In this document: positions 1 through 64,000 of the stretch, piece after piece | Layout: each line of letters begins with the position of its first letter | How positions within the stretch are numbered: the stretch's first letter is position 1 | Source of the DNA: Gammaproteobacteria bacterium | GTDB lineage: Bacteria; Pseudomonadota; Gammaproteobacteria; UBA4575 | DNA length: 64,000 nucleotides | Reading direction: 5' to 3' | Assembly: GCA_965243395.1 (NCBI GenBank) | Contig: CBDEUS010000001.1 | Coordinates: forward strand, 544,001-608,000 | Notes under the pieces: model-generated | Seen by the model: only the letters and a program-made list of their open reading frames with translations | The model's database searches: none | Told to the model about the DNA's origin: nothing | Program-made: the position numbers and the translations under genes

Positions 1-573
1 GAACATGTGAAAGAATCTCCAAAAGTAATTACTGTGCCCTTGATCTTATTAGCAATTCCTTCTGTCATCGCGGGTTACTTTATTGGCAGCATCGCAATAG
101 GTGATTACTTTGCAGAAAGTATTTTTGTGGCTGAATCACACCGAGCTGTTGCAGAACTGCAATCTCATTACCATGGGGTAATTAAGTTCACTTTGCATGC
201 TTTTGCAGTACCTACACTTTACTTAGCGGCGGCGGGTGTCGTCCTTGCTTGGATTTTTTATATCTACAAACCACAACTCGCGGAAACACTAAAACAAAAA
301 TTCAAAGCGATTCATACACTCTTATATAACAAGTATGGCATTGATGAGTTGTACCAAGCTTTGTTTGCAACAGGGTTTAAAAAAATTGGCGCCTTCTGTG
401 ATTCCTTTGGTGATCGATTATTAATTGATGGATTGGTCGTTAATGGTTCCGCAAAAATCGTTAACTGGTTTTCATCTAAAGTGCGCGGGATTCAAACCGG
501 TTATCTTTACCACTATGCCTTTGCCATGATCATTGGTTTATTAATTCTTATGAGCAAACTCTTTTTGCAATAG
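1..573 (+). CDS. nuoL: NADH-quinone oxidoreductase subunit L, 3' part (runs off window edge)
   Basis: ESPKVITVPL..LAIPS and IQTGYLYHYAFAM match the NuoL C-terminus; immediately precedes nuoM. Confidence 0.93.
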   Translation, partial: EHVKESPKVITVPLILLAIPSVIAGYFIGSIAIGDYFAESIFVAESHRAVAELQSHYHGVIKFTLHAFAVPTLYLAAAGVVLAWIFYIYKPQLAETLKQKFKAIHTLLYNKYGIDELYQALFATGFKKIGAFCDSFGDRLLIDGLVVNGSAKIVNWFSSKVRGIQTGYLYHYAFAMIIGLLILMSKLFLQ

Positions 574-578
574 TTACT

Positions 579-2090
579 ATGCTTACCTCTTTGCCAATTT
601 TAAGTACATTAATATGGCTGCCTATCATAGGTGGTTTGTTGGTACTCGTTGCAAAGAAAGTTTCAGTCTCTAGTGTACCCTGGTTGTCATTGCTTATAGC
701 CATCGCAACTTTTCTTGTGAGCATAGTATTAGCGAAAGGTTTTGATAGCAGTCAACATGCTATGCAGTTTTATGAGCACTTTGCATGGATAAAGGTTTTC
801 GATATTTATTATGCCCTTGGTGTTGACGGTATTGCAGTTCCACTAATACTGCTCACCACTGTAATGACGGTGCTTGTGATCATCGCAGGATGGGAAATTT
901 CAAAAGAGCGAATAGCAGAATATTTCGCAGCTTTTTTGATTCTCGAAGGATTAATGATCGGAGTGTTTTGCGCATTGGATGCAATTCTTTTTTATATCTT
1001 CTTCGAAGGTATGTTGATCCCTATGTTTTTAATTATTGGGATATGGGGTGGTCCAAGAAGGGTGTATGCAACGATCAAGTTTTTCTTGTATACCTTCTTT
1101 GGTTCGGTATTTTTATTGATCGCATTAATATATTTATATCTCAATGCCGGGACTTTCGAAATCGCGGCTCTACAACTTGCAACACTAGATCAGACTCAAC
1201 AATTATTTTTATTTTTGGCATTCTTTATAGCTTTTGCGGTTAAGATTCCAATGTGGCCGGTACATACCTGGCTGCCCGATGCACACGTAGAAGCCCCCAC
1301 AGGTGGGTCAGTAATTTTGGCGGCCATAATGTTGAAAGTTGGTGGGTACGGCTTTTTACGTTTTAGTATTCCAATAACACCATATGCAAGTAGTCAACTT
1401 GCCTATTTAATCATTGCAATTTCGCTCATCGCGGTTGTGTATATCGGTTATGTAGCTTTGGCGCAGCGCGATATGAAAAAACTTATTGCCTATTCTTCGA
1501 TAGCACATATGGGGTTTGTTACTCTCGGCTTTTTCGTTATTTATAAATTAACGTTTGCCAACAGTTCATACTCAGAACTGGCTCTACAAGGCGGTATGGT
1601 GCAAATGATCTCACATGGATTTATATCGGGGGCGATGTTCTTGTGTGTGGGGGTTTTATACGATCGTATGCATAGTCGACAAATTGCAGATTATGGTGGC
1701 GTGGTTAATACCATGCCAAAGTTTGCAACGTTCTTTGTAATTTTTGCTATGGCGAATGCAGGATTACCAGGTACTTCTGGTTTCGTGGGTGAATTCATGG
1801 TGATTCTGGCTAGTTTCAAAGCCAATGTTTGGATTGCGTTCTTGGCGGCGACCACTTTAATTCTTGGTGCGGCCTATACGCTTTGGATGATTAAACGCGT
1901 GTTATTTGGCTCAGTAGCAAATGATGAAGTAGCCAAACTCAAAGATATTAATACACGAGAGTTTTTCTGTTTATTTGTTCTAACAATATTAGTTCTCTGG
2001 ATCGGGCTTTGGCCAGCACCCTTAATTGAAATGATGGATGCTTCAGTTACAAACTTGTTATATCAAGCTCATCAAACAAACCTTCCATAA
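579..2090 (+). CDS. nuoM: NADH-quinone oxidoreductase subunit M
   Basis: AFAVKIPMWPVHTWLPDAHVEAPTGGS motif; 503-aa polytopic membrane protein; operon order. Confidence 0.97.
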   Translation: MLTSLPILSTLIWLPIIGGLLVLVAKKVSVSSVPWLSLLIAIATFLVSIVLAKGFDSSQHAMQFYEHFAWIKVFDIYYALGVDGIAVPLILLTTVMTVLVIIAGWEISKERIAEYFAAFLILEGLMIGVFCALDAILFYIFFEGMLIPMFLIIGIWGGPRRVYATIKFFLYTFFGSVFLLIALIYLYLNAGTFEIAALQLATLDQTQQLFLFLAFFIAFAVKIPMWPVHTWLPDAHVEAPTGGSVILAAIMLKVGGYGFLRFSIPITPYASSQLAYLIIAISLIAVVYIGYVALAQRDMKKLIAYSSIAHMGFVTLGFFVIYKLTFANSSYSELALQGGMVQMISHGFISGAMFLCVGVLYDRMHSRQIADYGGVVNTMPKFATFFVIFAMANAGLPGTSGFVGEFMVILASFKANVWIAFLAATTLILGAAYTLWMIKRVLFGSVANDEVAKLKDINTREFFCLFVLTILVLWIGLWPAPLIEMMDASVTNLLYQAHQTNLP

Positions 2091-2096
2091 AAAATT

Positions 2097-3587
2097 ATGA
2101 ACAGCTTAGATATATATTCACTTGAATCACTTCCTGATTTCTCAAATTCATTGATGGATTGGTTTGTGCTGATGCCAGAAATATTTATGTTATTAGCGGC
2201 ATCTTCAATTCTAATGATTGGTTTGTTTACGGGTCGCAAGAATGAGCTTATTACTTATCTATTGAGCTTAGCTACCTTACTGGTGATGATTTATTTATTA
2301 GTAGGGGCTAATAAATATAATGATTCAATACTGTTTGATGGAATGTATGTGATAGATAGTCTGGCTAATTTCATCAAAATATTAGTATGCATAACGGTTA
2401 TAGCTATATTTATTTATGTGCGACCATACTTAGTAAATCGAAATTTTGCTAAGCCAGAGTTTTATATTCTAGGTTTGTTTGCAACGCTTGGTATGCTGAT
2501 CATGGCATCAGCACAAAATTTCATTACGATTTATCTGGGCCTAGAATTGCTTTCTTTATGTCTATACGCACTTGTTGCTTATGTACGTGATTCCAATAAT
2601 GCTTCTGAAGCAGCCATTAAGTATTTTGTATTGGGTGCCATAGCTTCGGGAATGCTTTTGTATGGCATGTCTATCTTATACGGTATTACGGGTTCCTTAA
2701 GTTTGAATGAGATTAGTCTCTATTTAGCTGATCAAAGTGATATCAATATCGGTTTAATTTTTGCCTTAACATTTATTGTTATAGGTGTGGCATTCAAATT
2801 TGGTGCAGTACCTTTTCATATGTGGGTTCCTGATGTTTATCAAGGCGCGCCTACAGCAGTAACCCTTTTCATTGCAACCGCTCCAAAATTTGCGGCGTTT
2901 GTGATGGCAATACGTTTGCTAAGCGATGGGTTGCAACCCTTATATATTGATTGGCAGCAAATGCTGATCATTCTTGCAGTTTTGTCATTAATTTTAGGAA
3001 ATGTCATAGCTATAGCGCAAACTCATATTAAACGCATGCTGGCATACTCAACTATTTCACATATTGGTTTTGTCTTGCTTGGACTGCTATCGGGTGAAGA
3101 TTTTGCTTATGCATCTGCATTGTTTTATACCGCGGTATACGTATTAATGGCGGCAGGTACCTTTGCAGTACTACTAATGCTTAAAAATGATGCTAGTGAT
3201 CGTTATGAAGATGTCGATAAGCTAACTGATTTTAAAGGTTTAAGTCAGTCACATCCGTGGTTAGCTTTTTTGATGTTGCTGTTAATGTTTTCAATGGCGG
3301 GAGTACCGTTAACAGTAGGATTTTATGCAAAATTGTATGTACTACAAAGTTTGGTGTACAACGATTTTATTTGGTTAGCAGTATTGGCGGTAGTTATGTC
3401 TATCGTGGGAGCTTTTTATTACTTGCGTGTAATTAAATACATGTACTTTGACGAGATAGAAGACACTTTAACATCACAAAATGCACCGATAGCGACGGCA
3501 GTACTTTCTATCAATGGGTTATTAATTGTCGGTTTGTTTATTTTTCCAAACTATTTGCTCAATTATTGTGTAAGCGTGTTTGGTTAA
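2097..3587 (+). CDS. nuoN: NADH-quinone oxidoreductase subunit N
   Basis: EAAIKYFVLGA, FKFGAVPFHMWVPDVYQGAP and KRMLAYSTISH motifs. Confidence 0.97.
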   Translation: MNSLDIYSLESLPDFSNSLMDWFVLMPEIFMLLAASSILMIGLFTGRKNELITYLLSLATLLVMIYLLVGANKYNDSILFDGMYVIDSLANFIKILVCITVIAIFIYVRPYLVNRNFAKPEFYILGLFATLGMLIMASAQNFITIYLGLELLSLCLYALVAYVRDSNNASEAAIKYFVLGAIASGMLLYGMSILYGITGSLSLNEISLYLADQSDINIGLIFALTFIVIGVAFKFGAVPFHMWVPDVYQGAPTAVTLFIATAPKFAAFVMAIRLLSDGLQPLYIDWQQMLIILAVLSLILGNVIAIAQTHIKRMLAYSTISHIGFVLLGLLSGEDFAYASALFYTAVYVLMAAGTFAVLLMLKNDASDRYEDVDKLTDFKGLSQSHPWLAFLMLLLMFSMAGVPLTVGFYAKLYVLQSLVYNDFIWLAVLAVVMSIVGAFYYLRVIKYMYFDEIEDTLTSQNAPIATAVLSINGLLIVGLFIFPNYLLNYCVSVFG

Positions 3588-3642
3588 TAAATTGAGAAAG
3601 AATTGTGTTGCTTGATTTACGACTCATACCGAGTCGCAGGAT

Positions 3643-3719
3643 TGGTAGCGGGGGCAGGATTTGAACCTGCGACCTTCGGGTTATGAGCCCGACGAGCTGC
3701 CAGACTGCTCCACCCCGCA
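3643..3719 (-). tRNA. initiator tRNA-fMet (CAT)
   Basis: Reverse complement TGCGGGG-TGGAGCAGTCTGGCAGCTCG-TCGGG-CTCATAA-CCCGA-AGGTC-GCAGG-TTCAAAT-CCTGC-CCCCGCT-ACCA; three G:C pairs in the anticodon stem, unpaired 1:72, encoded CCA. Confidence 0.97.
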
Positions 3720-3736
3720 TCGATCTGAGGCGCAAA

Positions 3737-3765
3737 AGTGTACTCAGGTGAGATTGATAATTCAA
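3737..3765 (-). promoter_or_regulatory. sigma70 promoter of tRNA-fMet
   Basis: Minus strand TTGAAT-17 nt-TACACT just upstream of the tRNA 5' end. Confidence 0.6.
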
Positions 3766-3857
3766 GCTACTGTTTTATAAGAAAAACTTACGGCCTTTCA
3801 CAAAATGAAAGTTTTTGGAGTTAAGATATATAAGACTATGTGGCGCTTCTTGAACTA

Positions 3858-4172
3858 ATGCTGATTACATTTGAATCAAAAGCCTATGCAAATATCACCA
3901 TGTTTGGGGATATCGCAAAAAAATTGATCAAATATATGGGGCATAGTGGCTCTGTACCGGGCGCTATATTGGCTGAAGACTTGTCTGTTGCACTGGAGCA
4001 TTTACGATCATCTGTGCAATCTGAGATGGTTAATGAGCAGGCAAATGAATCGAAACGAGAACAAGAAGATAGTGAAAATTATGTGAGCATAGATAAGCGA
4101 GCGAAGCCACTGATTGAATTACTTGAAGCCGCGATTGCACAAAATGTTGACGTTATGTGGGATCAATCATAA
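3858..4172 (+). CDS. DUF1840-family protein
   Basis: MLITFESKAYANITMFGDIA..L..MG.SG.VPGAI and RAKPLIELL patterns; ATG 3858 preferred to GTG 3840. Confidence 0.75.
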   Translation: MLITFESKAYANITMFGDIAKKLIKYMGHSGSVPGAILAEDLSVALEHLRSSVQSEMVNEQANESKREQEDSENYVSIDKRAKPLIELLEAAIAQNVDVMWDQS

Positions 4173-4381
4173 GTTCACCCTCATAAAAACATCGCAAAAA
4201 TCTTATTAAATATATGTAAATAAATGATGCATTTACAGCTAGTTAGAGCATATAGTTAAGATTCTATTGTATTTTTACTAGGGTATTCAGTTCAGTTAAT
4301 AACACGGTATAATGGACCATTAAAAATAATACATACCGTCAAATTAGAATATCAATAAAGACTTAATTAAGGAGTTTGCAA

Positions 4382-4744
4382 ATGAGTGAAGCCAGCTTAT
4401 ATGAGCGTCTCGGTGGAGGAGACAAAATCAGAGATATCGTTGCCGATGTATGGGCAAATCATACTAGTAACCCTAAGGTTAAAAATCGTTATGTGAATAG
4501 TGACGGTGAAAAGGTTAAGCAAGTGGTATGGGAATTTTTCTGTTCGGGTATCGGTGGGCCTCAAGAGTACACGGGTCAAGACATGCTTACTGCTCACACG
4601 GGTATGAATATCAATGATACCGAATTCAATGCTGTATGCGATGACGTGCTAGCTGCATTAGACAAGAATAATGTGGGTCAGAAGGAAAGAGATGAAGTGC
4701 TTTGTATCCTCTATTCCATGAAAGGCGATATTGTCGACGTATAA
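4382..4744 (+). CDS. group I truncated hemoglobin (2/2 globin)
   Basis: LYERLGG, GGP..YTG..M..AH.GMNI...EF; AGGAG RBS upstream of ATG 4382. Confidence 0.88.
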   Translation: MSEASLYERLGGGDKIRDIVADVWANHTSNPKVKNRYVNSDGEKVKQVVWEFFCSGIGGPQEYTGQDMLTAHTGMNINDTEFNAVCDDVLAALDKNNVGQKERDEVLCILYSMKGDIVDV

Positions 4745-4764
4745 TTAGCTGTTTTAGAAAGCCT

Positions 4765-4795
4765 AAAAAAAGCCCGAGTTCACCCGGGCTTTTTT
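4765..4795. terminator. bidirectional intrinsic terminator after the globin gene
   Basis: A-run-AGCCCG-loop-CGGGCT-T-run. Confidence 0.8.
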
Positions 4796-4957
4796 ATGCG
4801 TGTTAATTTATCCATCAGGTTGCGATTAGCCCATCTCCAAATTTTAGCCATCGGTCCGCATCACTTTATATATTGGACCATAGCTTGATGACTTGATGCT
4901 TTTTACCTATACTAACTGCGTTTTAGTTTTGCTAAGTCATTGTTTTTCAATGATTCG

Positions 4958-4982
4958 AAAGGGCCCTATAAGGGCCTTTTTT
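4958..4982 (+). promoter_or_regulatory. terminator-like hairpin in the rimP leader (rimP-leader attenuator-like)
   Basis: GGCCCT-ATA-AGGGCC-TTTTTT about 50 nt upstream of rimP; such a leader hairpin is known in gammaproteobacteria. Confidence 0.6.
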
Positions 4983-5032
4983 ATTGGTTAAGAAAATATA
5001 GCCAATAATTTAGCTATACATATATATAAGAG

Positions 5033-5515
5033 GTGAACTTGTTTAATGATCCATATGGCATTGTCCCGATAGTTGAACCTGTCATTGTAGGGATGGGTTA
5101 TGACTTTTGGGGCATAGAGTGTCAGGTGAGTGCGAATACCGCACAAGTGAGGATATTTATTGATCAGAAAAAGGGCATAACACTGGATGATTGTTCGCGA
5201 GTCAGTCAACAACTCAGTGCAGTATTGGATGTTGAGGACCCTGTTGAGGTGCCTTATACATTGGAAATTTCATCACCCGGGATCAATCGCAAGCTATTTA
5301 CAACCGAGCAAATGAAACGCTCTGTGGGTAGTGAGGTGAAGGTGAAAACGAGTTGGCCAATAGAAGAGCGAAGAAATATTCGTGGAGTTTTGCAACATGT
5401 CGATGAGGAAAACATAACTGTTCTAACCGATGAAGCTGAAAGTTTTGTTATTCCGGTTGCTGCCATTAAAAACGCAAGACTGAATGTAGATTTAAATTTA
5501 AAAGTTAACCATTAA
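5033..5515 (+). CDS. rimP: ribosome maturation factor RimP
   Basis: GITLDDC..VS...SAVLDVEDP....YTLEISSPG; precedes nusA. Confidence 0.96.
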   Translation: MNLFNDPYGIVPIVEPVIVGMGYDFWGIECQVSANTAQVRIFIDQKKGITLDDCSRVSQQLSAVLDVEDPVEVPYTLEISSPGINRKLFTTEQMKRSVGSEVKVKTSWPIEERRNIRGVLQHVDEENITVLTDEAESFVIPVAAIKNARLNVDLNLKVNH

Positions 5516-5538
5516 ATTTTTTAAGTTAGCAAGTAATT

Positions 5539-7044
5539 ATGAACAAAGAAATTTTACTCGTAGCCGACGCAGTTTCTAACGAGAAAGGTGTCGACAAAGA
5601 TATTATTTTCCAAGCCATAGAAGCGGCATTAGCTACTGCCGCTCGAAAAAAACATGGTATGGAAATGGACATACGTGTCGCAATTGATCGCGAATCTGGC
5701 GATTATGAATCTTTTCGTCGTTGGGAAGTGTTAGATGATGAAGATCCTGAATTTGAATCTACTGAAAGACAAATTCTTTATAGCTACGCAATTCAAAATC
5801 ATCCGGATATTCAAATAGGCGAATACATAGAAGAGCCGGTCGAGTCGGTTGCATTTGGAAGGATTTCTGCGCATACGGCTAAACAGGTCATTGTGCAAAA
5901 AATTCGCGAAGCTGAACGTTCACAAATTGTTGATATTTTCCAAGACCGCGTCGGTGAATTAGTAATGGGTGTGGTTAAACGCACGGATCATTCTGGCACT
6001 TATATTGATCTTGGAAATAATGCGGAAGGATATATACCACGTGATCATATGATTGCACGTGAGGCGATGCGTCCGGGTGATCGAGTGCGTGCATTCTTGC
6101 ATGAAGTCCGTGAAGAAGTGCGTGGCCCACAATTATTTTTAACACGTACTGCACCAGAGTTTTTAATTGAATTGTTTAAGCTTGAAGTTCCTGAAGTTGG
6201 GCAAGGCTTGATTGAAGTACTTTCAGCTGCACGTGATCCAGGGTTGCGCGCCAAAATTGCGGTGAAATCTAATGACCCTCGATTAGATCCTGTGGGTGCA
6301 TGTGTGGGAATGCGTGGTTCTCGGGTGCAATCTGTTTCCAACGAACTTGCGGGTGAACGTATAGATATTATTCTCTGGGATGAAAACCCAGCACAATATG
6401 TTATCAACGCAATGTCGCCAGCAGCAGTAACTTCTATCGTAGTAGATGAAGATAAAAATAGTATGGACATTGCAGTTGAAGATGAAAAGCTTTCTCAAGC
6501 CATTGGTCGGGGTGGACAAAATGTCAAGCTTGCGAGCCAGTTAACAGGTTGGGAACTTAACGTAATGACTGAAGGTCAGGCGGAAGAAAAAAGTGAAGTC
6601 GAGACACGTCAAATTGTGGAAATGTTTATGTCCCAACTTGATGTCGATGAAGAAGTAGCTGTAATTCTTGCTCAGGAAGGTTTTTCAAGTGTTGAAGAAG
6701 TAGCATATGTGCCACCTAAAGAACTGGTGGAAGTGGAAGAGTTTGATGAAGAGATTGTTGAAGAACTGCGCGCACGAGCAAGAGATGTGCTGCTAACCAC
6801 TGCATTGGCTACAGAAGAAAAATATGCGGATGCTGAGCCATCAGCAGATCTTTTAAATATGGAAGGCATGGATAAAGATCTTGCATTCGAGCTTGCTTGC
6901 AGAGGCATAGCCACTATGGAAGATTTGGCTGAACAGTCTGTAGATGAACTGTTAGAAATTGAAGGTTTGGATTCTGATCGTGCAGGTGCATTAATTATGG
7001 CGGCACGTGCTCCTTGGTTTGAAAACGATAGTGCAACTACTTAA
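5539..7044 (+). CDS. nusA: transcription termination/antitermination factor NusA
   Basis: MNKEILLVADAVSNEKGV start, DPVGACVGMRGSRVQ, AIGRGGQNV KH motifs, acidic C-terminal repeats. Confidence 0.99.
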   Translation: MNKEILLVADAVSNEKGVDKDIIFQAIEAALATAARKKHGMEMDIRVAIDRESGDYESFRRWEVLDDEDPEFESTERQILYSYAIQNHPDIQIGEYIEEPVESVAFGRISAHTAKQVIVQKIREAERSQIVDIFQDRVGELVMGVVKRTDHSGTYIDLGNNAEGYIPRDHMIAREAMRPGDRVRAFLHEVREEVRGPQLFLTRTAPEFLIELFKLEVPEVGQGLIEVLSAARDPGLRAKIAVKSNDPRLDPVGACVGMRGSRVQSVSNELAGERIDIILWDENPAQYVINAMSPAAVTSIVVDEDKNSMDIAVEDEKLSQAIGRGGQNVKLASQLTGWELNVMTEGQAEEKSEVETRQIVEMFMSQLDVDEEVAVILAQEGFSSVEEVAYVPPKELVEVEEFDEEIVEELRARARDVLLTTALATEEKYADAEPSADLLNMEGMDKDLAFELACRGIATMEDLAEQSVDELLEIEGLDSDRAGALIMAARAPWFENDSATT

Positions 7045-7081
7045 TTAATATTTTAGTTATCAAATTTATACCTAATAAATA

Positions 7082-9619
7082 ATGAGTGAAGTAACGGTCA
7101 AACAGCTTGCAGATGTAGTGAATACACCTGTTGAAAAATTACTGGAGCAGCTTTCTGAAGCTGGTTTAGAGTTTAGTGCTGCTGACCAAATGGTTTCAGA
7201 TGAGCAAAAAATGCAATTGCTCGATCATTTGCGCAACAGTCGTGCAAAAGCAACAAAAAGTGTTTCAAGTGAAGGAAAAAAAATCACTTTACGCAGAAAA
7301 AGCACTTCACAGTTAAAGGTCGGGGGCTCTACTGGCAGAAATGCTAGTGGCGCGAATACCGTTAATGTCGAAGTTCGACGTAAGCGTACCTATGTTAAGC
7401 GTAGTGTTGTACTGGAAGAAGCTGCTAAAGAAGAACAAAAACGTGCTGAGCAACAAGCTGTTCGTGAAAAAGAAATTGCTGAACAACTAGAGCAAGCGGC
7501 TAAAGAAAAAGAAAAAGCAGAAAAAGCCAAACAGCAAGCTGAAGAAGAAGCTCAAAAAGCACTACAAGAGCAACAAGAAGTTGAAGTAGTTAAACAAAAA
7601 ACTCCTGAGCAAGAGGCGGTAGAGCAAGCTGCTGCAGAAGAAGCAGAAGCTGAAGTTGACCAGCCAGTTCCTAGCATTGAGGATGCGCCTCCTGTAGAAG
7701 TAGAAAAAGTTGTAAAAGAAGAAAAGAAGTCTAGTAAACCTAAAAGACAAGAACTGCATGTTGCAAGTGACAAGCGCGGTAAACGTAAGACTAAACCTAA
7801 ACAGCGTCGACCCGGCAAAGTCGCTCCCAGCGAAAAACACCAATTTGAAAAACCTGTTGAGCCTATTAAACGAGAAATATTAGTTCCTGAAAGTATTTCC
7901 GTTTCTGATCTTGCACAAAAAATGGCAATTAAAGCTGCAGAAGTTATTGCCGTGATGATGAAAATGGGGGTAATGGCAACGATCAATCAAATCATTGATC
8001 AAGATACGGCCATATTGGTCGTTGAAGAGATTGGCCATGAAGCCAAACCAATGGAAGCAACCAGCATAGAAGATGATGTTTTGCAGGTTGACTATGATGA
8101 ATCTGAAGCAAAAACAAGAAATCCTGTAGTAACCGTCATGGGTCATGTGGACCACGGTAAAACATCATTACTAGATTATATTCGTAGTACTAAAGTTGCG
8201 TCTGGAGAAGCAGGTGGTATTACACAACACATTGGTGCATACAGTGTAAGTACCGACAAGGGCACAATCACATTTTTGGATACACCTGGTCATGCTGCAT
8301 TTACCGCAATGCGCGCGCGAGGAGCACAAGCTACTGACATTGTAGTTTTAGTCGTTGCAGCAGATGACGGAGTAATGCCACAAACAAAAGAAGCTGTTGA
8401 ACATTCGCGTGCCGCAGAAGTACCTATGATTGTGGCAGTGAATAAAACAGATAAAGAAGACTCAGATCCGGAACGTGTACGTAATGAACTTGCTGCATTA
8501 GAAGTGCTCCCTGAAGATTGGGGTGGCGATACTATTTTTATAAATGTATCTGCACATACGGGTAAAGGTATCGATGAATTATTAGAGGCCATTATTTTGC
8601 AAGCTGAAATTTTGGAGCTTAAAGCTGTTGATCATGGCCCAGCATCTGGAATCGTAATCGAGTCTTCTCTTGATAAAGGCCGTGGCCCGGTTGCAACTGT
8701 ATTAGTTCAACAGGGCATGTTATCTAAGGGTGATATGTTATTAACAGGTGAAGAATTTGGGCGAATTCGTGCAATGTTTGATGAAGATGGCAATGAAATT
8801 GATAATGCCGGCCCTTCAACTCCAGTAGTAGTACTAGGCTTGTCAGGTGCTGCAAATGCAGGTGAAGAAGCCATAGTTGTTGCTGATGAGCGAAAAGTTC
8901 GTGAAATAGTTGATTTACGAAAGAGTAAATCCAGGGATTCAAAATTTGCTGCCCAACAAGCTTCTAAATTAGAAGACGTGTTTAGTCAAATGGGTGAAGG
9001 GGACACGGCAGCAGTCAATGTATTAATTAAAGCTGATGTTCAAGGTAGTGCCGAGGCACTTAAAGATTCGTTAGAAAAACTTTCTACAGAGGAAGTTAAG
9101 GTTAAAATTGTTATGGCGAGTGTTGGGGGAATAAATGAATCAGATGTAAATCTTGCAGAGGCTTCTAAGGCAATAATTATAGGTTTCAACGTGCGTGCTG
9201 ATAATGCTGCAAAAAGAACTGCAGGAGATGTTGGAGTAGAAATTCGATATTACAGTATCATTTATGAAGCGATTGATGATGTTAAGCTTGCAATGGGCGG
9301 TTTGTTGTCTCCTGAGTTGCGTGAAGAGATTATTGGTCTCGCAGAAGTAAAGGATGTGTTTAGATCTTCTAAAATGGGCGCAGTTGCAGGCACACAGGTT
9401 GTTGAAGGCGTCATAAAACGTGGCAATCCAATTCGCGTATTACGAGACAATGTAGTTGTTTATGAGGGAGAGTTAGAATCATTGCGACGCCACAAAGATG
9501 ACGTCAATGAAGTAAAGTCCGGTACAGAATGCGGTATCGCAGTCAAAAACTATAATGATGTACAGGTGGGGGATCAGATTGAAGTTTATGAGCGGACTGA
9601 AATCGCCCGCACAATTTAG
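7082..9619 (+). CDS. infB: translation initiation factor IF-2
   Basis: [20 protein letters not shown] and NKTD GTPase motifs. Confidence 0.99.
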
Positions 9620-9737
9620 GAAACCCTGATTTATCTCAATACTTTGTTAAAATTTCTCGAATTCGCTCATGTATAATTCAATACACATCGCTCTTCTCGA
9701 AATTTTTTGCCTCGTCTTGAGAAAAATCAGAATTTCT
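9619..9737. mobile_element. ~119-bp MITE-like palindromic element between infB and rbfA
   Basis: Terminal IRs GGAAACCCTGATTTA / AAAATCAGAATTTCT (11/15 complementary); TTTA direct repeat at 9615-9618 and 9738-9741; nested internal stems. Confidence 0.6.
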
Positions 9738-9760
9738 TTTAGTTCAAGCTAAGCCAGTTA

Positions 9761-10111
9761 ATGCAAGATCAATCCAGTAGACCGCTCCGCGTAGGGGAAC
9801 AACTGCGTCGCGAAATTACTAATCTATTACGCAATGAAGTTAAAGATCCTCGTATTTCAGAAGTCATTATTTATGATGTTGTGGTAAGCAAAGACTTAGG
9901 TATAGCAAAAGTATATTTTAGTCCAATGGAGTTGCAACAGGATGCAGCTGAAGTGAAAGAAGGCTTGCAAAGTGCCAGTGGGTTTTTGCGAACCCAACTA
10001 AGCAGAGCATTGCGTATGCGTAAAATTCCTGAGTTACGTTTTATTTTAGATGAAACTGAAGCTACCAGTGATCGTATTGAACAACTCATTCAACAAGGTC
10101 TGAATAAATAA
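9761..10111 (+). CDS. rbfA: ribosome-binding factor A
   Basis: RVGEQLRREI..L...VKDPR, VSKDL..AKVY, RKIPELRF..D. Confidence 0.96.
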   Translation: MQDQSSRPLRVGEQLRREITNLLRNEVKDPRISEVIIYDVVVSKDLGIAKVYFSPMELQQDAAEVKEGLQSASGFLRTQLSRALRMRKIPELRFILDETEATSDRIEQLIQQGLNK

Positions 10112-10114
10112 TAA

Positions 10115-11023
10115 ATGTCTAGACGCCGAAGTAAGGGCCGTGATTTAAACGGCTTATTACTATTGGATAAATCTTCCGGCGAATCCTCAAATCGTGCATT
10201 ACAAAAAGTTAAAGCTCTATTTAATGCTAATAAAGCGGGCCATACTGGAACTTTGGACCCATTAGCAACAGGTTTATTAATTATTTGCTTTGGTCGCGCA
10301 ACAAAAATTTCTGATTTTCTATTGAACGCCGATAAACAATATCTAGTTACATTTAAACTTGGTATTAAAACTTCTTCAGGAGATATCGATGGTGAAGTAT
10401 TAGAGCAATGCGATACATCATCAATCACTCAAGAACAAATCAAGCAAGCGGCTGCAAAATTAACGGGTGATATAGAACAGACGCCACCAATGATTTCAGC
10501 CTTAAAACACCAAGGGAAAAGGTTATATGAATTAGCGCGTAAAGGTATTGTTGTGGACCGAAATCCTAGAAATGTAACGATTCATAATTTTGATCTCATT
10601 GATCGGCAGCAAGATTATGTCACTATGAATGTAACGTGTTCCAAAGGGACTTATGTTAGAACGTTGGTAGAAGATCTTGGGGAAATATTAGCTTGTGGAG
10701 CCCATGTCACAGCATTAAGACGTACAGCATTAGGGCCATTTATCGACCCGGCTATGTATAAAATAGATGAAATTGAGCAGTTAGCTAAAAAGGGAGAATG
10801 TTCGTTAGACAAAGTTTTATTGCCTACAGAGGAAGCTATAAAAGAGTATCCCGCAGTATCTATTGATGATGCAATGATACTAGATATTGAGCATGGAAGA
10901 CCCATTCAAATAGTTGAACTGTCTATGCATAAGAAGGTGAGGGTTTATGATGAGGAAATGCAGTTTTATGGAGTTGCAAGTTTAAATGAGCAAGGAAAAA
11001 CAGCAGTGAAAAGATTGAATTAG
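10115..11023 (+). CDS. truB: tRNA pseudouridine(55) synthase
   Basis: KAGHTGTLDPLATG and CSKGTYVRTL motifs. Confidence 0.97.
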   Translation: MSRRRSKGRDLNGLLLLDKSSGESSNRALQKVKALFNANKAGHTGTLDPLATGLLIICFGRATKISDFLLNADKQYLVTFKLGIKTSSGDIDGEVLEQCDTSSITQEQIKQAAAKLTGDIEQTPPMISALKHQGKRLYELARKGIVVDRNPRNVTIHNFDLIDRQQDYVTMNVTCSKGTYVRTLVEDLGEILACGAHVTALRRTALGPFIDPAMYKIDEIEQLAKKGECSLDKVLLPTEEAIKEYPAVSIDDAMILDIEHGRPIQIVELSMHKKVRVYDEEMQFYGVASLNEQGKTAVKRLN

Positions 11024-11083
11024 TGTTCTCAGTACCCCTTTCAGAATAGGTACTTATGTGATTTATCTGGCAAGATATTTCGC

Positions 11084-11117
11084 TTGTTCACAGGGGCTTA
11101 CATGGTAGAATCGCCCC
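11084..11117 (+). promoter_or_regulatory. rpsO promoter (extended -10, GC-rich discriminator)
   Basis: TTGTTC-16 nt-TAGAAT with upstream TG, followed by CGCCCC. Confidence 0.5.
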
Positions 11118-11182
11118 TCAAATTGTAGGCAGTATTGCAAATAGCAGGATTAAGGATAGTAAAGATAGGGCAAGAAAATAAG

Positions 11183-11452
11183 ATGACTATATCAGCAGAA
11201 GACAGAGCAGAAATTGTAAAGAAATATCAGCGTGACAGTAACGACACGGGATCCCCAGAAGTACAAGTGGCACTTTTATCAGCACGTATCACGCATTTAA
11301 GTGATCACTTTGATAAGCATAAAAAAGATCATCATTCGCGACATGGTTTATTGAAAATGGTAAATCACCGCCGCAAGCTTCTTGATTATTTGCGCTCAAA
11401 AGATCAAAAGCGTTATCAAGATTTAATCAGTTCTTTAGGGTTAAGACGCTAA
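11183..11452 (+). CDS. rpsO: 30S ribosomal protein S15
   Basis: [22 protein letters not shown]; ATG 11183 gives the typical 89 aa. Confidence 0.98.
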
Positions 11453-11596
11453 TACTTCGCTCTCTTTATTAAGAGCGTTGATAGTGGTCTTTTCCTTTAT
11501 GTATTCAACCAACGACATGCATTACATTTCATGGACACATGAGAGTGTCATATGAAATTTTGCCCGATGAAAATTTAAATAAATTGGAAAGTAACA

Positions 11597-13690
11597 GTGA
11601 GTAAAATTACAAAGACATTTGCATATGGAGAACACCAAGTCACTTTGGAAACAGGTGAAATCGCAAGGCAGGCTGATGGGGCTGTGATGGTAGATATGGG
11701 CGGTACAACTGTAATGGTTACTGCTGTAGGGCAAAAAGAAGCTGAACTTGGTCGTGATTTTTTTCCGTTAACCGTGAACTATCAAGAAAAAACTTATGCG
11801 GCTGGAAAAATTCCAGGTGGTTTCTTTAAACGTGAGGGACGCCCAACAGAAAAAGAAACCTTAACTTGTCGTTTAATTGATCGTCCGATCCGTCCCATGT
11901 TTCCTAAAGACTTTGTCAATGAAGTACAAATCATTGCAAATGTAATGTCTATGAACACCGATATAGACCCTGATATACCAGCCATGATTGGCGCATCTGC
12001 TGCGTTGTCGATTTCAGGTATACCTTTTAATGGCCCAATGGGTGCCGCACGTGTGGGTTATATCGATGGAAATTATGTTTTAAATCCAAGTTACTCACAA
12101 TTAAAAAATTCGCGTTTGGATTTAGTTGTCGCGGGAACACAAAGTGCGGTGTTAATGGTGGAATCAGAAGCAGACATTCTTCCTGAAGACGTAATGTTAG
12201 GTGCGGTCATGTTTGGTCATGAAAATTTACAAACTGCAATTAGTGCAATTAGTGAGTTTGCAGCAGATGTAAATACACCTGCGTGGGATTGGGAAGCTCC
12301 CGAGGAAGATAAGTCGTTAACCGAAAAAGTCAATCAAGCTTGCTCCGCGCAATTAGGTGAGGCATATCAAATTGCTGAAAAACTTACGCGGCAGGGAAAA
12401 GTAGGCGAAATTCGAAATGCTGCTGTTGAATCTATTGCTATAAAAGATGAGCAAGGAGAGGAAAAAGGTCCATCCGAAGCTGAAGTATTGGCAGCATTTA
12501 AAAAAGAAGAAAAGAAAATCGTACGTGGTCGTATCCTTGCTGGTGAAAAACGAATTGATGGTCGAGAAAAAAATGCAGTAAGACCCATCTCAGTTCGTAC
12601 AGGCGTATTACCACGAACACATGGAAGTGCATTGTTCACCCGCGGAGAAACACAAGCATTAGTGGTAACGACTTTAGGTACAGGTAGAGATGCTCAAATC
12701 ATTGATGCTATAGAGGGAGAGTATAAAGACAACTTCATGCTGCATTATAATTTTCCACCATTCTGTGTTGGCGAAACAGGTTTTGTGGGATCACCAAAAC
12801 GCCGTGAAATCGGTCATGGAAAGTTAGCAAAACGGGGAATACAGGCGGTTGTTCCTAATGAAGAAGAATTTCCCTATGTAATCAGAGTAGTTTCTGAAAT
12901 TACTGAATCCAATGGATCAAGTTCAATGGCGAGTGTTTGCGGTACGAGTTTGTCATTAATGGATGCTGGTGTACCTCTTAAGGCTCCTGTCGCGGGTATC
13001 GCAATGGGCTTAATCAAAGATGGTGATGAATTTGCTGTACTAAGTGATATTTTAGGTGATGAAGATCATTTAGGTGATATGGACTTCAAAGTTGCAGGCA
13101 CAACTGAAGGTGTAACAGCACTGCAAATGGATATCAAAATTGAAGGAATCACAAAAGAAATCATGGATCAGGCACTGACGCAAGCAAAAGAAGGGCGTTT
13201 ACATATTCTCGGTGAAATGGCAAAAGATATTTCATCTGCACGTGAAGAAATGTCTGAATATGCTCCTCGGTTTACAGTATTAAAAATCAACCCGGACAAG
13301 ATTCGTGACGTTATTGGCAAAGGTGGTGCAACCATTCGTCAGCTTACCGAAGAAACCGGCACAACGATCGACATTGACGATGACGGCAATGTAAAAATTG
13401 CCTCGGTTGATAAAGCTGCCGGAGATGATGCAAAGAAACGCATCGAAGACATTACTGCAGACGTTGAAGTGGGTAAAACGTATGAAGGTAAAGTAGTTAA
13501 GATTATGGATTTTGGTGCATTTGTAAGTGTTCTACCTGGAAAAGATGGGTTGGTTCATATTTCACAAATCTCACACGAACGTGTTGAAAATGTTACGGAT
13601 GAATTAGCAGAAGGTGACATCATTAAAGTCAAAGTGCTAGAAATAGATAAACAAGGACGTATTCGACTCAGTATGAAAGCAGTAGAATAA
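11597..13690 (+). CDS. pnp: polyribonucleotide nucleotidyltransferase
   Basis: [41 protein letters not shown] and S1 domains. Confidence 0.99.
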
Positions 13691-13711
13691 AAATTTATTA
13701 CTGCAAAAATT

Positions 13712-13739
13712 AAAAAGGGCGCATATTGCGCCTTTTTTT
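13712..13739 (+). terminator. intrinsic terminator after pnp
   Basis: AAAAAG-GGCGCA-TAT-TGCGCC-TTTTTTT. Confidence 0.85.
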
Positions 13740-13811
13740 ATGTCCGATTTCGGACTTAAGTTACTACTTACACTATGTAAGAAATTAGTTTTGTGAAATT
13801 GATTCACATTA

Positions 13812-14210
13812 ATGTTGCGTCAAACCGATTGGAGTCAATATGATTTGCCAAATGGTGCTGAGGAAAAAATAAAATCTGTTTTCTCGCTTGCAGGTTTGTT
13901 TGATATTCGCTTTTTGTTAGATAGCTTTATCAATGACGAAATAAATATGACACTTAAATCCGCAGAAGCTGTAAGTCCTCAATTGCTCGCAAAACCAAAA
14001 AATGATTTATGTCCTCTACACTTAATTTTGCCTGAATATGATACTGCTGAATTTTTTAGGCAAACAAAACAGTATCAGGATAAATTGCTGGAAGAAAAAC
14101 AAACATGTCATTTGAAAGTAGTGCATGAGAAAGATCATCTGACAATCATTGAACATTTAATCAATGATGATGACGAGCTATTAAATTACATATTGAAACA
14201 TATGGGGTAA
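13812..14210 (+). pseudogene. 5'-truncated alpha/beta-hydrolase (arylformamidase-like) remnant
   Basis: TDW..Y.LP, SLAGLFD, SP, EF.RQ and DH.TII match the C-terminal half of the family; HGG and GxSxG are missing; in-frame TGA at 13800-13802. Confidence 0.55.
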
Positions 14211-14216
14211 GAATTT

Positions 14217-14597
14217 ATGGAACATTCCACTATTTTAGATGCTGTAAAAAAAGCTTCTGAGTCATGGCAGGCTAATTTCAATGCGGGTGATGCTGCGGGG
14301 TGCACGAGTCATTATGAGGAAGATGCCATTATGAAGGTTAAGCCATTTGGTACATTTAAAGGTCATGATCAAATCATGGCGTTTTGGCAAAAAATTATTG
14401 AGGATGGTTTTACTGAAGTCGAATATATAGATCCACAATACGAAGTACTTGATGATACAAGTGCAGTGCTCAATTCTGGATGGCGTATGAATAAAGCTTC
14501 TGGAGTGATTACCAAAGAGCTTTGGGTTATTCAAGATAATGGCACAGTCAAATTGCGTGAAGATGATTTCGAAATAACTAATACAAAAGATAAATAA
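14217..14597 (+). CDS. NTF2/SnoaL-like (YybH/DUF4440-type) protein
   Basis: W...FNAGDA.G....YEEDA, G...I..FW pattern; 126 aa. Confidence 0.7.
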   Translation: MEHSTILDAVKKASESWQANFNAGDAAGCTSHYEEDAIMKVKPFGTFKGHDQIMAFWQKIIEDGFTEVEYIDPQYEVLDDTSAVLNSGWRMNKASGVITKELWVIQDNGTVKLREDDFEITNTKDK

Positions 14598-14648
14598 TAC
14601 TGGTCTTAGTATTGGCTGTTAGCAAATATTTAGTTCAAAATACACTTC

Positions 14649-15059
14649 ATGAGTGACAAACAAAAAATTAATAAAACAGACGAAGAATGGCGTAAGGAAC
14701 TAACGCCGGAGCAGTTTTATATTTGTAGACAAAAAGGAACAGAGTCTGCATTCAGTGGCAAATTTAATGCGCATAAAGAAAATGGTAGGTATGTTTGCGT
14801 TGCATGTAAAACACCATTATTCAATTCGGACCACAAGTTTGATTCAGGTTCTGGTTGGCCAAGTTTTTTTCAACCATTGAATAAAGAATGCATTCAAGAA
14901 GAGTTTGATGAATCATTTGGCATGCGTAGAACCGAGGTGATGTGTAATGTTTGTGGTGCACATTTAGGGCATGTATTTGAAGATGGGCCGCAGCCCACTG
15001 GCCTCAGATATTGCATTAATTCCATTGCCCTGGACTTTGATCCTGAAAAAAACATTTAA
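14649..15059 (+). CDS. msrB: peptide-methionine (R)-S-oxide reductase
   Basis: KFDSGSGWPSF, two CxxC, HLGHVFEDGP, RYCINS. Confidence 0.97.
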   Translation: MSDKQKINKTDEEWRKELTPEQFYICRQKGTESAFSGKFNAHKENGRYVCVACKTPLFNSDHKFDSGSGWPSFFQPLNKECIQEEFDESFGMRRTEVMCNVCGAHLGHVFEDGPQPTGLRYCINSIALDFDPEKNI

Positions 15060-15112
15060 TCCTAGCCTAGATTTGTACAATCCAAATACCAAGATTGCCT
15101 GTCCAAGTGACG

Positions 15113-15132
15113 TGGTGGAGGCGGGGTGAATT
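15113..15132 (-). other. isolated tmRNA-like 3'-end fragment (possible att scar)
   Basis: Minus strand AATTCACCCCGCCTCCACCA resembles the T-arm/acceptor 3' end of ssrA (..CGCCTCC-A-CCA); no rest of the gene nearby. Confidence 0.45.
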
Positions 15133-15377
15133 ATATTTATCTTCAATAAGTTACTTGCTGGACTCCGAGTTCGCTCGAGCTAGTTTTGATTTGGAGCCTT
15201 TTTTGATATCAGGCTCAAAATTGTTGAACCTATGCTACAAAAACACCCATTACGAATGTTATAATTTTCTTAAATATCAGTATGCTGGCTCAATAAAATA
15301 ATAAGTGCTTCATACTCGATAACGAATATCGTAACCCTATTTTTCTATAATCTACTTTCTTCTTGATGGAGGTAAAC

Positions 15378-16526
15378 ATGAAGAAACTATTAATCAACGC
15401 GCGCTATTTTTTAGCCCCGTTTTTAATATTAGCGAGTTTATTCGGTGTATTAGCGGGGGGTCCATGGGTATGGACCGGCGTATTACTACTGGGACTGGGT
15501 ATCATCATAGACACCCTGACAACAGCACAAACACCCGGCGCGGGATTTGACGAAAACGGCGACACCAACGGCATCGTGCCCTTACTGAATGGCACCATGT
15601 ACGGCATGCTGGCGGTATTTGTCCTTTTGCAACTGGCCCTTGCCTGGCGCATCTGGCAATACACCAACGGCGTCCCTGTTGTACCGGGGGGTGAAACCAT
15701 CCTGGGCCTTGCGGTTCAAGACGGCATCACCGGCAGCCAACTTGTAGGCGCAGTACTATCCACCGGCATCTTTGCCGGCATCGGCATCATCTACGGACAC
15801 GAACTGGCGCACACCAAAGGCTTCAGCTTCGTGATTGCGCGCTGGATGATGGCATTAAGTGGCAAAGCCCACTTCTGCTACGCGCACGTATACAACCACC
15901 ACCTAGAACTCGGTCACCAAGACGACCCAGCGACCGCGCCACGCGGGCGCAGCATGTACGCCCACTACCCACTATCCGGGTTGGGGCAAAGCAAATTCCT
16001 CTTCATGATGGAAAAACAACGTCTTGAAAGACTAGGAGTACCCTTCCTATCCTGGCAAAACCGCTGGATCCGAGGCTACTTCATGGCATTGCCAACCGTA
16101 CTTCTGTTCTGGTTCGTAGGCGGCTGGCTTGGCATGCTCTGCTTAGCGGGCGTATGGCTGATCTCCAACTTCGAACTCGAAGTCCTCAACTACCTTGAGC
16201 ACTACGGATTGATTCGCGAGAAAGGCCAACCGATTGACTACCGTCATAGCTGGGACAACTCCACCGCGTTTACCAGCTGGTTCTTTATCGAGATTGGTCG
16301 CCAGGCCGACCATCACGATCGCGGCGAGACCCACTTTTGGGAACTCGACGAAGTGGGTGCACCGAACTGCGGACGCGGCTACTTCACCCTGTTTGCATTA
16401 GGCTTATTGCCACCGGTGTTTCATGCCTACATGAAGCAACAGTTGGCGAAGTGGGATGACGAGATGGCCTCTGAGGGCGAACTTAAGATCGCGGACCAGA
16501 TGAATAAACAGGCCGGGTACGCTTAA
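15378..16526 (+). CDS. integral-membrane non-heme di-iron monooxygenase (AlkB/XylM family)
   Basis: His boxes HELAH, HVYNHH, NYLEHYG, QADHH; XylM-like C-terminus (KWD..ASEGE...A...N..AG); GGAGG RBS before ATG 15378. Confidence 0.9.
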   Translation: MKKLLINARYFLAPFLILASLFGVLAGGPWVWTGVLLLGLGIIIDTLTTAQTPGAGFDENGDTNGIVPLLNGTMYGMLAVFVLLQLALAWRIWQYTNGVPVVPGGETILGLAVQDGITGSQLVGAVLSTGIFAGIGIIYGHELAHTKGFSFVIARWMMALSGKAHFCYAHVYNHHLELGHQDDPATAPRGRSMYAHYPLSGLGQSKFLFMMEKQRLERLGVPFLSWQNRWIRGYFMALPTVLLFWFVGGWLGMLCLAGVWLISNFELEVLNYLEHYGLIREKGQPIDYRHSWDNSTAFTSWFFIEIGRQADHHDRGETHFWELDEVGAPNCGRGYFTLFALGLLPPVFHAYMKQQLAKWDDEMASEGELKIADQMNKQAGYA

Positions 16527-16550
16527 TTCGTACTCCAAGTTTAAGTTGCG

Positions 16551-16598
16551 TGCTTAGTTCACCTGTTCAAAATTTGGGCAGGTGAGGTGAGCATTTTT
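16551..16598 (+). terminator. long hairpin plus T-run after the monooxygenase gene (attenuator or mRNA-stabilising stem)
   Basis: TGCTTA..TCACCTGTTCAAA-A-TTTGGGCAGGTGA..TGAGCA-TTTTT. Confidence 0.6.
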
Positions 16599-16674
16599 AG
16601 TCAAAAAGCTATTAAAATCTGAAAAAAAACGGCAAACTATAGCCATATAATTAAGTAGAACAGGAGTTCCAACA

Positions 16675-16854
16675 ATGAAAGTAACTTATGATGCAGACAC
16701 ATGCAGTCATGCAGGAGAGTGTGTAAAAGGTTCACCCACAGTATTTAAAGTAGAAGACGGTCAATTTGTAATTGATACTGACGCTGCGCCGGAAGCAGAA
16801 ATTCGTGAAACTGTTTCTAAGTGCCCATCAGGTGCTTTAAAAATAGAAGGTTAG
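16675..16854 (+). CDS. 59-aa divergent mono-cluster Fe-S ferredoxin (Fer4_19/YjdI-like); not in the ORF track
   Basis: Manual translation MKVTYDADTCSHAGECVKGSPTVFKVEDGQFVIDTDAAPEAEIRETVSKCPSGALKIEG*; CxHxGxC...CPSGAL; AGGAG RBS. Confidence 0.88.
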   Translation: MKVTYDADTCSHAGECVKGSPTVFKVEDGQFVIDTDAAPEAEIRETVSKCPSGALKIEG

Positions 16855-17007
16855 ACTGATAAGAATCAGTTTTAGAGTTTTACTTTAGTGCTGATTAACA
16901 CTAAAGTTTTAAATAAATAAAAATGAATGGTTGAGGAGTGTTTTTTACAGAGCACACTTAACATTGTTTAAAATTATCCTAATGAAGTTTGTCAATTAGG
17001 GGGAGAT

Positions 17008-17661
17008 ATGATTGGAGATCAACTAAGAACAAAAATGATTTTGAGCGGACATCCAAGTTGTCCAAACACAGGAAAATGTTTACAAACTGCTGGTGAAAAA
17101 GGTGTTGATGTAGAAACCGTGGTGATCAGCGGAATGGATGACAGTGATTTTCTAGCAAAATCTCCTTATGGCATCGGTCCTGTACTACAAGATATTGACT
17201 TTATTGTTTATGGGACAACTGCTGTGATGTCATATCTTGATGATAAAGGCTTTGGCCCATCTCTTGTTCCACGGAATGGCGTACATCGAGCAGTGATGTA
17301 TCAATGGGCTGGTATAGCAACTGAAAAAGTTCAGGCCATGATGGGAGATAACATGGATAAAGATGGACTTGGTACGTTGTTTGACGGTTTAGAAGCACAA
17401 GTTAAAAATCCACCTAAGAAAGGTGATTTTATTTGTGGTGATTTTTCATTGGCTGATATTCACTGGGCTGCTTGCTGTAACTTACTAGAGCACTCTGGTG
17501 CTGGTGATTTAATAAGTTCTCGCTCCGGTGTTAGTGCCTGGTATGACAAAGTAAAATCGCACCCATCAACTAGTAAAGAAAAGCTTGAGCCATACAGCTG
17601 CTTGCCAACTGCAAGTGATGTAAGTTCTGGTACTTTGCGAGATATTTCAATAAACGTTTAG
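17008..17661 (+). CDS. glutathione S-transferase family protein
   Basis: N-terminal CP, EKG, SP.G..PVL, YLD; C-terminal GDFSLADI N-cap motif. Confidence 0.85.
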   Translation: MIGDQLRTKMILSGHPSCPNTGKCLQTAGEKGVDVETVVISGMDDSDFLAKSPYGIGPVLQDIDFIVYGTTAVMSYLDDKGFGPSLVPRNGVHRAVMYQWAGIATEKVQAMMGDNMDKDGLGTLFDGLEAQVKNPPKKGDFICGDFSLADIHWAACCNLLEHSGAGDLISSRSGVSAWYDKVKSHPSTSKEKLEPYSCLPTASDVSSGTLRDISINV

Positions 17662-17732
17662 AAAATATTTCTTTTTTAAACACATACAAGCGTTCTCAAT
17701 ACTGGAAAGGACGCCAGTGAGTACTCGAAATC

Positions 17733-18812
17733 ATGTTTGGACTATTCGGCGGTAATAAAGACTGGCATGCAACCATCAATGCTGGTGAGCACACTATCAC
17801 GGTTAAAGCCGGTGACAATTTATTAAATGCTGCACTTGAGGCAGGTATACCTTGGCCTCATGATTGCCGTGTAGGGAGTTGCAGTACCTGTCAGTGCACA
17901 CTGAAAAGTGGCAAAATCAAAGCATTAACTGATTTTTCTTATGTGTTAGATCCTGACCAACTTAAAAGTGGCAGGATATTGGCATGTCAAACACGTTTAA
18001 AAACTGATGTAGAAATTGAGGTAGAGCTCAGTGATGCTCCTGCAGTTGAGCTTAAATCCTATGACGGCAAAATTATCAGTGCCAAAAACCTTACCCATGA
18101 CATTAAAGAATTAGTGATTAAATGTGATGGTGATGTTGATCACTCAGGAATGGCGGGACAATATTCAGAAGTAAAAATTGAATCAATTGAGGAACCTCGA
18201 TCCTATTCTTATGCAAAGGCTCCAAAGCAAGAGAAGCCAGGCGAGTTTACTTTTTATGTGCGTTTGGTGCCGAATGGTAAATTCACCGAGTGGCTATTTG
18301 CGGAAGATAGGGTGGGTGAAAGCGTTAAACTAACAGGACCGTATGGGCAATTTTATCGTCGTGAAGAAGACTCAACGATGGTTTGTATTGCTGGTGGAAG
18401 TGGGATGAGTGCGATTAAGGCAATATTGGAGGACTCTGCAGCACAGCAAATTAAGCGCGATTGTCTATATTTGTTTGGCGCACGTACCCAAGATGATCTT
18501 TATTGTATAGATGATATGGCTACCATTGGTACCAAGTGGAATAAAGATAATTCCTTTGAATTTGTACCAGTACTTAATATGGAACCAGAAGACAGTAATT
18601 GGGACGGTGCGAGGGGCTTGGTAACAGATTATTTGAAGTCAGCCTATGTGGATACTGGTAAAATAAACATGGGTAAGTCCCAAGGTTATTTATGTGGTCC
18701 ACCACCGATGATTGATGCGGCAATTGATGTAATGGTGGACCAGGGAATGAATAAAGAGAACATATTCTTTGATAAGTTCTTGGATGCGAGTTCAATGCCC
18801 GGAGGGCGTTAG
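17733..18812 (+). CDS. 2Fe-2S ferredoxin/FAD-NAD(P)H reductase (XylA-like monooxygenase electron-transfer component)
   Basis: CRVGSCSTC...C plant-type 2Fe-2S, RSYS, GPYG, IAGGSG, YLCGPPPM. Confidence 0.92.
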   Translation: MFGLFGGNKDWHATINAGEHTITVKAGDNLLNAALEAGIPWPHDCRVGSCSTCQCTLKSGKIKALTDFSYVLDPDQLKSGRILACQTRLKTDVEIEVELSDAPAVELKSYDGKIISAKNLTHDIKELVIKCDGDVDHSGMAGQYSEVKIESIEEPRSYSYAKAPKQEKPGEFTFYVRLVPNGKFTEWLFAEDRVGESVKLTGPYGQFYRREEDSTMVCIAGGSGMSAIKAILEDSAAQQIKRDCLYLFGARTQDDLYCIDDMATIGTKWNKDNSFEFVPVLNMEPEDSNWDGARGLVTDYLKSAYVDTGKINMGKSQGYLCGPPPMIDAAIDVMVDQGMNKENIFFDKFLDASSMPGGR

Positions 18813-18843
18813 GTATATTTATAAAGAGTATTAGGAGACGGTT

Positions 18844-19071
18844 ATGCGTACATTACAAGCATTAGGAGTAATGGCACTTTGGACCATTGCATTTTTAGGA
18901 ATTATGAACTGGCTTAATGTTGGCGCGCACAATAGAGAATGGTATTGGGCGCTTGGTACAGCACTGATGTTCATAATTATGATCATAGGTAATTTCTGGA
19001 TCTTTTTTGCAATTGGTAAAGAAGAACCATGGGATTGGGTCAAAAATAAAGAAAGTGGTGGTGAAGAATAG
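18844..19071 (+). CDS. small two-TM membrane protein of unknown function
   Basis: AGGAG RBS, two hydrophobic helices, last gene before the terminator. Confidence 0.7.
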   Translation: MRTLQALGVMALWTIAFLGIMNWLNVGAHNREWYWALGTALMFIIMIIGNFWIFFAIGKEEPWDWVKNKESGGEE

Positions 19072-19098
19072 TATTCACTATATTTTCAAGTTGAAAAT

Positions 19099-19134
19099 AA
19101 AAAAGGCTGCAATACTAAATGCGGCCTTTTTTTT
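19099..19134. terminator. bidirectional terminator between the monooxygenase operon and gluQ
   Basis: AAAAAA-GGCTGCA-loop-TGCGGCC-T-run. Confidence 0.8.
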
Positions 19135-20050
19135 ATTCGATAGTCTTACTTGAATAAGGGATTTTTTTAGTTTTTGGGATTTTTTCGACATCCCAATTTT
19201 CAATTGCCCAGCTCCACACTTGTGATAGAGATTCTTTAGCTAGGTTTTTGGGTGTCTCCTGGCCCAAGTCTTGTAAAGCCTGAAGCAGAATATTTACACA
19301 GTTATGTTTAGTAATTGCGCTTGCTTTCGTCTGTTTGCTTAATTTCTGCCCATGTTCATTCACTATGACGGGAACATGTAAAAAATCTGGAATAGGAAGT
19401 TGTAATAGTTTACATATATAAATTTGAATTGGTGCAAATGGCATTAAATCTATACCTCTAACAATCTCCGTAATTCCCTGCATTGCATCGTCTATAACTA
19501 CCGCTAAAGAATAACTCGGTAAATTAAATTTACGGTAAATTACTATGTCACCAATTTCATTCTGTAAATTGTGAATTTGTAAGCCATAGTGTAAATCTTG
19601 ATAAGACACGTCTTTTTTATCAACACGCAAGCGTAAGTTAAAATTTGTGTCAGTCAACGGTAGTTGTTTATTAGCGCAAATACCGGGGTAATGTTTACCT
19701 AAATCAGTTTTTTGTGGGTTATGTTCTAATTCTTTACGTGTGCACGAGCATGCATATATGTGCTGCTGTTGAATAAGTGTATCTAACGAAGAATGATAAT
19801 TTTCAAAACGAGTAGATTGATAAAGTGGTTCTTGGTCCCATTTAAATTGATAGATTTCAAGTGTGGATATAATATCTTCTGCCGCACCATGCACTTCTCT
19901 TGGTGGGTCGATGTCCTCAATGCGAATAAGCCACTCGCCATTATTATGTTTAGCTTGTAAATAACTTGCAGTTGCTGCAACAAGTGAGCCGTAATGCAAT
20001 GGCCCAGTAGGTGAAGGTGCGAATCTTCCTACATATCGAGGTTTTTTCAC
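19133..20050 (-). CDS. gluQ: glutamyl-Q tRNA(Asp) synthetase
   Basis: GRFAPSPTGPLHYGSL, KLSKQ; about 300 aa with no anticodon domain; follows dksA. Confidence 0.93.
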   Translation of the reverse strand: MKKPRYVGRFAPSPTGPLHYGSLVAATASYLQAKHNNGEWLIRIEDIDPPREVHGAAEDIISTLEIYQFKWDQEPLYQSTRFENYHSSLDTLIQQQHIYACSCTRKELEHNPQKTDLGKHYPGICANKQLPLTDTNFNLRLRVDKKDVSYQDLHYGLQIHNLQNEIGDIVIYRKFNLPSYSLAVVIDDAMQGITEIVRGIDLMPFAPIQIYICKLLQLPIPDFLHVPVIVNEHGQKLSKQTKASAITKHNCVNILLQALQDLGQETPKNLAKESLSQVWSWAIENWDVEKIPKTKKIPYSSKTIE

Positions 20051-20096
20051 ACTGTATCTACAAACATTTTAAGTTTGAAAACATAGTTAAAATAAA

Positions 20097-20948
20097 CTAT
20101 GTAAATATTTGTTTTTCCTTAATTTCTTGAAGAGTTTTGCAGTCGATGCATAAAGTAGCAGTGGGTCTCGCTTCAAGGCGTTTGATGCCAATTTCTATTC
20201 CACACGATTCACAATACCCGTAGTCTTCGGCATCAATTGAGGCAAGTGTTTTATTAATTTTTCTTATTAGTTTGCTTTCACGGTCGCGTGTACGAAGCTC
20301 CAAGCTAAATTCTTCTTCCTGAGTAGCGCGATCAGCTGGGTCGGCAAATTGACTTGCATCGTTCTTCATTTGATCAACCGTGCGATTCACCTCATCTAAC
20401 AATTCTTGTTTCCACGTAAGAAGAATATTTCTGAAATGTTCTAACTGTTTATCGCTCATATAGCTTTCACCGCGATGCATGGTGTAGGGAGTAATACCTT
20501 CAACAGGTAGTTCTACAGGCGAGCGTTTATTAAGTAGTTCGATACGCTTCTTCTTTTTTTCTTCCCTTTTTGCCTGTAATTTTTGTTCTTGCAGTTCGGC
20601 TTTTGTGGGTTTTTTTTCTGCGGCTTTTTTTGCACTTACCTTCTTTGTGGCAGCCTTCTTTTTGGGTGCAGCCTTTTTCTTTACCGCAGCCTTCTTTTTG
20701 GGTGCAGCCTTTTTCTTTACCGCAGCCTTCTTTTTGGGTGCAGCCTTTTTCTTTACCGCAGCCTTTTTCTTGGGTGCAGCCTTTTTCTTTACCGCAGCCT
20801 TCTTTTTGGGTGCAGCTTTTTTCTTTACCGCAGCCTTCTTTTTGGGTGCAGCTTTTTTCTTTACCGCAGCCTTCTTCTTGGGTGCAGCCTTTTTCTTCGC
20901 TGCGGCCTTCTTCTTAGGTGTGGTTTTTTTCTTTGTCTTGGCTGGCAT
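20097..20948 (-). CDS. dksA: RNA polymerase-binding factor DksA with a long Lys/Ala/Pro-rich N-terminal extension
   Basis: DPADRA coiled-coil tip, CESC/CIDC zinc finger, RLEARPTA; start at ATG 20948 (MPAKTKKK) preferred. Confidence 0.95.
   Translation of the reverse strand: MPAKTKKKTTPKKKAAAKKKAAPKKKAAVKKKAAPKKKAAVKKKAAPKKKAAVKKKAAPKKKAAVKKKAAPKKKAAVKKKAAPKKKAAVKKKAAPKKKAATKKVSAKKAAEKKPTKAELQEQKLQAKREEKKKKRIELLNKRSPVELPVEGITPYTMHRGESYMSDKQLEHFRNILLTWKQELLDEVNRTVDQMKNDASQFADPADRATQEEEFSLELRTRDRESKLIRKINKTLASIDAEDYGYCESCGIEIGIKRLEARPTATLCIDCKTLQEIKEKQIFT
20650..20918 (-). repeat. 36-bp coding tandem repeat (AAVKKKAAPKKK)n within dksA
   Basis: TTACCGCAGCC recurs at 20681, 20717, 20753, 20789, 20825 and 20861 (period 36, sub-period 18). 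Confidence 0.95.
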
Positions 20949-21054
20949 GAATGACCCTCTTAAAATGAAGCCCGCTTTTATGCCAGATCTATCGCTCGGT
21001 GGCAAGCTACGATTTTAGGTAAGTCAGAAGTGATGTTGAAAATTGGCTTATTTA

Positions 21055-22434
21055 CTAAGATTTAGACTTTTCAGTAGATTTTTTTTCTACTCTGGCCGTA
21101 AGCTGCCCTTTTGCAAGCTGAACCGAAATTTCATCATTTATCGCTATTTGGCGGCTATCGCGTAAAATTTGGCCAGTATTTTCATTACTGGCAATGGCAT
21201 AGCCACGGCTTAGAGTGCCAAGGGGGCTGAATGCATCTAGTGTTCGTGTCAGGCCTTGCAGGGCCTGTTGCTTTTGTTGAAGCTTGGTTTTTACAAGCGA
21301 ATAAATTTCTTTTTGGAGCTGTATTAACTTCATATTAGCTTCTCGAATCCGCACTTTAGGAGATTGATTTTCTAATTTGAGTGTCAATTCATTTAATAAA
21401 TTAGAAAGTTCAGAGGTATTGAGCCTGACAGCACTATATACACGTCTTTGCAGTTCATTAAGGTGCTCTTGTTTACGCAGAATTGTTTGTTTTGGGTGCA
21501 ACCGCTCCAAACGTTGATACAACCAATCAATAGTTTGATGTTTCACACTTATTGAATCATTTATAAGGTACGTTAATGTGCTTTCAAATTGTTGAAACGA
21601 TTCACTAAGTTCGTCTTGATGAGGAGTAATTAATTCAGCAGCTGCGGAAGGAGTAGGTGCGCGAAGATCAGCAACAAAGTCCGCAATTGTGAAATCTACT
21701 TCATGCCCGATACCTGTAACAATAGGAATTTGTGAATGGAAAATTGCACGAGCAACGGTTTCTTCATTAAAAGACCAAAGATCTTCAATTGAACCTCCAC
21801 CACGTGCTAAAAGAACGATGTCACTTGCTCTTGATTTATTAATTGCATGTATTGCATCTACAATTGCCTCAGCAGAATTCTCTCCCTGTACAGGTACAGC
21901 GTAAATACGTATGCTCAATAGTGGATAGCGGCGTTTTAATACACTGATAATGTCACGAATAGCAGCACCCGATGCAGAAGTTACGATACTGATAACATTT
22001 GGAAACTCTGGAAGTTTTTGTTTATTTTCACTGTCAAATAAGCCTTCAAGTTTAAGTTTATGTTTTAATTCTTCATATTTTCTTTGCAGGATTCCTACAC
22101 CTGCTTCTTCCATGTGTTCAATTGTGAGTTGGTATTCTCCCCTGGGTTCATATACACCTACACGCGCACGTACTAAAACATGCATGCCATCCTCGGGCTG
22201 AAAGGGCAATAAACGATTAGCACTACGAAACATGGCGCAACGTACTTGAGCCTGTGCATCTTTCAATGAAAAATAAATGTGCCCTGAAGCTGGAAAAGCA
22301 ACGTTAGAAAGTTCACCTTCCACCCAAAGTAGAGGAAAGTTTTGCTGTAGAAGTTGCTTAACCTCACGATTGAGTTGCTGAACGGAGTATATTTCTCGTT
22401 CTTCAAAATCCATGCTTACTTGCTCGATATCCAT
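21055..22434 (-). CDS. xseA: exodeoxyribonuclease VII large subunit
   Basis: WVEGELSN..SGHIYFSLKD, RGGGSIEDLWSFN, GHEVD, APTPSAAAE. Confidence 0.97.
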   Translation of the reverse strand: MDIEQVSMDFEEREIYSVQQLNREVKQLLQQNFPLLWVEGELSNVAFPASGHIYFSLKDAQAQVRCAMFRSANRLLPFQPEDGMHVLVRARVGVYEPRGEYQLTIEHMEEAGVGILQRKYEELKHKLKLEGLFDSENKQKLPEFPNVISIVTSASGAAIRDIISVLKRRYPLLSIRIYAVPVQGENSAEAIVDAIHAINKSRASDIVLLARGGGSIEDLWSFNEETVARAIFHSQIPIVTGIGHEVDFTIADFVADLRAPTPSAAAELITPHQDELSESFQQFESTLTYLINDSISVKHQTIDWLYQRLERLHPKQTILRKQEHLNELQRRVYSAVRLNTSELSNLLNELTLKLENQSPKVRIREANMKLIQLQKEIYSLVKTKLQQKQQALQGLTRTLDAFSPLGTLSRGYAIASNENTGQILRDSRQIAINDEISVQLAKGQLTARVEKKSTEKSKS

Positions 22435-22492
22435 AGTGGCTATAGTACGCGATCTTTATAGGAGTAGTGGCAGAAATAATCGCTAATTAACA

Positions 22493-22521
22493 TTTACCAC
22501 TCCTAGCTCAGTCACTATAAT
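22493..22521 (+). promoter_or_regulatory. sigma70 promoter of guaBA
   Basis: TTTACC-17 nt-TATAAT; it overlaps the track start at 22520, which supports a true start at 22550. Confidence 0.6.
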
Positions 22522-22549
22522 GAGCCGCCACTTTGGCACAGGATGGCTT

Positions 22550-24007
22550 ATGCGAATTCGACAAGACGCGCTTACTTTTGACGATGTTTCACTCGTCCCT
22601 GCCCACTCAAGCGTCTTGCCGCTCGATGTAAATCTAAAAACCCAACTGACGAGGGAAATTTCATTAAATATGCCTTTGGTATCTGCTGCGATGGATACTG
22701 TGACGGAAGCGCGCCTTGCAATTTCGATGGCTCAAGAGGGTGGTTTTGGTGTTATTCATAAAAACTTAACTGTCGACCAACAAGCCAATGAAGTTAGCCT
22801 GGTGAAAAAGTTCGAAAGTGGTGTGATTAAAGAACCGATTTGTGTTGAACCCGGCACTAGTATTGGGGAAGTTTTAGAACTTACGAGAGAGAAAAATATA
22901 TCGGGTGTACCCGTTGTCTCGGGTGAATCACTTGTTGGTATTGTTACTAGTAGAGACCTACGTTTTGAAAAACGTAGAGACGAGCCTGTTTCAAAAATTA
23001 TGACTCCGCAAGAACGTTTAGTTACGGTCAAAGAGGGTGCAGACAAAGATGAAATTAAAAAACTTTTACACGAACACCGTATAGAAAAAGTTTTAGTTGT
23101 TAATAATGATTTTGAGCTACGTGGCTTAATTACCGTAAAAGATATTCAAAAATCAAAGGATTTTCCACTGGCATGTAAAGATCATGAAGGAAGATTGATC
23201 GTTGGGGCAGCAGTTGGTGTAGGAACTAATACGGATGAGCGTGTGAACGCCTTAGTACAGGCTGGAGTTGATGTTATTGTCGTTGATACCGCACACGGAC
23301 ATTCACAGGCGGTGCTAGACCGAGTCACTTGGGTAAAAAATAACTTTCCGGAAGTTCAGGTTATTGGCGGGAATATAGCTACAGGAGAAGCTGCAAAAGA
23401 TTTGATCAAAGCAGGTGCTGATGCTGTTAAAGTTGGAATTGGTCCTGGATCTATTTGTACGACTAGAATTGTTGCAGGTGTAGGGGTGCCACAAATCAGT
23501 GCTGTTGATCATGTTTGTGAAGCGGTTAAAGGTGAAGTACCTGTGGTAGCTGATGGCGGTATACGTTATTCGGGTGATATTGCTAAAGCCATAGCCGCTG
23601 GTGCAAATACTGTAATGATTGGAGGATTGTTCGCGGGAACAAAAGAAGCACCTGGAGAAGTGGAACTTTACCAAGGGCGTTCATATAAAAGTTATCGTGG
23701 TATGGGTTCACTTGCAGCAATGCAACAAGGATCAAGTGATCGTTATTTCCAGGATGATGAGGCTGGTGTAGATAAATTTGTGCCTGAGGGTATTGAGGGG
23801 CGTGTGCCTTATAAAGGTACGGTGGTTAATATATTGCAACAACTGCTAGGTGGATTACGCTCAAGCATGGGATATGTAGGATGTGGAAATATTGAAGACA
23901 TGCGTACTAAGCCTGAGTTTGTGAAAATTTCGGCTGCAGGTAATCGAGAAAGCCATGTACATGATGTAACGATTACGAAAGAAGCACCGAATTATCACGT
24001 CGAATAA
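22550..24007 (+). CDS. guaB: IMP dehydrogenase
   Basis: ALTFDDV, CBS pair, [17 protein letters not shown]. Confidence 0.98.
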
Positions 24008-24039
24008 CTACACTTTTCCATTTATATTTTTGACGTTAC

Positions 24040-25605
24040 ATGAAAAATATTCATGCTGATAAAGTATTAATTCTAGATTTTGGGTCTCAATATACTCAAC
24101 TCATTGCAAGGCGTGTTCGTGAACTTGGAACCTATAGTGAAATATATCCGTGGGATATCTCTCTAGATAAAATTACTGCGTTCAATGCCAAAGGCATTAT
24201 CCTCTCGGGTGGGCCAGAGTCTGTCACACTACAAGATACGCCAGAAATTTCTAATGAAGTTTTAAATTTAGGTATTCCAATTCTTGGAGTCTGCTATGGC
24301 ATGCAAACACTTGTCAAAAGAATGGGAGGTGAAGTTGAAGTATCCAATCATCGTGAATTTGGCTATGCACATGTGAATGTTGAAAGTGGTAGTGAGTTAT
24401 TAACGGGGCTAACAGATGATGCATCAAAAAATGTATTAGATGTTTGGATGTCACATGGAGACCGGGTAGCGCAATTGCCTGAAGACTTTAAGGTGATTGC
24501 CAGAACTGAAAATGCTCCCATTGCCGCTATCGAGAATCATCAAAAGAAAATATATGGATTGCAGTTTCATCCAGAAGTTACGCACACCAAACAGGGAAAG
24601 CAGATACTACAGCGCTTTGTTCACGAAATATGTGGTTGCGGCTCTGACTGGACCGCAGCAAATATTGTTCAAGAATCCATTGAAAATATAAAGAACCAGA
24701 TTGGAGATGAGCAAGTTGTTTTAGGACTATCTGGAGGAGTGGATTCATCTGTCGTAGCAGCGTTGTTGCATAGGGCGATAGGTGATCAGTTGACGTGTAT
24801 TTTTGTTGATACTGGTTTATTGCGTTTAAATGAAGGCGATCAGGTTATGGAAACATTTACGCAGCACATGGGTGTAAATGTCATACGTGTTGATGCCGAA
24901 GAGAGATATTTAGAAGAGTTGAAAGGAGTGATTGACCCAGAAGAAAAACGAAAAATAATTGGCAATTTATTCATTAAAATCTTTGAAGAAGAGTCTGCTA
25001 AATTAAGCAATGCAAAATGGTTAGCGCAAGGAACAATATATCCAGATGTAATTGAGTCTGCGGGGGCCTCTACTGGTAAGGCACACTTGATTAAGTCACA
25101 CCATAATGTGGGAGGATTACCCAAAGAAATGAAATTAAAACTTGTTGAACCCTTGCGTGAACTTTTTAAAGATGAAGTACGTAAGATTGGTGATGAGTTA
25201 GGCCTCCCTCATGAAATAATATTCCGGCATCCATTTCCTGGCCCAGGACTAGGTGTCCGCATTTTAGGTGAAGTTAAAAAACAATATGCAGATTTACTAC
25301 GATTAGCAGATGACATTTTTATTTCTGAACTTCGAAAACAGAAATTATATGACGAAGTTTCACAAGCTTTTGCTGTATTTTTGCCAGTAAAATCTGTCGG
25401 CGTGATGGGCGACGGTAGAAAATACGATTATGTTATTGCTTTGCGTGCTGTAGAAACGATTGACTTCATGACTGCACGTTGGGCGCATTTACCTTATGAA
25501 TTCCTGGATCATGTGTCGCGTAGAATCATTAATGAAATAAGTGGTATCTCACGTGTTACCTATGATATTTCAGGAAAACCACCTGCTACGATCGAGTGGG
25601 AATAA
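24040..25605 (+). CDS. guaA: GMP synthase (glutamine-hydrolysing)
   Basis: [37 protein letters not shown]. Confidence 0.99.
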
Positions 25606-25618
25606 TTTTTTCTAAATT

Positions 25619-26083
25619 TTGATTGACGATAAACAATGGATGCATGAAGCACTTGCTTTGGCTGAGCATGCGCAAGATCAAAACGAAGTTCCAGTGGGAG
25701 CAGTGATTGTTCTCAATAATAAAGTTATTGGCAAAGGATGGAACCAACCTATTTCAAAGAATGACCCAAGCGCACATGCAGAGATCATCGCAATTCGTGA
25801 TGCAGCTAAAGAAATTAAAAATTATCGATTGTTAGACGCTACACTTTATGTAACGTTGGAGCCATGTTTGATGTGTGTAGGCGCAATTTTGCATGCACGA
25901 ATTAAAAAGCTGGTGTTCGGAGCATTTGATCCAAAAACTGGTGCAGTAAGCTCGGTATTTAATGTGCTCACAGATTCAAGACATAACCATAATGTAGAAG
26001 TCCAGGGCGGTATTCTAGAAACGCAATGCGCGGAATTGCTGCAAACATTTTTTAAACAACGGAGATTAAGGAGAAGTAAGTAA
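25619..26083 (+). CDS. tadA: tRNA adenosine(34) deaminase
   Basis: EVPVGA, AHAE, TLEPCLMC, DPKTGA. Confidence 0.95.
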   Translation: MIDDKQWMHEALALAEHAQDQNEVPVGAVIVLNNKVIGKGWNQPISKNDPSAHAEIIAIRDAAKEIKNYRLLDATLYVTLEPCLMCVGAILHARIKKLVFGAFDPKTGAVSSVFNVLTDSRHNHNVEVQGGILETQCAELLQTFFKQRRLRRSK

Positions 26084-26109
26084 AAACAATCGTTAAATTT
26101 GTCTTACTT

Positions 26110-27405
26110 TTAGACCGCTAGCGGTATAAAGAAAATTCCTTTGCATTCCGGCTCCAATGAGTAATCAAGTAATTCAAACTTAGTGTTGCTGAGTAATGTA
26201 GCTAAAACTACTTTTATTTGTAACATTGCAAATGCTTTTCCAACACATAAACGCATTCCTCCCCCGAACGGGGTCCATTCGTATATTGAAGGTTTAAAGT
26301 TTCTAAATCTTTCGGGGTCAAATTCACTTGGCTTTTCATATATAGAGTTATTACGGTGCAGCAAATAAGGACAATTTGCTAAAATAGTGCCTGGTTCCAA
26401 TTGATAGGGGCCTAATTGATAATTAGATTTTACTAGACGCAGACCTGCGCTCCAAAGTAGTGGAGAAATACGCAGGCTCTCCATAATCACCATATCAAGA
26501 TATGGAAGCTTGGAAACATTTTTGTGGGTAACAAAACCATCGCTCAAAACGCTATCAAGCTCAGTTTTAATTTTTTTTAAAATTGTTTCATTGGAAAGAA
26601 TCCAGGATAAACTCCAAGTTAGCATTGAAGAAGTAGTAGCAACACCACCGATCATTAGCATGATTATCTCTTCGGTCATATCGTTGATGGGTAATTTTTC
26701 ATCATCTTCTTGAAAAGAGCGAATTAAAGATGAAAAAAGACTTGCTTTAGCATTGATATTCAGATGTTTTTTTTCATTTATTTTATTAATTTCAGCTTCA
26801 ATCTTTGTATCGATTTTATTTTTTAAATCAAACATTATTTGTGCACGTTCTTCATCAGATGTTTCACGCATCTCTATTTTCATAACGTTTTTGCATACTG
26901 ATTGAAGTTGACTTGAATCATCAATGCCAAATGCTTCGCTAATAATTGTTTTGTAAACCATATCACGCAAGAACTGATACAGTTCAAATGAACGATCTTT
27001 AGGAAATTCTTTTATTGTATCCAAAGTATTGTCGCGCATGAGTTCCGTGTGGAATTCTATATTTGTAAAAGGTTTGCCAACAATTTTTCTTCTATGGGTA
27101 TACTCATCTTCATCAAGTGCAAGAATGGATCTTGGTAATATACCGTATGCAAACTGTATTAAATTCGCTTCACCTGCATGCAGATCAGTTCCGTCAGAAG
27201 TAAATAACTTTTGCAAGAGTTTAGGGTCTCCAATCAATATCCATTTTCCATTAGCAGGCGTATTTGGTAATCCAAATGTTCCGATTTCTAAATTAAGCGT
27301 ATTGCCAAATTCTTCATGCCATTTGTCTAAATATGGGAAAGGGTTAGTGAGGAAAATATCAGCTAACTGTTTCTCGTCAAGATTTGGTCCGGCTGGGATA
27401 TTCAT
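26110..27405 (-). CDS. cytochrome P450 (possible 1-nt frameshift in the last codons)
   Basis: ESLR (ExxR), FDPERF, PFGGGMRLCVG heme-Cys motif. Confidence 0.92.
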   Translation of the reverse strand: MNIPAGPNLDEKQLADIFLTNPFPYLDKWHEEFGNTLNLEIGTFGLPNTPANGKWILIGDPKLLQKLFTSDGTDLHAGEANLIQFAYGILPRSILALDEDEYTHRRKIVGKPFTNIEFHTELMRDNTLDTIKEFPKDRSFELYQFLRDMVYKTIISEAFGIDDSSQLQSVCKNVMKIEMRETSDEERAQIMFDLKNKIDTKIEAEINKINEKKHLNINAKASLFSSLIRSFQEDDEKLPINDMTEEIIMLMIGGVATTSSMLTWSLSWILSNETILKKIKTELDSVLSDGFVTHKNVSKLPYLDMVIMESLRISPLLWSAGLRLVKSNYQLGPYQLEPGTILANCPYLLHRNNSIYEKPSEFDPERFRNFKPSIYEWTPFGGGMRLCVGKAFAMLQIKVVLATLLSNTKFELLDYSLEPECKGIFFIPLAV

Positions 27406-27471
27406 TCTTTAGCACTTGGTTAAAATAATATTTTTACAACTGTATTAAGCAATGTTTTAGAGTACATTTAT

Positions 27472-28887
27472 TTAATTTTGAGCGACTATGTTGTAGAGCT
27501 CACCTTTGCTTTCGAGCCAAACCAATAGATCAAAATAGTTTCGTATGTTTTGAACATAGATCACGGGTTCATGTCCACGAGCATAACCAAAGCGTGTTTT
27601 TTCATACCACTTTTTGTTACTTAATAGTGGTAGATACTTTCTTACATCCAACCATAGATCAGGATTGTCTCCAGCTGATTGAGTAAGAATCCTTGCATCT
27701 TCAAGATGGCCAAAGCCAACATTATAGGCCGCCAGAGCCATCCAGGTGCGATCAGGCTCCGTAATGCGTGCGGGTATTTTCTCTCGCATAGATAAAAAAT
27801 ATTCTGTCCCGCCAATTACACTATTTTGTGGATCTACACGATTTTCAATTTTAAGTTGTTTTGCAGTATCGCGTGTCAGCATCATTAAACCTTTTACACC
27901 AGTAGGTGAAACTGCTTTCGAATTCCACAATGATTCTTGATAACTCACCGCTGCAAGAAAACGCCAATCTTGATCATACTCAACTGCCGCTTCTTTAAAG
28001 AGTCTTTCATACTTTGGGAGTCGTTCCCGAACATGCTTAAGGAAGGTGTGACTATCTATAGGTGTAATGTCGTTTACATGGCCAAAATATTTATCTCTTA
28101 AGTGATTAAGAGTTCCATCGCCTTCTATTTGGTTGAAAAACTTATTTATAGCTTTTTGTAATGATGTGTCATCAGATTTCTTGAATGCCCATGCTAATGA
28201 CTGTTCTGGCCCAAAATTGAAACCAATTCTTAAATTTGGAAAGTATCTTCGAGTGACTGCAAACTCAGTTGAGTCTGTGATCGTGTAATCAATTAAGTTA
28301 TCCGCAGTAAGTAACATTAACTCTTCGGTTGATAGGTCTGGGTATTCTTTCCAATCTAACCTTGGGAAAAACTCTTTGTGGTCAAGTAGCATTTGGGCGT
28401 GGGTGCTACCTTCGACTACTGCTATTGATTTATCCTGTAAATCATTAATTGACTTGGGTTTTTTCTTATCTACTCTGTAGGCTATTTGAGATACTACTTT
28501 AATGTATTCAGGACCAAAATCTACATAAGCCTCACGTTGTTTAGTATGAGTAATCCCAGCGGCACCAATGTGGGCTTCTCCATCCACAATGCTCGGTAAA
28601 ATCTGATGGAATTCATTTTGAATCACAATTTCCAGCTCAACCCCAAGATAATCAGCAAACTGTTTTGCTAGCTCATACTCAATTCCAGTAGGGCCATTGG
28701 GTCCTATGAAATAAGTAGTAGGGCCATTGCGTGTAACTACAATTAATTTATTGGCGCGTTTTATTTCATGAAGGATAGACGTGGTATATTGTTTATTAAC
28801 AACAACAAGCGCACCTAATATAAATACAGCAAAAATAAAAACACTAATTTTTTGCAATCTAGATTTCATTATTAAATTCAATGACAT
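27472..28887 (-). CDS. mltF: membrane-bound lytic murein transglycosylase F
   Basis: N-terminal SBP_bac_3 domain (G.EYELA..FA) plus SLT domain YQES.W..A.SPTGV.GLMMLT, AAYNVG.GH. Confidence 0.93.
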   Translation of the reverse strand: MSLNLIMKSRLQKISVFIFAVFILGALVVVNKQYTTSILHEIKRANKLIVVTRNGPTTYFIGPNGPTGIEYELAKQFADYLGVELEIVIQNEFHQILPSIVDGEAHIGAAGITHTKQREAYVDFGPEYIKVVSQIAYRVDKKKPKSINDLQDKSIAVVEGSTHAQMLLDHKEFFPRLDWKEYPDLSTEELMLLTADNLIDYTITDSTEFAVTRRYFPNLRIGFNFGPEQSLAWAFKKSDDTSLQKAINKFFNQIEGDGTLNHLRDKYFGHVNDITPIDSHTFLKHVRERLPKYERLFKEAAVEYDQDWRFLAAVSYQESLWNSKAVSPTGVKGLMMLTRDTAKQLKIENRVDPQNSVIGGTEYFLSMREKIPARITEPDRTWMALAAYNVGFGHLEDARILTQSAGDNPDLWLDVRKYLPLLSNKKWYEKTRFGYARGHEPVIYVQNIRNYFDLLVWLESKGELYNIVAQN

Positions 28888-29290
28888 TCTTAATTATTAT
28901 ATTAGATGATTAATTCCAACTTGAGTTCGGTAGATCATGTGTGAATACAGAGAGCGCTGTAACATGCTTTACAAGTGTGCATCAATTTGCAGGAAAACTG
29001 TAATGAAATTTTCTATTTCTAAATAAAAAATTTATACAAACTAGTACAAGTGGCTGCAGTGTATTTAGAGTAATTAGTTAAGCAGTAACGCTAAATAACT
29101 ATTCTTTAGTGATTAAATGTAGGAATTGTTCAGAAAATTAAAGTTTTTCACTTAATTTTTGTTTTCGGCGGTTTGTAATTTTAATTAAAACCTTAGTCTG
29201 TATACCGTAGTCTTTAAAAAAGGCAGCACGGAGATTTTAGCGATTGATAACTAACTAGTAGTGAAAGAGTTTATAGATCATTACAAGCCA

Positions 29291-29315
29291 AAATATTTGA
29301 TAATTTCAAATATTT
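29291..29315. promoter_or_regulatory. perfect 10-bp inverted repeat, candidate operator in the mltF/ThDP-gene divergent region
   Basis: AAATATTTGA-TAATT-TCAAATATTT. Confidence 0.35.
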
Positions 29316-29599
29316 ATCTTGAGTATTACTTTAAAGTCCATCTCGCTAACTAAGTGACTATGCATGCTATAAAAATTTACTAAATATCATTAAGTTACGA
29401 AATAACTTGAGAAATTGTAAATAAACCTATGTTAAATACATGTAAATTGTTGTAATTTCTTATATAACAATGAGAAATAAATGTGTATTTTTTTTGAATA
29501 GTTGTCTATCGAGACAATCTCAAGAACCTACCAACTACAAACTCAAGTAGTCTAATAAAAATAATAATCACAAAGCCTGCTTAGCATTAGAAGAGAGAG

Positions 29600-31519
29600 A
29601 TGGCTGTAAAGGGAGAAGATAATAATACTGCTTCATTAATCGATGTTGTTACTGAGGATGATGATGCTTTAGAGCAAGCATTGGGTGAAGTAATAGACTT
29701 ACCTACGGCTAATGATTCACAAGCTTTTGGTGTTTCTAAAAGCATTTCTAGTGAATCCTATGAAGTGGGTGATCTACTTGTATCTTACTTAGAGCAAATT
29801 GGTGTGGAATATGTTTTTGGTATTCCAGGTGGTGCTATTGAACCTTTATATAATGCACTTGCGCGTAGTGAGCGACGAGGTGGAGCAAAATCTGTTGTAG
29901 CACGCCATGAAACAGGCGCAGCTTTTATGGCTGATGGTTATTCACGTAATAGTGGAAATTTAGGCGTGTGCTGTGCAACCGCAGGACCTGGAGCAACAAA
30001 CTTAATAACAGGTGTTGCATCGGCTTATGATAATCATTCGCCAATGTTGGTGATTACTGCCCAAACTGCAATTGAAAATTTTGGTCGTAATGCCGCACAA
30101 GAGTCAGCAGATACAGGAATCAATACTGTTGCAATGTTTGAGCATTGTACGCACTACAGCACTTTAGTTTCGCATATAAATCAATTCGAACAGAAGCTCG
30201 CATCGGCGATTATGACTGCATTTCGTTCTCCAATGGGCCCAGCACATTTGAGTATTCCACTTGATGTTTTAAGGCATGTGAGTCCTGCAGAGTATCCTTC
30301 TTATGACCTTGCTAGTTTATTGTGGCAGCCTAGTCCAATTGATATGGACAGTTTTAATATTTTCTGTGGTGAGCTCGCATCATCTGAAAACTTAGTTTTC
30401 ATTATTGGTGAAGGGTGTTCGCAGGGAATTGGCTCGATATTAAGCACAGCACTAAAGTTCAATGCCAAAATAGTAACAACGCCACATGCAAAAGGCTTGG
30501 TAAGCCCATACCATCCTTTGTTCCGCGGGGTACTGGGTTTTGCAGGTCATGAAAGTGCAATTGAAGCAATCGATGGTAATGTAGATACTATTGTTGCTAT
30601 CGGAACAACATTGAGTGAAACCGCAAGTAATACTTGGGATCAAAAAGTATTAAATCAAAAATTAATACATATAGATTCGTCCGAAGATAATTTAATGCAC
30701 TCACCCATGGCACGCCTGCATGTCAGAGGCGATATTGCAAAAATCTTTGAAAGTGTAGAAGAAAAATTTAATATCTCTAAACCGACTAATTCTGATAGTC
30801 GTATTATGAGTCCTGAAACAAATTCAAAAAAAGCCTCGTCCAAAGAAAAAAACTTAAAACATCATTTTGTTATGAATGATGTGGAAAAGTGTCGCGATAA
30901 TTCCATTCCATTGAAACCTCAGAGATTGATGCAGCTTCTGCCAAAGATATTTCCACCCGAAACAAAATATCTTTGTGACTCAGGGAATAGTATGGCTTGG
31001 TCAATCCACTATCTCCATCCATACGATAGAAGACTTGCGGGGTCGAGAGACGAGAGTGGTGGTTTATTCTGGACATGTTTGGAATTTGGTTCTATGGGAT
31101 GGGCAATTGGTTCATCCATTGGTACTGCGCTTGCAAATAGAAAAAACCCTGTCGCGTGTCTTACTGGGGATGGCTCAATGCTAATGTATGGCGGGGAGAT
31201 TACTGTTGCACTACAAGAAAAACTACCTGTCGTTTTTATAATACTCAATGATTCGGAATATGGAATGGTCAAGCATGGTCAAAGATTAGGTCATGCTGAA
31301 AGGGTAGGGTATTCGCTACCAAGAATTAATTTTGTTGAATATGCCCAATCTATGGGGATGAATGCCTGTCATATTAGTTCTGTAGCAGACCTGGAGAATT
31401 TAGATGTAAAAGAATTAATTGCTAATGGCCCAGCAATTTTAGATGTAGCTATTGATAAGGAAGAAGTGCCTCCTATAAATAGTAGACTTAAAGCATTAGG
31501 CACTATCCACGAAGACTGA
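29600..31519 (+). CDS. thiamine-diphosphate-dependent enzyme (acetolactate-synthase-like, probable acyloin synthase)
   Basis: FGIPGG, RHETGAAFMADG, GPGATN, GDGS...ND ThDP motif; no small subunit nearby; acidic N-terminal extension. Confidence 0.88.
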   Translation: MAVKGEDNNTASLIDVVTEDDDALEQALGEVIDLPTANDSQAFGVSKSISSESYEVGDLLVSYLEQIGVEYVFGIPGGAIEPLYNALARSERRGGAKSVVARHETGAAFMADGYSRNSGNLGVCCATAGPGATNLITGVASAYDNHSPMLVITAQTAIENFGRNAAQESADTGINTVAMFEHCTHYSTLVSHINQFEQKLASAIMTAFRSPMGPAHLSIPLDVLRHVSPAEYPSYDLASLLWQPSPIDMDSFNIFCGELASSENLVFIIGEGCSQGIGSILSTALKFNAKIVTTPHAKGLVSPYHPLFRGVLGFAGHESAIEAIDGNVDTIVAIGTTLSETASNTWDQKVLNQKLIHIDSSEDNLMHSPMARLHVRGDIAKIFESVEEKFNISKPTNSDSRIMSPETNSKKASSKEKNLKHHFVMNDVEKCRDNSIPLKPQRLMQLLPKIFPPETKYLCDSGNSMAWSIHYLHPYDRRLAGSRDESGGLFWTCLEFGSMGWAIGSSIGTALANRKNPVACLTGDGSMLMYGGEITVALQEKLPVVFIILNDSEYGMVKHGQRLGHAERVGYSLPRINFVEYAQSMGMNACHISSVADLENLDVKELIANGPAILDVAIDKEEVPPINSRLKALGTIHED

Positions 31520-31620
31520 GAAATTCTTAGTAATTATCCTTTGCCAATAATTCTATTGGCTATAATAATAAAGTATTTGCAACCCATACTTAGTGACGTA
31601 TCGGTAAATAAATTGTAACG

Positions 31621-32463
31621 ATGACTACTGCTGATAAAGATAAACAAGAAGTTATACATTCAAAAATCTGGAATGAGGATCCAGAGCCAGATAATCCTTT
31701 CGCAGCAAAAAAATGTTATTGCGCAGGATATGATGTATACGGAGACTTGTTAGGAAAAGCGAGTTGGGTGGAATATTTGTTTCTCTTGTTTAAACTTGAA
31801 AAACCAACAGAGGAGCAAGCAAAGTTGCTTGAAACTATTGCGATTGCAATCGCCAATCCAGGGATTCGTGATCATAGTGTTCGTGCAGCTATGAATGCGG
31901 GTGTTGGTGGTTCCACTGCAGCCTCTGCACTGATGGCTGCACTAGCTGTAGGTGCCGGACAGTATGGGGGTGCCAGGGAAGTTTTTTTGGTAATGGAGTT
32001 ATGGGAAAAATGTGAGCAAGACATGCAAAAATGGGAGCATGAACTTTTAAATCCTAAAGTTGATGAGCGTGCAGATATCTGGTTGCCAACAGAACATTAT
32101 CCAGGCTTTGATCCAAACGGTGTTACTTGTCCAACACCTGTTCAACAAACTTTAGACACTATATCTAATTTAACAAAATCCGACTCCAATTCTAATTGGC
32201 TAAAAGAAAATAAAAACAATTTAGAAAAACTAACCAAGAATCCAATTACTTTTTCTATGATCGTTGCAACAGTATTTACCGATCTTGAATTATTAAGTGA
32301 TCAGGGTGAAATGTTATATCTACTTTTAAGGCTACCGGGTGCTGGAGTGCATGCATTAGAGCAGAAAGAGTATGGTTGGAGAAAATATCCTTTTTTTACT
32401 GACGGTTTGCAAATAGAGAGTGTTGATTCTCAACAAGTCAAAGAAGAGTCTGATAATGAATAA
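31621..32463 (+). CDS. citrate-synthase-fold (citryl-CoA-lyase-like) protein 1, atypical active site
   Basis: GYDVYGDLLG, SVRAA, A..AAL...AG.YGGA, PGF, RLPG..VHA.EQ fit the short CS/CCL fold. Confidence 0.65.
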   Translation: MTTADKDKQEVIHSKIWNEDPEPDNPFAAKKCYCAGYDVYGDLLGKASWVEYLFLLFKLEKPTEEQAKLLETIAIAIANPGIRDHSVRAAMNAGVGGSTAASALMAALAVGAGQYGGAREVFLVMELWEKCEQDMQKWEHELLNPKVDERADIWLPTEHYPGFDPNGVTCPTPVQQTLDTISNLTKSDSNSNWLKENKNNLEKLTKNPITFSMIVATVFTDLELLSDQGEMLYLLLRLPGAGVHALEQKEYGWRKYPFFTDGLQIESVDSQQVKEESDNE

Positions 32464-33253
32464 TAAAACATTACTAGATTATGAGGATAGATGGATCACT
32501 TCTATGGGTGGTTCTGTTCCTGGAGAGAATGTGAAACTTCGAGGTAAAGATTTACTCAATGACTTTCAAAGTAATAGTTGGATGCAAATCCTGTTATTTG
32601 GCATAACTGGAAGAATGTATGGTAAAAAAGAGTGTGAGCTATTTGAAGCAATTTGGAGTATTTCAACAAGCTATCCAGAACCAAGAGTATGGAACAATAG
32701 AGTCTCTTCACTTGCCGCAACTGTCAGAACTACGGGTAATCTTGGTATTGCTGCAGGAATTGCAGTTTCGGAAGCTGAAGTATATGGACAAGGACCAATG
32801 GTATGGGTAATGAGCTTCTTACTTAGGGCTCATGAAAAATATACAAAAGGAAATACTCTTGATGATGTTATAAAAAGTGAACTCAATAATTACAATCGTA
32901 TATATGGATTTGGAAGACCGATTGCTAATGATGATGAACGTATTATTCCGTTAATGGAAACAGCGCGAAAATTAGGTTTTTCAGATGGTAAATACACACA
33001 ATTACTATTAGAAATTAAAGATAAATTAAAACACGGTCCAAGAAAGTTAGAAATGAATATTGCTGCACTTGATGCCGCTTTGTGCGCAGACCAAGGATTT
33101 AGTATAAGAGAATTTTATTATTTTATGAGCCTATGTTTTTCTGCCGGAATTATATTTTGTAATATTGATGGTCATGATAAAGATGAAGGCACATTCTTTC
33201 CCTTTCGTTGTAACCGAATTGCATATGATGGCACAGGTATACGCGAGTGGTAA
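32456..33253 (+). CDS. citrate-synthase-fold protein 2, atypical active site
   Basis: LRGKDL, IYGFGRP...D.R, MNIA; ATG overlaps the upstream stop (ATGAATAA). Confidence 0.62.
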   Translation: MNNKTLLDYEDRWITSMGGSVPGENVKLRGKDLLNDFQSNSWMQILLFGITGRMYGKKECELFEAIWSISTSYPEPRVWNNRVSSLAATVRTTGNLGIAAGIAVSEAEVYGQGPMVWVMSFLLRAHEKYTKGNTLDDVIKSELNNYNRIYGFGRPIANDDERIIPLMETARKLGFSDGKYTQLLLEIKDKLKHGPRKLEMNIAALDAALCADQGFSIREFYYFMSLCFSAGIIFCNIDGHDKDEGTFFPFRCNRIAYDGTGIREW

Positions 33254-33294
33254 ATTATTAATAGAAATTTATATTAAAAAGCTAGTAGAGAAAA

Positions 33295-34326
33295 ATGGAA
33301 AAAATTCGTGATTTAGAAGTGCCAGATATAGATGACATAAAAGTTTGGGATGTTATTGCTGGATTGTATGGATATCAAGGTTTTCTTTTTGCATATGACA
33401 TTGGTTTATTTTCCTATTTGAATGATGGTCCTAAAACATTTACTGAAATAACAGAGAGATTGAAACTAGAAAAGCGACCGACTGAAGCACTGCTTAGCAC
33501 TTGTGTGAGATTGGAATTTATTAAAATTAATAAATTATCTTCTATAAATAAATATGAGTTAACCGAAGTTTCAAAGTATTACTTAGTTAAGTCTAGTCCT
33601 TTCTTTTTTGGCGCCGCATTTGACTTAGCGGTCAATAATTTCATAGCCTACAATGATGTAAAAAAAGCCATGTTAACAAATAAACCAACTGCTTATGATG
33701 GAAAAGATATTTTCGAAACGCATGAGAAACAAGAAGAACTAGCAAAAAATTTCACGATAGCAATGCACAGTGCCAGCATGGCCCCTGCACTATGTTGGCC
33801 AAAAAAAATAGATTTGTCTCAATATTCTAAATTTCTTGATATTGGCGGAGGGTCTGGCGCTCATACAATTGGTGCATTGTCAAAATGGGAAAACCTTTCT
33901 GGAATTGTTTTAGATCTTGGACCTGTGTGTGAAGTTTGTGAAGAAATTTTAGCTAAATCAAGTCTGGACAATCGTGCAAAAACCCATACTGGCGATTTCT
34001 GGGAATGCGAATTTCCCGATGCTGATGTGCATTTTTATTCACAGATATTTCACGATTGGGGGTTTGAAAAGTGTGAATATCTAGCGGAGAAAAGCTTTAA
34101 AGCTTTACCTAAAAATGGGAAAATTATTATTCATGAAATATTAATGAATAACGACATGTCTGGGCCGTTTATGGCATCTGCATTAAGTATTTCTATGCTT
34201 GCTTGGACTGAAGGGAAACAATATTCAGGCCTTGAGCTATCTAATATGCTAGATAAATCAGGTTTTAGATCAGTCGAAATAATTCCAACATTTGGATACT
34301 GGAGTATTGTAGTAGGTACTAAATAA
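33295..34326 (+). CDS. SAM-dependent small-molecule O-methyltransferase (family 2, with dimerisation domain)
   Basis: LDIGGGSG, GDFW, IFHDW, TEG motifs. Confidence 0.88.
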   Translation: MEKIRDLEVPDIDDIKVWDVIAGLYGYQGFLFAYDIGLFSYLNDGPKTFTEITERLKLEKRPTEALLSTCVRLEFIKINKLSSINKYELTEVSKYYLVKSSPFFFGAAFDLAVNNFIAYNDVKKAMLTNKPTAYDGKDIFETHEKQEELAKNFTIAMHSASMAPALCWPKKIDLSQYSKFLDIGGGSGAHTIGALSKWENLSGIVLDLGPVCEVCEEILAKSSLDNRAKTHTGDFWECEFPDADVHFYSQIFHDWGFEKCEYLAEKSFKALPKNGKIIIHEILMNNDMSGPFMASALSISMLAWTEGKQYSGLELSNMLDKSGFRSVEIIPTFGYWSIVVGTK

Positions 34327-34605
34327 CTCCCAATATCTTCACCGTAATAATTAATATAAAAATTTTTTTGTCGCGCCACTTGTCTTCAAAAAACTACCTT
34401 TCAGTATGAAGTTGGTTTGATCCGCGGTATCAATCATCCGATACAAGTTGTCATTATTGTTCACGTAACTCCTTAAAATAAGGTGCATTAATAAGTATTT
34501 TCGCTTGCTGTGCGAGGTTGATACTCGCCCAAATACAATTTTCTATCCTCATGGTGATGAGTAAGTGAAGGGAATAACTTATGTACGACATCAAGGAGTG
34601 TCAAC

Positions 34606-36693
34606 ATGAAACATTTTATATTTTTAAATTATAAACTCTTTTTATTAAATTTTATTTTTCTTTTTACTATTTCAACAAATGTGTATTCTGATTTTGATGA
34701 AGAGGAAGCACTCATTGAACTTTATGGTGACGAAGAAGTTATTAGTATAGCAACAGGTAGTGCACAACCCATTTCTCGTGCTCCTGCTGTAGCATCAGTA
34801 ATTACTGCGAAAGATATAAAGGAAATAGGCGCAACAGATATCGATGAAGTTCTGGAAACCGTTCCAGGTTTGCATGTTTCAAGGCGCGCATTGGGATATC
34901 TACCTGTTTATACGTTTCGTGGCGTATTTAGTTCTGTGAATCCTCAGGTGTTAATGCTTGTGAATGGAATCTCAATCAATAATTTATTTGTTGGTGATAG
35001 AAACCAGGCATGGGGTGGTTTCCCAGTTGAATCAATTTCGCGAATTGAGGTGATACGTGGACCTGGCTCAGCCGTTTACGGTGCTGACGCTGTTGCAGGT
35101 GTAATTAATATCATCACTAAAGAAGCATCAGAAATTGATGGGTTTGAATTTGGTTCACGTTTGGGAAGTTTTGACACGCGAGATGCATGGGCTTTATATG
35201 GTGGAGAAGTAGGGGGTTTTGATGTGGCATTTTCTGCCGAGTTTCGTGATACCGACGGACAGGATGAAGATATAAATGTCGATGCCGCAACAATTCAAGG
35301 TACTTCTTTAGCGCCAGGTTCTGTAAATACAGGCACACAAAATTTCGATACACGTTTAAGCGTTACAAAAAATAATTGGAAGTTTCGTGCGGGCCTGCAA
35401 AAGCGAGATGATAATGAAACAGGTGCAGGGCTTGCGGAGGCATTAGACCCAAATGGAGAATTTAAGAGTGATCGCTGGAATGCAGATATAACTTACCACA
35501 ATCCAACATTTAGAAATGATTTAGATGTAACAGCACAAATTAGCTATTTAAATACTTCTCAAGAAGTAGCAGAGGATCTGCTTTTGTTTCCTCCTGGCTC
35601 ATTTCTACCGGGACCCGTGGGGCCATTTCCAGAAGGAATAATTGGTAACCCCGAAGTTTGGGAACGACACTGGCGTTATAATTTAACTGGAGTGTTTACT
35701 GGTTTTAGTGATCATACGATACGTACTGGAATTGGCTACACGCATCAAGATATTTACAAAGTAGAAGAAGAGAATAATTTTAGTCCTTTGGGATTTGGCG
35801 TATTAACCGATGTAAGTGATACACCATTTGTTTTTCTTCCCGAAAAACATCGCAATAATAGTTTTGCTTTCTTACAAGATGTTTGGCAAATAAGTAATGA
35901 TTGGGAATTAACTGCAGGACTGCGTTACGACGACTACAATGATTTTGGAGATACATGGAATCCACGTGCAGCACTTGTTTGGGCAGCACGACATGACTTA
36001 ACAGCAAAGCTTTTGTATGGCGAAGCATTTCGTGCGCCTTCTTTTGCAGAGTTTCGTAATCAAAATAATCCAGTAGCGTTAGGTAACGATGACCTCGATC
36101 CTGAGGAAATGGAAACCATCGAGTTAGCGTTTGACTATAGACCTAAAGATAATCTCAAGCTTGGTTTAAATTTGTTCCGCTATGAGTGGGACGACATCAT
36201 TCGATTTAATGATATAGGTGGAGGATTATTCCAGGCTGAAAATGTCGGCGAGCAAGAAGGCTATGGTTTTGAATTTGAATTTGATTGGAGAGTGTCTAGA
36301 ACACTAAATATCTTAGGTAACTTTGCGCACCAAAATTCTGAAGATAAATCTATAGATGAAGATGCAGGTCAGGCACCTGAAAACCAGTTTTATGTTCGAA
36401 CAGATTGGGAATTTAAACCTGGTTGGCATATTTCTCCTCAGTGGAATTTTGTGATGGATAGAGAACGTGTGGACAGCGATACGCGAAGCGACATTGATGA
36501 TTACGATATTTTTGATGTTACATTAAGAACAAATGCATTTAGCAACCGTTGGGAATTAGCTGTTTCAGCGAGAAACTTGTTTAACAAGCGTGCATTTGAA
36601 CCAAGTCAAAATAGTGCGTTCGGTGCTGCAATTCCTGGTGACTTACCGTTAGCCCGAAGAAGCGTTTGGGGAGAGCTAAGATTTAATTATTGA
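34606..36693 (+). CDS. TonB-dependent outer-membrane receptor
   Basis: Signal peptide, plug motif RIEVIRGPGSAVYGADA..GVINIIT, aromatic C-terminus. Confidence 0.93.
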   Translation: MKHFIFLNYKLFLLNFIFLFTISTNVYSDFDEEEALIELYGDEEVISIATGSAQPISRAPAVASVITAKDIKEIGATDIDEVLETVPGLHVSRRALGYLPVYTFRGVFSSVNPQVLMLVNGISINNLFVGDRNQAWGGFPVESISRIEVIRGPGSAVYGADAVAGVINIITKEASEIDGFEFGSRLGSFDTRDAWALYGGEVGGFDVAFSAEFRDTDGQDEDINVDAATIQGTSLAPGSVNTGTQNFDTRLSVTKNNWKFRAGLQKRDDNETGAGLAEALDPNGEFKSDRWNADITYHNPTFRNDLDVTAQISYLNTSQEVAEDLLLFPPGSFLPGPVGPFPEGIIGNPEVWERHWRYNLTGVFTGFSDHTIRTGIGYTHQDIYKVEEENNFSPLGFGVLTDVSDTPFVFLPEKHRNNSFAFLQDVWQISNDWELTAGLRYDDYNDFGDTWNPRAALVWAARHDLTAKLLYGEAFRAPSFAEFRNQNNPVALGNDDLDPEEMETIELAFDYRPKDNLKLGLNLFRYEWDDIIRFNDIGGGLFQAENVGEQEGYGFEFEFDWRVSRTLNILGNFAHQNSEDKSIDEDAGQAPENQFYVRTDWEFKPGWHISPQWNFVMDRERVDSDTRSDIDDYDIFDVTLRTNAFSNRWELAVSARNLFNKRAFEPSQNSAFGAAIPGDLPLARRSVWGELRFNY

Positions 36694-36735
36694 TCATATA
36701 TAAAAAGTAAATTTTGGATTACTTTGATTTGATTA

Positions 36736-37716
36736 GTGATTACAAAATTGAATAACGCTCGAATCAGTTCGCCATTAACATTTCTGCGTAGCATACAAAA
36801 AGCTATGTTGTGCTTTTTGGTGTTTGCAATATTTCTATCATTTCCAAGTTTTGCAACTACGCCCTCTGTTGCAGTGATCTATCCAGAGTTACGCGCTCCT
36901 TACAACAAGATTTATGATGATATTGCAGCAGGAGTGGAAACAAAAGTTAACGGTCGCACTATGCGATTTAAGCTAACTAAAAATTATTCTCCCAGCCAAT
37001 TAAACGATTGGGTAGCAAGAAATAATATAAAAGTGTGTGTTGCACTGGGGAAAGGCGGTGAAAAGGCGATTGGGCAATTAACGCATGATATTCCTGTTGT
37101 GCTTAGTGGTGTAATAAAGCCAAAGTCACCGATTTATGGCGGCATTTCTTTGGCTGCATCACCAAAAAAATTATTCACAGAATTAAAAAAACAAAATTCA
37201 AAAATCAAAAAAGTTATTGTTGTCTACAATCCTAAAAAATCAGAATGGCTTATTAGACAAGCACAATCTGATGCTGTACAAAAAAATTTACAACTAGTCA
37301 CCTATATGACCACGAGTCTTTCAGAGTCAGCAAAAATCTATCGGGAAATTTTTTCTAGAGAAGACATAACAAGTTCGGCGATTTGGCTTCCGCCTGACAC
37401 AACATCCGTGGATAAAAAAACTATTTTATCTTTTATTCTTGAGCAGTCATGGGCAAAAAATGTAACTGTATTTTCAAGCAGCCCCGCACATGTTAACAAA
37501 GGTGTTTTGTTTGCCATGTATCCTGATAACAAAAAATTAGGAGAAAGTCTGGGAGCATATGCATTAGATAAACTTAATGGTGGTTCAGGGTTAAACAAGA
37601 TGGTTCCGGTTGAAGACTTGAAAATTGCTTTTAACAAACGAACTGCAGAACACTTAGGTATTAAATTTAGAAGTGATGATTTGCGTCGATATGATGCAGT
37701 CTTTCCATCAAAGTAA
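36736..37716 (+). CDS. periplasmic ABC-type substrate-binding-like protein with no cognate permease
   Basis: Signal peptide, VVYNP, AIWLPPD, N.RTAEHLGI pattern (ABC_sub_bind-like); the start may be ATG 36805. Confidence 0.7.
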   Translation: MITKLNNARISSPLTFLRSIQKAMLCFLVFAIFLSFPSFATTPSVAVIYPELRAPYNKIYDDIAAGVETKVNGRTMRFKLTKNYSPSQLNDWVARNNIKVCVALGKGGEKAIGQLTHDIPVVLSGVIKPKSPIYGGISLAASPKKLFTELKKQNSKIKKVIVVYNPKKSEWLIRQAQSDAVQKNLQLVTYMTTSLSESAKIYREIFSREDITSSAIWLPPDTTSVDKKTILSFILEQSWAKNVTVFSSSPAHVNKGVLFAMYPDNKKLGESLGAYALDKLNGGSGLNKMVPVEDLKIAFNKRTAEHLGIKFRSDDLRRYDAVFPSK

Positions 37717-37721
37717 TTGCA

Positions 37722-40700
37722 ATGAATCCATTTAAATTATTTAAACAGTTTTATACAAGTGGTTTTAAAGAACAGCTTGTGACTGCCTTTTTGATTGGAA
37801 TTTTCATTACAGCTGCATTATCTACTTTCTTAATAACATTTTTGACTTCTAAGAAGGTAGAAGAGAAGGTTGAAAGTGAAGGTTTTCAAATTACTCGAGA
37901 TTTTGCAGAGCGAAACACATTGGCATTATTGTACTTGAGTGAAGAAAGCGCAAAAGAAAATGTTGAAGCCATTAAGAATTTCCAAGATGTTAAAGGCGCG
38001 GCGGTGTTTGATCTACAAAGGAAAGCGCTCATAGAAGATGGTGAAAACACATTCCCTGAAGAAGGGGAGCAGTGGCCTGCAGATATAAAACTGATTTCAG
38101 AAACATATGGAGCTTGGTATTTCGTTTCGCCTGTTTATGCGAGTGGTACTGACCCAGATATTGCAGAATCTCCTTTTATTGAAGAGGTTCAAGAACGCGA
38201 ACTATTAGGATATGTGCGTGTGCAAATGAGTAAAGATAGTTTGCATGCTCTTGAGGCTACAATTTTAAAGATAAACATAATGATTTCTTTAATGCTGTCT
38301 GTGATTTTGGCATTTGTATTATGGAAGACTACTGATCGAGTCATTAAACCTTTAAAGCAACTAGCAGGATTCATGCGTGAAGCCGAAGAGGGCAATATGG
38401 GTATACGCTCTGAGTTATGGGGGCCCAGAGATATCACGATGATGCAGAATGCTTTTAATACCATGATTAAAGCATTAGGTGATCGTGAACATAATTTAGA
38501 AAGCGCTCGTCAATCAGCCCTTCAATATGCTCATGCAAAAGGAGAATTTGCAGCCAATGTGAGTCATGAACTACGTACTCCTTTAAACGGGATTATCGGA
38601 ATGCTTGATATTCTCAAAGGGACTGAACTTAGCGCTAAGCAAAAAGAATATGTAAATGTTGCGCAAGATTCTGGTGATGCTTTACTTAGCTTGATTGATG
38701 ATGTGCTTAATTTTTCTCGAATGGAATCTGGGAAAGTTGAAATTCAACATGAGCAGTTTAATTTACGTGAGATGTTAGACGACATTGTTGGTATTTTAAC
38801 TGGTCATGCTTCTTCAAAAGATTTAGATATTGCCTACATCATTGATAAAGATGTACCAAGTCATCTTAAGGGTGACGTGAGTCGAATTCGTCAATTACTC
38901 ATTAACCTGGGTGGTAATGCAGTCAAGTTTACGGAACATGGTGAGATTGGCTTCAGAGTACATAGAGTTCCTGTGCAGGGCGAGCATTTAGTTTTGCGAT
39001 TTGATGTAACAGATACGGGTGTAGGAATATCTGATGATGCACAAAATAAAATATTTGATGCATTTCAACAGGCAGATGCATCCACAACCAAGAAGTTTGG
39101 AGGCACTGGGTTAGGTCTCGCAATATGCAAACAGTTAGTTGAATCTATGCGTGGTGTAATAGGTGTTGAAAGTGAAGCAGGAAAAGGCAGTACATTTTGG
39201 TTTGAGATTCCGTTTAAAGAAATGCCAGCAAAAGTTGACACATTTAGCATTAGACACTCAACGGCATCCGGATTACGCATATTTATTGTTGATGACAGTG
39301 AAATGGTGCGTGCAAATCTCAAACAAACTTTCGAGGAATGGGGTTCATTTGTTGAATGCGCAGAAAACGGTAATCAAGCCATAGAAGTATTGCATACTGC
39401 CAGCGAACATCAGAAACCATTTGATGTGGCATTTATAGATGAATTGATGGGTGATACTAATGGCATAGAATTGATTCGTTCAATTACCAAAGATTCAAAC
39501 ATTTCGCCTATGAAATTAGTATTAATGACCAATCAGATTAATCCTGAGGCATTTGTTGAACGTTTTAGGGAAATTGATGCATATGTCAAAAAACCATTGC
39601 GTCAATCGAGTGTATTTAATTGCATTGCAGATTTAATCAACATGCCTGTACTGCAACACACCGATAAAAAAGATATTGCTCCCGGAGCAACAGATATTCC
39701 AGACTTTAATTCAACCATATTGATTGTTGAAGATAACCGCGCTAACCAACAAGTTGCACAAGCAATGTTAGAAAGACTTGGTTGTAAATGTTCAATTGCA
39801 GGCAATGGAATAGAAGCATTAAAACTCCTAGAGCTTGCTAAATATGATGCAATTTTTATGGATTGCAATATGCCAGAAATGGATGGTTATGAAACTACAA
39901 ATAAAATTCGACAGTTAACTGGAGAAGTTTCACAAATTCCTATTATTGCAATGACTGCAAATGTGCTCAAAGGTGATCGTGAAAAATGTATTCAAGCAGG
40001 CATGAATGATTATACAAAGAAGCCTTTAAAGATTGAAAAATTAATAGAAAAACTTAGCCGTTGGATAGAAGTTGAGCCAATAGAAAACATTTTGGGCATG
40101 GAGTCTGACACTGATGTTCAACTAAGCATGATTAATCAAGCTACTTTAATCGACACGGCTGAGCACGAATCAATAGATAGAGGAGCAATAGAGACATTGC
40201 GAGAGAATGTGGGTGAGGGCTTCAACGATATGGTTCAGGTTTATATTGATGACATGGAAATTTTGCTGAGGTCACTTGAGAAAAGTGTGCAAGAAAAAGA
40301 TCCAAATTCTCTGCGTCATTATGCGCACAGTATAAAAGGTAGTAGTTCTAACTTTGGTGCTGCGAGATTAGTGCATATAGCTAAACAAATAGAAGCGATA
40401 GGAAAAGATGATTCTGTAGAAGGAGCGCATGAATTAGTTCAGGCTATATTCCCTCAAGCAGCATTTGTAATTAGTGAATTAAGAAAAGAAATTAATTTAA
40501 CTAAAGAAGATACCTTGCTGATGCAGAAAAGCACTGAAAAGATTTTAATAGCAGACGATGATCGAAGCATGCGTGTTGCTTTACAAAACGTCTTGGCTAC
40601 TGATGGTTATGAGATTGAATCTGTATCGGATGGTGTTGAAGCAGTGAAACGTTGTGAGCAAGGTATGCCGGGGTTAATACTTTTAGATGCTTTAATGCCT

Positions 40701-42242
40701 AACTTAAATGGATTTGATGCTTGCAAAAAAATTCGCATGCTTAAAGGCGGTAAACATGTACCGATTCTAATTGTTACTGCATTAGATGATGATAGCTCCA
40801 TTGAAGAAGCATTTAATTCTGGTGCGACTGATTTTATTCCGAAGCCAGTACATTTTGCGGTAATGAGACAAAGAGTTTCACGGTTGTTAAAAGCGAGTCG
40901 CGCAGAAGTACACGTTCGCGAGCTGGCCTATAATGATTCGCTAACAGGTCTACCAAATCGAACCATGTTCATTGATCAAATGAACAAACTAATCAGAAAA
41001 GTGCGTCCACAAGCACATATGCTTGCTGTGCTATTTTTAGATTTAGATCGTTTTAAATATGTTAACGACTCATTAGGTCATAACGTTGGTGATAAGTTAT
41101 TAAAACAAGTAGCTGAAAGAATATTAAGTTGTGTACGTTCTGTAGATACTGTTGCGCGTTTAGGTGGCGATGAATTCACTTTAGCATTAGATGGTATAGA
41201 GGATAAAACTGTAGTGGCAAATATTGCAGATAAGATTTGTCGTAGAGTCGGAGAGCCTTATTCTTTCTCAGGAAAAGAAATTTATGTGTCAGCAAGTATT
41301 GGTATCTCGCTACATCCTGATGATGGTGAGGATATTGGTGAATTAATGAAACGCGCAGATACTGCAATGTTTAAAGCTAAGGAGCATGGTGGAAGCTACT
41401 TATTTTATGAACCTGAAATGGAAGCAGTTGTTACAAACAAAGTAGAAATTGAGCAAGATTTACGTCATTGCTTAGATAGAGAAGAACTAGATGTCTTCTA
41501 TCAACCAAAATTAAACTTACAAACGCGCAAAGTGGCGGGACTTGAGGCGCTGGTTCGATGGAATCACCCAGATAAAGGTGAAGTAGGCCCCAATGATTTT
41601 ATTCCATTAGCAGAAGAGACTGGTTTAATTTCAGAACTTGGTTTGTGGGTATTGATCAGTTCTTGTGTGCAAATGCAATCTTGGATTGATAAAGGTCACG
41701 AACCTGTTCCAGTTTCAGTGAATCTTTCAGGGAGACAACTTGAAAATGGCGATATTGCATCACAAGTTGCGCATGTTTTAGCAGAATCAGGATTAAAGCC
41801 AGAGTATTTAGAGCTAGAAATAACCGAGAGTATTATTATGAAAAGACCTGAAGAGGTCATTTCAATACTTCATCAACTTAAAGCCATGGGAGTAAAACTT
41901 TCTATTGATGATTTTGGAACTGGATATTCATCATTAAACTATCTGCGCAAATTCCCCATTGATTTACTGAAGATTGATAAGGCTTTTGTTCGAGATATAG
42001 AATCCAATAAAGAAGATCGATTAATCGTTAAAGGAATCATTGCTCTGGCAAAGAGTTTGAATCTCGAAGTATTGGCGGAAGGGGTTGAGACTGCCGAGCA
42101 GCAAAATTTCCTTGAGCAGGAGGGTTGCGACTATATCCAGGGGTTTTATATCGGCAAACCGATGAAAAGCTCAGAATTTGAACAAGAATTTATACTTTCC
42201 AACCGAAGCAATATCAAACTGCTTTCTAACTATCGTAAATAA
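37722..42242 (+). CDS. hybrid sensor kinase / c-di-GMP enzyme: TM-sensor-HAMP-HisKA-HATPase-REC-REC-HPt-REC-GGDEF-EAL
   Basis: [26 protein letters not shown], three REC Asp sites (FIDE, FMDC, LLDA), [36 protein letters not shown]. Confidence 0.93.
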
Positions 42243-42745
42243 TAGTTGGCTGAAATTTGGCCGACTAATATTATTTTTACAGTATTTTTCTAAATTGAGC
42301 TGAAATTTTGCGTTTAGGTAGCAGTTAACCATTAATTTAATAAGGTTAATTGCTTAATTTGTGATACTTCTTGCACATTTAATATACAATTTTCAGCATA
42401 TACTCACAAAAATCCCAAATTCAATTTTTACGTTATTTCGAATTTAAGCCATAATAATTTGCTTACACAAATGCTTGCAAAGTATTGGTTTGCTAGTGTA
42501 GTTTAGCGGTCTTATCTAATACTGCTTATTAGGCGCTCAGCTACTTGGCGGTATAACAATAAATATAAGAAAGCTGACACACTTTAACTAAAATTATTTA
42601 AACTAGGCACTGGTAGTGGGGTTTTGAACCGTGTTCAAAACTAGTTAGTAGTCACGATAACTGCGAGACTAATAACACTAATAGAAAATAACTATAATTT
42701 AATACCAGTAATCAGATGGAGCGAATAGGGGTTTGAATTTTTAGC

Positions 42746-44626
42746 ATGGATACATTTCCTAGTCTTTTTTCACAACAAATCAGGACACGACCAAACGACC
42801 CATCGATTCGTTATAAGCGATATGGATTATGGAAAACGTGGAGTTGGGGAGAAGTTGGTGAAAACGTAGAAAGTTTTGCATGTGGTTTAGCGTCCCACGG
42901 TCTCAAGCCAAATGAAAACGTAGCAATAATTGGTAACAACATTCCTCAACTATATTTCGGAATGCTTGCAGTGCAATGTTTAGGTGCAGTTCCGGTACCT
43001 ATTCACCCAGATTCAAATGCTGAAGAGCTTGTTTATGCGTTAAACAAATGTGGAGCGAAATTGGCTTTAGTGCAAGATCAGCAACAAGTAGATGGATGCT
43101 ATGAGATAAAAGATCAATGCCCCAGTTTTGAACAAATGATTTATTGTGATGGACGTGGGATGCAAGAGTACCAATCCTCACGTTTGCATAAAGTAGAGGA
43201 TGTGCAAGAAGCTGGAAGAAAATTTGCGAGTGAGCATCCAACGTTTTTAGATGATATTCGTGATAAAACTTCACACGATTCTAGTGCTTTTATTCTATTT
43301 ACGGCAGGTACTACTGATAAACCACGTGGTGTCATTCATACACATGAAAGTTTAATTGGTACGGCTACAGCCTTTGCAGATCAAGAAAAAATTCAGCAGG
43401 ATGATGAATCATTAGCCTTTATGCCTCTCTCTTATGCAGCAAATATTTTATTTACTTATTCGCTTTGGTTGTTGAAAGGCCTCACAATCAGTTGTCCTGA
43501 GAACAATGAAACGGTGATGGTAGATTTTCGTGAAATTGGACCAACCATTGCATATGCACCGCCTCATTTTTATAAACAACTTTATTCTGAAATTACTGCA
43601 AGAGCACAACGGTCTAACGCTAAGTCCTTTGATAAGTGGTTTGGGTATGCGCGTAAATCCCGTGAAAAAGTATTAGATGGTGGTCAACAAAGTGGCGGCT
43701 TGAATTCGCTACAAGCAAATTTATTGATGTTTGCACCTCTCAAAAATGTATATGGCTTATCTAAACTCCGCCAAGCTTATACAGGTGGAGATGTTATCAG
43801 TAGTGAGGTGTTTAACTTTTTCCGTGGAATTGGCGTTAATCTAAAAAAATGTTACGGAACCACTGAAAGTGCGGGTTTCATTTGTGTACAAAATACTGCA
43901 CAGGCTGATTCACGGTCTGGTGAAAATAGTATGGGTGTTCCATTGTCAGGTGTAGAAGTAAAAGAGCTTGAAGATGGTGAACTGGCTTTTAAAGGAGTAA
44001 ATACTTTTAAAGAATACATAAATGATCCTGCTGCCACATCAGCTGTCAGAACTGCTGACGGATGGGTTCGCACAGGTGATGTTGGTGAAGTCGATAGTAA
44101 TGGTGTCGTAAAAGTAACAGATAGAACTGATTCTGTCGGCAAATTCACATCCGGCAGTTTATTTGCACCACACCGTATTGAAAGCGAGTTGAAATCATCC
44201 CCTTACATTAAAGAAGCGGTTGCACTAGGTGAAGGTCAAGAATCTATAGCGACATTTATTGTAATAGATGATATTACGGTTGGAAGCTGGGCAGAAGCAA
44301 ACAATATACGCTTTACAGGCTATGCAGATCTAGCAACTAAAGACGAAGTATATAATCTCGTCAAAGAGCATGTTGATAGTGTTAATGCAAAAATAAAAGA
44401 TATATGTGGTGATGCATGCCCACCAATTTCTCGTTTTTTGCTTATGCATCGCGAATTCAATGTTGATTCTGGTGAAGTCACGCGATCGCATAAAATTAGA
44501 CGTGATGTAGTTATGGGTCGTCATCAAACTCTTGTAGATGCGTTGTATTCATCGCAACAAAAAGTTGAATTAAGAGATGATGCAAGTGGAGAAACCATTG
44601 CAGAATTAAAACTAGAATCTGCGTAA
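42746..44626 (+). CDS. AMP-binding long-chain acyl-CoA synthetase-like protein
   Basis: FTAGTTDKPRG (degenerate A3 loop), YGTTE, RTGD.G, IE..LKSSPYIKEA, C-terminal TR..KIRR. Confidence 0.82.
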   Translation: MDTFPSLFSQQIRTRPNDPSIRYKRYGLWKTWSWGEVGENVESFACGLASHGLKPNENVAIIGNNIPQLYFGMLAVQCLGAVPVPIHPDSNAEELVYALNKCGAKLALVQDQQQVDGCYEIKDQCPSFEQMIYCDGRGMQEYQSSRLHKVEDVQEAGRKFASEHPTFLDDIRDKTSHDSSAFILFTAGTTDKPRGVIHTHESLIGTATAFADQEKIQQDDESLAFMPLSYAANILFTYSLWLLKGLTISCPENNETVMVDFREIGPTIAYAPPHFYKQLYSEITARAQRSNAKSFDKWFGYARKSREKVLDGGQQSGGLNSLQANLLMFAPLKNVYGLSKLRQAYTGGDVISSEVFNFFRGIGVNLKKCYGTTESAGFICVQNTAQADSRSGENSMGVPLSGVEVKELEDGELAFKGVNTFKEYINDPAATSAVRTADGWVRTGDVGEVDSNGVVKVTDRTDSVGKFTSGSLFAPHRIESELKSSPYIKEAVALGEGQESIATFIVIDDITVGSWAEANNIRFTGYADLATKDEVYNLVKEHVDSVNAKIKDICGDACPPISRFLLMHREFNVDSGEVTRSHKIRRDVVMGRHQTLVDALYSSQQKVELRDDASGETIAELKLESA

Positions 44627-44677
44627 ATTTGAATTAAAGAATTATAGAAACTGAAAAGAAGCAAGTGAGAACAATAA

Positions 44678-45466
44678 GTGAGTAATGGAGCGAACGGCAA
44701 AGAGCCACATATGATAATCGAGAACATCGATTTGGCTTTTGGTGGCACAAAGGCGATTACAGATATTAGTTTTACTGTATACAAAGGAGAAATTTGTGCA
44801 GTGATCGGTCCAAATGGAGCAGGGAAAAGCTCAATGTTGAATGTTATTAATGGTGTTTACATTCCCCAGCAAGGCTCAATCACATTTGAGGGTAAAAAGT
44901 TTAGAAAAATGAAGCCTCACTCAGCTGCGGTAATGGGGATTGGACGAACTTTCCAAAACATTGCTCTGTTTTCAGGCATGAGTGTGGTTGAAAACATCAT
45001 GACTGGCCGGAACTTGATGATGAGATCTACCTGGGTTGAAAATGCATTGGGTATTGGCAGATGTAAGCGAGAAGAGCTCGAACATAGAGAAGCATGTGAA
45101 GAAATTATTGAATTTTTAGGTTTGCAGTCCATACGTAAAACTCAAGTGTCTGCATTGTCCTATGGTTTGCAAAAACGAGTTGAACTTGGTCGTGCTTTAG
45201 CTGCAGAGCCCAAAATGTTATTACTTGATGAACCTATTGCCGGTATGAATATAGATGAAAAATTAGATATGGCATGTTTCATACAAGAAGTTAACTATAA
45301 TCGTGGTACAACAATTGTTTTAATTGAGCATGATATGGGTGTGGTGATGGATATTTCTGATCACGTTGTCGTAATGGACTATGGCGCAAAAATTGGTGAT
45401 GGCACACCTGAAGAAGTGAAGAATGATCAAAAAGTGATTGATGCTTACTTAGGCGTAAGTCACTAA
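44678..45466 (+). CDS. HAAT/Liv-type ABC transporter ATP-binding protein (LivG-like)
   Basis: GPNGAGKS, RTFQN, LSYG.QKRVE, LLLDEP, EHDM. Confidence 0.92.
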   Translation: MSNGANGKEPHMIIENIDLAFGGTKAITDISFTVYKGEICAVIGPNGAGKSSMLNVINGVYIPQQGSITFEGKKFRKMKPHSAAVMGIGRTFQNIALFSGMSVVENIMTGRNLMMRSTWVENALGIGRCKREELEHREACEEIIEFLGLQSIRKTQVSALSYGLQKRVELGRALAAEPKMLLLDEPIAGMNIDEKLDMACFIQEVNYNRGTTIVLIEHDMGVVMDISDHVVVMDYGAKIGDGTPEEVKNDQKVIDAYLGVSH

Positions 45467-45490
45467 ATGCGAATGCGGAGGAGTTTTTAA

Positions 45491-46489
45491 GTGGAAGTAT
45501 TGACAAATATTTTATCTCAGCTCGCACTGATCTTTTCTACAGACGCGATAGGAGGCATGTTCACTCCGTTTGGTATGGAGACCCTAATTGCTGGAATGCT
45601 ATCCGGCATAATGTATTCACTGGTTGGAATTGGATTCGTACTCATCTATAAATCTTCTGGCGTATTCAATTTTGCCCAGGGCACTATGCTGTTATTCGCT
45701 GCATTAACCTATGTGAGTTTGACTGAACGCCAAGTTAACCCAGTGATGGCTTTTGCAATTACAACTGTGGTGATGATCATCATGGGTATTATCATTGAGC
45801 GGACTGTGATGAGGCCGTTGGCTAACCAAGATTTGCTTTCATTGTTTATGGCAACGGTGGGCCTAAATTATTTCCTGGAAGGGCTGGCGCAAGGCACATG
45901 GGATTCTGCCGTGCATGGGTTAGATCTTGGTATACCTAGTGACCCTATTTTTGTTGCAGATGTTGCAAAAGAGTCATTTGGTTGGGAAAGTCCATGGTTT
46001 GATATTTTAGTGAGCAAGTTTGACGGTTTTGCTGCTTTGACCGCTTTGGTTATGGTGGGTGGTCTCTATGCATTTTTCCAATATACACGCACTGGTTTGT
46101 CGTTACGTGCGGTATCTGATGATCACATGGCAGCTCAAGCTGTGGGAATTCCTTTATCAAAAATTTGGGCGATCGTGTGGGCGGTTACCGGTGTGATCAC
46201 ATTTATCGTAGGCATGATTTGGGCGGATCGCCTAAGCGTATCATTTACCTTAACCTGGGCTGTACTGAAAGGTTTACCGGTGATTCTTATCGGTGGTTTG
46301 ACCTCTATTCCAGGATGTATTGTTGGTGGGTTAATTATTGGTGCAAGTGAAAAACTAGGGGAAATTTATTTTGCAGAATTGTTTGGCGGACAAGGAATTG
46401 AACACTGGTGGGCGTATTTAACTGCGCTTGTGTTTATTTTAATTCGACCAACAGGAATATTTGGCGAACGCGAAATTGAACGTGTTTAG
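45491..46489 (+). CDS. HAAT ABC permease (LivH-like)
   Basis: G..Y.L...GF.LIYK.SGVFNFAQG, T.TG...RAV, IRP.G.FG. Confidence 0.9.
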   Translation: MEVLTNILSQLALIFSTDAIGGMFTPFGMETLIAGMLSGIMYSLVGIGFVLIYKSSGVFNFAQGTMLLFAALTYVSLTERQVNPVMAFAITTVVMIIMGIIIERTVMRPLANQDLLSLFMATVGLNYFLEGLAQGTWDSAVHGLDLGIPSDPIFVADVAKESFGWESPWFDILVSKFDGFAALTALVMVGGLYAFFQYTRTGLSLRAVSDDHMAAQAVGIPLSKIWAIVWAVTGVITFIVGMIWADRLSVSFTLTWAVLKGLPVILIGGLTSIPGCIVGGLIIGASEKLGEIYFAELFGGQGIEHWWAYLTALVFILIRPTGIFGEREIERV

Positions 46490-46528
46490 TATAAGAATAA
46501 TATAAAGAAAACTAACTAGAGAAAGTTA

Positions 46529-47641
46529 ATGTATTACCGAGAGACAGGACAAAACGTCAGCACCTATGCTGAAGACCGTCGCATGGTACCAGTGCGAGAA
46601 GATCGCTGGATCATGTGGGCGTTTTTAGCATTTATGTTTTTTGTTGTGCCATTTTGGGCCAATGACTATTGGTTTAGTGCAATTTTAATTCCAATGATGG
46701 TGTTGGGAATTGCAACCTTAGGATTAAATATTGCAACCGGTTATACAGGGCAATTGTCATTAGGCAGTGCTGGCTTTATGTGTTTTGGTGCATTTACAGC
46801 ATTCAACTTGTTGTTCCGCGTAGAGTGGATGAACATTTGGTTAGCATTTTTATGTGCAGGTATCGTTGCTGGTTTGGTTGGTATTATTTTTGGTTTACCT
46901 AGTTTGCGAATTAAAGGATTTTACTTACTCGTATCAACATTATGTGCACAGTTCTTTGCTGAATGGTTCTTCAATGCTTATCCATGGTTTTTAAACTATA
47001 CAAGCTCAGGTGTTGTAGCACTGCCGCCATTTCACTACAGATTTTTACCCTTCCAAGATCAGATATTTGATTTTTTTGGACTTGAAAAAGATTACAACGC
47101 TTATGTATGGAGATACTTAATCGCCCTCATTGTGACGGTACTGCTTACTGTTGCTTGTAAAAATATGATTCGCAGTTCCACTGGTCGAAATTGGATGGCG
47201 GTACGAGACATGGATATCGCTGCAAAAGTTATTGGAATTCCAGTCGGTAAAACAAAACTTAATGCATTTTTTGTAAGCTGTTTTTATACCGGAATTGCTG
47301 GTGCGATGTATTCATACTGCTACATCGGCAATCTCGACTTCATGATTTATAACTTAAGAAGATCATTCTTAATTATGTTTATGCTCATCTTGGGTGGCCT
47401 AGGTTCAATCTTAGGCTCATTCCTAGGGGCAATATTCGTATATGGATGGCCTATTGTAGTGACACGATTCGGTGATGCTGTGTTTGGCGGGGGATCTTTA
47501 GATACTGCATTTGTGGAAAATAATTCAAAAATTATTGTTGGAACGATTATTGTTTTATTGCTTATTTATGAGCCAATGGGTTTTGCGGGGCTCTGGAATT
47601 CAATTAAACATCGTTTAAGAATTTGGCCGTTTAAAACATAA
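46529..47641 (+). CDS. HAAT ABC permease (LivM-like)
   Basis: GLN..TGYTGQLSLG, GLPSLRIKGFYL, GR.WMAVRD, EP.G. Confidence 0.9.
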   Translation: MYYRETGQNVSTYAEDRRMVPVREDRWIMWAFLAFMFFVVPFWANDYWFSAILIPMMVLGIATLGLNIATGYTGQLSLGSAGFMCFGAFTAFNLLFRVEWMNIWLAFLCAGIVAGLVGIIFGLPSLRIKGFYLLVSTLCAQFFAEWFFNAYPWFLNYTSSGVVALPPFHYRFLPFQDQIFDFFGLEKDYNAYVWRYLIALIVTVLLTVACKNMIRSSTGRNWMAVRDMDIAAKVIGIPVGKTKLNAFFVSCFYTGIAGAMYSYCYIGNLDFMIYNLRRSFLIMFMLILGGLGSILGSFLGAIFVYGWPIVVTRFGDAVFGGGSLDTAFVENNSKIIVGTIIVLLLIYEPMGFAGLWNSIKHRLRIWPFKT

Positions 47642-47753
47642 TTAATAAAATTTTTTGTATTTGTTTATATAAATAATTTAAACAAGTATGAGAAAGTAAG
47701 TAGCTTGCGCAAGCTATTTTTTAACAAAAAAAACTTCCTTTGGAGGAGTACAC

Positions 47754-49103
47754 ATGAAGAAAAAACTATTAACGTTAGTAGTGGCATTAGGATCGATGCT
47801 AGCGGTGAGTACGGCGGTACAAGCCGAAGAGACCATGTACGTACCGATTCCAAGTTATCGCGTAGGACCATACGCGGCAGGTGGAACGGGTTATTTTGGT
47901 GGCATCCTAGACTACTACAACCTACTTAATGAAAGAGATGGCGGCGTCAATGGCGTGAAGCTGATCTGGTCAGAGTGCGAGACTGAGTATTCAGTGGAGC
48001 GCGGAGTAGAGTGCTACAAGCGATTAAAAGATCGTGAAGGTGGTGCGGTATTCTTTGACCCATTATCAGTAGGTATCTCAACTGCATTGATTGAGACCGG
48101 ACGTAAAGACAAGATGCCCATTATTGCGGTGAACCACGGTAAGACCGCGGGACAGCGTGGCGACATCTTCCCTTACTACTTTATGCCTGGCATCAACACC
48201 TATGACGAGCACTCTATTATGGTGCACTTCATTGGTGACGTATTAGAAGGCGGACGTGACAACCTGAAAGGCAAGAAAATTGCCATGCTTTATCACGGAT
48301 CTCCATACGGTCGTGAAGCGATCGACTTTATGGACAGCATGTGCGAGAAGCACGGTTGTACGCATCACCCTCTAGAAGTACCTCACCCAGGTAACGAACA
48401 ACAATCTCAATGGTTGAACATTCGTAAACTTAAGCCTGACTATGTACTACTCAGAGGCTGGGGTGTAATGAACCCAGTAGCGATGCAGACTGCGGTACGT
48501 ACCGGTTATCCAGTAAGCCGTCTAATCGGCAACATCTGGTCTAACTCAGACGAAGACGTGATTCCAGCAGGTAAAGCGGCAGATGGTTATCAAGCGATTA
48601 CCACCCACCCTGCAGGCACCGACTTCGCAGTCGTACAAGAAATCATCAAGACTGTATATGGCGCTGGAAACGGAGACCTACAAGATAAGTCACGTTTAGG
48701 CTCTGTGTACTGGAACCTTGGCGTATTAGCGGGTGTGGTACACACTGAAGCGCTACGCATTGCCCAAGCACGTTTTGGCAACCGTCCATTGACTTCAGCG
48801 GAAGCACGCTGGGGCTTTGAGAACCTACGTTTAGATGCGGCACGCATTGAAGAGCTAGGCGCAACCGGTCTTGTACCTGAGTTGAACCTTACCTGCTTAG
48901 ACCACGTAGGCGGTCACCTTGCGAAATTCCAGCAATGGGATGCCGGCAAGCGTCAGTGGAACATCGTATCGGATTGGATTGAAGGTGACGTACCGTTATC
49001 TCAAGCCATTATTGATGCGGGTGCCGAGCAGTATGCTGCGGACAACCAGATTGAGGCACGTCCTTGCACTGCTGACAACAATGATGATGATTTTGACTTA
49101 TAG
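47754..49103 (+). CDS. HAAT ABC substrate-binding protein
   Basis: Signal peptide, YR.GPYA, DGGVNGVK, ECETEY, EQ.SQWL; GGAGGAG RBS. Confidence 0.9.
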   Translation: MKKKLLTLVVALGSMLAVSTAVQAEETMYVPIPSYRVGPYAAGGTGYFGGILDYYNLLNERDGGVNGVKLIWSECETEYSVERGVECYKRLKDREGGAVFFDPLSVGISTALIETGRKDKMPIIAVNHGKTAGQRGDIFPYYFMPGINTYDEHSIMVHFIGDVLEGGRDNLKGKKIAMLYHGSPYGREAIDFMDSMCEKHGCTHHPLEVPHPGNEQQSQWLNIRKLKPDYVLLRGWGVMNPVAMQTAVRTGYPVSRLIGNIWSNSDEDVIPAGKAADGYQAITTHPAGTDFAVVQEIIKTVYGAGNGDLQDKSRLGSVYWNLGVLAGVVHTEALRIAQARFGNRPLTSAEARWGFENLRLDAARIEELGATGLVPELNLTCLDHVGGHLAKFQQWDAGKRQWNIVSDWIEGDVPLSQAIIDAGAEQYAADNQIEARPCTADNNDDDFDL

Positions 49104-49143
49104 GATGATCTATAAGATTTAAATATAAGTTATAAATCGCTTA

Positions 49144-49194
49144 TTTCTTCTCAACCGGCTAACATTTTTATTGTTGGCCGGTTGTTTGAAGAAA
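49144..49194 (+). terminator. strong intercistronic hairpin after the binding-protein gene
   Basis: TTCTTC.CAACCGGCTAACA-loop-TGTTGGCCGGTTG..GAAGAA. Confidence 0.6.
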
Positions 49195-49287
49195 AATGTA
49201 GAAAAAATTAGAGTTAATTCTGATTTGTTATAGAGCTAAGATTTACAATAAATCAGAATTATCTTGTAAAAGATTTAGGGAAAAAAT

Positions 49288-50094
49288 ATGAGTGATACAC
49301 CATTACTATCTATCAATAACATTGAAGCAGTTTATGGCGGTGCTATTCTTGCGCTTCGTGGTGTTTCACTAAACGTGAATAAAGGCGAAGTCGTTTCTTT
49401 ACTTGGCGCAAATGGTGCGGGTAAAACAACTACTTTAAAAGCATGTTCACGTTTACTTGAAGCTGAGCGTGGAGAAGTAACCAAAGGCACTATTGAATTA
49501 AATGGAGAAGACATTTCAGAACTTAACGCTTTTGAAATGGTGAAAAATGGTGTTGTACAGGTATTGGAAGGTCGACATATCTTTGCGCATTTAAGTGTTG
49601 AAGAGAATTTAAAAACAGGTTCATTTATTCAAAACATGAGTAAGGCTGAACAACAAAGAGGTCTTGACCATGTTTATGAACTGTTTCCACGCATTAAAGA
49701 GCGCCGTAAAAACCCAGGTGGTTTATGTTCAGGTGGTGAGCAGCAGATGATAGCCGTGGGCCGCGCTTTAATGTCTAAGCCAAGTCTTATTCTTTTAGAC
49801 GAACCTTCAATGGGTCTTGCACCGCAATTCATTGAACAAATCTTTGAGATTGTTAAACGTTTAAATGAAGAAGAAGGCGTAAGTTTCTTGGTTTCCGAAC
49901 AAAATGCGATGGTTGCCCTACGTTATGCATCGATTGGCTACGTAATTGAAAATGGTCGTGTAGTAAAGAAAGGCTTAGCTAAAGAGTTACTCGAATCCTC
50001 GGACGTAGCAGAAATGTACTTAGGCGGCGGTAAGGATGCGGTTTCGTTTGATGGAGTGAAGTACTATCATCGACGACGTCCTTGCATGGTTTAA
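49288..50094 (+). CDS. HAAT ABC ATP-binding protein (LivF-like)
   Basis: GANGAGKTT, EGRHIF, SGGEQQM, LDEPSMGLAP, EQN. Confidence 0.92.
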   Translation: MSDTPLLSINNIEAVYGGAILALRGVSLNVNKGEVVSLLGANGAGKTTTLKACSRLLEAERGEVTKGTIELNGEDISELNAFEMVKNGVVQVLEGRHIFAHLSVEENLKTGSFIQNMSKAEQQRGLDHVYELFPRIKERRKNPGGLCSGGEQQMIAVGRALMSKPSLILLDEPSMGLAPQFIEQIFEIVKRLNEEEGVSFLVSEQNAMVALRYASIGYVIENGRVVKKGLAKELLESSDVAEMYLGGGKDAVSFDGVKYYHRRRPCMV

Positions 50095-50098
50095 TTGC

Positions 50099-50222
50099 AA
50101 GGAATAAATCTAATACGCTGACTCTTCGTTGCAGCCATTTTCTCGGTACTCATTTACAATCTGTAAACTCCGTTCCTCGAAAATAACTGCGCCTCAATTC
50201 AGCGCATTACCTATTATTCTTT
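50099..50222. repeat. ~120-bp palindromic element related to the 9619-9737 element
   Basis: Outer stems GGAATAA/TTATTCT and TAATACGCTGA/TCAGCGCATTA; core TTCTCGGTACTCATTTAC-AATCT-GTAAACTCCGTTCCTCGAAA. Confidence 0.6.
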
Positions 50223-50454
50223 AATAATTTAGATAAGCTGCTTCATTCCAAAACTTTTTCTGTTGCTAATGCACCAGCGCGTAACTGCGCTAATCAAAAG
50301 CTTTGCGCTTTTTTTCTCAGCATGTTTGCTGAATATCTTAAGAAATACGGAAAATGTATTCCGTTCTCACTCAGGCAAATAATAACTATTATATAAGCTA
50401 GCTAAAGCAATAAAATTTCTGTCGGGCAAAAGCGAGTTTTAATTAGATATAAGA

Positions 50455-50826
50455 CTATTTATCAATGCTCCATATGCCTGCGCCACGTGAAGCTATGTAC
50501 AAAAAGACAAAGCAATAAAGCGCGGCTAACACTCCGCCATTCTCAATTGGGAATAGACCGTACATACCATGCGCCATCCAATAAGCAACTGCCATTGTGC
50601 CACTGCAAATAAATGCAGCCGGGCGAGTAAATAGACCAATCATAACCAATACTCCACCCACTATTTCTATAGCAGCGGCACCACTTGTTAGGTTATTTAA
50701 TGGTCCATACGGATAATCATTTGGGAAGTTAAAAAACTTCTGGGTTCCATGCCATATAAATAAAAACCCAGTTACTATTCTTAAAATTGCATAAGTTTGC
50801 TCTTGAAAATTACTCATAAACTTCAT
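50455..50826 (-). CDS. DoxX-family membrane protein
   Basis: LRI..G.LF..HG.QK, E..GG....GLFTR.AA, G.G.WSID. Confidence 0.88.
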   Translation of the reverse strand: MKFMSNFQEQTYAILRIVTGFLFIWHGTQKFFNFPNDYPYGPLNNLTSGAAAIEIVGGVLVMIGLFTRPAAFICSGTMAVAYWMAHGMYGLFPIENGGVLAALYCFVFLYIASRGAGIWSIDK

Positions 50827-50900
50827 ATTTCAATCCTCCTGCATTTATTTGAGATTATTAATGAATATTGTATATTCTCTTTGTGTAGTTACCAGACATT

Positions 50901-51854
50901 TTAAGCAGCTTTTTCAAGTCTTGATAGCCAAACATTTAGGCCTGCAGCGTTGAGGCTTAAGTCGGGTTGTAGAAATTTTGTAAACTGTTCTATTTCTTCT
51001 TTTGAGTAATTAGACGCTAGTCTTTCTTGTAGATAGTTTTCTATATCTTCGCGTATCATTTTTTCTGAATCTTCTGCGTGAAGGTACTGTTTTGTAATTT
51101 CGGTATATCTAGCAATATCTTGTCTTAGTTCTTTAGCGAGGTTTAATACATCAGTAACACATCCATAATGAGTTAAGTAAATATTTTTGGGCTTATGAGC
51201 TAGAATTTTGTCGAGTGACTCATACCATGGCTCTGGTTCGAATTGAACAGGAGTTGTTGTAGGTAAAATAAAATCTACGTTATCTTTTTGCATTTCGCGA
51301 TACGATAATCCAAACGTATCGCCGCTAAAAATCCCATCGCTAGTTTTATCATACACACAAAAGTGATGACGGGCATGCCCAGGGGTATCAAGAAATTTTA
51401 ATACTCTATTTCCAAGTTCAATTTCATCATTATCTTTTGCAGTTACGACTCGTTGTTCATTGATTGGCATTACTTCGCCAAAATATTGATTAAACTTTTC
51501 TTGTCCGTAGACTGTAGTGGCGCCAGCAATCAGTTTTCCAGGGTTAATCATGTGTGGTGCGCCGCGTGGGTGTATCACCAGCTTTGCATTTGGCAATTCA
51601 CTCATGAGCAGGCCTGCGCCTCCTGCATGATCTAGATGTACATGAGTTGGGATAACATAATCAACATCTTTAATATTTACATTTTTAAGTTTTAATATTT
51701 CAAGCAAGTATGGAACGGTATGCCCCGTTCCAGTGTCGATAAATGCAGCATGACCATCTTGAATCATTAGATAACAAGCGGCATGTCCTGGATATAAGTA
51801 CATGGTATCGATACAAGTAATACCAAAACCATATTCATGCAAAATGGGTTTCAT
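50901..51854 (-). CDS. MBL-fold metallo-hydrolase
   Basis: THVHLDHAGG, TPGHARHH, GD, TH. Confidence 0.9.
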   Translation of the reverse strand: MKPILHEYGFGITCIDTMYLYPGHAACYLMIQDGHAAFIDTGTGHTVPYLLEILKLKNVNIKDVDYVIPTHVHLDHAGGAGLLMSELPNAKLVIHPRGAPHMINPGKLIAGATTVYGQEKFNQYFGEVMPINEQRVVTAKDNDEIELGNRVLKFLDTPGHARHHFCVYDKTSDGIFSGDTFGLSYREMQKDNVDFILPTTTPVQFEPEPWYESLDKILAHKPKNIYLTHYGCVTDVLNLAKELRQDIARYTEITKQYLHAEDSEKMIREDIENYLQERLASNYSKEEIEQFTKFLQPDLSLNAAGLNVWLSRLEKAA

Positions 51855-51873
51855 AAAGATTCAAGTAAATAAT

Positions 51874-52356
51874 CTATTTGAGCAAGTCCGTTGCACTCAC
51901 GATAATCCCGTCTTCGTCAGCATATAAATAATGTCCGGGCACAAAATCTACATCTGCAAAATGTATGGTTAAATCTTTTTCACCAATACCTTTTTTGTCG
52001 GTTTTCATCGGTAGAGTTCCTAATGCTTTGCAGCCAATATTTATTGTCGCAATGACGCCAGAATCTCGAATACATCCGTTCACAACAATGCCAGACCAAC
52101 TATTATCCGCACCTGCTTGTGCAAGTAGATCACCAACTAGTGCGCGTCTTGTTGAGCCACCACCATCAATGACCAGCACTTTACCGTTTCCTGGTGATTT
52201 AAGCGCTTCGCGAACTAAACTATTATCTTCAAAACATTTAACGGTATAAATTTCTCCAGTAAATGAAATATTTCCGCCATAATCTTTGAATAGTGGTTGA
52301 GCGACGGAGATGTTTCCTTCATGCTCATCGCATAAATCTGCAGTTTTAAATTGCAT
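51874..52356 (-). CDS. rraA: RraA/MenG-family protein (RNase E regulator / HMG-aldolase-like)
   Basis: TADLCD, TVKCFEDN, VIDGGGS.RRALVGD, GCIRD, YADEDG. Confidence 0.9.
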   Translation of the reverse strand: MQFKTADLCDEHEGNISVAQPLFKDYGGNISFTGEIYTVKCFEDNSLVREALKSPGNGKVLVIDGGGSTRRALVGDLLAQAGADNSWSGIVVNGCIRDSGVIATINIGCKALGTLPMKTDKKGIGEKDLTIHFADVDFVPGHYLYADEDGIIVSATDLLK

Positions 52357-52632
52357 GCTTTATTTCCTTAATTACTATTAGATGAAAAATTGTTTTGGTC
52401 TAACCGGTGCACCTAGTCTAAATATACCCCATGATAGATAGCAAGGTCGCATTTGAGACGTTCTCAAATAAGAAACTTATTTACCCATTCACGACTTGCA
52501 TGACCTATCTCCCAAAATTAATGGTCAGTCTAAATTAGGATCTGTTAATATACACGGCCCGATATTATCTGGACTTATTTCCGGGGCTGTAAATTAAAAT
52601 ATTCACATAGGGGTTTTTTTAAGGAGAGGATT

Positions 52633-53958
52633 GTGAGCAAGAGCAGAGCAGAGCAAGTAAAAGAATTAGAACAAGATTGGGCAAATAACCCACGATGGGC
52701 AAACGTTAAGCGTGATTACAGTGCTGAGGATGTAGTTCGTTTGCGTGGCAGCATTCAGCCCGAACATACTTTAGCGCGTAAAGGAGCTGAAAAGCTTTGG
52801 GAGAAAGTAAACGGCACGGCAAAGAAAGGGTATGTAAATGCATTTGGTGCGATTACTGCTGGCCAAGCCATGCAACAAGCGAAAGCAGGATTAGAAGCCG
52901 TATATTTATCGGGTTGGCAGGTTGCAGCGGATGGCAACACTTCTGAAACGATGTATCCTGATCAATCACTCTATGCTTATGATTCTGTGCCAACTATGGT
53001 ACGTCGTATTAATAACACGTTTAAGCGTGCAGATGAGATTCAATGGAAAAACATTGCAGATGGAAAAATGTCTGAAGATGATGCCATTGACTATTTCCTA
53101 CCAATTGTAGCGGACGCCGAAGCAGGTTTTGGTGGCGTGCTGAATGCTTACGAACTAATGAAAAATATGATTGCAAATGGTGCGGCAGGTGCGCACTTTG
53201 AAGATCAATTAGCAGCGGTGAAAAAATGTGGTCACATGGGCGGTAAAGTTCTCGTTCCAACACAAGAAGCTGTTCAAAAATTACTAGCAGCACGTTTAGC
53301 TGCCGACGTGATGAATGTCCCTACTATTGTGTTAGCACGAACGGATGCTGAAGCGGCTAATTTGTTGACAAGTGATTTTGATGAGAACGACAAACCGTTT
53401 TTAACGGGAGAGCGTACACAAGAAGGTTTCTACCGTGTGAAAAACGGTTTAGAGCAAGCTATTAGTCGAGGTGTTGCTTACGCACCTTATGCAGATTTAG
53501 TTTGGTGTGAAACGGGTAAGCCTGATATAGGTTTTGCACGTGAATTCGCGCAAGCTGTTCAAGCTGCAGTACCGGGTCAAATCATGTCTTACAACTGTTC
53601 ACCTTCATTTAATTGGAAGAAGAACTTAAGTGATTCGCAGATTGCTAGCTTCCAGGAAGAATTATCCGATTTAGGTTATAAATTCCAGTTCATCACTTTA
53701 GCGGGTATACATCTAAACTGGTATCGCACATTCGACTTGGCTTATAACTATGCGCGTGGAGAAGGTATGAAGCACTACGTTGATATGGTTCAAGAGCCTG
53801 AGTTCGATGGTCGCGAGCGTGGCTATACTTTCGTCTCTCATCAGCAGGAGGTGGGTGCTGGTTATTTTGACGATGTCACTACAGTGATTCAGGGAGGCTC
53901 GTCTTCTGTTACTGCATTAACCGGTTCAACCGAAGAAGAGCAATTCGACGAAAAATAA
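52633..53958 (+). CDS. aceA: isocitrate lyase
   Basis: [10 protein letters not shown] catalytic motif, [25 protein letters not shown]. Confidence 0.98.
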
Positions 53959-53975
53959 TTAAAGTAGAACTTAGC

Positions 53976-54012
53976 AAAACCCGGTATGTGCTTAACACAT
54001 ATCGGGTTTTTT
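53976..54012 (+). terminator. intrinsic terminator after aceA
   Basis: AAAACCCGGTATGTG-loop-CACATATCGGGTTTTTT. Confidence 0.82.
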
Positions 54013-54110
54013 CATGTCTGTGTATTGAAATATCTTGTAGTTTAAGCATGTCTCTTATACATATAAACTATAATCGACCATAATATATAAAACTAATTAA
54101 AGGACTCTTA

Positions 54111-55469
54111 ATGGCGAATCAGCCTTACCAACATGTACAAGTTCCTGCTGATGGAGAAGCTATTCAGCTAAATTCAGATAACACCATACAAGTACCTGAC
54201 AATCCTATTATTCCATTTGTTGAAGGTGATGGAATTGGAATCGACGTAACTCCTGTGATGCGTCGTGTTGTGACCGCAGCAGTTGATCAAGCCTATGAAA
54301 AAAAGCGCCGTATTCGTTGGATGGAAATTTACGCAGGCGAAAAAGCATCACGTTTATATGGGGCCACTAGTTTTTTGCCGGAAGAAACACTTGATGTTAT
54401 GCGTGACTATGTCGTTTCTATTAAAGGCCCGCTTGCAACCCCTATTGGTGAAGGCATGCGATCTTTGAATGTATCCATAAGACAAGTGCTGGATCTTTAT
54501 GCTTGTGTACGTCCTATACGTTATTTTTCAGGTACACCTACACCATTGCGAGATTCAGGAACGACAGACATGGTTATCTTTCGTGAAAATACAGAAGATA
54601 TTTATGCGGGTATCGAGTGGGAAGCGATGAGCGCGGATGCAAAAAAAGTAATTAAGTTTTTGCAAGAAGATATGGATGTAACGAAAATTCGCTTTCCTGA
54701 AACATCTGGAATTGGTGTTAAACCTGTTTCAAAAGAAGGTTCAGAGCGGTTAATTCGCAAAGCAATTCAATATGCAGTAGATAATGACAGAGATAATGTT
54801 TCCTTAGTGCATAAAGGAAACATCATGAAATTTACCGAAGGTGCATTTCGAAACTGGGGATTTGATTTAGCCATGCGTGAATTTGGTGCAGAACTTATCG
54901 GTGATGGGCCTTGGTGTAAATTTAATAATCCAAACACAGGAAAAGAAATCATCATTAAAGATGTTATTGCCGATAACTTCTTACAACAGATACTTTTGAA
55001 TCCACAGGACTACGATGTAATTGCGACATTGAACCTAAATGGCGACTACATTTCTGATGCGCTTGCTGCACAGGTCGGAGGAATTGGTATCGCGCCCGGG
55101 GGTAACATTTCAGATAGTGTTGCAGTATTTGAAGCGACTCATGGAACAGCTCCTGGTTTTGCCGGTAAAAACCGAGTAAATCCTGGTTCGATTATTTTAT
55201 CGGCAGAGATGATGTTACGTTACATGGGTTGGGATGAGGCGGCAGATTTAATTGTGAAAGGTGTTGAGGGTGCAATAGCTGCCAGAACTGTAACCTATGA
55301 CTTGGCACGTGCGAGGGCAGGATTTACGGCAAGGGGAGTACAAGGGCGACGCCCGGGGACATCTAAAGAAGTACAAGAAGATCTCGAACGTTTAATGCCG
55401 GGAGCCACATTGGTCAGTACGTCTGGTTTTGGTGAAGAAATAATCAAAAACATGTCTTTAGAGCTCTAA
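54111..55469 (+). CDS. icd: dimeric isocitrate dehydrogenase (E. coli-type) with atypical coenzyme loop and C-terminal insert
   Basis: [53 protein letters not shown]. Confidence 0.93.
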
Positions 55470-55608
55470 ATAAATCGATTTACTGGTCGATATTTATAAT
55501 TACTTTAAAGTAATACAAGGGCTTAGCGCAATTAATTAGATATTATTTAACATCTCGTGCAAAAATAGAGGTGTTTTATTAGTATGCTCATTCAATTTAG
55601 GATTAAAC

Positions 55609-56298
55609 ATGCGGATTGCGCTACTTGAAGACGATCTTGATCAAGCCAATATCATCGAAGTTTGGCTAAACGATGCTGGGCATCATCCCTATATTTATCA
55701 TGTTGGTAGTCAAATAGTAGGTGCCCTGAACACTGAAAGTTTTGATGTAATCATGCTTGATTGGGAAGTGCCTGACATGAGCGGGTTGGAAGTATTGCGT
55801 TGGGTACGTGAAAACCTGGATTGGGCCTGCCCTGTGATTTTTATTACGCAACGTGACCAAGAAAGTGATGTAGTTGCAGCACTTGAAGCGGGTGCTGACG
55901 ACTATATGTCAAAGCCGGTAAATCGTGCCGAAATGTTGGCACGCATCAGTGCAATACATAGAAGAAATAATCCTCCCGAAGAAGATGAATCCGTTCTTGA
56001 AATTTTGCCTTATATAATAGATTTAAAAAAGCGAACCATAGTTTGCAACGGTGCTGAAATAGACTTGACTCAAAAAGAGTATGAACTTGCATTATTTATC
56101 TTGCGCAATGTTGGTAGAGTCTTATCGCGTGGTTATTTACTTGAGCGTGTATGGGGCAAGAATCCTGAAATAAACACACGAACTGTAGACACTCATGTGA
56201 GTCGATTGCGGCGTAAGCTTGCATTAAATAAAGAAAATGGCTGGAAGCTTACATCTGTTTATCAACATGGTTACCGTTTAGAGCCTGACACTGATTAG
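55609..56298 (+). CDS. OmpR/PhoB-family response regulator
   Basis: EDD, MLDW, GADDY..KP, winged helix (LT.KE, RTVDTHVSRLR). Confidence 0.93.
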   Translation: MRIALLEDDLDQANIIEVWLNDAGHHPYIYHVGSQIVGALNTESFDVIMLDWEVPDMSGLEVLRWVRENLDWACPVIFITQRDQESDVVAALEAGADDYMSKPVNRAEMLARISAIHRRNNPPEEDESVLEILPYIIDLKKRTIVCNGAEIDLTQKEYELALFILRNVGRVLSRGYLLERVWGKNPEINTRTVDTHVSRLRRKLALNKENGWKLTSVYQHGYRLEPDTD

Positions 56299-56387
56299 TG
56301 TTTGTTTTAAACCTTCGAAATAATTTTCTTAAATTTAGCTGTGAGTATTGGTCTATACTTGCTACGACAGTCATAAATAACTAGTTA

Positions 56388-56723
56388 ATGGTGAATATGT
56401 CTGATCTTTCTACCAAAGCAAAACAAAAGCTACATGAGCTAAAACAAGAATATGTAAAAAGTTTTCCTGAGAAGTCAGAAGAGATTAAAAATTATTGGAC
56501 TAAAAACGATTTGAGTGAGTTGCGCATTCAGTGTCATAAACTTGCAGGCTCGGCAGCTTCTTTTGAATTTCCAGATGTGTCTTTCGCTGCCAAGACATTA
56601 GAGGCGCTGTGTAAAACACGTTTAGAAAATAACCGTGCAAATTCGATTTTATTAGAAAATGATAAAACTCTTGTTAATGCTTATAAGGTATTAATGGATA
56701 CTTTTAATAAATATAATAAGTAA
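56388..56723 (+). CDS. stand-alone HPt domain protein
   Basis: HKLAGSA.SF....VS..A..LE phosphotransfer motif. Confidence 0.75.
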   Translation: MVNMSDLSTKAKQKLHELKQEYVKSFPEKSEEIKNYWTKNDLSELRIQCHKLAGSAASFEFPDVSFAAKTLEALCKTRLENNRANSILLENDKTLVNAYKVLMDTFNKYNK

Positions 56724-56950
56724 ATTGCAGCAAGTACCGAGTTTCGCATCACAGTTATTTTAGGTAAGGATAGTAAATACCCACCATAGAACAATTAGGC
56801 CAATAGTCTGTCTAAATTAACCCTTAGTATCGAATAGGATTCAATAGTCTTTGTATAAATATTATTATTGGCAGCTTATCGCCATTTTTATATAAGAAAA
56901 TCAGATATTTCCAGTGGCTAAAATATAGTCATTACACTCTCATTGCATTA

Positions 56951-57682
56951 ATGAAGATTCAGATAATTTCAGATGTCCACCTTGAATTTGGTAGTTTTGA
57001 GCTGCCTGAGAAAGAATGTGATGTGCTCGTTGCCGCAGGTGATATTGGGGTTGGTGTGGAGGGTCTAGAGTGGTTGCAGACCCTAGATGTGCCGGTGATA
57101 TATGTTGCGGGTAATCATGAATATTGGGGTTATGAGATGTACGATTTACAAGATGATTTCATAAACATCTGTAAAGGTAGCAATGTTCGCTATTTAGAGA
57201 AGAAAAGTGTTGTAGTTAAGGGGGTGCGATTTCTGGGATGTACATTATGGACAGATTTTAATGGTTGTGACGATGAAGAAATAATGGATGATCTTCAAAA
57301 TATCATGAATGATTTTAGATATATATCAGTGGACGATACGACAATCACCCCAAAGGGCTTGATAGAGATTAATCATGCGAGTGTAAAATGGTTAGATCGT
57401 GAGCTTTCTAAAAAGCATGATGGCCCTACCGTTGTAGTTACACATCATGCTCCTACAAAAAAGAGTTGGGCGGCTGACCCTGATGATTATTTGAAGTTCG
57501 CATACTGCAATCAGTTAGATTCTATGTTAAAAGAAAATCATATCGATTTATGGGTGCATGGCCATATTCATCATGCATGCGACTATACAAAACACGGTAC
57601 ACGAGTAATATGTAATCCGAGAGGTTACAAAGGCTATCAAACTGTAGATAATTTTGATGCAGCTAAAACATTCAAAGTCTAG
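56951..57682 (+). CDS. calcineurin-like metallophosphoesterase
   Basis: SDVHLE, AGD, GNHE, THHAP, HGHIH, CNPRGY. Confidence 0.9.
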   Translation: MKIQIISDVHLEFGSFELPEKECDVLVAAGDIGVGVEGLEWLQTLDVPVIYVAGNHEYWGYEMYDLQDDFINICKGSNVRYLEKKSVVVKGVRFLGCTLWTDFNGCDDEEIMDDLQNIMNDFRYISVDDTTITPKGLIEINHASVKWLDRELSKKHDGPTVVVTHHAPTKKSWAADPDDYLKFAYCNQLDSMLKENHIDLWVHGHIHHACDYTKHGTRVICNPRGYKGYQTVDNFDAAKTFKV

Positions 57683-57720
57683 CTATTGGTGTAAATTATA
57701 TTCTTTGGTAATACGGACTT

Positions 57721-58059
57721 ATGGCAACTAAAAATATTTTTAAAGTAAGTTTTTATAATCAGAGTAATGTTTATGAAGTTTATGCAAGCAAGGTTTATCA
57801 GTCAGATTTACATGGTTTTATTACGATTGAAGAGCTCAAGTTCAATGAACGCACGAGTGTTGTTGTAGACCCTAGCGAAGAAAAGCTTAAAACCGAGTTT
57901 GAGCAAGTCAAGCGATTTTTTGTTCCGATGCATGCCATCATTCGAATTGATGAAGTCAAAAAAGAAGGTGTCGCGAAAATTTCCGAAGCAGGTGAAAATA
58001 TCGCTCAATTTCCTTCACATATCTATAACGCAAGTAGCGACAAAGATAACAAATCATAA
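57721..58059 (+). CDS. DUF1820-family protein
   Basis: F.NQ..VYE.YA, GFI..EE..F, VVDPSEEKLK.EF, P.H.IIRIDEV. Confidence 0.8.
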   Translation: MATKNIFKVSFYNQSNVYEVYASKVYQSDLHGFITIEELKFNERTSVVVDPSEEKLKTEFEQVKRFFVPMHAIIRIDEVKKEGVAKISEAGENIAQFPSHIYNASSDKDNKS

Positions 58060-58086
58060 GCTGTCTTGATTGTTTGACAGCGGAAT

Positions 58087-58177
58087 TGGCGGAGAGAGAG
58101 GGATTCGAACCCTCGGTGCCCTATTAGGACACACTCACTTTCCAGGCGAGCCCGTTCGACCACTCCGGCATCTCTCC
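58087..58177 (-). tRNA. tRNA-Ser (GGA)
   Basis: Reverse complement GGAGAGATGCCGGAGTGGTCGAACGGG-CTCGC-CTGGAAA-GTGAG-long variable arm-GAGGGTTCGAATCCCTC-TCTCTCC-GCCA. Confidence 0.97.
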
Positions 58178-58463
58178 AATTAATAAGTATAACAACTATC
58201 TGAATAAGCTAGGCGGTATAAAATCCGAATTGAGCGTGATTAAAATGCATCTTATTTAGTCAGTTAAATCTCATATAATCGCCATTTGTTCTCATATCTT
58301 AATATCTAATCTTTCTAAACTTTCCATTTGGGTCTTTAGCAGTTTATATTCACTTTTCGTCGGACTTGATAAATTCATACTACAGCCATGTGTAAACTAA
58401 ACTTTCATATGTTTATTATTTTTTAAAATTTACATCCTCTAAAAATGTATATTTGGGGCTACT

Positions 58464-58712
58464 GTGAAAGCTGATTTAAAAAAATACAAAAAATATACAA
58501 TTTTATTTAATGCTAAAGAAACGGAAACAGGTGAATACAAGCCTGTAGCTTCTATATTTAAGTCCGGAGAAGATACAACAAAATTGAGCATTGAAAGATC
58601 ATTTGCTGATCGCAATGCAGCCCTTTCTTTTGCGCTAGGAGCAGCAGAGGAGACGGTAGATGCGAAAATAAATGGCAATAAACCGGATTTTAAACTCCTT
58701 GTAGGCGAATAA
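58464..58712 (+). CDS. hypothetical protein
   Basis: 82-aa ORF with normal composition; no recognised motif. Confidence 0.5.
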   Translation: MKADLKKYKKYTILFNAKETETGEYKPVASIFKSGEDTTKLSIERSFADRNAALSFALGAAEETVDAKINGNKPDFKLLVGE

Positions 58713-58721
58713 TTTAGCTTG

Positions 58722-59135
58722 CTAGATTGTTTCTTTTATACACTCCCTTAATAAAGAGTTGGGTAAAACGATACACTTGTTAGCATAGAGTTTTTTCAAC
58801 TCATTTAATTTTATATAAATTTCTTTTTTCCAAATTAGATCATAGACAGAGCTATCGTTTTCCTTATTATTTTCTATAGCTAAAGCTCTTCTATTTATTT
58901 CGTTATCTAATTCATCATAAGAAATCCTAGAATTTTTATAATAAGCTTGAAGTTCATTTGTTTGAATAAAATATTTGAACATCTCTTCCACTAGATGATT
59001 GTCTGATGGTATTGGTATTTCAGGCCGGTTTGTCATTAGCAATGACTTGGCATAGGTTTGGTAGTACTCTTTGTCCTCTAGTTTTGAGACCAAACTAGAA
59101 AGTAAAATAAATTTTGAGTCTAATTCACTAGCCAT
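58722..59135 (-). CDS. hypothetical protein
   Basis: 137-aa, very AT-rich ORF; no recognised motif. Confidence 0.5.
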   Translation of the reverse strand: MASELDSKFILLSSLVSKLEDKEYYQTYAKSLLMTNRPEIPIPSDNHLVEEMFKYFIQTNELQAYYKNSRISYDELDNEINRRALAIENNKENDSSVYDLIWKKEIYIKLNELKKLYANKCIVLPNSLLRECIKETI

Positions 59136-59226
59136 TGATACTTAATATATTTGTATTTACTATTAAATATAGTTTGATGATTCTATAGTAAATGTTCTTA
59201 CCAATTAATTGAATAAATACCGCACT

Positions 59227-59655
59227 ATGAAAAGAGTTTTATTAGTCATAATTATGATGAATTTCATGGTTGCTTGTGAGAGTGATCAAACAGTTTATGC
59301 GTATGTTGTAGTAAAGCCTACTGAAGAAGATAGTGTCGTAAGTGAATGGCGTCCTGTTATGCGTGTTGCATACCATGTTGACAAAAATAAAGTGGTTAGT
59401 GAGGTAGCGGGATTGCTAGATGAATACCATGATTGTAATGTTGAAGATAAGAACAATTGGGAATGCAGCTACGAAGATGACATGGGAAACAATTCATTTG
59501 GCTTTAAAGACGGAATGTATTGGGACCAGCCAGGGTGGGGTGAGGATGTAAAGCATGTTTCTCGCTGGGAATTCAATATGATTCGTTGCAAGTGGTATCA
59601 GTATGATAATGGACGTTTTAAGGGCATGTTCTCTTGTTTGAGAACCTATATTTAA
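59227..59655 (+). CDS. putative lipoprotein, Trp/Cys-rich
   Basis: MKR + hydrophobic stretch + MVAC lipobox-like site. Confidence 0.55.
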   Translation: MKRVLLVIIMMNFMVACESDQTVYAYVVVKPTEEDSVVSEWRPVMRVAYHVDKNKVVSEVAGLLDEYHDCNVEDKNNWECSYEDDMGNNSFGFKDGMYWDQPGWGEDVKHVSRWEFNMIRCKWYQYDNGRFKGMFSCLRTYI

Positions 59656-59695
59656 TATCAATAATGTCTATGCGCGTCCGATCTTATCCAAAAAC

Positions 59696-60574
59696 GTGAA
59701 AAATGATTTTTATATTGTCGATGTATTTGCGGGAGAGAAATATTCCGGTAATCCTTTAGCGGTTGTTATTCTTAACAATGAGCTATCTCAAGAGGCAATG
59801 CAAAAAATAGCAGCAGAAATGAATTTTTCTGAAACTAGCTTTGTGTGCCCAAAGCCTTTAACTAACGGACAATTTCAGGTTCGAATTTTTACTCCTTCTA
59901 AAGAGTTAGATTTTGCAGGACATCCCATATTAGGAACTGCCGCTGTAATACGAAAACATTTGCTATCAAAGCAAGAAGAGGTGGTTAACTTAAAGCTTAA
60001 CAAAAGTAATATTTCCGTTGTTTTTGAAGCGAATGACGATGAAGAAAGAGTCTGGTTTGAAGCGCCACCCATTTCTTTAGATGAGACAATTGACCATAAT
60101 CTTATGGCGGAAGCTTTAGGCATTGGTATTGAAGATATAATTACGGAATTACCTATACAAAAAGCATCTGCAGGCACATCGGCAGTAATCGTTCCACTGA
60201 AAAATCTTGATGCGCTTAAAAGATCAAAGCTTGATCTAAAAAAATATGGCCCTTTATTGGAGAGAGGATTCCCACCTCTCACTTATCTATTTACTAAAGA
60301 AACAATAAACTCTGATAACGATTATTCTGTGCGATTTTTCTTTGACGCGCATGGGGTGCGAGAAGACCCTGCCACAGGTAATGGCGCAGCTTTTTTTGGA
60401 AAATACTTGCTCCAATCTGATTATTATTCAACTGATTCAGTGCTGAAAATAGAACAAGGATATGAAGTTGGCCGACCTTCATTAGTACTGTTAAGCATTC
60501 AAAAAATTAATGCTTCGCACGTAATCAGGGTAGGAGGGCGTGTTATTCCTATTGTCAACGGTAGTTTGTTGTAG
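59696..60574 (+). CDS. PhzF-family isomerase/epimerase
   Basis: VDVF....GNPLAV, SETSF, RIFTP..E..FAGHP, EDPATG, EQG....RPS. Confidence 0.9.
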   Translation: MKNDFYIVDVFAGEKYSGNPLAVVILNNELSQEAMQKIAAEMNFSETSFVCPKPLTNGQFQVRIFTPSKELDFAGHPILGTAAVIRKHLLSKQEEVVNLKLNKSNISVVFEANDDEERVWFEAPPISLDETIDHNLMAEALGIGIEDIITELPIQKASAGTSAVIVPLKNLDALKRSKLDLKKYGPLLERGFPPLTYLFTKETINSDNDYSVRFFFDAHGVREDPATGNGAAFFGKYLLQSDYYSTDSVLKIEQGYEVGRPSLVLLSIQKINASHVIRVGGRVIPIVNGSLL

Positions 60575-60586
60575 CTTTGGAATCTA

Positions 60587-60943
60587 ATGGTTTCACGAAG
60601 TAAATTATATGTTCAGCTTGATGCATTAGAGCTTGAACTTGAAGAAAAATTAATTCCACATTTGGAAAATGCCGCTAATGGAAAGAATGATCTAGTTTTT
60701 TGTGTGAGTGATTTTAATCCATTTGAGGAATTAAAAAATAAAACTGATCACACGACAGAACGTTTGATTCATATTGGTAGACAAATTCTGACACTAAAGA
60801 AAAAGCTAAGGGAAGAATCAGAAGGAAGTATTGCAGAAAGAATTTGCTGGTATTGTCGTGAGTGGGGAAATTCAGAAAGTACTCATCGGAATAATGCTCA
60901 AGAATTGGCAAAACAATTCATTAATGAGATACGCAAGAATTAA
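60587..60943 (+). CDS. hypothetical protein
   Basis: 118-aa ORF closely coupled to the PhzF-like gene. Confidence 0.55.
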   Translation: MVSRSKLYVQLDALELELEEKLIPHLENAANGKNDLVFCVSDFNPFEELKNKTDHTTERLIHIGRQILTLKKKLREESEGSIAERICWYCREWGNSESTHRNNAQELAKQFINEIRKN

Positions 60944-60964
60944 ATAAAAGTAACGGTTAATTCA

Positions 60965-61429
60965 ATGGATTTAGGTGAGCTTGAGAAAAAAATATATGCT
61001 TTAAACGATAGAAGTATGTGGTTGTCTTTGCATGAGCAAGTCTTAAAAAATCATGAAATTGTCAGTTCTGAAGAAGATAAGGTAAAACTACTAGATCTGC
61101 ACAAAGTATTGCTTGATAAAGTTGAAAAATGGTTACCCGATTCAATTGATTTGGATAAGTTTAGAGAACTTAGATTACAAGAATACAACAAAATGTTATT
61201 AAGTGAAGCTACTATTGGTGGCACCCTTTGTGTTGAAACACTATATGATTTAACACAGCGTGAGTTGCAAGCGGGAAGAATGTCGCCCACTCATGAACTT
61301 ATAGAAACTGCTATTCAAGCCACTGCTGCGGAACATTATTCTCGAGATCAACTGGTAAGGCAAAAAGAGAAAATCCAGAATTTACAAGAACACTCTGTAC
61401 TTAATAAATTAAGTCGTCTGTTTAAATAA
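60965..61429 (+). CDS. hypothetical protein
   Basis: 154-aa helical-looking ORF. Confidence 0.55.
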   Translation: MDLGELEKKIYALNDRSMWLSLHEQVLKNHEIVSSEEDKVKLLDLHKVLLDKVEKWLPDSIDLDKFRELRLQEYNKMLLSEATIGGTLCVETLYDLTQRELQAGRMSPTHELIETAIQATAAEHYSRDQLVRQKEKIQNLQEHSVLNKLSRLFK

Positions 61430-61443
61430 AAATTACAATCACT

Positions 61444-62649
61444 TTAAAACTCTACCGCCAATTGAGAAGTGATCGTGTTGCCACCGAATTCATCGGTACC
61501 GCCTTCCGAGGCGCTGTAATCCTCATCATGGGCCCATTCGATCGACAGTGCGGTTGCATCAAAAATCTCAGCTGATAAGCCACCGATTATACGTTCCTTC
61601 GGAAGCTCCAGTGCCACGGCTTCATCCGTACCCTGATAAGCCAGGGCTGCAGTCATCGGAATACCGCCTACATTAAAGCTATAGCCAACCTCAAAGTTAA
61701 ATGCTTCAGGTTCAGCACCGCCCGACTCAAATGCAAGCTCATCGGCCTCAAAGTCATCCGTGGCTTGGATGTATTCTGCAATCACATTGAAAGGTCCATA
61801 ACTGTACATAGCATCTATAGAAATGCCGCCTACATAATCACTATAGTCGACGGCTGCTGCATCAATATTATCCTGAATCACCTCTTGCAAAGTATCCGAA
61901 TCACCAATGTCATTGATGTACCCTAAGTTAATCGCAAAGTTTGAACCACTTTCACTCTCATGTGCATACCCAGCAAAGACCCCGAAGTTATCGATATCAC
62001 TATCGCCATCTTCAGACAGATCACCATTAAACACATATACACCACCTGTAAAACCATTGGACTCGATGCCGGCCAAGATAGAAGACTCGCGCGTCTCGGC
62101 AATCTCAAGCGTGAGAGGATCGGAGATAAGATTTGTTTCAAACGTGCCAAAGGGTTCATACATCAAACCGCTTTGTATAAACCAAGCACCCTCTGGAGGA
62201 GCGATGGTAATAACCGCGACATCAACTTCTAAATCGGTGTCATCTTCTTCAAACAATAGAGTGGTTTCTGCCGACACCCAATCATTTACTTGGGCTGCCA
62301 CCCCAAGTTCTGCTGTCGCTAATACAATATCACTGTTGCTATCGCCTTCATCGGGATCATTGTGAGAAGCTTCGACTTCCATTAGCCCACTAATTTCAAT
62401 ATTGCTAAACCAACCGGAATCCTTTTCATCAGATTTCACATTGGATACCAGTTCATTTATTTGTTGGGATTTTGCTTCAATAACTTGATTCTGTCTTTCA
62501 ATTACTGTGCTTTGTTGTAGAACCATGCGTTCAAGCTGTTCAAGACGGGCCTTTATTGCAGAAAGCTCATCCTCAATGCTCCCCGCAAAAGAAGGACTGC
62601 ATAAAATTGATATCAAAAATACAGATAGACAATTAAAAATTAATCTCAT
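61444..62649 (-). CDS. LbtU-like outer-membrane porin with N-terminal coiled coil
   Basis: Signal peptide, coiled coil, SGL.EVEA, G..Y.PFG.FET..ISDPLTLE..ET, terminal QLAVEF. Confidence 0.72.
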   Translation of the reverse strand: MRLIFNCLSVFLISILCSPSFAGSIEDELSAIKARLEQLERMVLQQSTVIERQNQVIEAKSQQINELVSNVKSDEKDSGWFSNIEISGLMEVEASHNDPDEGDSNSDIVLATAELGVAAQVNDWVSAETTLLFEEDDTDLEVDVAVITIAPPEGAWFIQSGLMYEPFGTFETNLISDPLTLEIAETRESSILAGIESNGFTGGVYVFNGDLSEDGDSDIDNFGVFAGYAHESESGSNFAINLGYINDIGDSDTLQEVIQDNIDAAAVDYSDYVGGISIDAMYSYGPFNVIAEYIQATDDFEADELAFESGGAEPEAFNFEVGYSFNVGGIPMTAALAYQGTDEAVALELPKERIIGGLSAEIFDATALSIEWAHDEDYSASEGGTDEFGGNTITSQLAVEF

Positions 62650-62712
62650 AGAGTTCCTCCTCTTCTTATCATTTTTTTTAACTCTAATTTTTTTATAGAC
62701 AATAAAGCCCGT

Positions 62713-62736
62713 AGGTGATCGAAAGTACGATCACCT
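62713..62736. other. intercistronic 9-bp perfect hairpin between cbtA and the porin gene
   Basis: AGGTGATCG-AAAGTA-CGATCACCT; no U-run on the coding (minus) strand. Confidence 0.5.
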
Positions 62737-62770
62737 TGAGTATTTGTTTGCAGTAGTAAATTAAGTTACT

Positions 62771-63478
62771 TTAATTAGCAGTAGCACCAACAGAAGAATT
62801 TGCTGTACGTTCTGCAAAGCGATTAAAAAATAGTGCGCTCAAAGCTCCTAAAATTATCCAAAACAACGCATTTGTGGCTAATGTGGCTATATGAAAATTT
62901 GTTCTTAGTTCTTGCGGAGCTAATCCTTCATGCACTTCGGGTTGTGGTGCACCAAAAATATGTGGCAACGCAATTAACGCAATACCAAAAAGCTTTAAAA
63001 AAGGTTTAGGTTGAAACGCAAGTATCCATAATCCTGCTGCAGTTAAAATTACGGTCAAAACCCACCAGACTTGGCGCTGCTCTAACCCCGCAGCAGCATC
63101 TCCAGGAAGCTCTGGTGGTAGCCCAAAAGAAGGCGCTAGATTAAACACGAGCCATCCTGCAATGCCCCATAGAATTCCTTTTTGCCAAGTTATCGAACCG
63201 CGTAATGTGTATCCAACTACTAATAAAAGAGCAAAGCCAATTCCTATAACAACACTGCTAGATGCTGTAAAAAAGGTACGTTCAGCACCATCATCTGGTG
63301 CCCAAGCTTCTGCTTCTTCTTCACCATGTCCTGCGGCTGGCTCTTCTTCAGATACCTCGTAAGTTTCTGCTTCGAAAATCATCGGCACAACGCTGAAATG
63401 TTGAATGCCCGCAAGCACTAATCCAGCAATGACTCCAGAAAACAAAGCGCTTAAAAAAATTTGATTAAATAATTTCAT
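62771..63478 (-). CDS. cbtA: predicted cobalt transporter subunit CbtA
   Basis: P.I..AE.YE, W.P.DG.ER, P.FGLPPELPG..A..L..RQ.WW, PH..GAP. Confidence 0.88.
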   Translation of the reverse strand: MKLFNQIFLSALFSGVIAGLVLAGIQHFSVVPMIFEAETYEVSEEEPAAGHGEEEAEAWAPDDGAERTFFTASSSVVIGIGFALLLVVGYTLRGSITWQKGILWGIAGWLVFNLAPSFGLPPELPGDAAAGLEQRQVWWVLTVILTAAGLWILAFQPKPFLKLFGIALIALPHIFGAPQPEVHEGLAPQELRTNFHIATLATNALFWIILGALSALFFNRFAERTANSSVGATAN

Positions 63479-63502
63479 AATATTTGTGAATTGCTAAATT
63501 GA

Positions 63503-63700
63503 TTAGTGGCATGGAAAAACCATGCTATGGCGGATGTCATGTGCGGCATTATGTATAACTTCAGGGCTTGCAAATCCAATAACTGCAAGTATGAAAATGC
63601 TAACTAAAACAGCTGCAGAAATTGCATAGACAGATGCCCAGGGTAATACATGAGTATGATTCTGTTCAGTTTGACCAATATATTTATTAACAGTAGTCAC
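63503..63700 (-). CDS. cbtB: predicted cobalt transporter subunit CbtB
   Basis: One TM helix plus HNAAHDIRHSMVFPCH C-terminus; GAGGAG RBS before GTG 63700. Confidence 0.88.
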   Translation of the reverse strand: MTTVNKYIGQTEQNHTHVLPWASVYAISAAVLVSIFILAVIGFASPEVIHNAAHDIRHSMVFPCH

Positions 63701-63967
63701 AAGTTTTCTCCTCGACTGAAATATTGTTATAAGACTGCACATTAGTAATTTAATGTATGCAGCCTATTTATTTGAAAAAGTTTATAGAATGTTATCTATA
63801 ATTCAAGACTATTTAATAACTATTTCAATAGTAATTTTCTATAGTAAAAAAATTACGTGAATCGATCCAATTCCTAATTTAAAACGACGAAAACCTATAT
63901 ATAGGTTCGATCTTAATCGTTGATTTGAGAAGATTAATTATAGATTTGCAATTTCAAGGTAGTTATT

Positions 63968-63990
63968 TTTCATAGCGAATAGCTATGAAA
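63968..63990. promoter_or_regulatory. LysR-type operator-like inverted repeat
   Basis: TTTCATAGC-GAATA-GCTATGAAA, which contains T-N11-A. Confidence 0.35.
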
Positions 63991-64000
63991 CTATCGATGA

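Follow-up and report, generated by a model that had tools for sequence, protein, structure and literature searches.

A XylM-related membrane monooxygenase operon of sulfur oxidisers and its possible role in dimethylsulfide breakdown

Introduction

The characterised branch nearest to the oxygenase described here (AlkBl) is XylM, its sister in our tree (SH-aLRT 95). The XylM/XylA systems of TOL-type plasmids (e.g. pWW53) share with it a membrane-bound di-iron hydroxylase with the PF00487 fold, an NYxEHYG motif and a XylA-type 2Fe-2S/FAD/NAD reductase without rubredoxin. However, the two oxygenases are only about 29–31% identical, and XylM keeps the first His of the fourth histidine box (NHINHH) where AlkBl has Gln. 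The AlkBl system also adds a ferredoxin, a GST-fold protein, a 2-TM protein and a truncated haemoglobin, and its operon is chromosomal, found in sulfur oxidisers and devoid of adjacent dehydrogenases, whereas pWW53 has benzyl-alcohol and benzaldehyde dehydrogenases alongside. AlkB–AlkG–AlkT (8SBB, 8F6T), whose AlkB is an outgroup to AlkBl, is alike in fold and di-iron site architecture, with FtAlkB vestibule residues L141, L274 and L318 aligning to Ile, Leu and Ile (numbering of PMC10110569). In contrast, FtAlkB H321 aligns to the AlkBl Gln, AlkB depends on rubredoxin where the AlkBl operon offers a ferredoxin and a XylA-type reductase, and the AlkB system of pCP7-41 has alcohol and aldehyde dehydrogenases that the AlkBl operon lacks.

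AlkB-family enzymes demethylate methyl ethers and oxidise thioethers, which AlkB usually converts to sulfoxides. MdpA of Methylibium petroleiphilum, the AlkB-family monooxygenase of MTBE, hydroxylates a heteroatom-bound methyl group, and the product collapses with release of formaldehyde. We propose similar chemistry for an S-methyl group, the likeness being one of described chemistry only; MdpA acts on an ether, while a thioether is proposed for AlkBl. Reviews assign to DmoAB of Hyphomicrobium sulfonivorans the equivalent reaction (DMS + O2 + reductant to methanethiol and formaldehyde, upstream of MtoX). DmoA, however, is a soluble, flavin-dependent enzyme of the luciferase family and unrelated to AlkBl, whose own activity is only proposed. 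Epoxide-opening GSTs (IsoI, StyI), compared here by description rather than sequence, likewise have a GST-fold gene inside an oxygenase operon, but the oxygenase family differs, the GST-fold protein described below lacks the canonical G-site residues, and no downstream dehydrogenase or CoA-transferase genes accompany it. Passages on the conversion of dimethylsulfide (DMS) to methanethiol in a preprint of December 2025 and a review of June 2026 mention no enzyme other than DmoA or a methyltransferase yet to be identified.

Results and discussion

Operon layout

Within the window (the whole 64,000-nt stretch that was analysed), five co-directional ORFs were confirmed at 15378–19071 (Table 1). 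As originally predicted, they are closed by one terminator and include no rubredoxin gene, the single genomic copy lying elsewhere (G000:C2:1132062-1132199). AlkBl starts at an ATG with GGAGG 8 nt upstream. The candidate -10 element was not reported by a consensus promoter scan, and the pattern GTG(C/T)TATA(A/C/G)T aligned at a similar distance in 10 of 12 type-A upstream regions (our own and 11 relatives), the exceptions being L031 and L033. Neither of the two hairpins read by eye was reported by a simple scan. The one behind the AlkBl stop is, with low confidence, a possible internal attenuator. The terminator, common to the operon and a convergent gluQ-tRNA synthetase-like gene, is flanked by an A-run and T8 and so could work for both strands.

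Table 1. Features of the AlkBl system in the window.
Feature	Position	Strand	Basis or remark
Truncated haemoglobin, PF01152-type	4382..4744	+	identity to operonic haemoglobins of relatives
Candidate extended -10 promoter element TGTTATAAT	15257..15265	+	113 nt 5' of AlkBl ATG
AlkBl, AlkB/XylM-type membrane di-iron oxygenase, 382 aa	15378..16526	+	PF00487
Hairpin CACCTG...CAGGTG, then T-rich stretch	16560..16584	+	just 3' of AlkBl stop; read by eye
Small ferredoxin, 59 aa, Fer4_19 type	16675..16854	+	PF06902
GST-fold protein, 217 aa	17008..17661	+	Pfam GST_N_3/GST_N_2/GST_N
XylA/BenC-type reductase, 359 aa	17733..18812	+	Fer2, FAD_binding_6, NAD_binding_1
TM75, 75-aa 2-TM membrane protein	18844..19071	+	conserved relatives; no Pfam/NCBIfam family
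Hairpin terminator GGCTGC-loop-GCGGCC + T8, A-run upstream	19105..19134	.	stem 19105-19126; read by eye

The oxygenase and its clade

AlkBl scores 101.9 bits against PF00487 (cut-off 29.7) and matches the AlkB structures 8sbb (E 1e-26) and 8f6t (E 3e-24). Its histidine boxes HELAH, HVYNHH and NYLEHYG are joined by a variant fourth box, RQADHH, in which Gln replaces His; this signature occurs in 18 of 19 clade rows, with His in all 40 other rows. Such a replacement at an iron ligand indicates that the chemistry differs, though not in what manner. Phylogeny places AlkBl not inside a characterised clade but in a monophyletic one (SH-aLRT 100) whose sister is XylM (about 30% identical), and the earlier view, in which the operon encodes a XylM/AlkB-type system not yet characterised and equipped with an electron chain of its own, has held up. 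Searching a 50%-identity library gave a top full-length match of 636 bits (72%) and a second of only 193 bits (33%). Conservation equals or exceeds that of PNPase in 13 of the 14 loci holding both, and GC3 is 0.65 against 0.20–0.34 in neighbouring genes. Judged by its sequences, the clade is tight, isolated, discrete and slowly evolving, and AlkBl is no ordinary alkane or xylene hydroxylase. The genome holds a second AlkBl, 99.9% identical and situated behind a LitR/CarH-like regulator, the twins being held identical through gene conversion, as well as a third, a 61% paralogue accompanied by two further GST-fold genes.

Partner proteins

The ferredoxin (62.2 bits against PF06902) has three Cys in the layout C-x5-C...CP of the [3Fe-4S]/[4Fe-4S] mono-cluster type. 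The reductase combines an N-terminal plant-type 2Fe-2S domain with FAD and NAD(P)H domains, its top NCBIfam matches (BenC, AntC, MmoC) all falling below cut-off. Ferredoxin, reductase and TM75 are each kept in 21 of 22 type-A loci, and the reductase also in AlkBl–haemoglobin–reductase operons. TM75 matched no Pfam or NCBIfam family; relatives in the related loci (n = 29, of which 26 were aligned with the two own copies once duplicates and over-long ORFs had been discarded) share a pair of hydrophobic helices and end in a conserved EEPWxW motif, and a paralogue, TM70, stands after the third AlkBl. We regard TM75 as a candidate membrane subunit.

A truncated haemoglobin gene 10.6 kb upstream of the operon probably encodes a sixth component. 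Its product, the best of three own paralogues, shares 76% and 72.5% identity with the haemoglobins encoded between AlkBl and ferredoxin in L031 and L036, and 64% with the haemoglobin of the L090 operon; the Pfam assignment was made on the homologues in L090, L091 and L095, the own ORF being placed by identity.

Gene order and distribution

Among 80 related loci of other genomes, 22 repeat this gene order, which also turns up in further families; because of this repetition the arrangement goes beyond chance. AlkBl was present in 16 of 400 Gammaproteobacteria genomes, while a phylum-level sample of 401 contained two carriers, the window's own genome among them. This patchiness, together with relatives in Alpha- and Betaproteobacteria at up to about 70% identity, looks like that of a transferable accessory trait. 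Carriers are mostly sulfur oxidisers with small genomes. Named relatives (67–80% identity) belong to Hyphomicrobium, Thiobacillus, Chromatiaceae and Acidiferrobacterales, the first two of which are described in the literature as DMS degraders. PAS-kinase/LuxR regulators are also associated with AlkBl loci.

Neighbourhoods of AlkBl do not look like hydrocarbon catabolism. In agreement with the original prediction, Pfam scans of the own loci plus another 45 flanking proteins matched no alcohol or aldehyde dehydrogenase family; the neighbour blasts used their own set of query families, which held no dehydrogenase.

Link with methanethiol oxidase

Homologues of the methanethiol oxidase MtoX (SBP56, PF05694) were found in 15 of the 16 AlkBl-positive Gammaproteobacteria genomes, the exception being 80% complete, and in 34 of 384 negative ones, a count that takes in three genomes flagged as unpublished (G296, G141, G308). 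By GTDB family the figure is 10 of 11 positive families; genomes that are kin do not count as independent cases of co-occurrence. Methanethiol derived from DMSP or methionine is handled by MtoX as well.

Physical clustering occurs in several arrangements. L090 has the order AlkBl–haemoglobin–reductase–MtoX–SCO1::MauG, to which metagenome contig L111 adds SCO1 and a TlpA-like gene. In L093 (genome ~1.1 Mb), SCO1 on the minus strand is followed by AlkBl–ferredoxin–GST–reductase–p90–FadL-like–MtoX, with equal spacing in G347. SBP56 lies 1.3 kb downstream in G351 and about 17 kb downstream in G145 and G312, and MauG/SCO1 lie 6–8 kb upstream in L116, L132 and L154. Overall, mto genes cluster with AlkBl in 4/80 metagenome loci and 0/80 genome loci of close relatives; the own mtoX is about 99 kb from the window operon, in an mtoX–sco1–mauG–tlpA cluster with Fhc-like genes (H4MPT formaldehyde oxidation), named from their translations, on both sides. 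FadL/TodX porins, which serve hydrophobic volatiles, adjoin the operon in L086, L087, L093 and 7/80 metagenome loci. Among five clade-positive genomes searched, all have Fae (two copies in the ~1.1 Mb genome), none has glutathione-dependent formaldehyde dehydrogenase over cut-off, and four, the own genome included, lack a luciferase-family (PF00296) gene of the kind to which DmoA belongs. The methanethiol oxidase link strengthens a possibility first raised as an aside, that a methyl-sulfur compound is what becomes oxidised, while nothing in the analysis points to an alkene, isoprene or halide.

Published expression data offer a parallel. In Methylophaga thiooxydans, genes whose annotations resemble such a cluster are 29–136-fold higher on DMS than on methanol (Table S6 of PMC6548844); among them are an 'Oxidoreductase, NAD-binding domain' (618 versus 12), an 'HbN haemoglobin' (601 versus 21) and a 'Membrane protein, aromatic hydrocarbon degradation' (1469 versus 18). 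A 'fatty acid desaturase' is also DMS-induced, and mtoX rises from 37 to 17350 and from 20 to 4064 (PMC6548844). These are the gene families of L090 and L111 as matched by annotation only; MDMS009_226, _61 and _199 were likened to the AlkBl set by annotation rather than sequence, and no Methylophaga name appears among the AlkBl homologues listed. According to the same paper, the enzyme that begins DMS breakdown in this organism has yet to be identified; its extracts showed no DMS monooxygenase activity, and a methyltransferase has been proposed instead (PMC6548844).

Possible function

We read the operon as specifying a membrane monooxygenase of several components, from a separate clade related to XylM, and suggest, with a probability of roughly one half, that it acts on DMS or a similar small methyl thioether; it may supply the long-missing first enzyme in bacterial breakdown of this climate gas. 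Electrons would pass from NAD(P)H through the FAD/2Fe-2S reductase and small ferredoxin to the AlkBl di-iron centre, where one S-methyl group would be hydroxylated, the resulting hemithioacetal collapsing to methanethiol and formaldehyde. From methanethiol, the periplasmic copper enzyme MtoX would produce formaldehyde, H2O2 and either sulfide or sulfane sulfur, sulfide then entering sulfur oxidation and formaldehyde the H4MPT pathway. TM75 may act as a small membrane subunit, the haemoglobin as an O2- or sulfide-handling helper, and the GST-fold protein, teamed with reductase or hydroxylase, as an adaptor or thiol handler instead of conjugating glutathione in the classical way. The twin AlkBl behind the LitR/CarH-type B12 photoregulator could provide extra hydroxylase in light. 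This reading leaves three features unaccounted for: the presence of one to three GST-fold proteins, the control of the twin by LitR, and the frequency with which FabA is a neighbour.

In the first reading of the operon, the oxygenase attacks a hydrocarbon or alkene (an alkane, isoprene, a styrene-like or a methyl-aromatic compound) and the GST traps the resulting electrophile with glutathione; this now seems unlikely. XylM/AlkB family membership, the XylA-type reductase, nearby FadL/TodX porins and glutathione synthesis genes in the own genome are compatible with it. The GST-fold protein matches its family in Pfam (GST_N_3 36.7 bits, cut-off 22; GST_C_3 21.5, barely below 21.6) and is nearest to Phi-class GSTs and SspA (Phi-class PDB matches at E 5e-12). 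Its gene was conserved beside AlkBl homologues in many cases (22/80 loci, 7/18 loci, 9/80 metagenome loci), with up to three GST-fold paralogues per operon, and it adjoins the reductase gene even when AlkBl lies elsewhere. Yet the canonical glutathione-binding Glu-Ser is replaced by Gly-Thr, the Gly being invariant in 18/18 orthologues and the motif SYLDDKGFGPSLVPRN almost so, and where this protein has Cys at the catalytic position, members and paralogues carry Asp or His. The AlkBl–haemoglobin–reductase subclade has no GST orthologue (G012 shows only a partial match, 31% identical; G271 none), and the low count of 9/80 among metagenome loci also speaks against this reading. Since Glu-Ser, the GST in that subclade and GSH-dependent downstream enzymes are all missing, glutathione capture is only partly supported, the conserved gene speaking for it and the altered site against. 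Flanking proteins run through Pfam also included no dehydrogenase, CoA-transferase or conjugate-processing gene, the carriers are mostly small-genome sulfur oxidisers, and the one cultured SUP05 isolate, which may or may not carry AlkBl, used no tested hydrocarbon (PMC7368058).

A housekeeping or photoprotective enzyme that hydroxylates or desaturates a membrane lipid, quinone or other constituent is unlikely, although it would suit the extreme conservation of AlkBl, the retention of two copies even in genomes of ~1.1 Mb and the lack of catabolic genes downstream. The second copy, moreover, has FabA as a neighbour in 46/80 loci and follows a MerR+B12 regulator in 40/80, MsrB lies immediately upstream in 14/80, and a MerR-type regulator adjoins AlkBl in L037 and L035, with two photolyase/cryptochrome-like genes (read from their translations) adjacent in L037. 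An endogenous substrate, however, gives no reason for mtoX, sco1/mauG, FadL/TodX porins and PAS-kinase/LuxR regulators to accompany AlkBl, sits poorly with the patchy distribution, and is at odds with the tree, which groups AlkBl with XylM/AlkB hydroxylases and outside desaturases. Oxidation at sulfur, of DMS or of methanethiol-derived thioethers or disulfides, to DMSO or similar in detoxification or co-metabolism shares the organosulfur context of the DMS monooxygenase reading, and an altered iron ligand could tune oxygen transfer. Because AlkB usually sulfoxidises thioethers, as that of Pseudomonas does with methyl thioethers, the AlkBl product could be DMSO and not methanethiol. We nonetheless hold this improbable: DMSO is no substrate of MtoX, so mtoX–sco1/mauG clustering and the formaldehyde pathway would lose their logic, and M. 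thiooxydans can use DMS as a source of carbon for growth, for which the C–S bond must be cleaved (PMC6548844).

A five-gene operon around a variant AlkB/XylM-type oxygenase

Open reading frame calling combined with Pfam and NCBIfam searches yields five ORFs at window positions 15378–19071, all in the same direction: an AlkB/XylM-type membrane di-iron oxygenase (AlkBl), a ferredoxin, a GST-fold protein, a reductase and a small 2-TM protein. The original prediction of a co-directional five-gene operon closed by a terminator is thus borne out, as is its claim that no rubredoxin is present, which holds for the operon by ORF calling and Pfam; the single rubredoxin gene of this genome lies elsewhere. 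A TGnTATAAT-like element upstream of the operon aligns in 10 of the 12 upstream regions compared.

Coordinates and annotation of the operon and of related features in the same genome (G000, GCA_965243395.1)
Feature	Location	Strand	Annotation
Truncated haemoglobin orthologue	window 4382-4744		76% identical to an operonic one
AlkBl (copy 1)	window 15378-16526	+	PF00487, 101.9 bits (cut-off 29.7); ATG at 15378 behind GGAGG
Ferredoxin	2nd ORF of operon		Fer4_19 match
GST-fold protein	3rd ORF of operon		GST_N_3, GST_N_2 and GST_N above cut-offs; GST_C_3 marginal (21.5, cut-off 21.6)
Reductase	window 17733-18812	+	Fer2, FAD_binding_6 and NAD_binding_1; XylA-type 2Fe-2S/FAD
2-TM protein	5th ORF of operon		75 aa; no match in Pfam or NCBIfam
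Hairpin with T8 run	window 19105-19134		Closes operon, faces convergent gene; absent from the output of a simple terminator scan
AlkBl copy 2	G000:C2:722704-723855		99.9% identity to copy 1, confined to the coding sequence; flanks unrelated
AlkBl copy 3			61% identical; 3' of a Crp-family gene and two more GST-fold genes; next gene encodes a 2-TM protein paralogue of 70 aa
mtoX with SCO1, MauG-like and TlpA-like genes	G000:C1:657229-663109		~99 kb from operon

AlkBl matches the solved AlkB structures 8sbb_A (E = 1.3e-26) and 8f6t_A (E = 3.5e-24), and shares ~28–34% identity with XylM and AlkB genes carried on plasmids. In a protein library clustered at 50% identity its best full-length match scores 636 bits (72% identity) and the next 193 bits (33%), a gap which indicates that the AlkBl family is tight and isolated. 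No NCBIfam model matches AlkBl, and the only names that databases give to clade proteins are ‘fatty acid desaturase’ and ‘alkane 1-monooxygenase’. In a 59-row tree (comprising 19 clade members, five references from annotated plasmids and 35 out-clade representatives), rooted on the rubredoxin-linked AlkBs of pCP7-41 and pROB01, the AlkBl clade forms a single branch (SH-aLRT 100) that is sister (95) to the XylM proteins of pWW53 and pNL1. AlkBl therefore falls outside the characterized clades, in keeping with the earlier suggestion of an undescribed pathway. AlkBl lacks both marks of AlkB proper: it is not placed with the rubredoxin-linked AlkBs, our outgroup, and its operon has no rubredoxin partner. 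The operon shares an adjacent XylA-type reductase with the XylM/CymAa type, but AlkBl is only ~30% identical to the XylMs of pWW53 and pNL1, to which this comparison was confined, and stands beside them on a long stem rather than inside their group.

A second difference from the XylM/CymAa type, in which alcohol and aldehyde dehydrogenase genes are adjacent, is that neither family appears at the AlkBl loci of this genome or among 45 flanking proteins run through Pfam (22 of the 50 listed ORFs with a length of 110 aa or more, plus 23 from five loci). The predicted lack of dehydrogenases thus stands for this genome and, among related loci, for those 45 proteins; our neighbour BLAST searches across loci used query families of our own choosing, none of them a dehydrogenase, and hence do not amount to a systematic dehydrogenase screen.

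The metal site sets the clade apart as well. Histidine boxes 1–3 are intact in AlkBl (HELAH, HVYNHH and NYLEHYG), but the canonical set is broken at box 4, where the first histidine is replaced by glutamine (RQADHH) in 18 of the 19 clade rows and retained in all five references and all 35 out-clade representatives. AlkBl is thus a variant, non-canonical member of the PF00487 fold. By alignment of AlkBl with the structure, this residue corresponds to H321 of FtAlkB, in the numbering of PMC10110569.

Conserved partners across relatives

Among the best 80 of 364 relatives, taken from species-representative genomes, the GST-fold gene lies beside AlkBl at 22 loci; of these, 21 have the ferredoxin, 21 the reductase and 21 the 2-TM gene, and the neighbourhood on which the original prediction was built is to that extent conserved. 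Ten of the 22 also carry a truncated haemoglobin gene between AlkBl and the ferredoxin, and six carry extra GST-fold paralogues. A further 47 of the 80 are of the type seen at copy 2, with a regulator, FabA or p241 (a 241-aa protein); the remaining 11 are of other kinds, including L037, which has two adjacent photolyase/cryptochrome-like genes and, like L035, a MerR-type regulator adjoining AlkBl (all named from translations). In three genomes with only a regulator-linked AlkBl (G150, G052, G400), GST-fold and reductase genes are still found side by side elsewhere.

A second subclade, whose named members include Hyphomicrobium, Thiobacillus, Chromatiaceae and Acidiferrobacterales, has a core of AlkBl, haemoglobin and reductase and lacks a GST orthologue; across 80 metagenome loci the haemoglobin gene is next to AlkBl in 41 and a GST gene in nine. 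In six loci (L111, L116, L150, L125, L086, L092) the operon is preceded by genes for a PAS histidine kinase and a LuxR-type regulator together with an acyl-CoA-dehydrogenase-like gene, and two (L090, L080) have the kinase and regulator. The acyl-CoA-dehydrogenase-fold protein encoded upstream of AlkBl–haemoglobin–reductase could act as a partner of the sensor or as a second enzyme of organosulfur metabolism. Separately, an ORF of ~800 aa that is AlkB-like and 28–29% identical to AlkBl occurs ~4 kb downstream of AlkBl in Porisulfidus-labelled and related contigs (L066, L069, L070, L071, L073); its length allows a fusion with redox domains, and similar long forms occur among the out-clade representatives (P0133, P0148, P0171).

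The GST-fold protein

The thioredoxin-like N-domain and helical C-domain typical of GSTs are both present, the latter at the marginal GST_C_3 score, and the protein is nearest to Phi-class GSTs and SspA, with Phi-class structures matched at E = 5e-12. Where GSTs have the canonical glutathione-binding Glu-Ser of helix 3, however, it has Gly-Thr, the glycine being invariant in 18 of 18 sequences. The catalytic position is a cysteine conserved in at least 90% of orthologues, but one member and the paralogues have Asp or His instead, so that the canonical Glu-Ser with a fixed catalytic Ser, Cys or Tyr is not found here. A nearly invariant segment, SYLDDKGFGPSLVPRN, may mark a protein contact. Predictions of a complex between AlkBl and the GST-fold protein scored 0.01 in two runs whose controls did not fold, and so speak neither for nor against such a complex. 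The genome does contain genes for glutathione synthesis. A role in glutathione-dependent formaldehyde handling was rejected, as TIGR02818 exceeded its cut-off in none of five genomes.

Twin copies and concerted evolution

This genome (2.58 Mb, 38% GC) holds three AlkBl copies. Identity between the operon copy and copy 2 begins 3 nt before the ATG and stops exactly at the stop codon; since the two differ by 1 nt and their flanks are unrelated, an assembly artefact was rejected as the explanation. Copy 2 is flanked on one side by a divergent MerR and B12-binding regulator with FabA, and on the other by p241, which belongs to no family. All 13 other genomes that hold both an operon copy and a regulator-linked copy show the same pattern, with 99.6–100% DNA identity within a genome, as compared with 69–90% (median 74%) between orthologues of different genomes, and the tree pairs the two copies by genome in G254 and in G187. 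Identical copies within genomes reflect ongoing gene conversion. Conversion that matches the coding sequence exactly, between a constitutive-looking locus and a putatively LitR-controlled one, is a clean bacterial case of concerted evolution, whatever the substrate. AlkBl also has a GC3 of 0.65, as against 0.20–0.34 in neighbouring genes; the excess over flanks is uneven among two-copy genomes (+0.01 to +0.16), whilst low-GC lineages with a single copy show ~+0.06. Possible causes are GC-biased gene conversion, horizontal origin and codon selection.

The regulator of copy 2 scores 45.8 bits for MerR_1 and, below the cut-off of 32.1, 30.6 bits for the B12-binding domain. Upstream of copy 2, TGT-containing repeats with 11-bp spacing are kept in the upstream regions of 11 genomes and resemble the consensus of CarH/LitR operators. 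Judging from these domains and repeats, control of the identical second gene by a LitR-like regulator would increase the supply of hydroxylase in the light.

Two further genes recur near the regulator-linked copy. The gene for p241 (L005:9967-10692 in this genome) follows it at 29 of the 80 related loci; the protein has no Pfam family, and a protein atlas returned only hypothetical-protein clusters and weak TPR-like leads at 0.83. An FAD/NAD reductase with a C-terminal 4Fe-4S domain, 44–52% identical to the operon reductase over its FAD/NAD part, is encoded 12 kb past copy 2 (L007:8285-9412), adjoining a molybdopterin oxidoreductase, and recurs 4–6 kb downstream of regulator-linked AlkBl at L012, L024-L028, L030, L034, L039, L040 and L084.

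Association with methanethiol oxidase and a candidate role in DMS oxidation

Of the biogenic sulfur gases that leave the ocean, dimethylsulfide (DMS) is the main one, and its escape is controlled by bacterial consumption. To our knowledge, DmoA is the sole known enzyme converting DMS to methanethiol. It is a luciferase-like flavin monooxygenase, of a fold other than that of AlkBl, so that a function in common would be analogy, not homology. PF00296 has no match in this genome, and a luciferase-family gene occurs in only one of five clade-positive genomes searched. DmoA is described as rare in a gutless-oligochaete symbiont survey, and in Methylophaga, the model marine DMS degrader, the literature still calls the first DMS step unidentified. 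A preprint (December 2025) and a review (June 2026) likewise assign the conversion to DmoA or an unidentified methyltransferase. The literature searched, in which subscription journals are mostly uncovered, yielded no description of the AlkBl clade or of an AlkB/XylM-type DMS enzyme.

Genes for methanethiol oxidase (MtoX, the SBP56 family, PF05694) adjoin the AlkBl operon in L090, L093, L111, G347 and G351. In L090 the genes immediately after AlkBl–haemoglobin–reductase encode a secreted SBP56 protein and a fusion, SCO1::MauG; the metagenome contig L111 has the same order, with SCO1 and a TlpA-like gene in addition. L093, which comes from a genome of ~1.1 Mb, has SCO1 on the minus strand and then AlkBl–ferredoxin–GST–reductase, a protein of 90 aa, a FadL-like porin and SBP56. 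The L090 and L093 layouts correspond to the mtoX–sco1/mauG arrangement described for methanethiol oxidase in PMC6548844. In the present genome the link is genomic only, given the distance between the clusters; mtoX here sits between two sets of Fhc (formylmethanofuran dehydrogenase-like) genes, named from translations.

Co-occurrence extends this association. In a sample of 400 Gammaproteobacteria genomes, 16, from about 11 GTDB families, carry the AlkBl clade, and 49 carry SBP56 at E up to 0.001 (46 over cut-off). SBP56 is present in 15 of the 16 clade-positive genomes, the exception being G099 (80% complete), and in 34 of the 384 clade-negative ones (31 over cut-off; the count includes the unpublished G296, G141 and G308). 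Because related genomes are not independent, this amounts to a strong pattern rather than a test; a phylum-wide sample contained the clade in 2 of 401 genomes, one of them the present genome, too few for a second co-occurrence test. Fae was found in all five clade-positive genomes searched, and glutathione-dependent formaldehyde dehydrogenase over cut-off in none. Translations of G000:C1:650128-669365 show Fhc-looking formyltransferase/hydrolase sets and a pterin-carbinolamine-dehydratase-like gene around mtoX-sco1-mauG-tlpA, and such a dehydratase-like gene also lies 5' of the AlkBl–MtoX cluster of L093.

A published comparison of Methylophaga thiooxydans grown on DMS and on methanol (PMC6548844 Table S6) bears on the substrate. 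Genes annotated as an ‘oxidoreductase, NAD-binding domain’ (618 vs 12), as ‘HbN’ (601 vs 21) and as an ‘aromatic hydrocarbon degradation’ membrane protein (1469 vs 18) gave more transcript on DMS, and so did the two mtoX and the two sco1/mauG genes. By annotation, the induced genes correspond to those of L090 and L111; two homologue searches listed no Methylophaga protein among the best 120. The authors of that paper attribute desaturase induction to membrane repair, describe the primary DMS enzyme as missing, and state that extracts had shown no detectable DMS monooxygenase activity; it was the only paper in the literature searched, with the same coverage of subscription journals, that combined DMS terms with ‘fatty acid desaturase’.

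Guilt by association and this one expression set, matched by annotation, lead us to propose, with a probability of about 0.45, that the AlkBl clade is the long-sought non-DmoA first-step enzyme of aerobic DMS catabolism, whose reaction has long been attributed to an unidentified ‘DMS methyltransferase’, in Methylophaga-type methylotrophs, Thiobacillus, Hyphomicrobium and abundant marine and symbiotic sulfur oxidisers. NAD(P)H would supply electrons that the reductase and then the ferredoxin pass to the di-iron site of AlkBl, which would hydroxylate one S-methyl group of DMS; the resulting hemithioacetal would collapse to methanethiol, for MtoX, and formaldehyde, for an H4MPT route.

Three other readings are each less probable. 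That AlkBl modifies an endogenous lipid or quinone would fit its conservation, the neighbouring FabA and the link to light, but accords poorly with mto, porin and sensor-kinase neighbours, and we consider it unlikely. The organosulfur context would equally suit an enzyme oxygenating DMS at sulfur, were it not for the link to MtoX, which makes this quite improbable. We give similarly little credence to the capture of a reactive product by glutathione, as originally predicted: the embedded GST-fold genes are indeed there, but their glutathione-site features and their absence from a whole subclade do not fit that role.

If DMS is the substrate, the system would be distinctive in its eight-His-plus-Gln di-iron site, in having haemoglobin, GST-fold and 2-TM proteins as accessory subunits and, in some lineages, in a twin gene that is switched by light and that gene conversion keeps identical. 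It would represent a new reaction type and an altered metal site for the AlkB/XylM family, provide a marker gene with which to trace DMS sinks in animal symbioses as well as in seawater, sediments and soils, and point to an organosulfur energy source for small-genome sulfur-oxidising symbionts.

Other genes in the window

Two further ORFs in the window merit mention. At 13812-14210 (+), a 132-aa ORF matches the hormone-sensitive-lipase model NF058665 at E = 1e-11, far below the cut-off and over only the C-terminal 110 of its 260 positions; this is perhaps a gene remnant, or else a short domain resembling esterases. At 20097-21005 (-), a DksA-like protein, recognisable in the ORF by its C-terminal zinc-finger part, has ~120 extra N-terminal residues that consist of repeated KKKAAPKKKAAV units and resemble a histone H1 tail; a relative at L085 (271 aa) is also extended at the N-terminus, the DksA domains starting at residue 156.

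Follow-up and report, generated by a model that had tools for sequence, protein, structure and literature searches.

In Vibrio parahaemolyticus, the S-signal is made by ScrA and bound in the periplasm by ScrB, upon which ScrC switches to phosphodiesterase activity (accessible text of bioRxiv 10.1101/2024.04.02.587679 and of PMC8050422). In the LuxP-LuxQ and TorT-TorS pairs, as described in the accessible text of PMC8050422, the gene of an orphan periplasmic binding protein neighbours that of a hybrid kinase, which has a periplasmic domain and signals by phosphorelay. In the PruA-PruR-DcpA system of Agrobacterium tumefaciens, the product of a cytoplasmic enzyme controls a dual-function GGDEF-EAL protein via a neighbour-encoded protein (accessible text of PMC4488946). 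Here, we analysed a gammaproteobacterial locus which shares some features with each of these systems. Like ScrABC, it has in one operon a putative signal enzyme, a periplasmic binding protein and a membrane GGDEF-EAL protein that may be switched by the loaded binding protein. A literature search found no paper that describes its six conserved genes, and this block points to an undescribed chemical signalling system.

The locus lies within the window, i.e. the whole analysed stretch of 64,000 nucleotides. The preliminary description listed seven genes, and all seven open reading frames were found on the + strand at the coordinates given there, with gene content as described. The features of the locus are:

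29384..29530, + strand: conserved non-coding stretch 5' of the ThDP gene, a candidate promoter/operator
29600..31519, + strand: ThDP-dependent carboligase of the acetolactate-synthase (ALS) superfamily, 639 aa (Pfam TPP_enzyme_N/M/C)
31621..32463, + strand: CSA (citrate-synthase-fold, or CS-fold, protein A), 280 aa, a non-canonical citryl-CoA lyase relative with a weak Citrate_synt match
32456..33253, + strand: CSB (CS-fold protein B), 265 aa from ATG 32456, in a frame open from GTG 32420
33295..34326, + strand: accessory class-2 SAM O-methyltransferase, 343 aa (Pfam Methyltransf_2 plus Dimerisation)
34606..36693, + strand: TonB-dependent outer-membrane receptor, 695 aa (Pfam Plug 57-166 plus barrel 241-658)
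36736..37716, + strand: orphan periplasmic binding protein of PF04392, 326 aa from GTG (ABC_sub_bind, 44 bits)
37722..42242, + strand: hybrid sensor kinase, 1506 aa (Pfam HAMP-HisKA-HATPase-3xREC-Hpt-GGDEF-EAL)
42243..42267, + strand: intrinsic-terminator-like hairpin, an 11-bp stem followed by a T-rich tail, immediately 3' of the kinase stop codon

The two CS-fold genes overlap by 44 nt when CSB is counted from its GTG and by 8 nt (ATGAATAA) from the ATG at 32456, which is the more likely start since relatives begin at the aligned position. The methyltransferase and receptor genes are 279 nt apart (34327-34605), as first reported. No terminator-like site was reported in the intergenic gaps of 29600-42242, where all such sites on the + strand lie inside coding sequence, and the hairpin at 42243-42267 is the strongest one within 28700-42900. 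With all seven genes co-directional, one terminator and conserved linkage, the genes for the enzymes, the binding protein and the c-di-GMP enzyme lie in a single operon. In an alignment with five relatives (coding identity about 75-93%), the upstream non-coding block shows long runs of invariant columns, with small palindromes or inverted repeats at 29446-29478; an Rfam search of this block gave no match. Downstream, the Liv-type ABC genes at 44678-50094 possess their own Peripla_BP_6 binding protein (Pfam), and the acyl-CoA ligase heading that cluster is found 3' of the kinase in just 7 of 81 sources. The earlier remark that the PF04392 protein lacks a permease and an ATPase holds for the conserved block, since neither permease nor ATPase families of the ABC type are conserved next to it.

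Gene order was compared across the 80 loci closest to the window among 366 genome loci encoding a CSA relative, and each linkage count refers to those of the best 80 that are long enough to show the gene. In these loci, the conserved order is ThDP enzyme, CSA, CSB, TonB receptor, binding protein and sensor kinase. The ThDP gene is upstream of CSA in 71/72 loci and CSB is next after CSA in 71/71, while the receptor is present after the CS-fold pair in 58/59, the binding protein in 52/57 and the N-terminal sensor of the kinase in 52/54. The median gaps between the ORFs along the block are 2, 2, 5, 42.5 and 6 nt. Between CSB and the receptor, the median is 5 nt and the gap does not exceed 50 nt in 35/54 loci; in most loci the kinase gene is the direct neighbour of the binding protein gene, at a median distance of 6 nt (n = 46) and at 5 nt in the window. 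The receptor gene is inverted in four of these loci (L053, L056, L063, L080) and the binding protein and kinase genes in four (L009, L034, L046, L073), in each case with adjacency retained. In one locus, from a Nannocystis MAG (L066), the enzyme genes occur with no gene for a receptor, binding protein or kinase. The six-gene block is embedded in eight or more different genomic surroundings in the best 80 of 366 loci; only the six core families are widely common, the next largest being found in 14 of 81 sources. Because the arrangement recurs in these 80 related loci while the flanks differ, it is far above chance. The preliminary description, which had joined the two halves of the cassette by adjacency alone, called for such a synteny check, and the link has now gained firm ground, with ThDP+CS+CS genes repeatedly beside receptor, binding protein and kinase genes. 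The core is thus a predicted six-gene operon conserved in Gammaproteobacteria, with the methyltransferase as an accessory seventh gene in this lineage.

The ThDP enzyme belongs to the ALS-like superfamily, having three TPP domains, the activating Glu and the GDG...N-D metal/diphosphate motif. Among relatives, E104 and GDG523-525 are kept in 66/66, and N550 and D551 in 65/66. Its nearest solved relatives are BbmA (8x3x, 269 bits) and CsmA (8x3z, 259 bits), aligned over residues 51-626; both names come from depositors, and a literature search found no function for either. The enzyme falls below every NCBIfam cutoff, including those for ALS (268 vs 509 for PRK08322, 267 vs 538 for TIGR00118), ScyA (234 vs 1020 bits) and ScyA-related proteins (256 vs 1000 bits). 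No gene for the ACT-domain small subunit of ALS lies next to the ThDP gene, which is followed by the CS-fold genes. Based on these scores and the missing small subunit, a biosynthetic or catabolic ALS large subunit was rejected as its identity.

CSA and CSB are distant paralogues (hhalign probability 95.8%, 19% identity). The Pfam Citrate_synt model gives CSA 18.8 bits (cutoff 27), and nothing in Pfam matches CSB. With the NCBIfam citryl-CoA lyase models (PRK06224), the CS-fold proteins reach 29-52 bits against cutoffs of 193-261, and membership of either protein in the citrate synthase / citryl-CoA lyase family (PF00285) was rejected on these curated cutoffs. Homology of fold was established by profile searches against the citryl-CoA lyase structure 6hxp, the sole solved relative of both proteins (E 5e-10 for CSA and 3e-11 for CSB). 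This match and an NCBIfam score of about 50 bits identify CSB as a citryl-CoA lyase relative; its profile also matches citrate synthases (E 2e-4 to 4e-3). The atlas neighbours of one CSA homologue are CS-fold clusters.

Citrate synthase uses three catalytic residues, the His of HGGA, the His of GYGH and the Asp of NVD. These motifs were located from 6hxp alignments. Among 70 CSA relatives, the HGGA His position is occupied by Leu (43), Tyr (17), Asn (6), Phe (3) or His (1), and the NVD Asp is replaced in 68 (Ser 37, Thr 31). In the 66 CSB relatives, the HGGA His is replaced by Tyr (61) or Phe (5), the GYGH His always by Arg and the NVD Asp always by Ala, Ser, Thr or Gly. As in 6hxp, CSA has kept the R-x-P-G-x-x-x-H motif (R237 in 67/70, H244 and E247 in 70/70), and CSB the Arg of D-P-R, here D-E-R (Arg174, 66/66). 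Unlike 6hxp, both proteins are therefore without the canonical His/His/Asp, which makes the proposed Claisen chemistry doubtful, and the idea that the CS fold adds an acyl-CoA enolate to a ketone finds no backing in the sequence. A non-catalytic role of the CS-fold proteins is possible. Seven natural proteins are ThDP-CSA fusions (P0122 checked) and P0180 is a CSA-CSB fusion, which shows that the ThDP carboligase, CSA and CSB make up a single enzyme machine, predicted to be cytoplasmic.

CSB is the most variable gene of the block. Between the window and locus L001 it is 47% identical, compared with 85-94% for the neighbouring genes; the methyltransferase is 65% and the binding protein 85% identical. 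The methyltransferase, with 5i2h as its best PDB match, occurs in 8 of the 80 closest loci (of 366), after CSB in L001, L004, L005, L012 and L013 and flanked by the receptor and binding protein genes in L007, L008 and L039. The methylation that had been supposed for the product is therefore a lineage-specific decoration and not a core feature. The P450 once offered as an optional cassette member is missing from the closest relative and from all of the best 80 loci, and was discarded as unrelated; the suggested butenolide or lactone product is pure speculation.

The receptor consists of plug and barrel alone, with no STN or other N-terminal signalling domain in Pfam, and reaches no NCBIfam cutoff. 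Its PDB relatives CirA, PirA, BtuB and FepA are matched mainly via the plug, so they carry little information on the ligand. No sigma or anti-sigma genes were found among the conserved neighbours in the best 80 of 366 loci. Thus, neither the signalling domain nor the anti-sigma/ECF-sigma neighbours of a TonB-dependent transducer are present. The binding protein has a hydrophobic N-terminus and an alternative ATG at 36805. It scores 43 bits with the NCBIfam TrpX model (cutoff 390) and has no match among PDB sequences.

The N-terminal part of the kinase comprises a TM segment (19-41), sCache_4 (about 46-175), a second TM segment (181-201), HAMP, HisKA (H282) and HATPase, and the C-terminal part REC (520-629), REC (661-785), Hpt (H869), REC (940-1056), GGDEF (1148) and EAL (1275). 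The H-box, Hpt His, GGDEF, RxxD (1139), EAL and DDFGTG (1396) motifs are intact. The sCache_4 match (PF09984) lies just above the cutoff (22.7 vs 22.1 bits) and recurs in 45/52 relatives; with the two hydrophobic segments read off the sequence, this domain is predicted to be periplasmic. The membrane kinase ending in GGDEF-EAL, as first described, is thereby borne out and extended by a complete phosphorelay and a sensor domain. The match extends to the EAL domain in 34/45 loci (best 80 of 366). In L009, L056 and L063, the kinases are split and separate REC-(PAS)-GGDEF-EAL proteins are encoded, so c-di-GMP output persists. Judged by domain content, the kinase is shown to end in REC-GGDEF-EAL in most genomes. 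The orphan binding protein gene directly 5' of a gene for a two-TM kinase, without conserved transporter genes, is the arrangement of binding-protein-dependent sensors; it fits LuxP/LuxQ, as had been suggested, or ScrB/ScrC. Neither PF04392 nor sCache_4 was found among the characterised binding-protein/sensor pairs in Table 1 of PMC8050422, as far as its accessible text goes.

Distance correlations among the block proteins were computed across 29 loci. The sensor-half proteins co-vary with r of 0.85-0.92, and correlate with the ThDP enzyme at 0.69-0.78, with CSA at 0.63-0.73 and with CSB at 0.50-0.59. The r value of the binding protein is 0.92 with the kinase sensor domain and 0.91-0.92 with other kinase parts; the sensor domain is not singled out.

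Our best reading, held with somewhat less than even confidence, is that the cell makes a metabolite which is re-imported via the TonB receptor and then sensed in the periplasm. The ThDP enzyme would join 2-oxo acids, possibly arylpyruvates, to an alpha-hydroxy-keto acid, and the CS-fold heteromer, lacking the Claisen triad and having carboxylate-binding arginines, would bind and process the carboxylated intermediate. The product, O-methylated in this lineage, would leave the cell and be pumped back through the outer membrane by its dedicated receptor. The binding protein would then capture it and dock on the sCache_4 domain, altering kinase activity; phosphate would pass from His282 via an Asp to His869 and the last REC, which would toggle the fused GGDEF-EAL between synthesis and degradation of c-di-GMP, the biofilm messenger under the control of the proposed sensor. 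By analogy, this logic is that of ScrABC with an outer-membrane gate and a phosphorelay. One point against this reading is that no cell-cell signalling system in which sensing needs a dedicated TonB-dependent importer is known to us.

Several observations run against such a make-and-sense system. No exporter or inner-membrane importer is conserved in the block (best 80 of 366 loci), both CS-fold proteins have lost the canonical catalytic residues, and the Nannocystis locus has the enzyme genes alone. The genes presumed to set specificity, CSB and the methyltransferase, have diverged between the window and L001 with no matching change on the receptor side. The sensor-half proteins track one another better than they track the enzymes (29 loci). 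The last two observations also favour an alternative which we consider unlikely, yet well worth weighing: the receptor, binding protein and kinase would sense a scarce exogenous compound, e.g. a metabolite of another organism or a derivative of an aromatic amino acid, and the ThDP/CS-fold machine would be a co-transcribed metabolic partner that consumes it, detoxifies it or answers it, not the maker of the ligand. The usual cargo of TonB receptors is a scarce nutrient from outside the cell. The ligands of solved PF04392 proteins are Trp, Tyr or Phe (accessible text of PMC10443332), which makes an external nutrient ligand plausible. However, no conserved inner-membrane transporter would deliver the compound to cytoplasmic enzymes, and the output is c-di-GMP or chemosensory signalling rather than a transcription factor inducing a catabolic pathway. 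The enzyme genes are also upstream in the same tight operon, and are therefore co-expressed with the sensor, not controlled by it.

Less probable still, the enzymes might make a small alpha-hydroxy-carboxylate metal chelator, with the receptor importing the metal complex and the binding protein and kinase reporting metal supply to c-di-GMP. Siderophore systems likewise make and release a compound and take it up again by a TonB receptor dedicated to it, the CS-fold proteins retain arginines that bind carboxylates in citrate synthase, and the closest solved receptors transport catecholate siderophores and B12, but the last likeness, being mainly in the plug, has little bearing on the ligand. Against the E. 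coli consensus, no Fur box with three or fewer mismatches was found in the whole window, and Fur-like sites (at least 14/19 matches) were not enriched upstream of the ThDP gene (4/71 vs 3.2% of shuffles) or the receptor gene (2/61 vs 1.9%). The block also has no conserved gene for a siderophore synthetase, a reductase, an exporter or an ABC importer. Thus, Fur control, a synthetase and an ABC importer or reductase, the marks of a siderophore system, were not observed. Finally, a chance neighbourhood of a housekeeping acetolactate synthase, central-metabolism citryl-CoA lyases and an independent nutrient sensor, as suggested by the automatic names (citryl-CoA lyase or citrate synthase) that CS-fold proteins bear in public records and by the ThDP enzyme's best NCBIfam matches (acetolactate synthase models), is hardly credible, given scores far under all curated cutoffs, missing catalytic residues, no ALS small-subunit gene, a ThDP enzyme naturally fused to CSA, and synteny kept in at least eight contexts with gaps of a few nucleotides.

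In its most far-reaching form, the make-and-sense reading would give the locus an enzyme machine of a hitherto unknown kind, in which a ThDP carboligase is tied to a CS-fold heterodimer without the catalytic triad, and the signal from this machine could be perceived only once TonB-powered transport had actively brought it into the periplasm. An orphan PF04392 protein would there pass it to an sCache_4 phosphorelay kinase setting c-di-GMP. The locally hyper-divergent CSB/methyltransferase segment would then produce variants of the signal that differ from strain to strain, much like pherotypes, in Porticoccaceae, the SAR92 clade, Cycloclasticus and methanotrophs. That all these elements together form a new class of communication, with a signal from the triad-less machine, TonB-gated perception and pherotype-like variants, is a doubtful proposition at present.

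The locus differs from each of the described systems. ScrABC has an aminotransferase (ScrA) in place of the ThDP/CS-fold complex, an SBP_bac_3 protein (ScrB) in place of PF04392, a dCache-like domain without kinase or phosphorelay in ScrC, and no TonB receptor; no sequence relationship between the two systems was found or expected. In LuxP-LuxQ and TorT-TorS, the binding proteins belong to Peripla_BP_4 and Peripla_BP_1, the sensor domains are LuxQ-periplasm and TorS sensor, the output goes to separate regulators with no fused GGDEF-EAL, the synthase is encoded outside the operon and there is no TonB receptor (the accessible text of PMC8050422 contains "TonB" 0 times). PruA-PruR-DcpA relies on pterin chemistry and a predicted molybdopterin-binding protein (PruR), with no kinase or TonB receptor, and the accessible text of PMC4488946 does not place its enzyme gene in the same operon. 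Compared with BbmA/CsmA and ScyA-type carboligases, whose cofactor motifs it shares, the ThDP enzyme adds the acidic N-terminal extension of about 50 aa, the insert at about residues 395-445 and a unique CS-fold partnership, and it stays far below the ScyA family cutoffs. In contrast to citryl-CoA lyase 6hxp, CSA and CSB are a predicted heteromeric paralogue pair physically tied to the ThDP enzyme by fusions. In cell-surface signalling of the FecA/FpvA type, a TonB-dependent receptor likewise heads the signalling route for an outside compound. However, FecA and FpvA have an N-terminal signalling domain and act via anti-sigma/ECF-sigma factors, both of which the window receptor lacks, and reading its signal would here fall to the binding protein and the kinase, in the periplasm.

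The block at 29600-42242 comprises seven co-directional genes with a 279-nt gap ahead of the receptor gene, an arrangement proposed in a preliminary description and borne out by ORF calls and Pfam matches. The features in and next to it are as follows.

29384-29530, non-coding block 70-215 nt 5' of the ThDP start, conserved in five to six relatives
29600-31519, plus strand, three-domain ThDP enzyme (Pfam)
31621-32463, plus strand, citrate-synthase-fold (CS-fold) protein A, CSA
32456-33253, plus strand, CS-fold protein B, CSB
33295-34326, plus strand, class-2 O-methyltransferase (Pfam)
34606-36693, plus strand, TonB-dependent receptor, Plug and barrel (Pfam)
36736-37716, plus strand, PF04392 binding protein (Pfam)
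37722-42242, plus strand, hybrid sensor kinase of 1506 aa with HAMP, HisKA, HATPase, three REC, Hpt, GGDEF and EAL domains (Pfam)
42243-42267, strong terminator-like hairpin directly 3' of the kinase stop
42746-50094, acyl-CoA ligase, then a Liv-type ABC transporter (two ATPases, two permeases and a Peripla_BP_6 binding protein)

With CSB starting at ATG 32456, which agrees with the starts of its relatives, the CSA and CSB genes overlap by 8 nt. Housekeeping genes surround the block (nuoMN, nusA-infB-rbfA-truB-rpsO-pnp, dksA, xseA, guaBA, tadA and mltF), and the window is gammaproteobacterial chromosomal DNA, with a MAG contig (locus L001) as the nearest relative in public data. Small palindromes lie at 29446-29478 inside the conserved non-coding block. 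Rfam identified no riboswitch in the window, and the 731 bases upstream of the ThDP gene, including the conserved block, had no Rfam match at E up to 1. About 13 kb downstream of the kinase, at 55609-56723, are genes for a response regulator of the OmpR type and for a stand-alone Hpt protein.

In the preliminary description the enzyme and sensing halves of the block were joined by adjacency only. This link is kept across the best 80 of 366 loci and represents our strongest result: cassettes of a ThDP enzyme and two CS-fold proteins do repeatedly neighbour TonB receptor, binding-protein and kinase genes, as a six-family block found in at least eight distinct flanking contexts (80 loci and the window). 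CSA was aligned with 17 relatives, and a scan of one genome per species gave 366 species-level loci with a CSA relative; the best 80 of these (L001-L080) were taken with 10 kb on each side. Gene presence was scored by tblastn with the window proteins, and a locus was counted for a gene only where its DNA extends far enough on that gene's side. Among these best 80 of 366 loci, the ThDP gene is upstream of CSA in 71/72 and CSB follows CSA in 71/71, while the TonB receptor is found downstream in 58 of 59 (the sole miss being L066), the binding protein in 52 of 57 (absent from L014, L053, L056, L063 and L066) and the kinase N-terminal sensor in 52 of 54 (absent from L056 and L066). ORF clustering of the 80 loci and the window revealed wide sharing for these six families only, the next largest, tadA and mltF, occurring in 14 of the 81 sources each.

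Median gaps in the relative loci, based on longest ORFs, are 2 nt for both ThDP-CSA and CSA-CSB, 5 nt for CSB-receptor (50 nt or less in 35/54 loci), 42.5 nt for receptor-binding protein, and 6 nt for binding protein-kinase. Adjacency outlasts rearrangement: the receptor gene is inverted and still adjacent in L053, L056, L063 and L080, as are the binding-protein and kinase genes in L009, L034, L046 and L073. The six genes are one selected unit. According to the genome records, carriers include Porticoccus, Porticoccaceae, the SAR92 clade, Cycloclasticus, Methylococcaceae, Crenotrichaceae, Sedimenticola, Thiohalobacter, Thiogranum, Chromatiales, Ectothiorhodospiraceae, Hahellaceae, Oleiphilaceae and many unclassified Gammaproteobacteria, and an intact operon exists in at least one carrier that is both cultured and non-pathogenic (SAR92 clade bacterium H231, L052). 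The CSB family is not rare, its profile matching 790, 398 and 154 representative clusters (made at 50% identity) at E up to 1e-3, 1e-10 and 1e-30, respectively.

Locus L066 (a Nannocystis MAG contig, 1-9000) encodes CSA, CSB and a ThDP enzyme 31% identical to that of the window, together with a tandem pair of double CS-fold ORFs (507 and 576 aa), a further gene of the CSA type and a LysR regulator. TonB receptor, binding protein and kinase are all absent from this locus, which resembles a natural-product-style cluster assembled with the same enzyme parts. Two PF04392 binding-protein genes are present in L015, one after the receptor (14413-15477) and a second, partial one (20413-20781) where the contig ends, upstream of a kinase gene in inverted orientation. 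The ThDP gene spans two or more frames in L004, L042, L067 and L071, reflecting either sequencing error or a pseudogene; L071 is the isolate genome of Porticoccus litoralis DSM 25064, in which the reading frame shifts between query residues 248 and 258.

The methyltransferase gene occurs in only 8/80 loci and is a lineage-specific addition. Methylation of the product, as suggested earlier, would therefore be specific to this lineage and is not core to the system. In L007, L008 and L039 this gene lies between the receptor and binding-protein genes, a position within the sensing half that adds to the evidence for both halves being one unit. The P450 gene (26110-27405, minus strand), previously considered as a possible pathway member, was discarded: it is on the strand opposite to the block, beyond mltF, is a singleton among the 81 sources and is gone from L001, against which the blastn alignment of the window skips 26062-27472. 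It is inserted between tadA and mltF in the window, and its best NCBIfam match is the RiPP P450 ApyO (129 bits against a cutoff of 525). The ligase and transporter cluster at 42746-50094 follows the block only in the lineage of the window. As the Liv-type transporter has its own binding protein, and the acyl-CoA ligase gene at the head of the cluster comes after the kinase in just 7 of the 81 sources, this transporter was rejected as a partner of the PF04392 protein.

The ThDP enzyme should be active, as judged from its conserved cofactor residues: the cofactor-activating E104 and the GDG motif are kept in 66/66 relatives, and N550 and D551 in 65/66 each. Assignment as an acetolactate synthase or as ScyA was rejected, with scores below the curated cutoffs. 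Its nearest solved relatives carry the depositors' names BbmA (269 bits) and CsmA (259 bits), for which no function was found in the searchable literature. BbmA, the closest of them, differs from the window enzyme in having no counterpart of its acidic N-terminal extension (residues 1-50, 29600-29760) or of its Ser/Lys-rich internal insert (residues ~395-445, ~30780-30930).

The two 280-aa proteins encoded between the ThDP enzyme and the methyltransferase show a faint likeness to citrate synthases. CSA scores 18.8 bits with the Pfam citrate-synthase model, which is under the cutoff, and CSB has no Pfam match; both reach ~50 bits on citryl-CoA lyase models with cutoffs of ~200-260. By sequence profiles, on which the fold assignment is based, the sole solved relative of either protein is a citryl-CoA lyase (PDB 6hxp), and the protein atlas neighbours of a CSA homologue are CS-fold clusters only. 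CSA and CSB match each other in hhalign (95.8%, 19% identity) and are, by this comparison, distant paralogues.

In the citrate synthase family, the catalytic residues are carried by the HGGA, GYGH and NVD motifs. Compared with 6hxp, the HGGA His is replaced by L/Y/N/F in 69/70 CSA and by Y/F in 66/66 CSB sequences, the GYGH His by Arg in 66/66 CSB, and the NVD Asp by S/T in 68/70 CSA and by A/S/T/G in 66/66 CSB. These replacements speak against the acyl-CoA Claisen-type step that the preliminary description had assigned to the pair; in its canonical form this step is not supported, and the reaction cannot be read from sequence. Thus, the linkage in the original interpretation stood, whereas the specific chemistry proved its weakest part. 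The public records name these proteins citryl-CoA lyase or citrate synthase, names which the aligned residues contradict.

CSA retains an R-x-P-G-x-x-x-H-x-x-E motif (R237 in 67/70, H244 and E247 in 70/70 sequences) and CSB a D-E-R motif (R174 in 66/66), so that each keeps one carboxylate-binding arginine motif which its partner has lost. R83 and H159 are further conserved residues of CSA, as are R166, D172, E173 and D224 of CSB. This complementary loss suggests that CSA and CSB form an obligate heteromer with a composite site. Natural fusions provide independent support for a physical association of the ThDP enzyme, CSA and CSB, and the three hence act as one machine. Seven proteins of 858-901 aa are ThDP-CSA fusions; in the one checked (P0122), the ThDP enzyme aligns with residues 17-593 at 48% identity and CSA with residues 612-868 at 55%. 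In P0180 (516 aa), a CSA-like half (hhalign 99.7%) is joined to a CSB-like half (E 8e-61); this protein came from an exhaustive profile search, and a word-index search showed no longer fused CSB.

On the sensing side, the receptor has no N-terminal signalling domain in Pfam, and its solved relatives CirA, PirA, BtuB and FepA match mainly in the plug, a similarity that is little guide to the ligand class. The binding protein scores 43 bits with the TrpX model (cutoff 390), and no sequence relative was found for it in the PDB. In the three ligand-bound PF04392 structures, the ligand is Trp, Tyr or Phe (PMC10443332). The binding protein is an orphan next to a two-TM sCache_4 kinase with intact signalling motifs. 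The kinase N-terminus has the order TM, sCache_4, TM (PF09984, 22.7 bits in the window, matched in 45/52 relatives), a full His282, Asp, His869, Asp relay is present on one chain, and its final REC domain (940-1056) continues into the fused output domains, GGDEF (carrying an RxxD site) and EAL (carrying DDFGTG).

The predicted output is mostly c-di-GMP, with a match as far as the EAL domain downstream in 34/45 loci of adequate length. The EAL-reaching match in L056 is on a separate REC-GGDEF-EAL protein, and a separate GGDEF-EAL match lies just 5' of the ThDP gene in L009, L034, L046 and L073 (REC-PAS-GGDEF-EAL by Pfam in L009). The kinase match ends ahead of the GGDEF domain in L015, L018, L022, L024 and L060, and the L018 kinase ends at Hpt by Pfam. 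Chemosensory genes (MCP, CheW, CheR, CheB and CheD) and a STAS / REC-SpoIIE-kinase partner-switching set adjoin the block in two groups of loci, L009, L034, L046, L069 and L073, and L014, L018, L022, L024 and L060. Kinases of the second group have Hpt as their last domain and no GGDEF-EAL, which Pfam shows for L018.

Our main, still tentative, reading is that the block makes and senses its own signal. The ThDP/CSA/CSB complex would make a carboxylated acyloin-type metabolite, O-methylated in the lineage of the window, which would exit the cell and be actively re-imported into the periplasm through the receptor. There the binding protein would take it up and dock on the sCache_4 domain, and the phosphorelay would toggle the GGDEF-EAL pair. 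Against this reading counts the absence of a conserved exporter or inner-membrane importer from the block in the 80 loci and the window.

The nucleotide alignment of the window with L001 is lost over 32776-33588 (CSB residues ~107-265 and the first ~100 of the methyltransferase). Identity to L001 is 45% in the CSA C-terminus, 35-60% in CSB and 48-55% in the first 120 residues of the methyltransferase, compared with 93% for the ThDP enzyme, 89% for the receptor, 85% for the binding protein and 94% for the kinase. This hot spot could come from a recombination tract or diversifying selection. CSB similarities also conflict among close relatives, the nearest CSB to that of L001, for instance, being the one of L005. 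Were CSB to set the ligand identity, a matching change in the binding protein would be expected. Across 29 loci, correlations with the kinase are r 0.85-0.92 for the binding protein and receptor and r 0.50-0.78 for the enzymes. The binding protein tracks every part of the kinase equally (r 0.91-0.92, mirror-tree, 29 loci), and hence there is no specific contact signal for the sensor domain.

The hot spot and the co-variation keep alive a rival explanation, that the sensor reads an external compound: CSB and the methyltransferase diverge from L001 while the binding protein does not follow, and the sensor-half proteins track the kinase closer than the enzymes do. We regard it as possible, if rather unlikely. 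A metal-chelator variant, which we regard as improbable, gains no support from Fur sites, with no Fur box found in the window and no Fur-site enrichment in the relatives. That housekeeping enzymes and an unrelated sensor lie together by chance can, in practical terms, be excluded.

If the make-and-sense reading is correct, a widespread module (CSA relatives in 366 species-level genomes; 398 CSB clusters at E up to 1e-10) would gain a function, controlling a motile/biofilm switch in Porticoccaceae, the SAR92 clade, Cycloclasticus and Methylococcaceae, among others. It would also provide a new enzyme architecture for ThDP and citrate-synthase-fold biochemistry, an example of a TonB-dependent receptor that supplies a periplasmic sensor instead of a sigma-factor cascade, and a concrete way, open to testing, of reaching a new signal molecule.

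Neither the gene combination (the enzyme trio with the TonB receptor/PF04392/sCache_4 triad) nor such a triad was found described in the literature outside subscription journals and bioRxiv supplements. The closest working analogue is ScrABC of Vibrio parahaemolyticus, in which the S-signal is the product of the enzyme ScrA and is bound by ScrB, and ScrC changes from cyclase to phosphodiesterase activity (bioRxiv 10.1101/2024.04.02.587679; PMC8050422). In contrast to our block, none of the binding-protein/sensor pairs consulted in Table 1 of the latter review has PF04392 or sCache_4, and the review never mentions TonB. We class the block as a candidate c-di-GMP circuit of the make-and-sense, binding-protein-dependent kind, assembled from different families and extended by a TonB gate and a phosphorelay.
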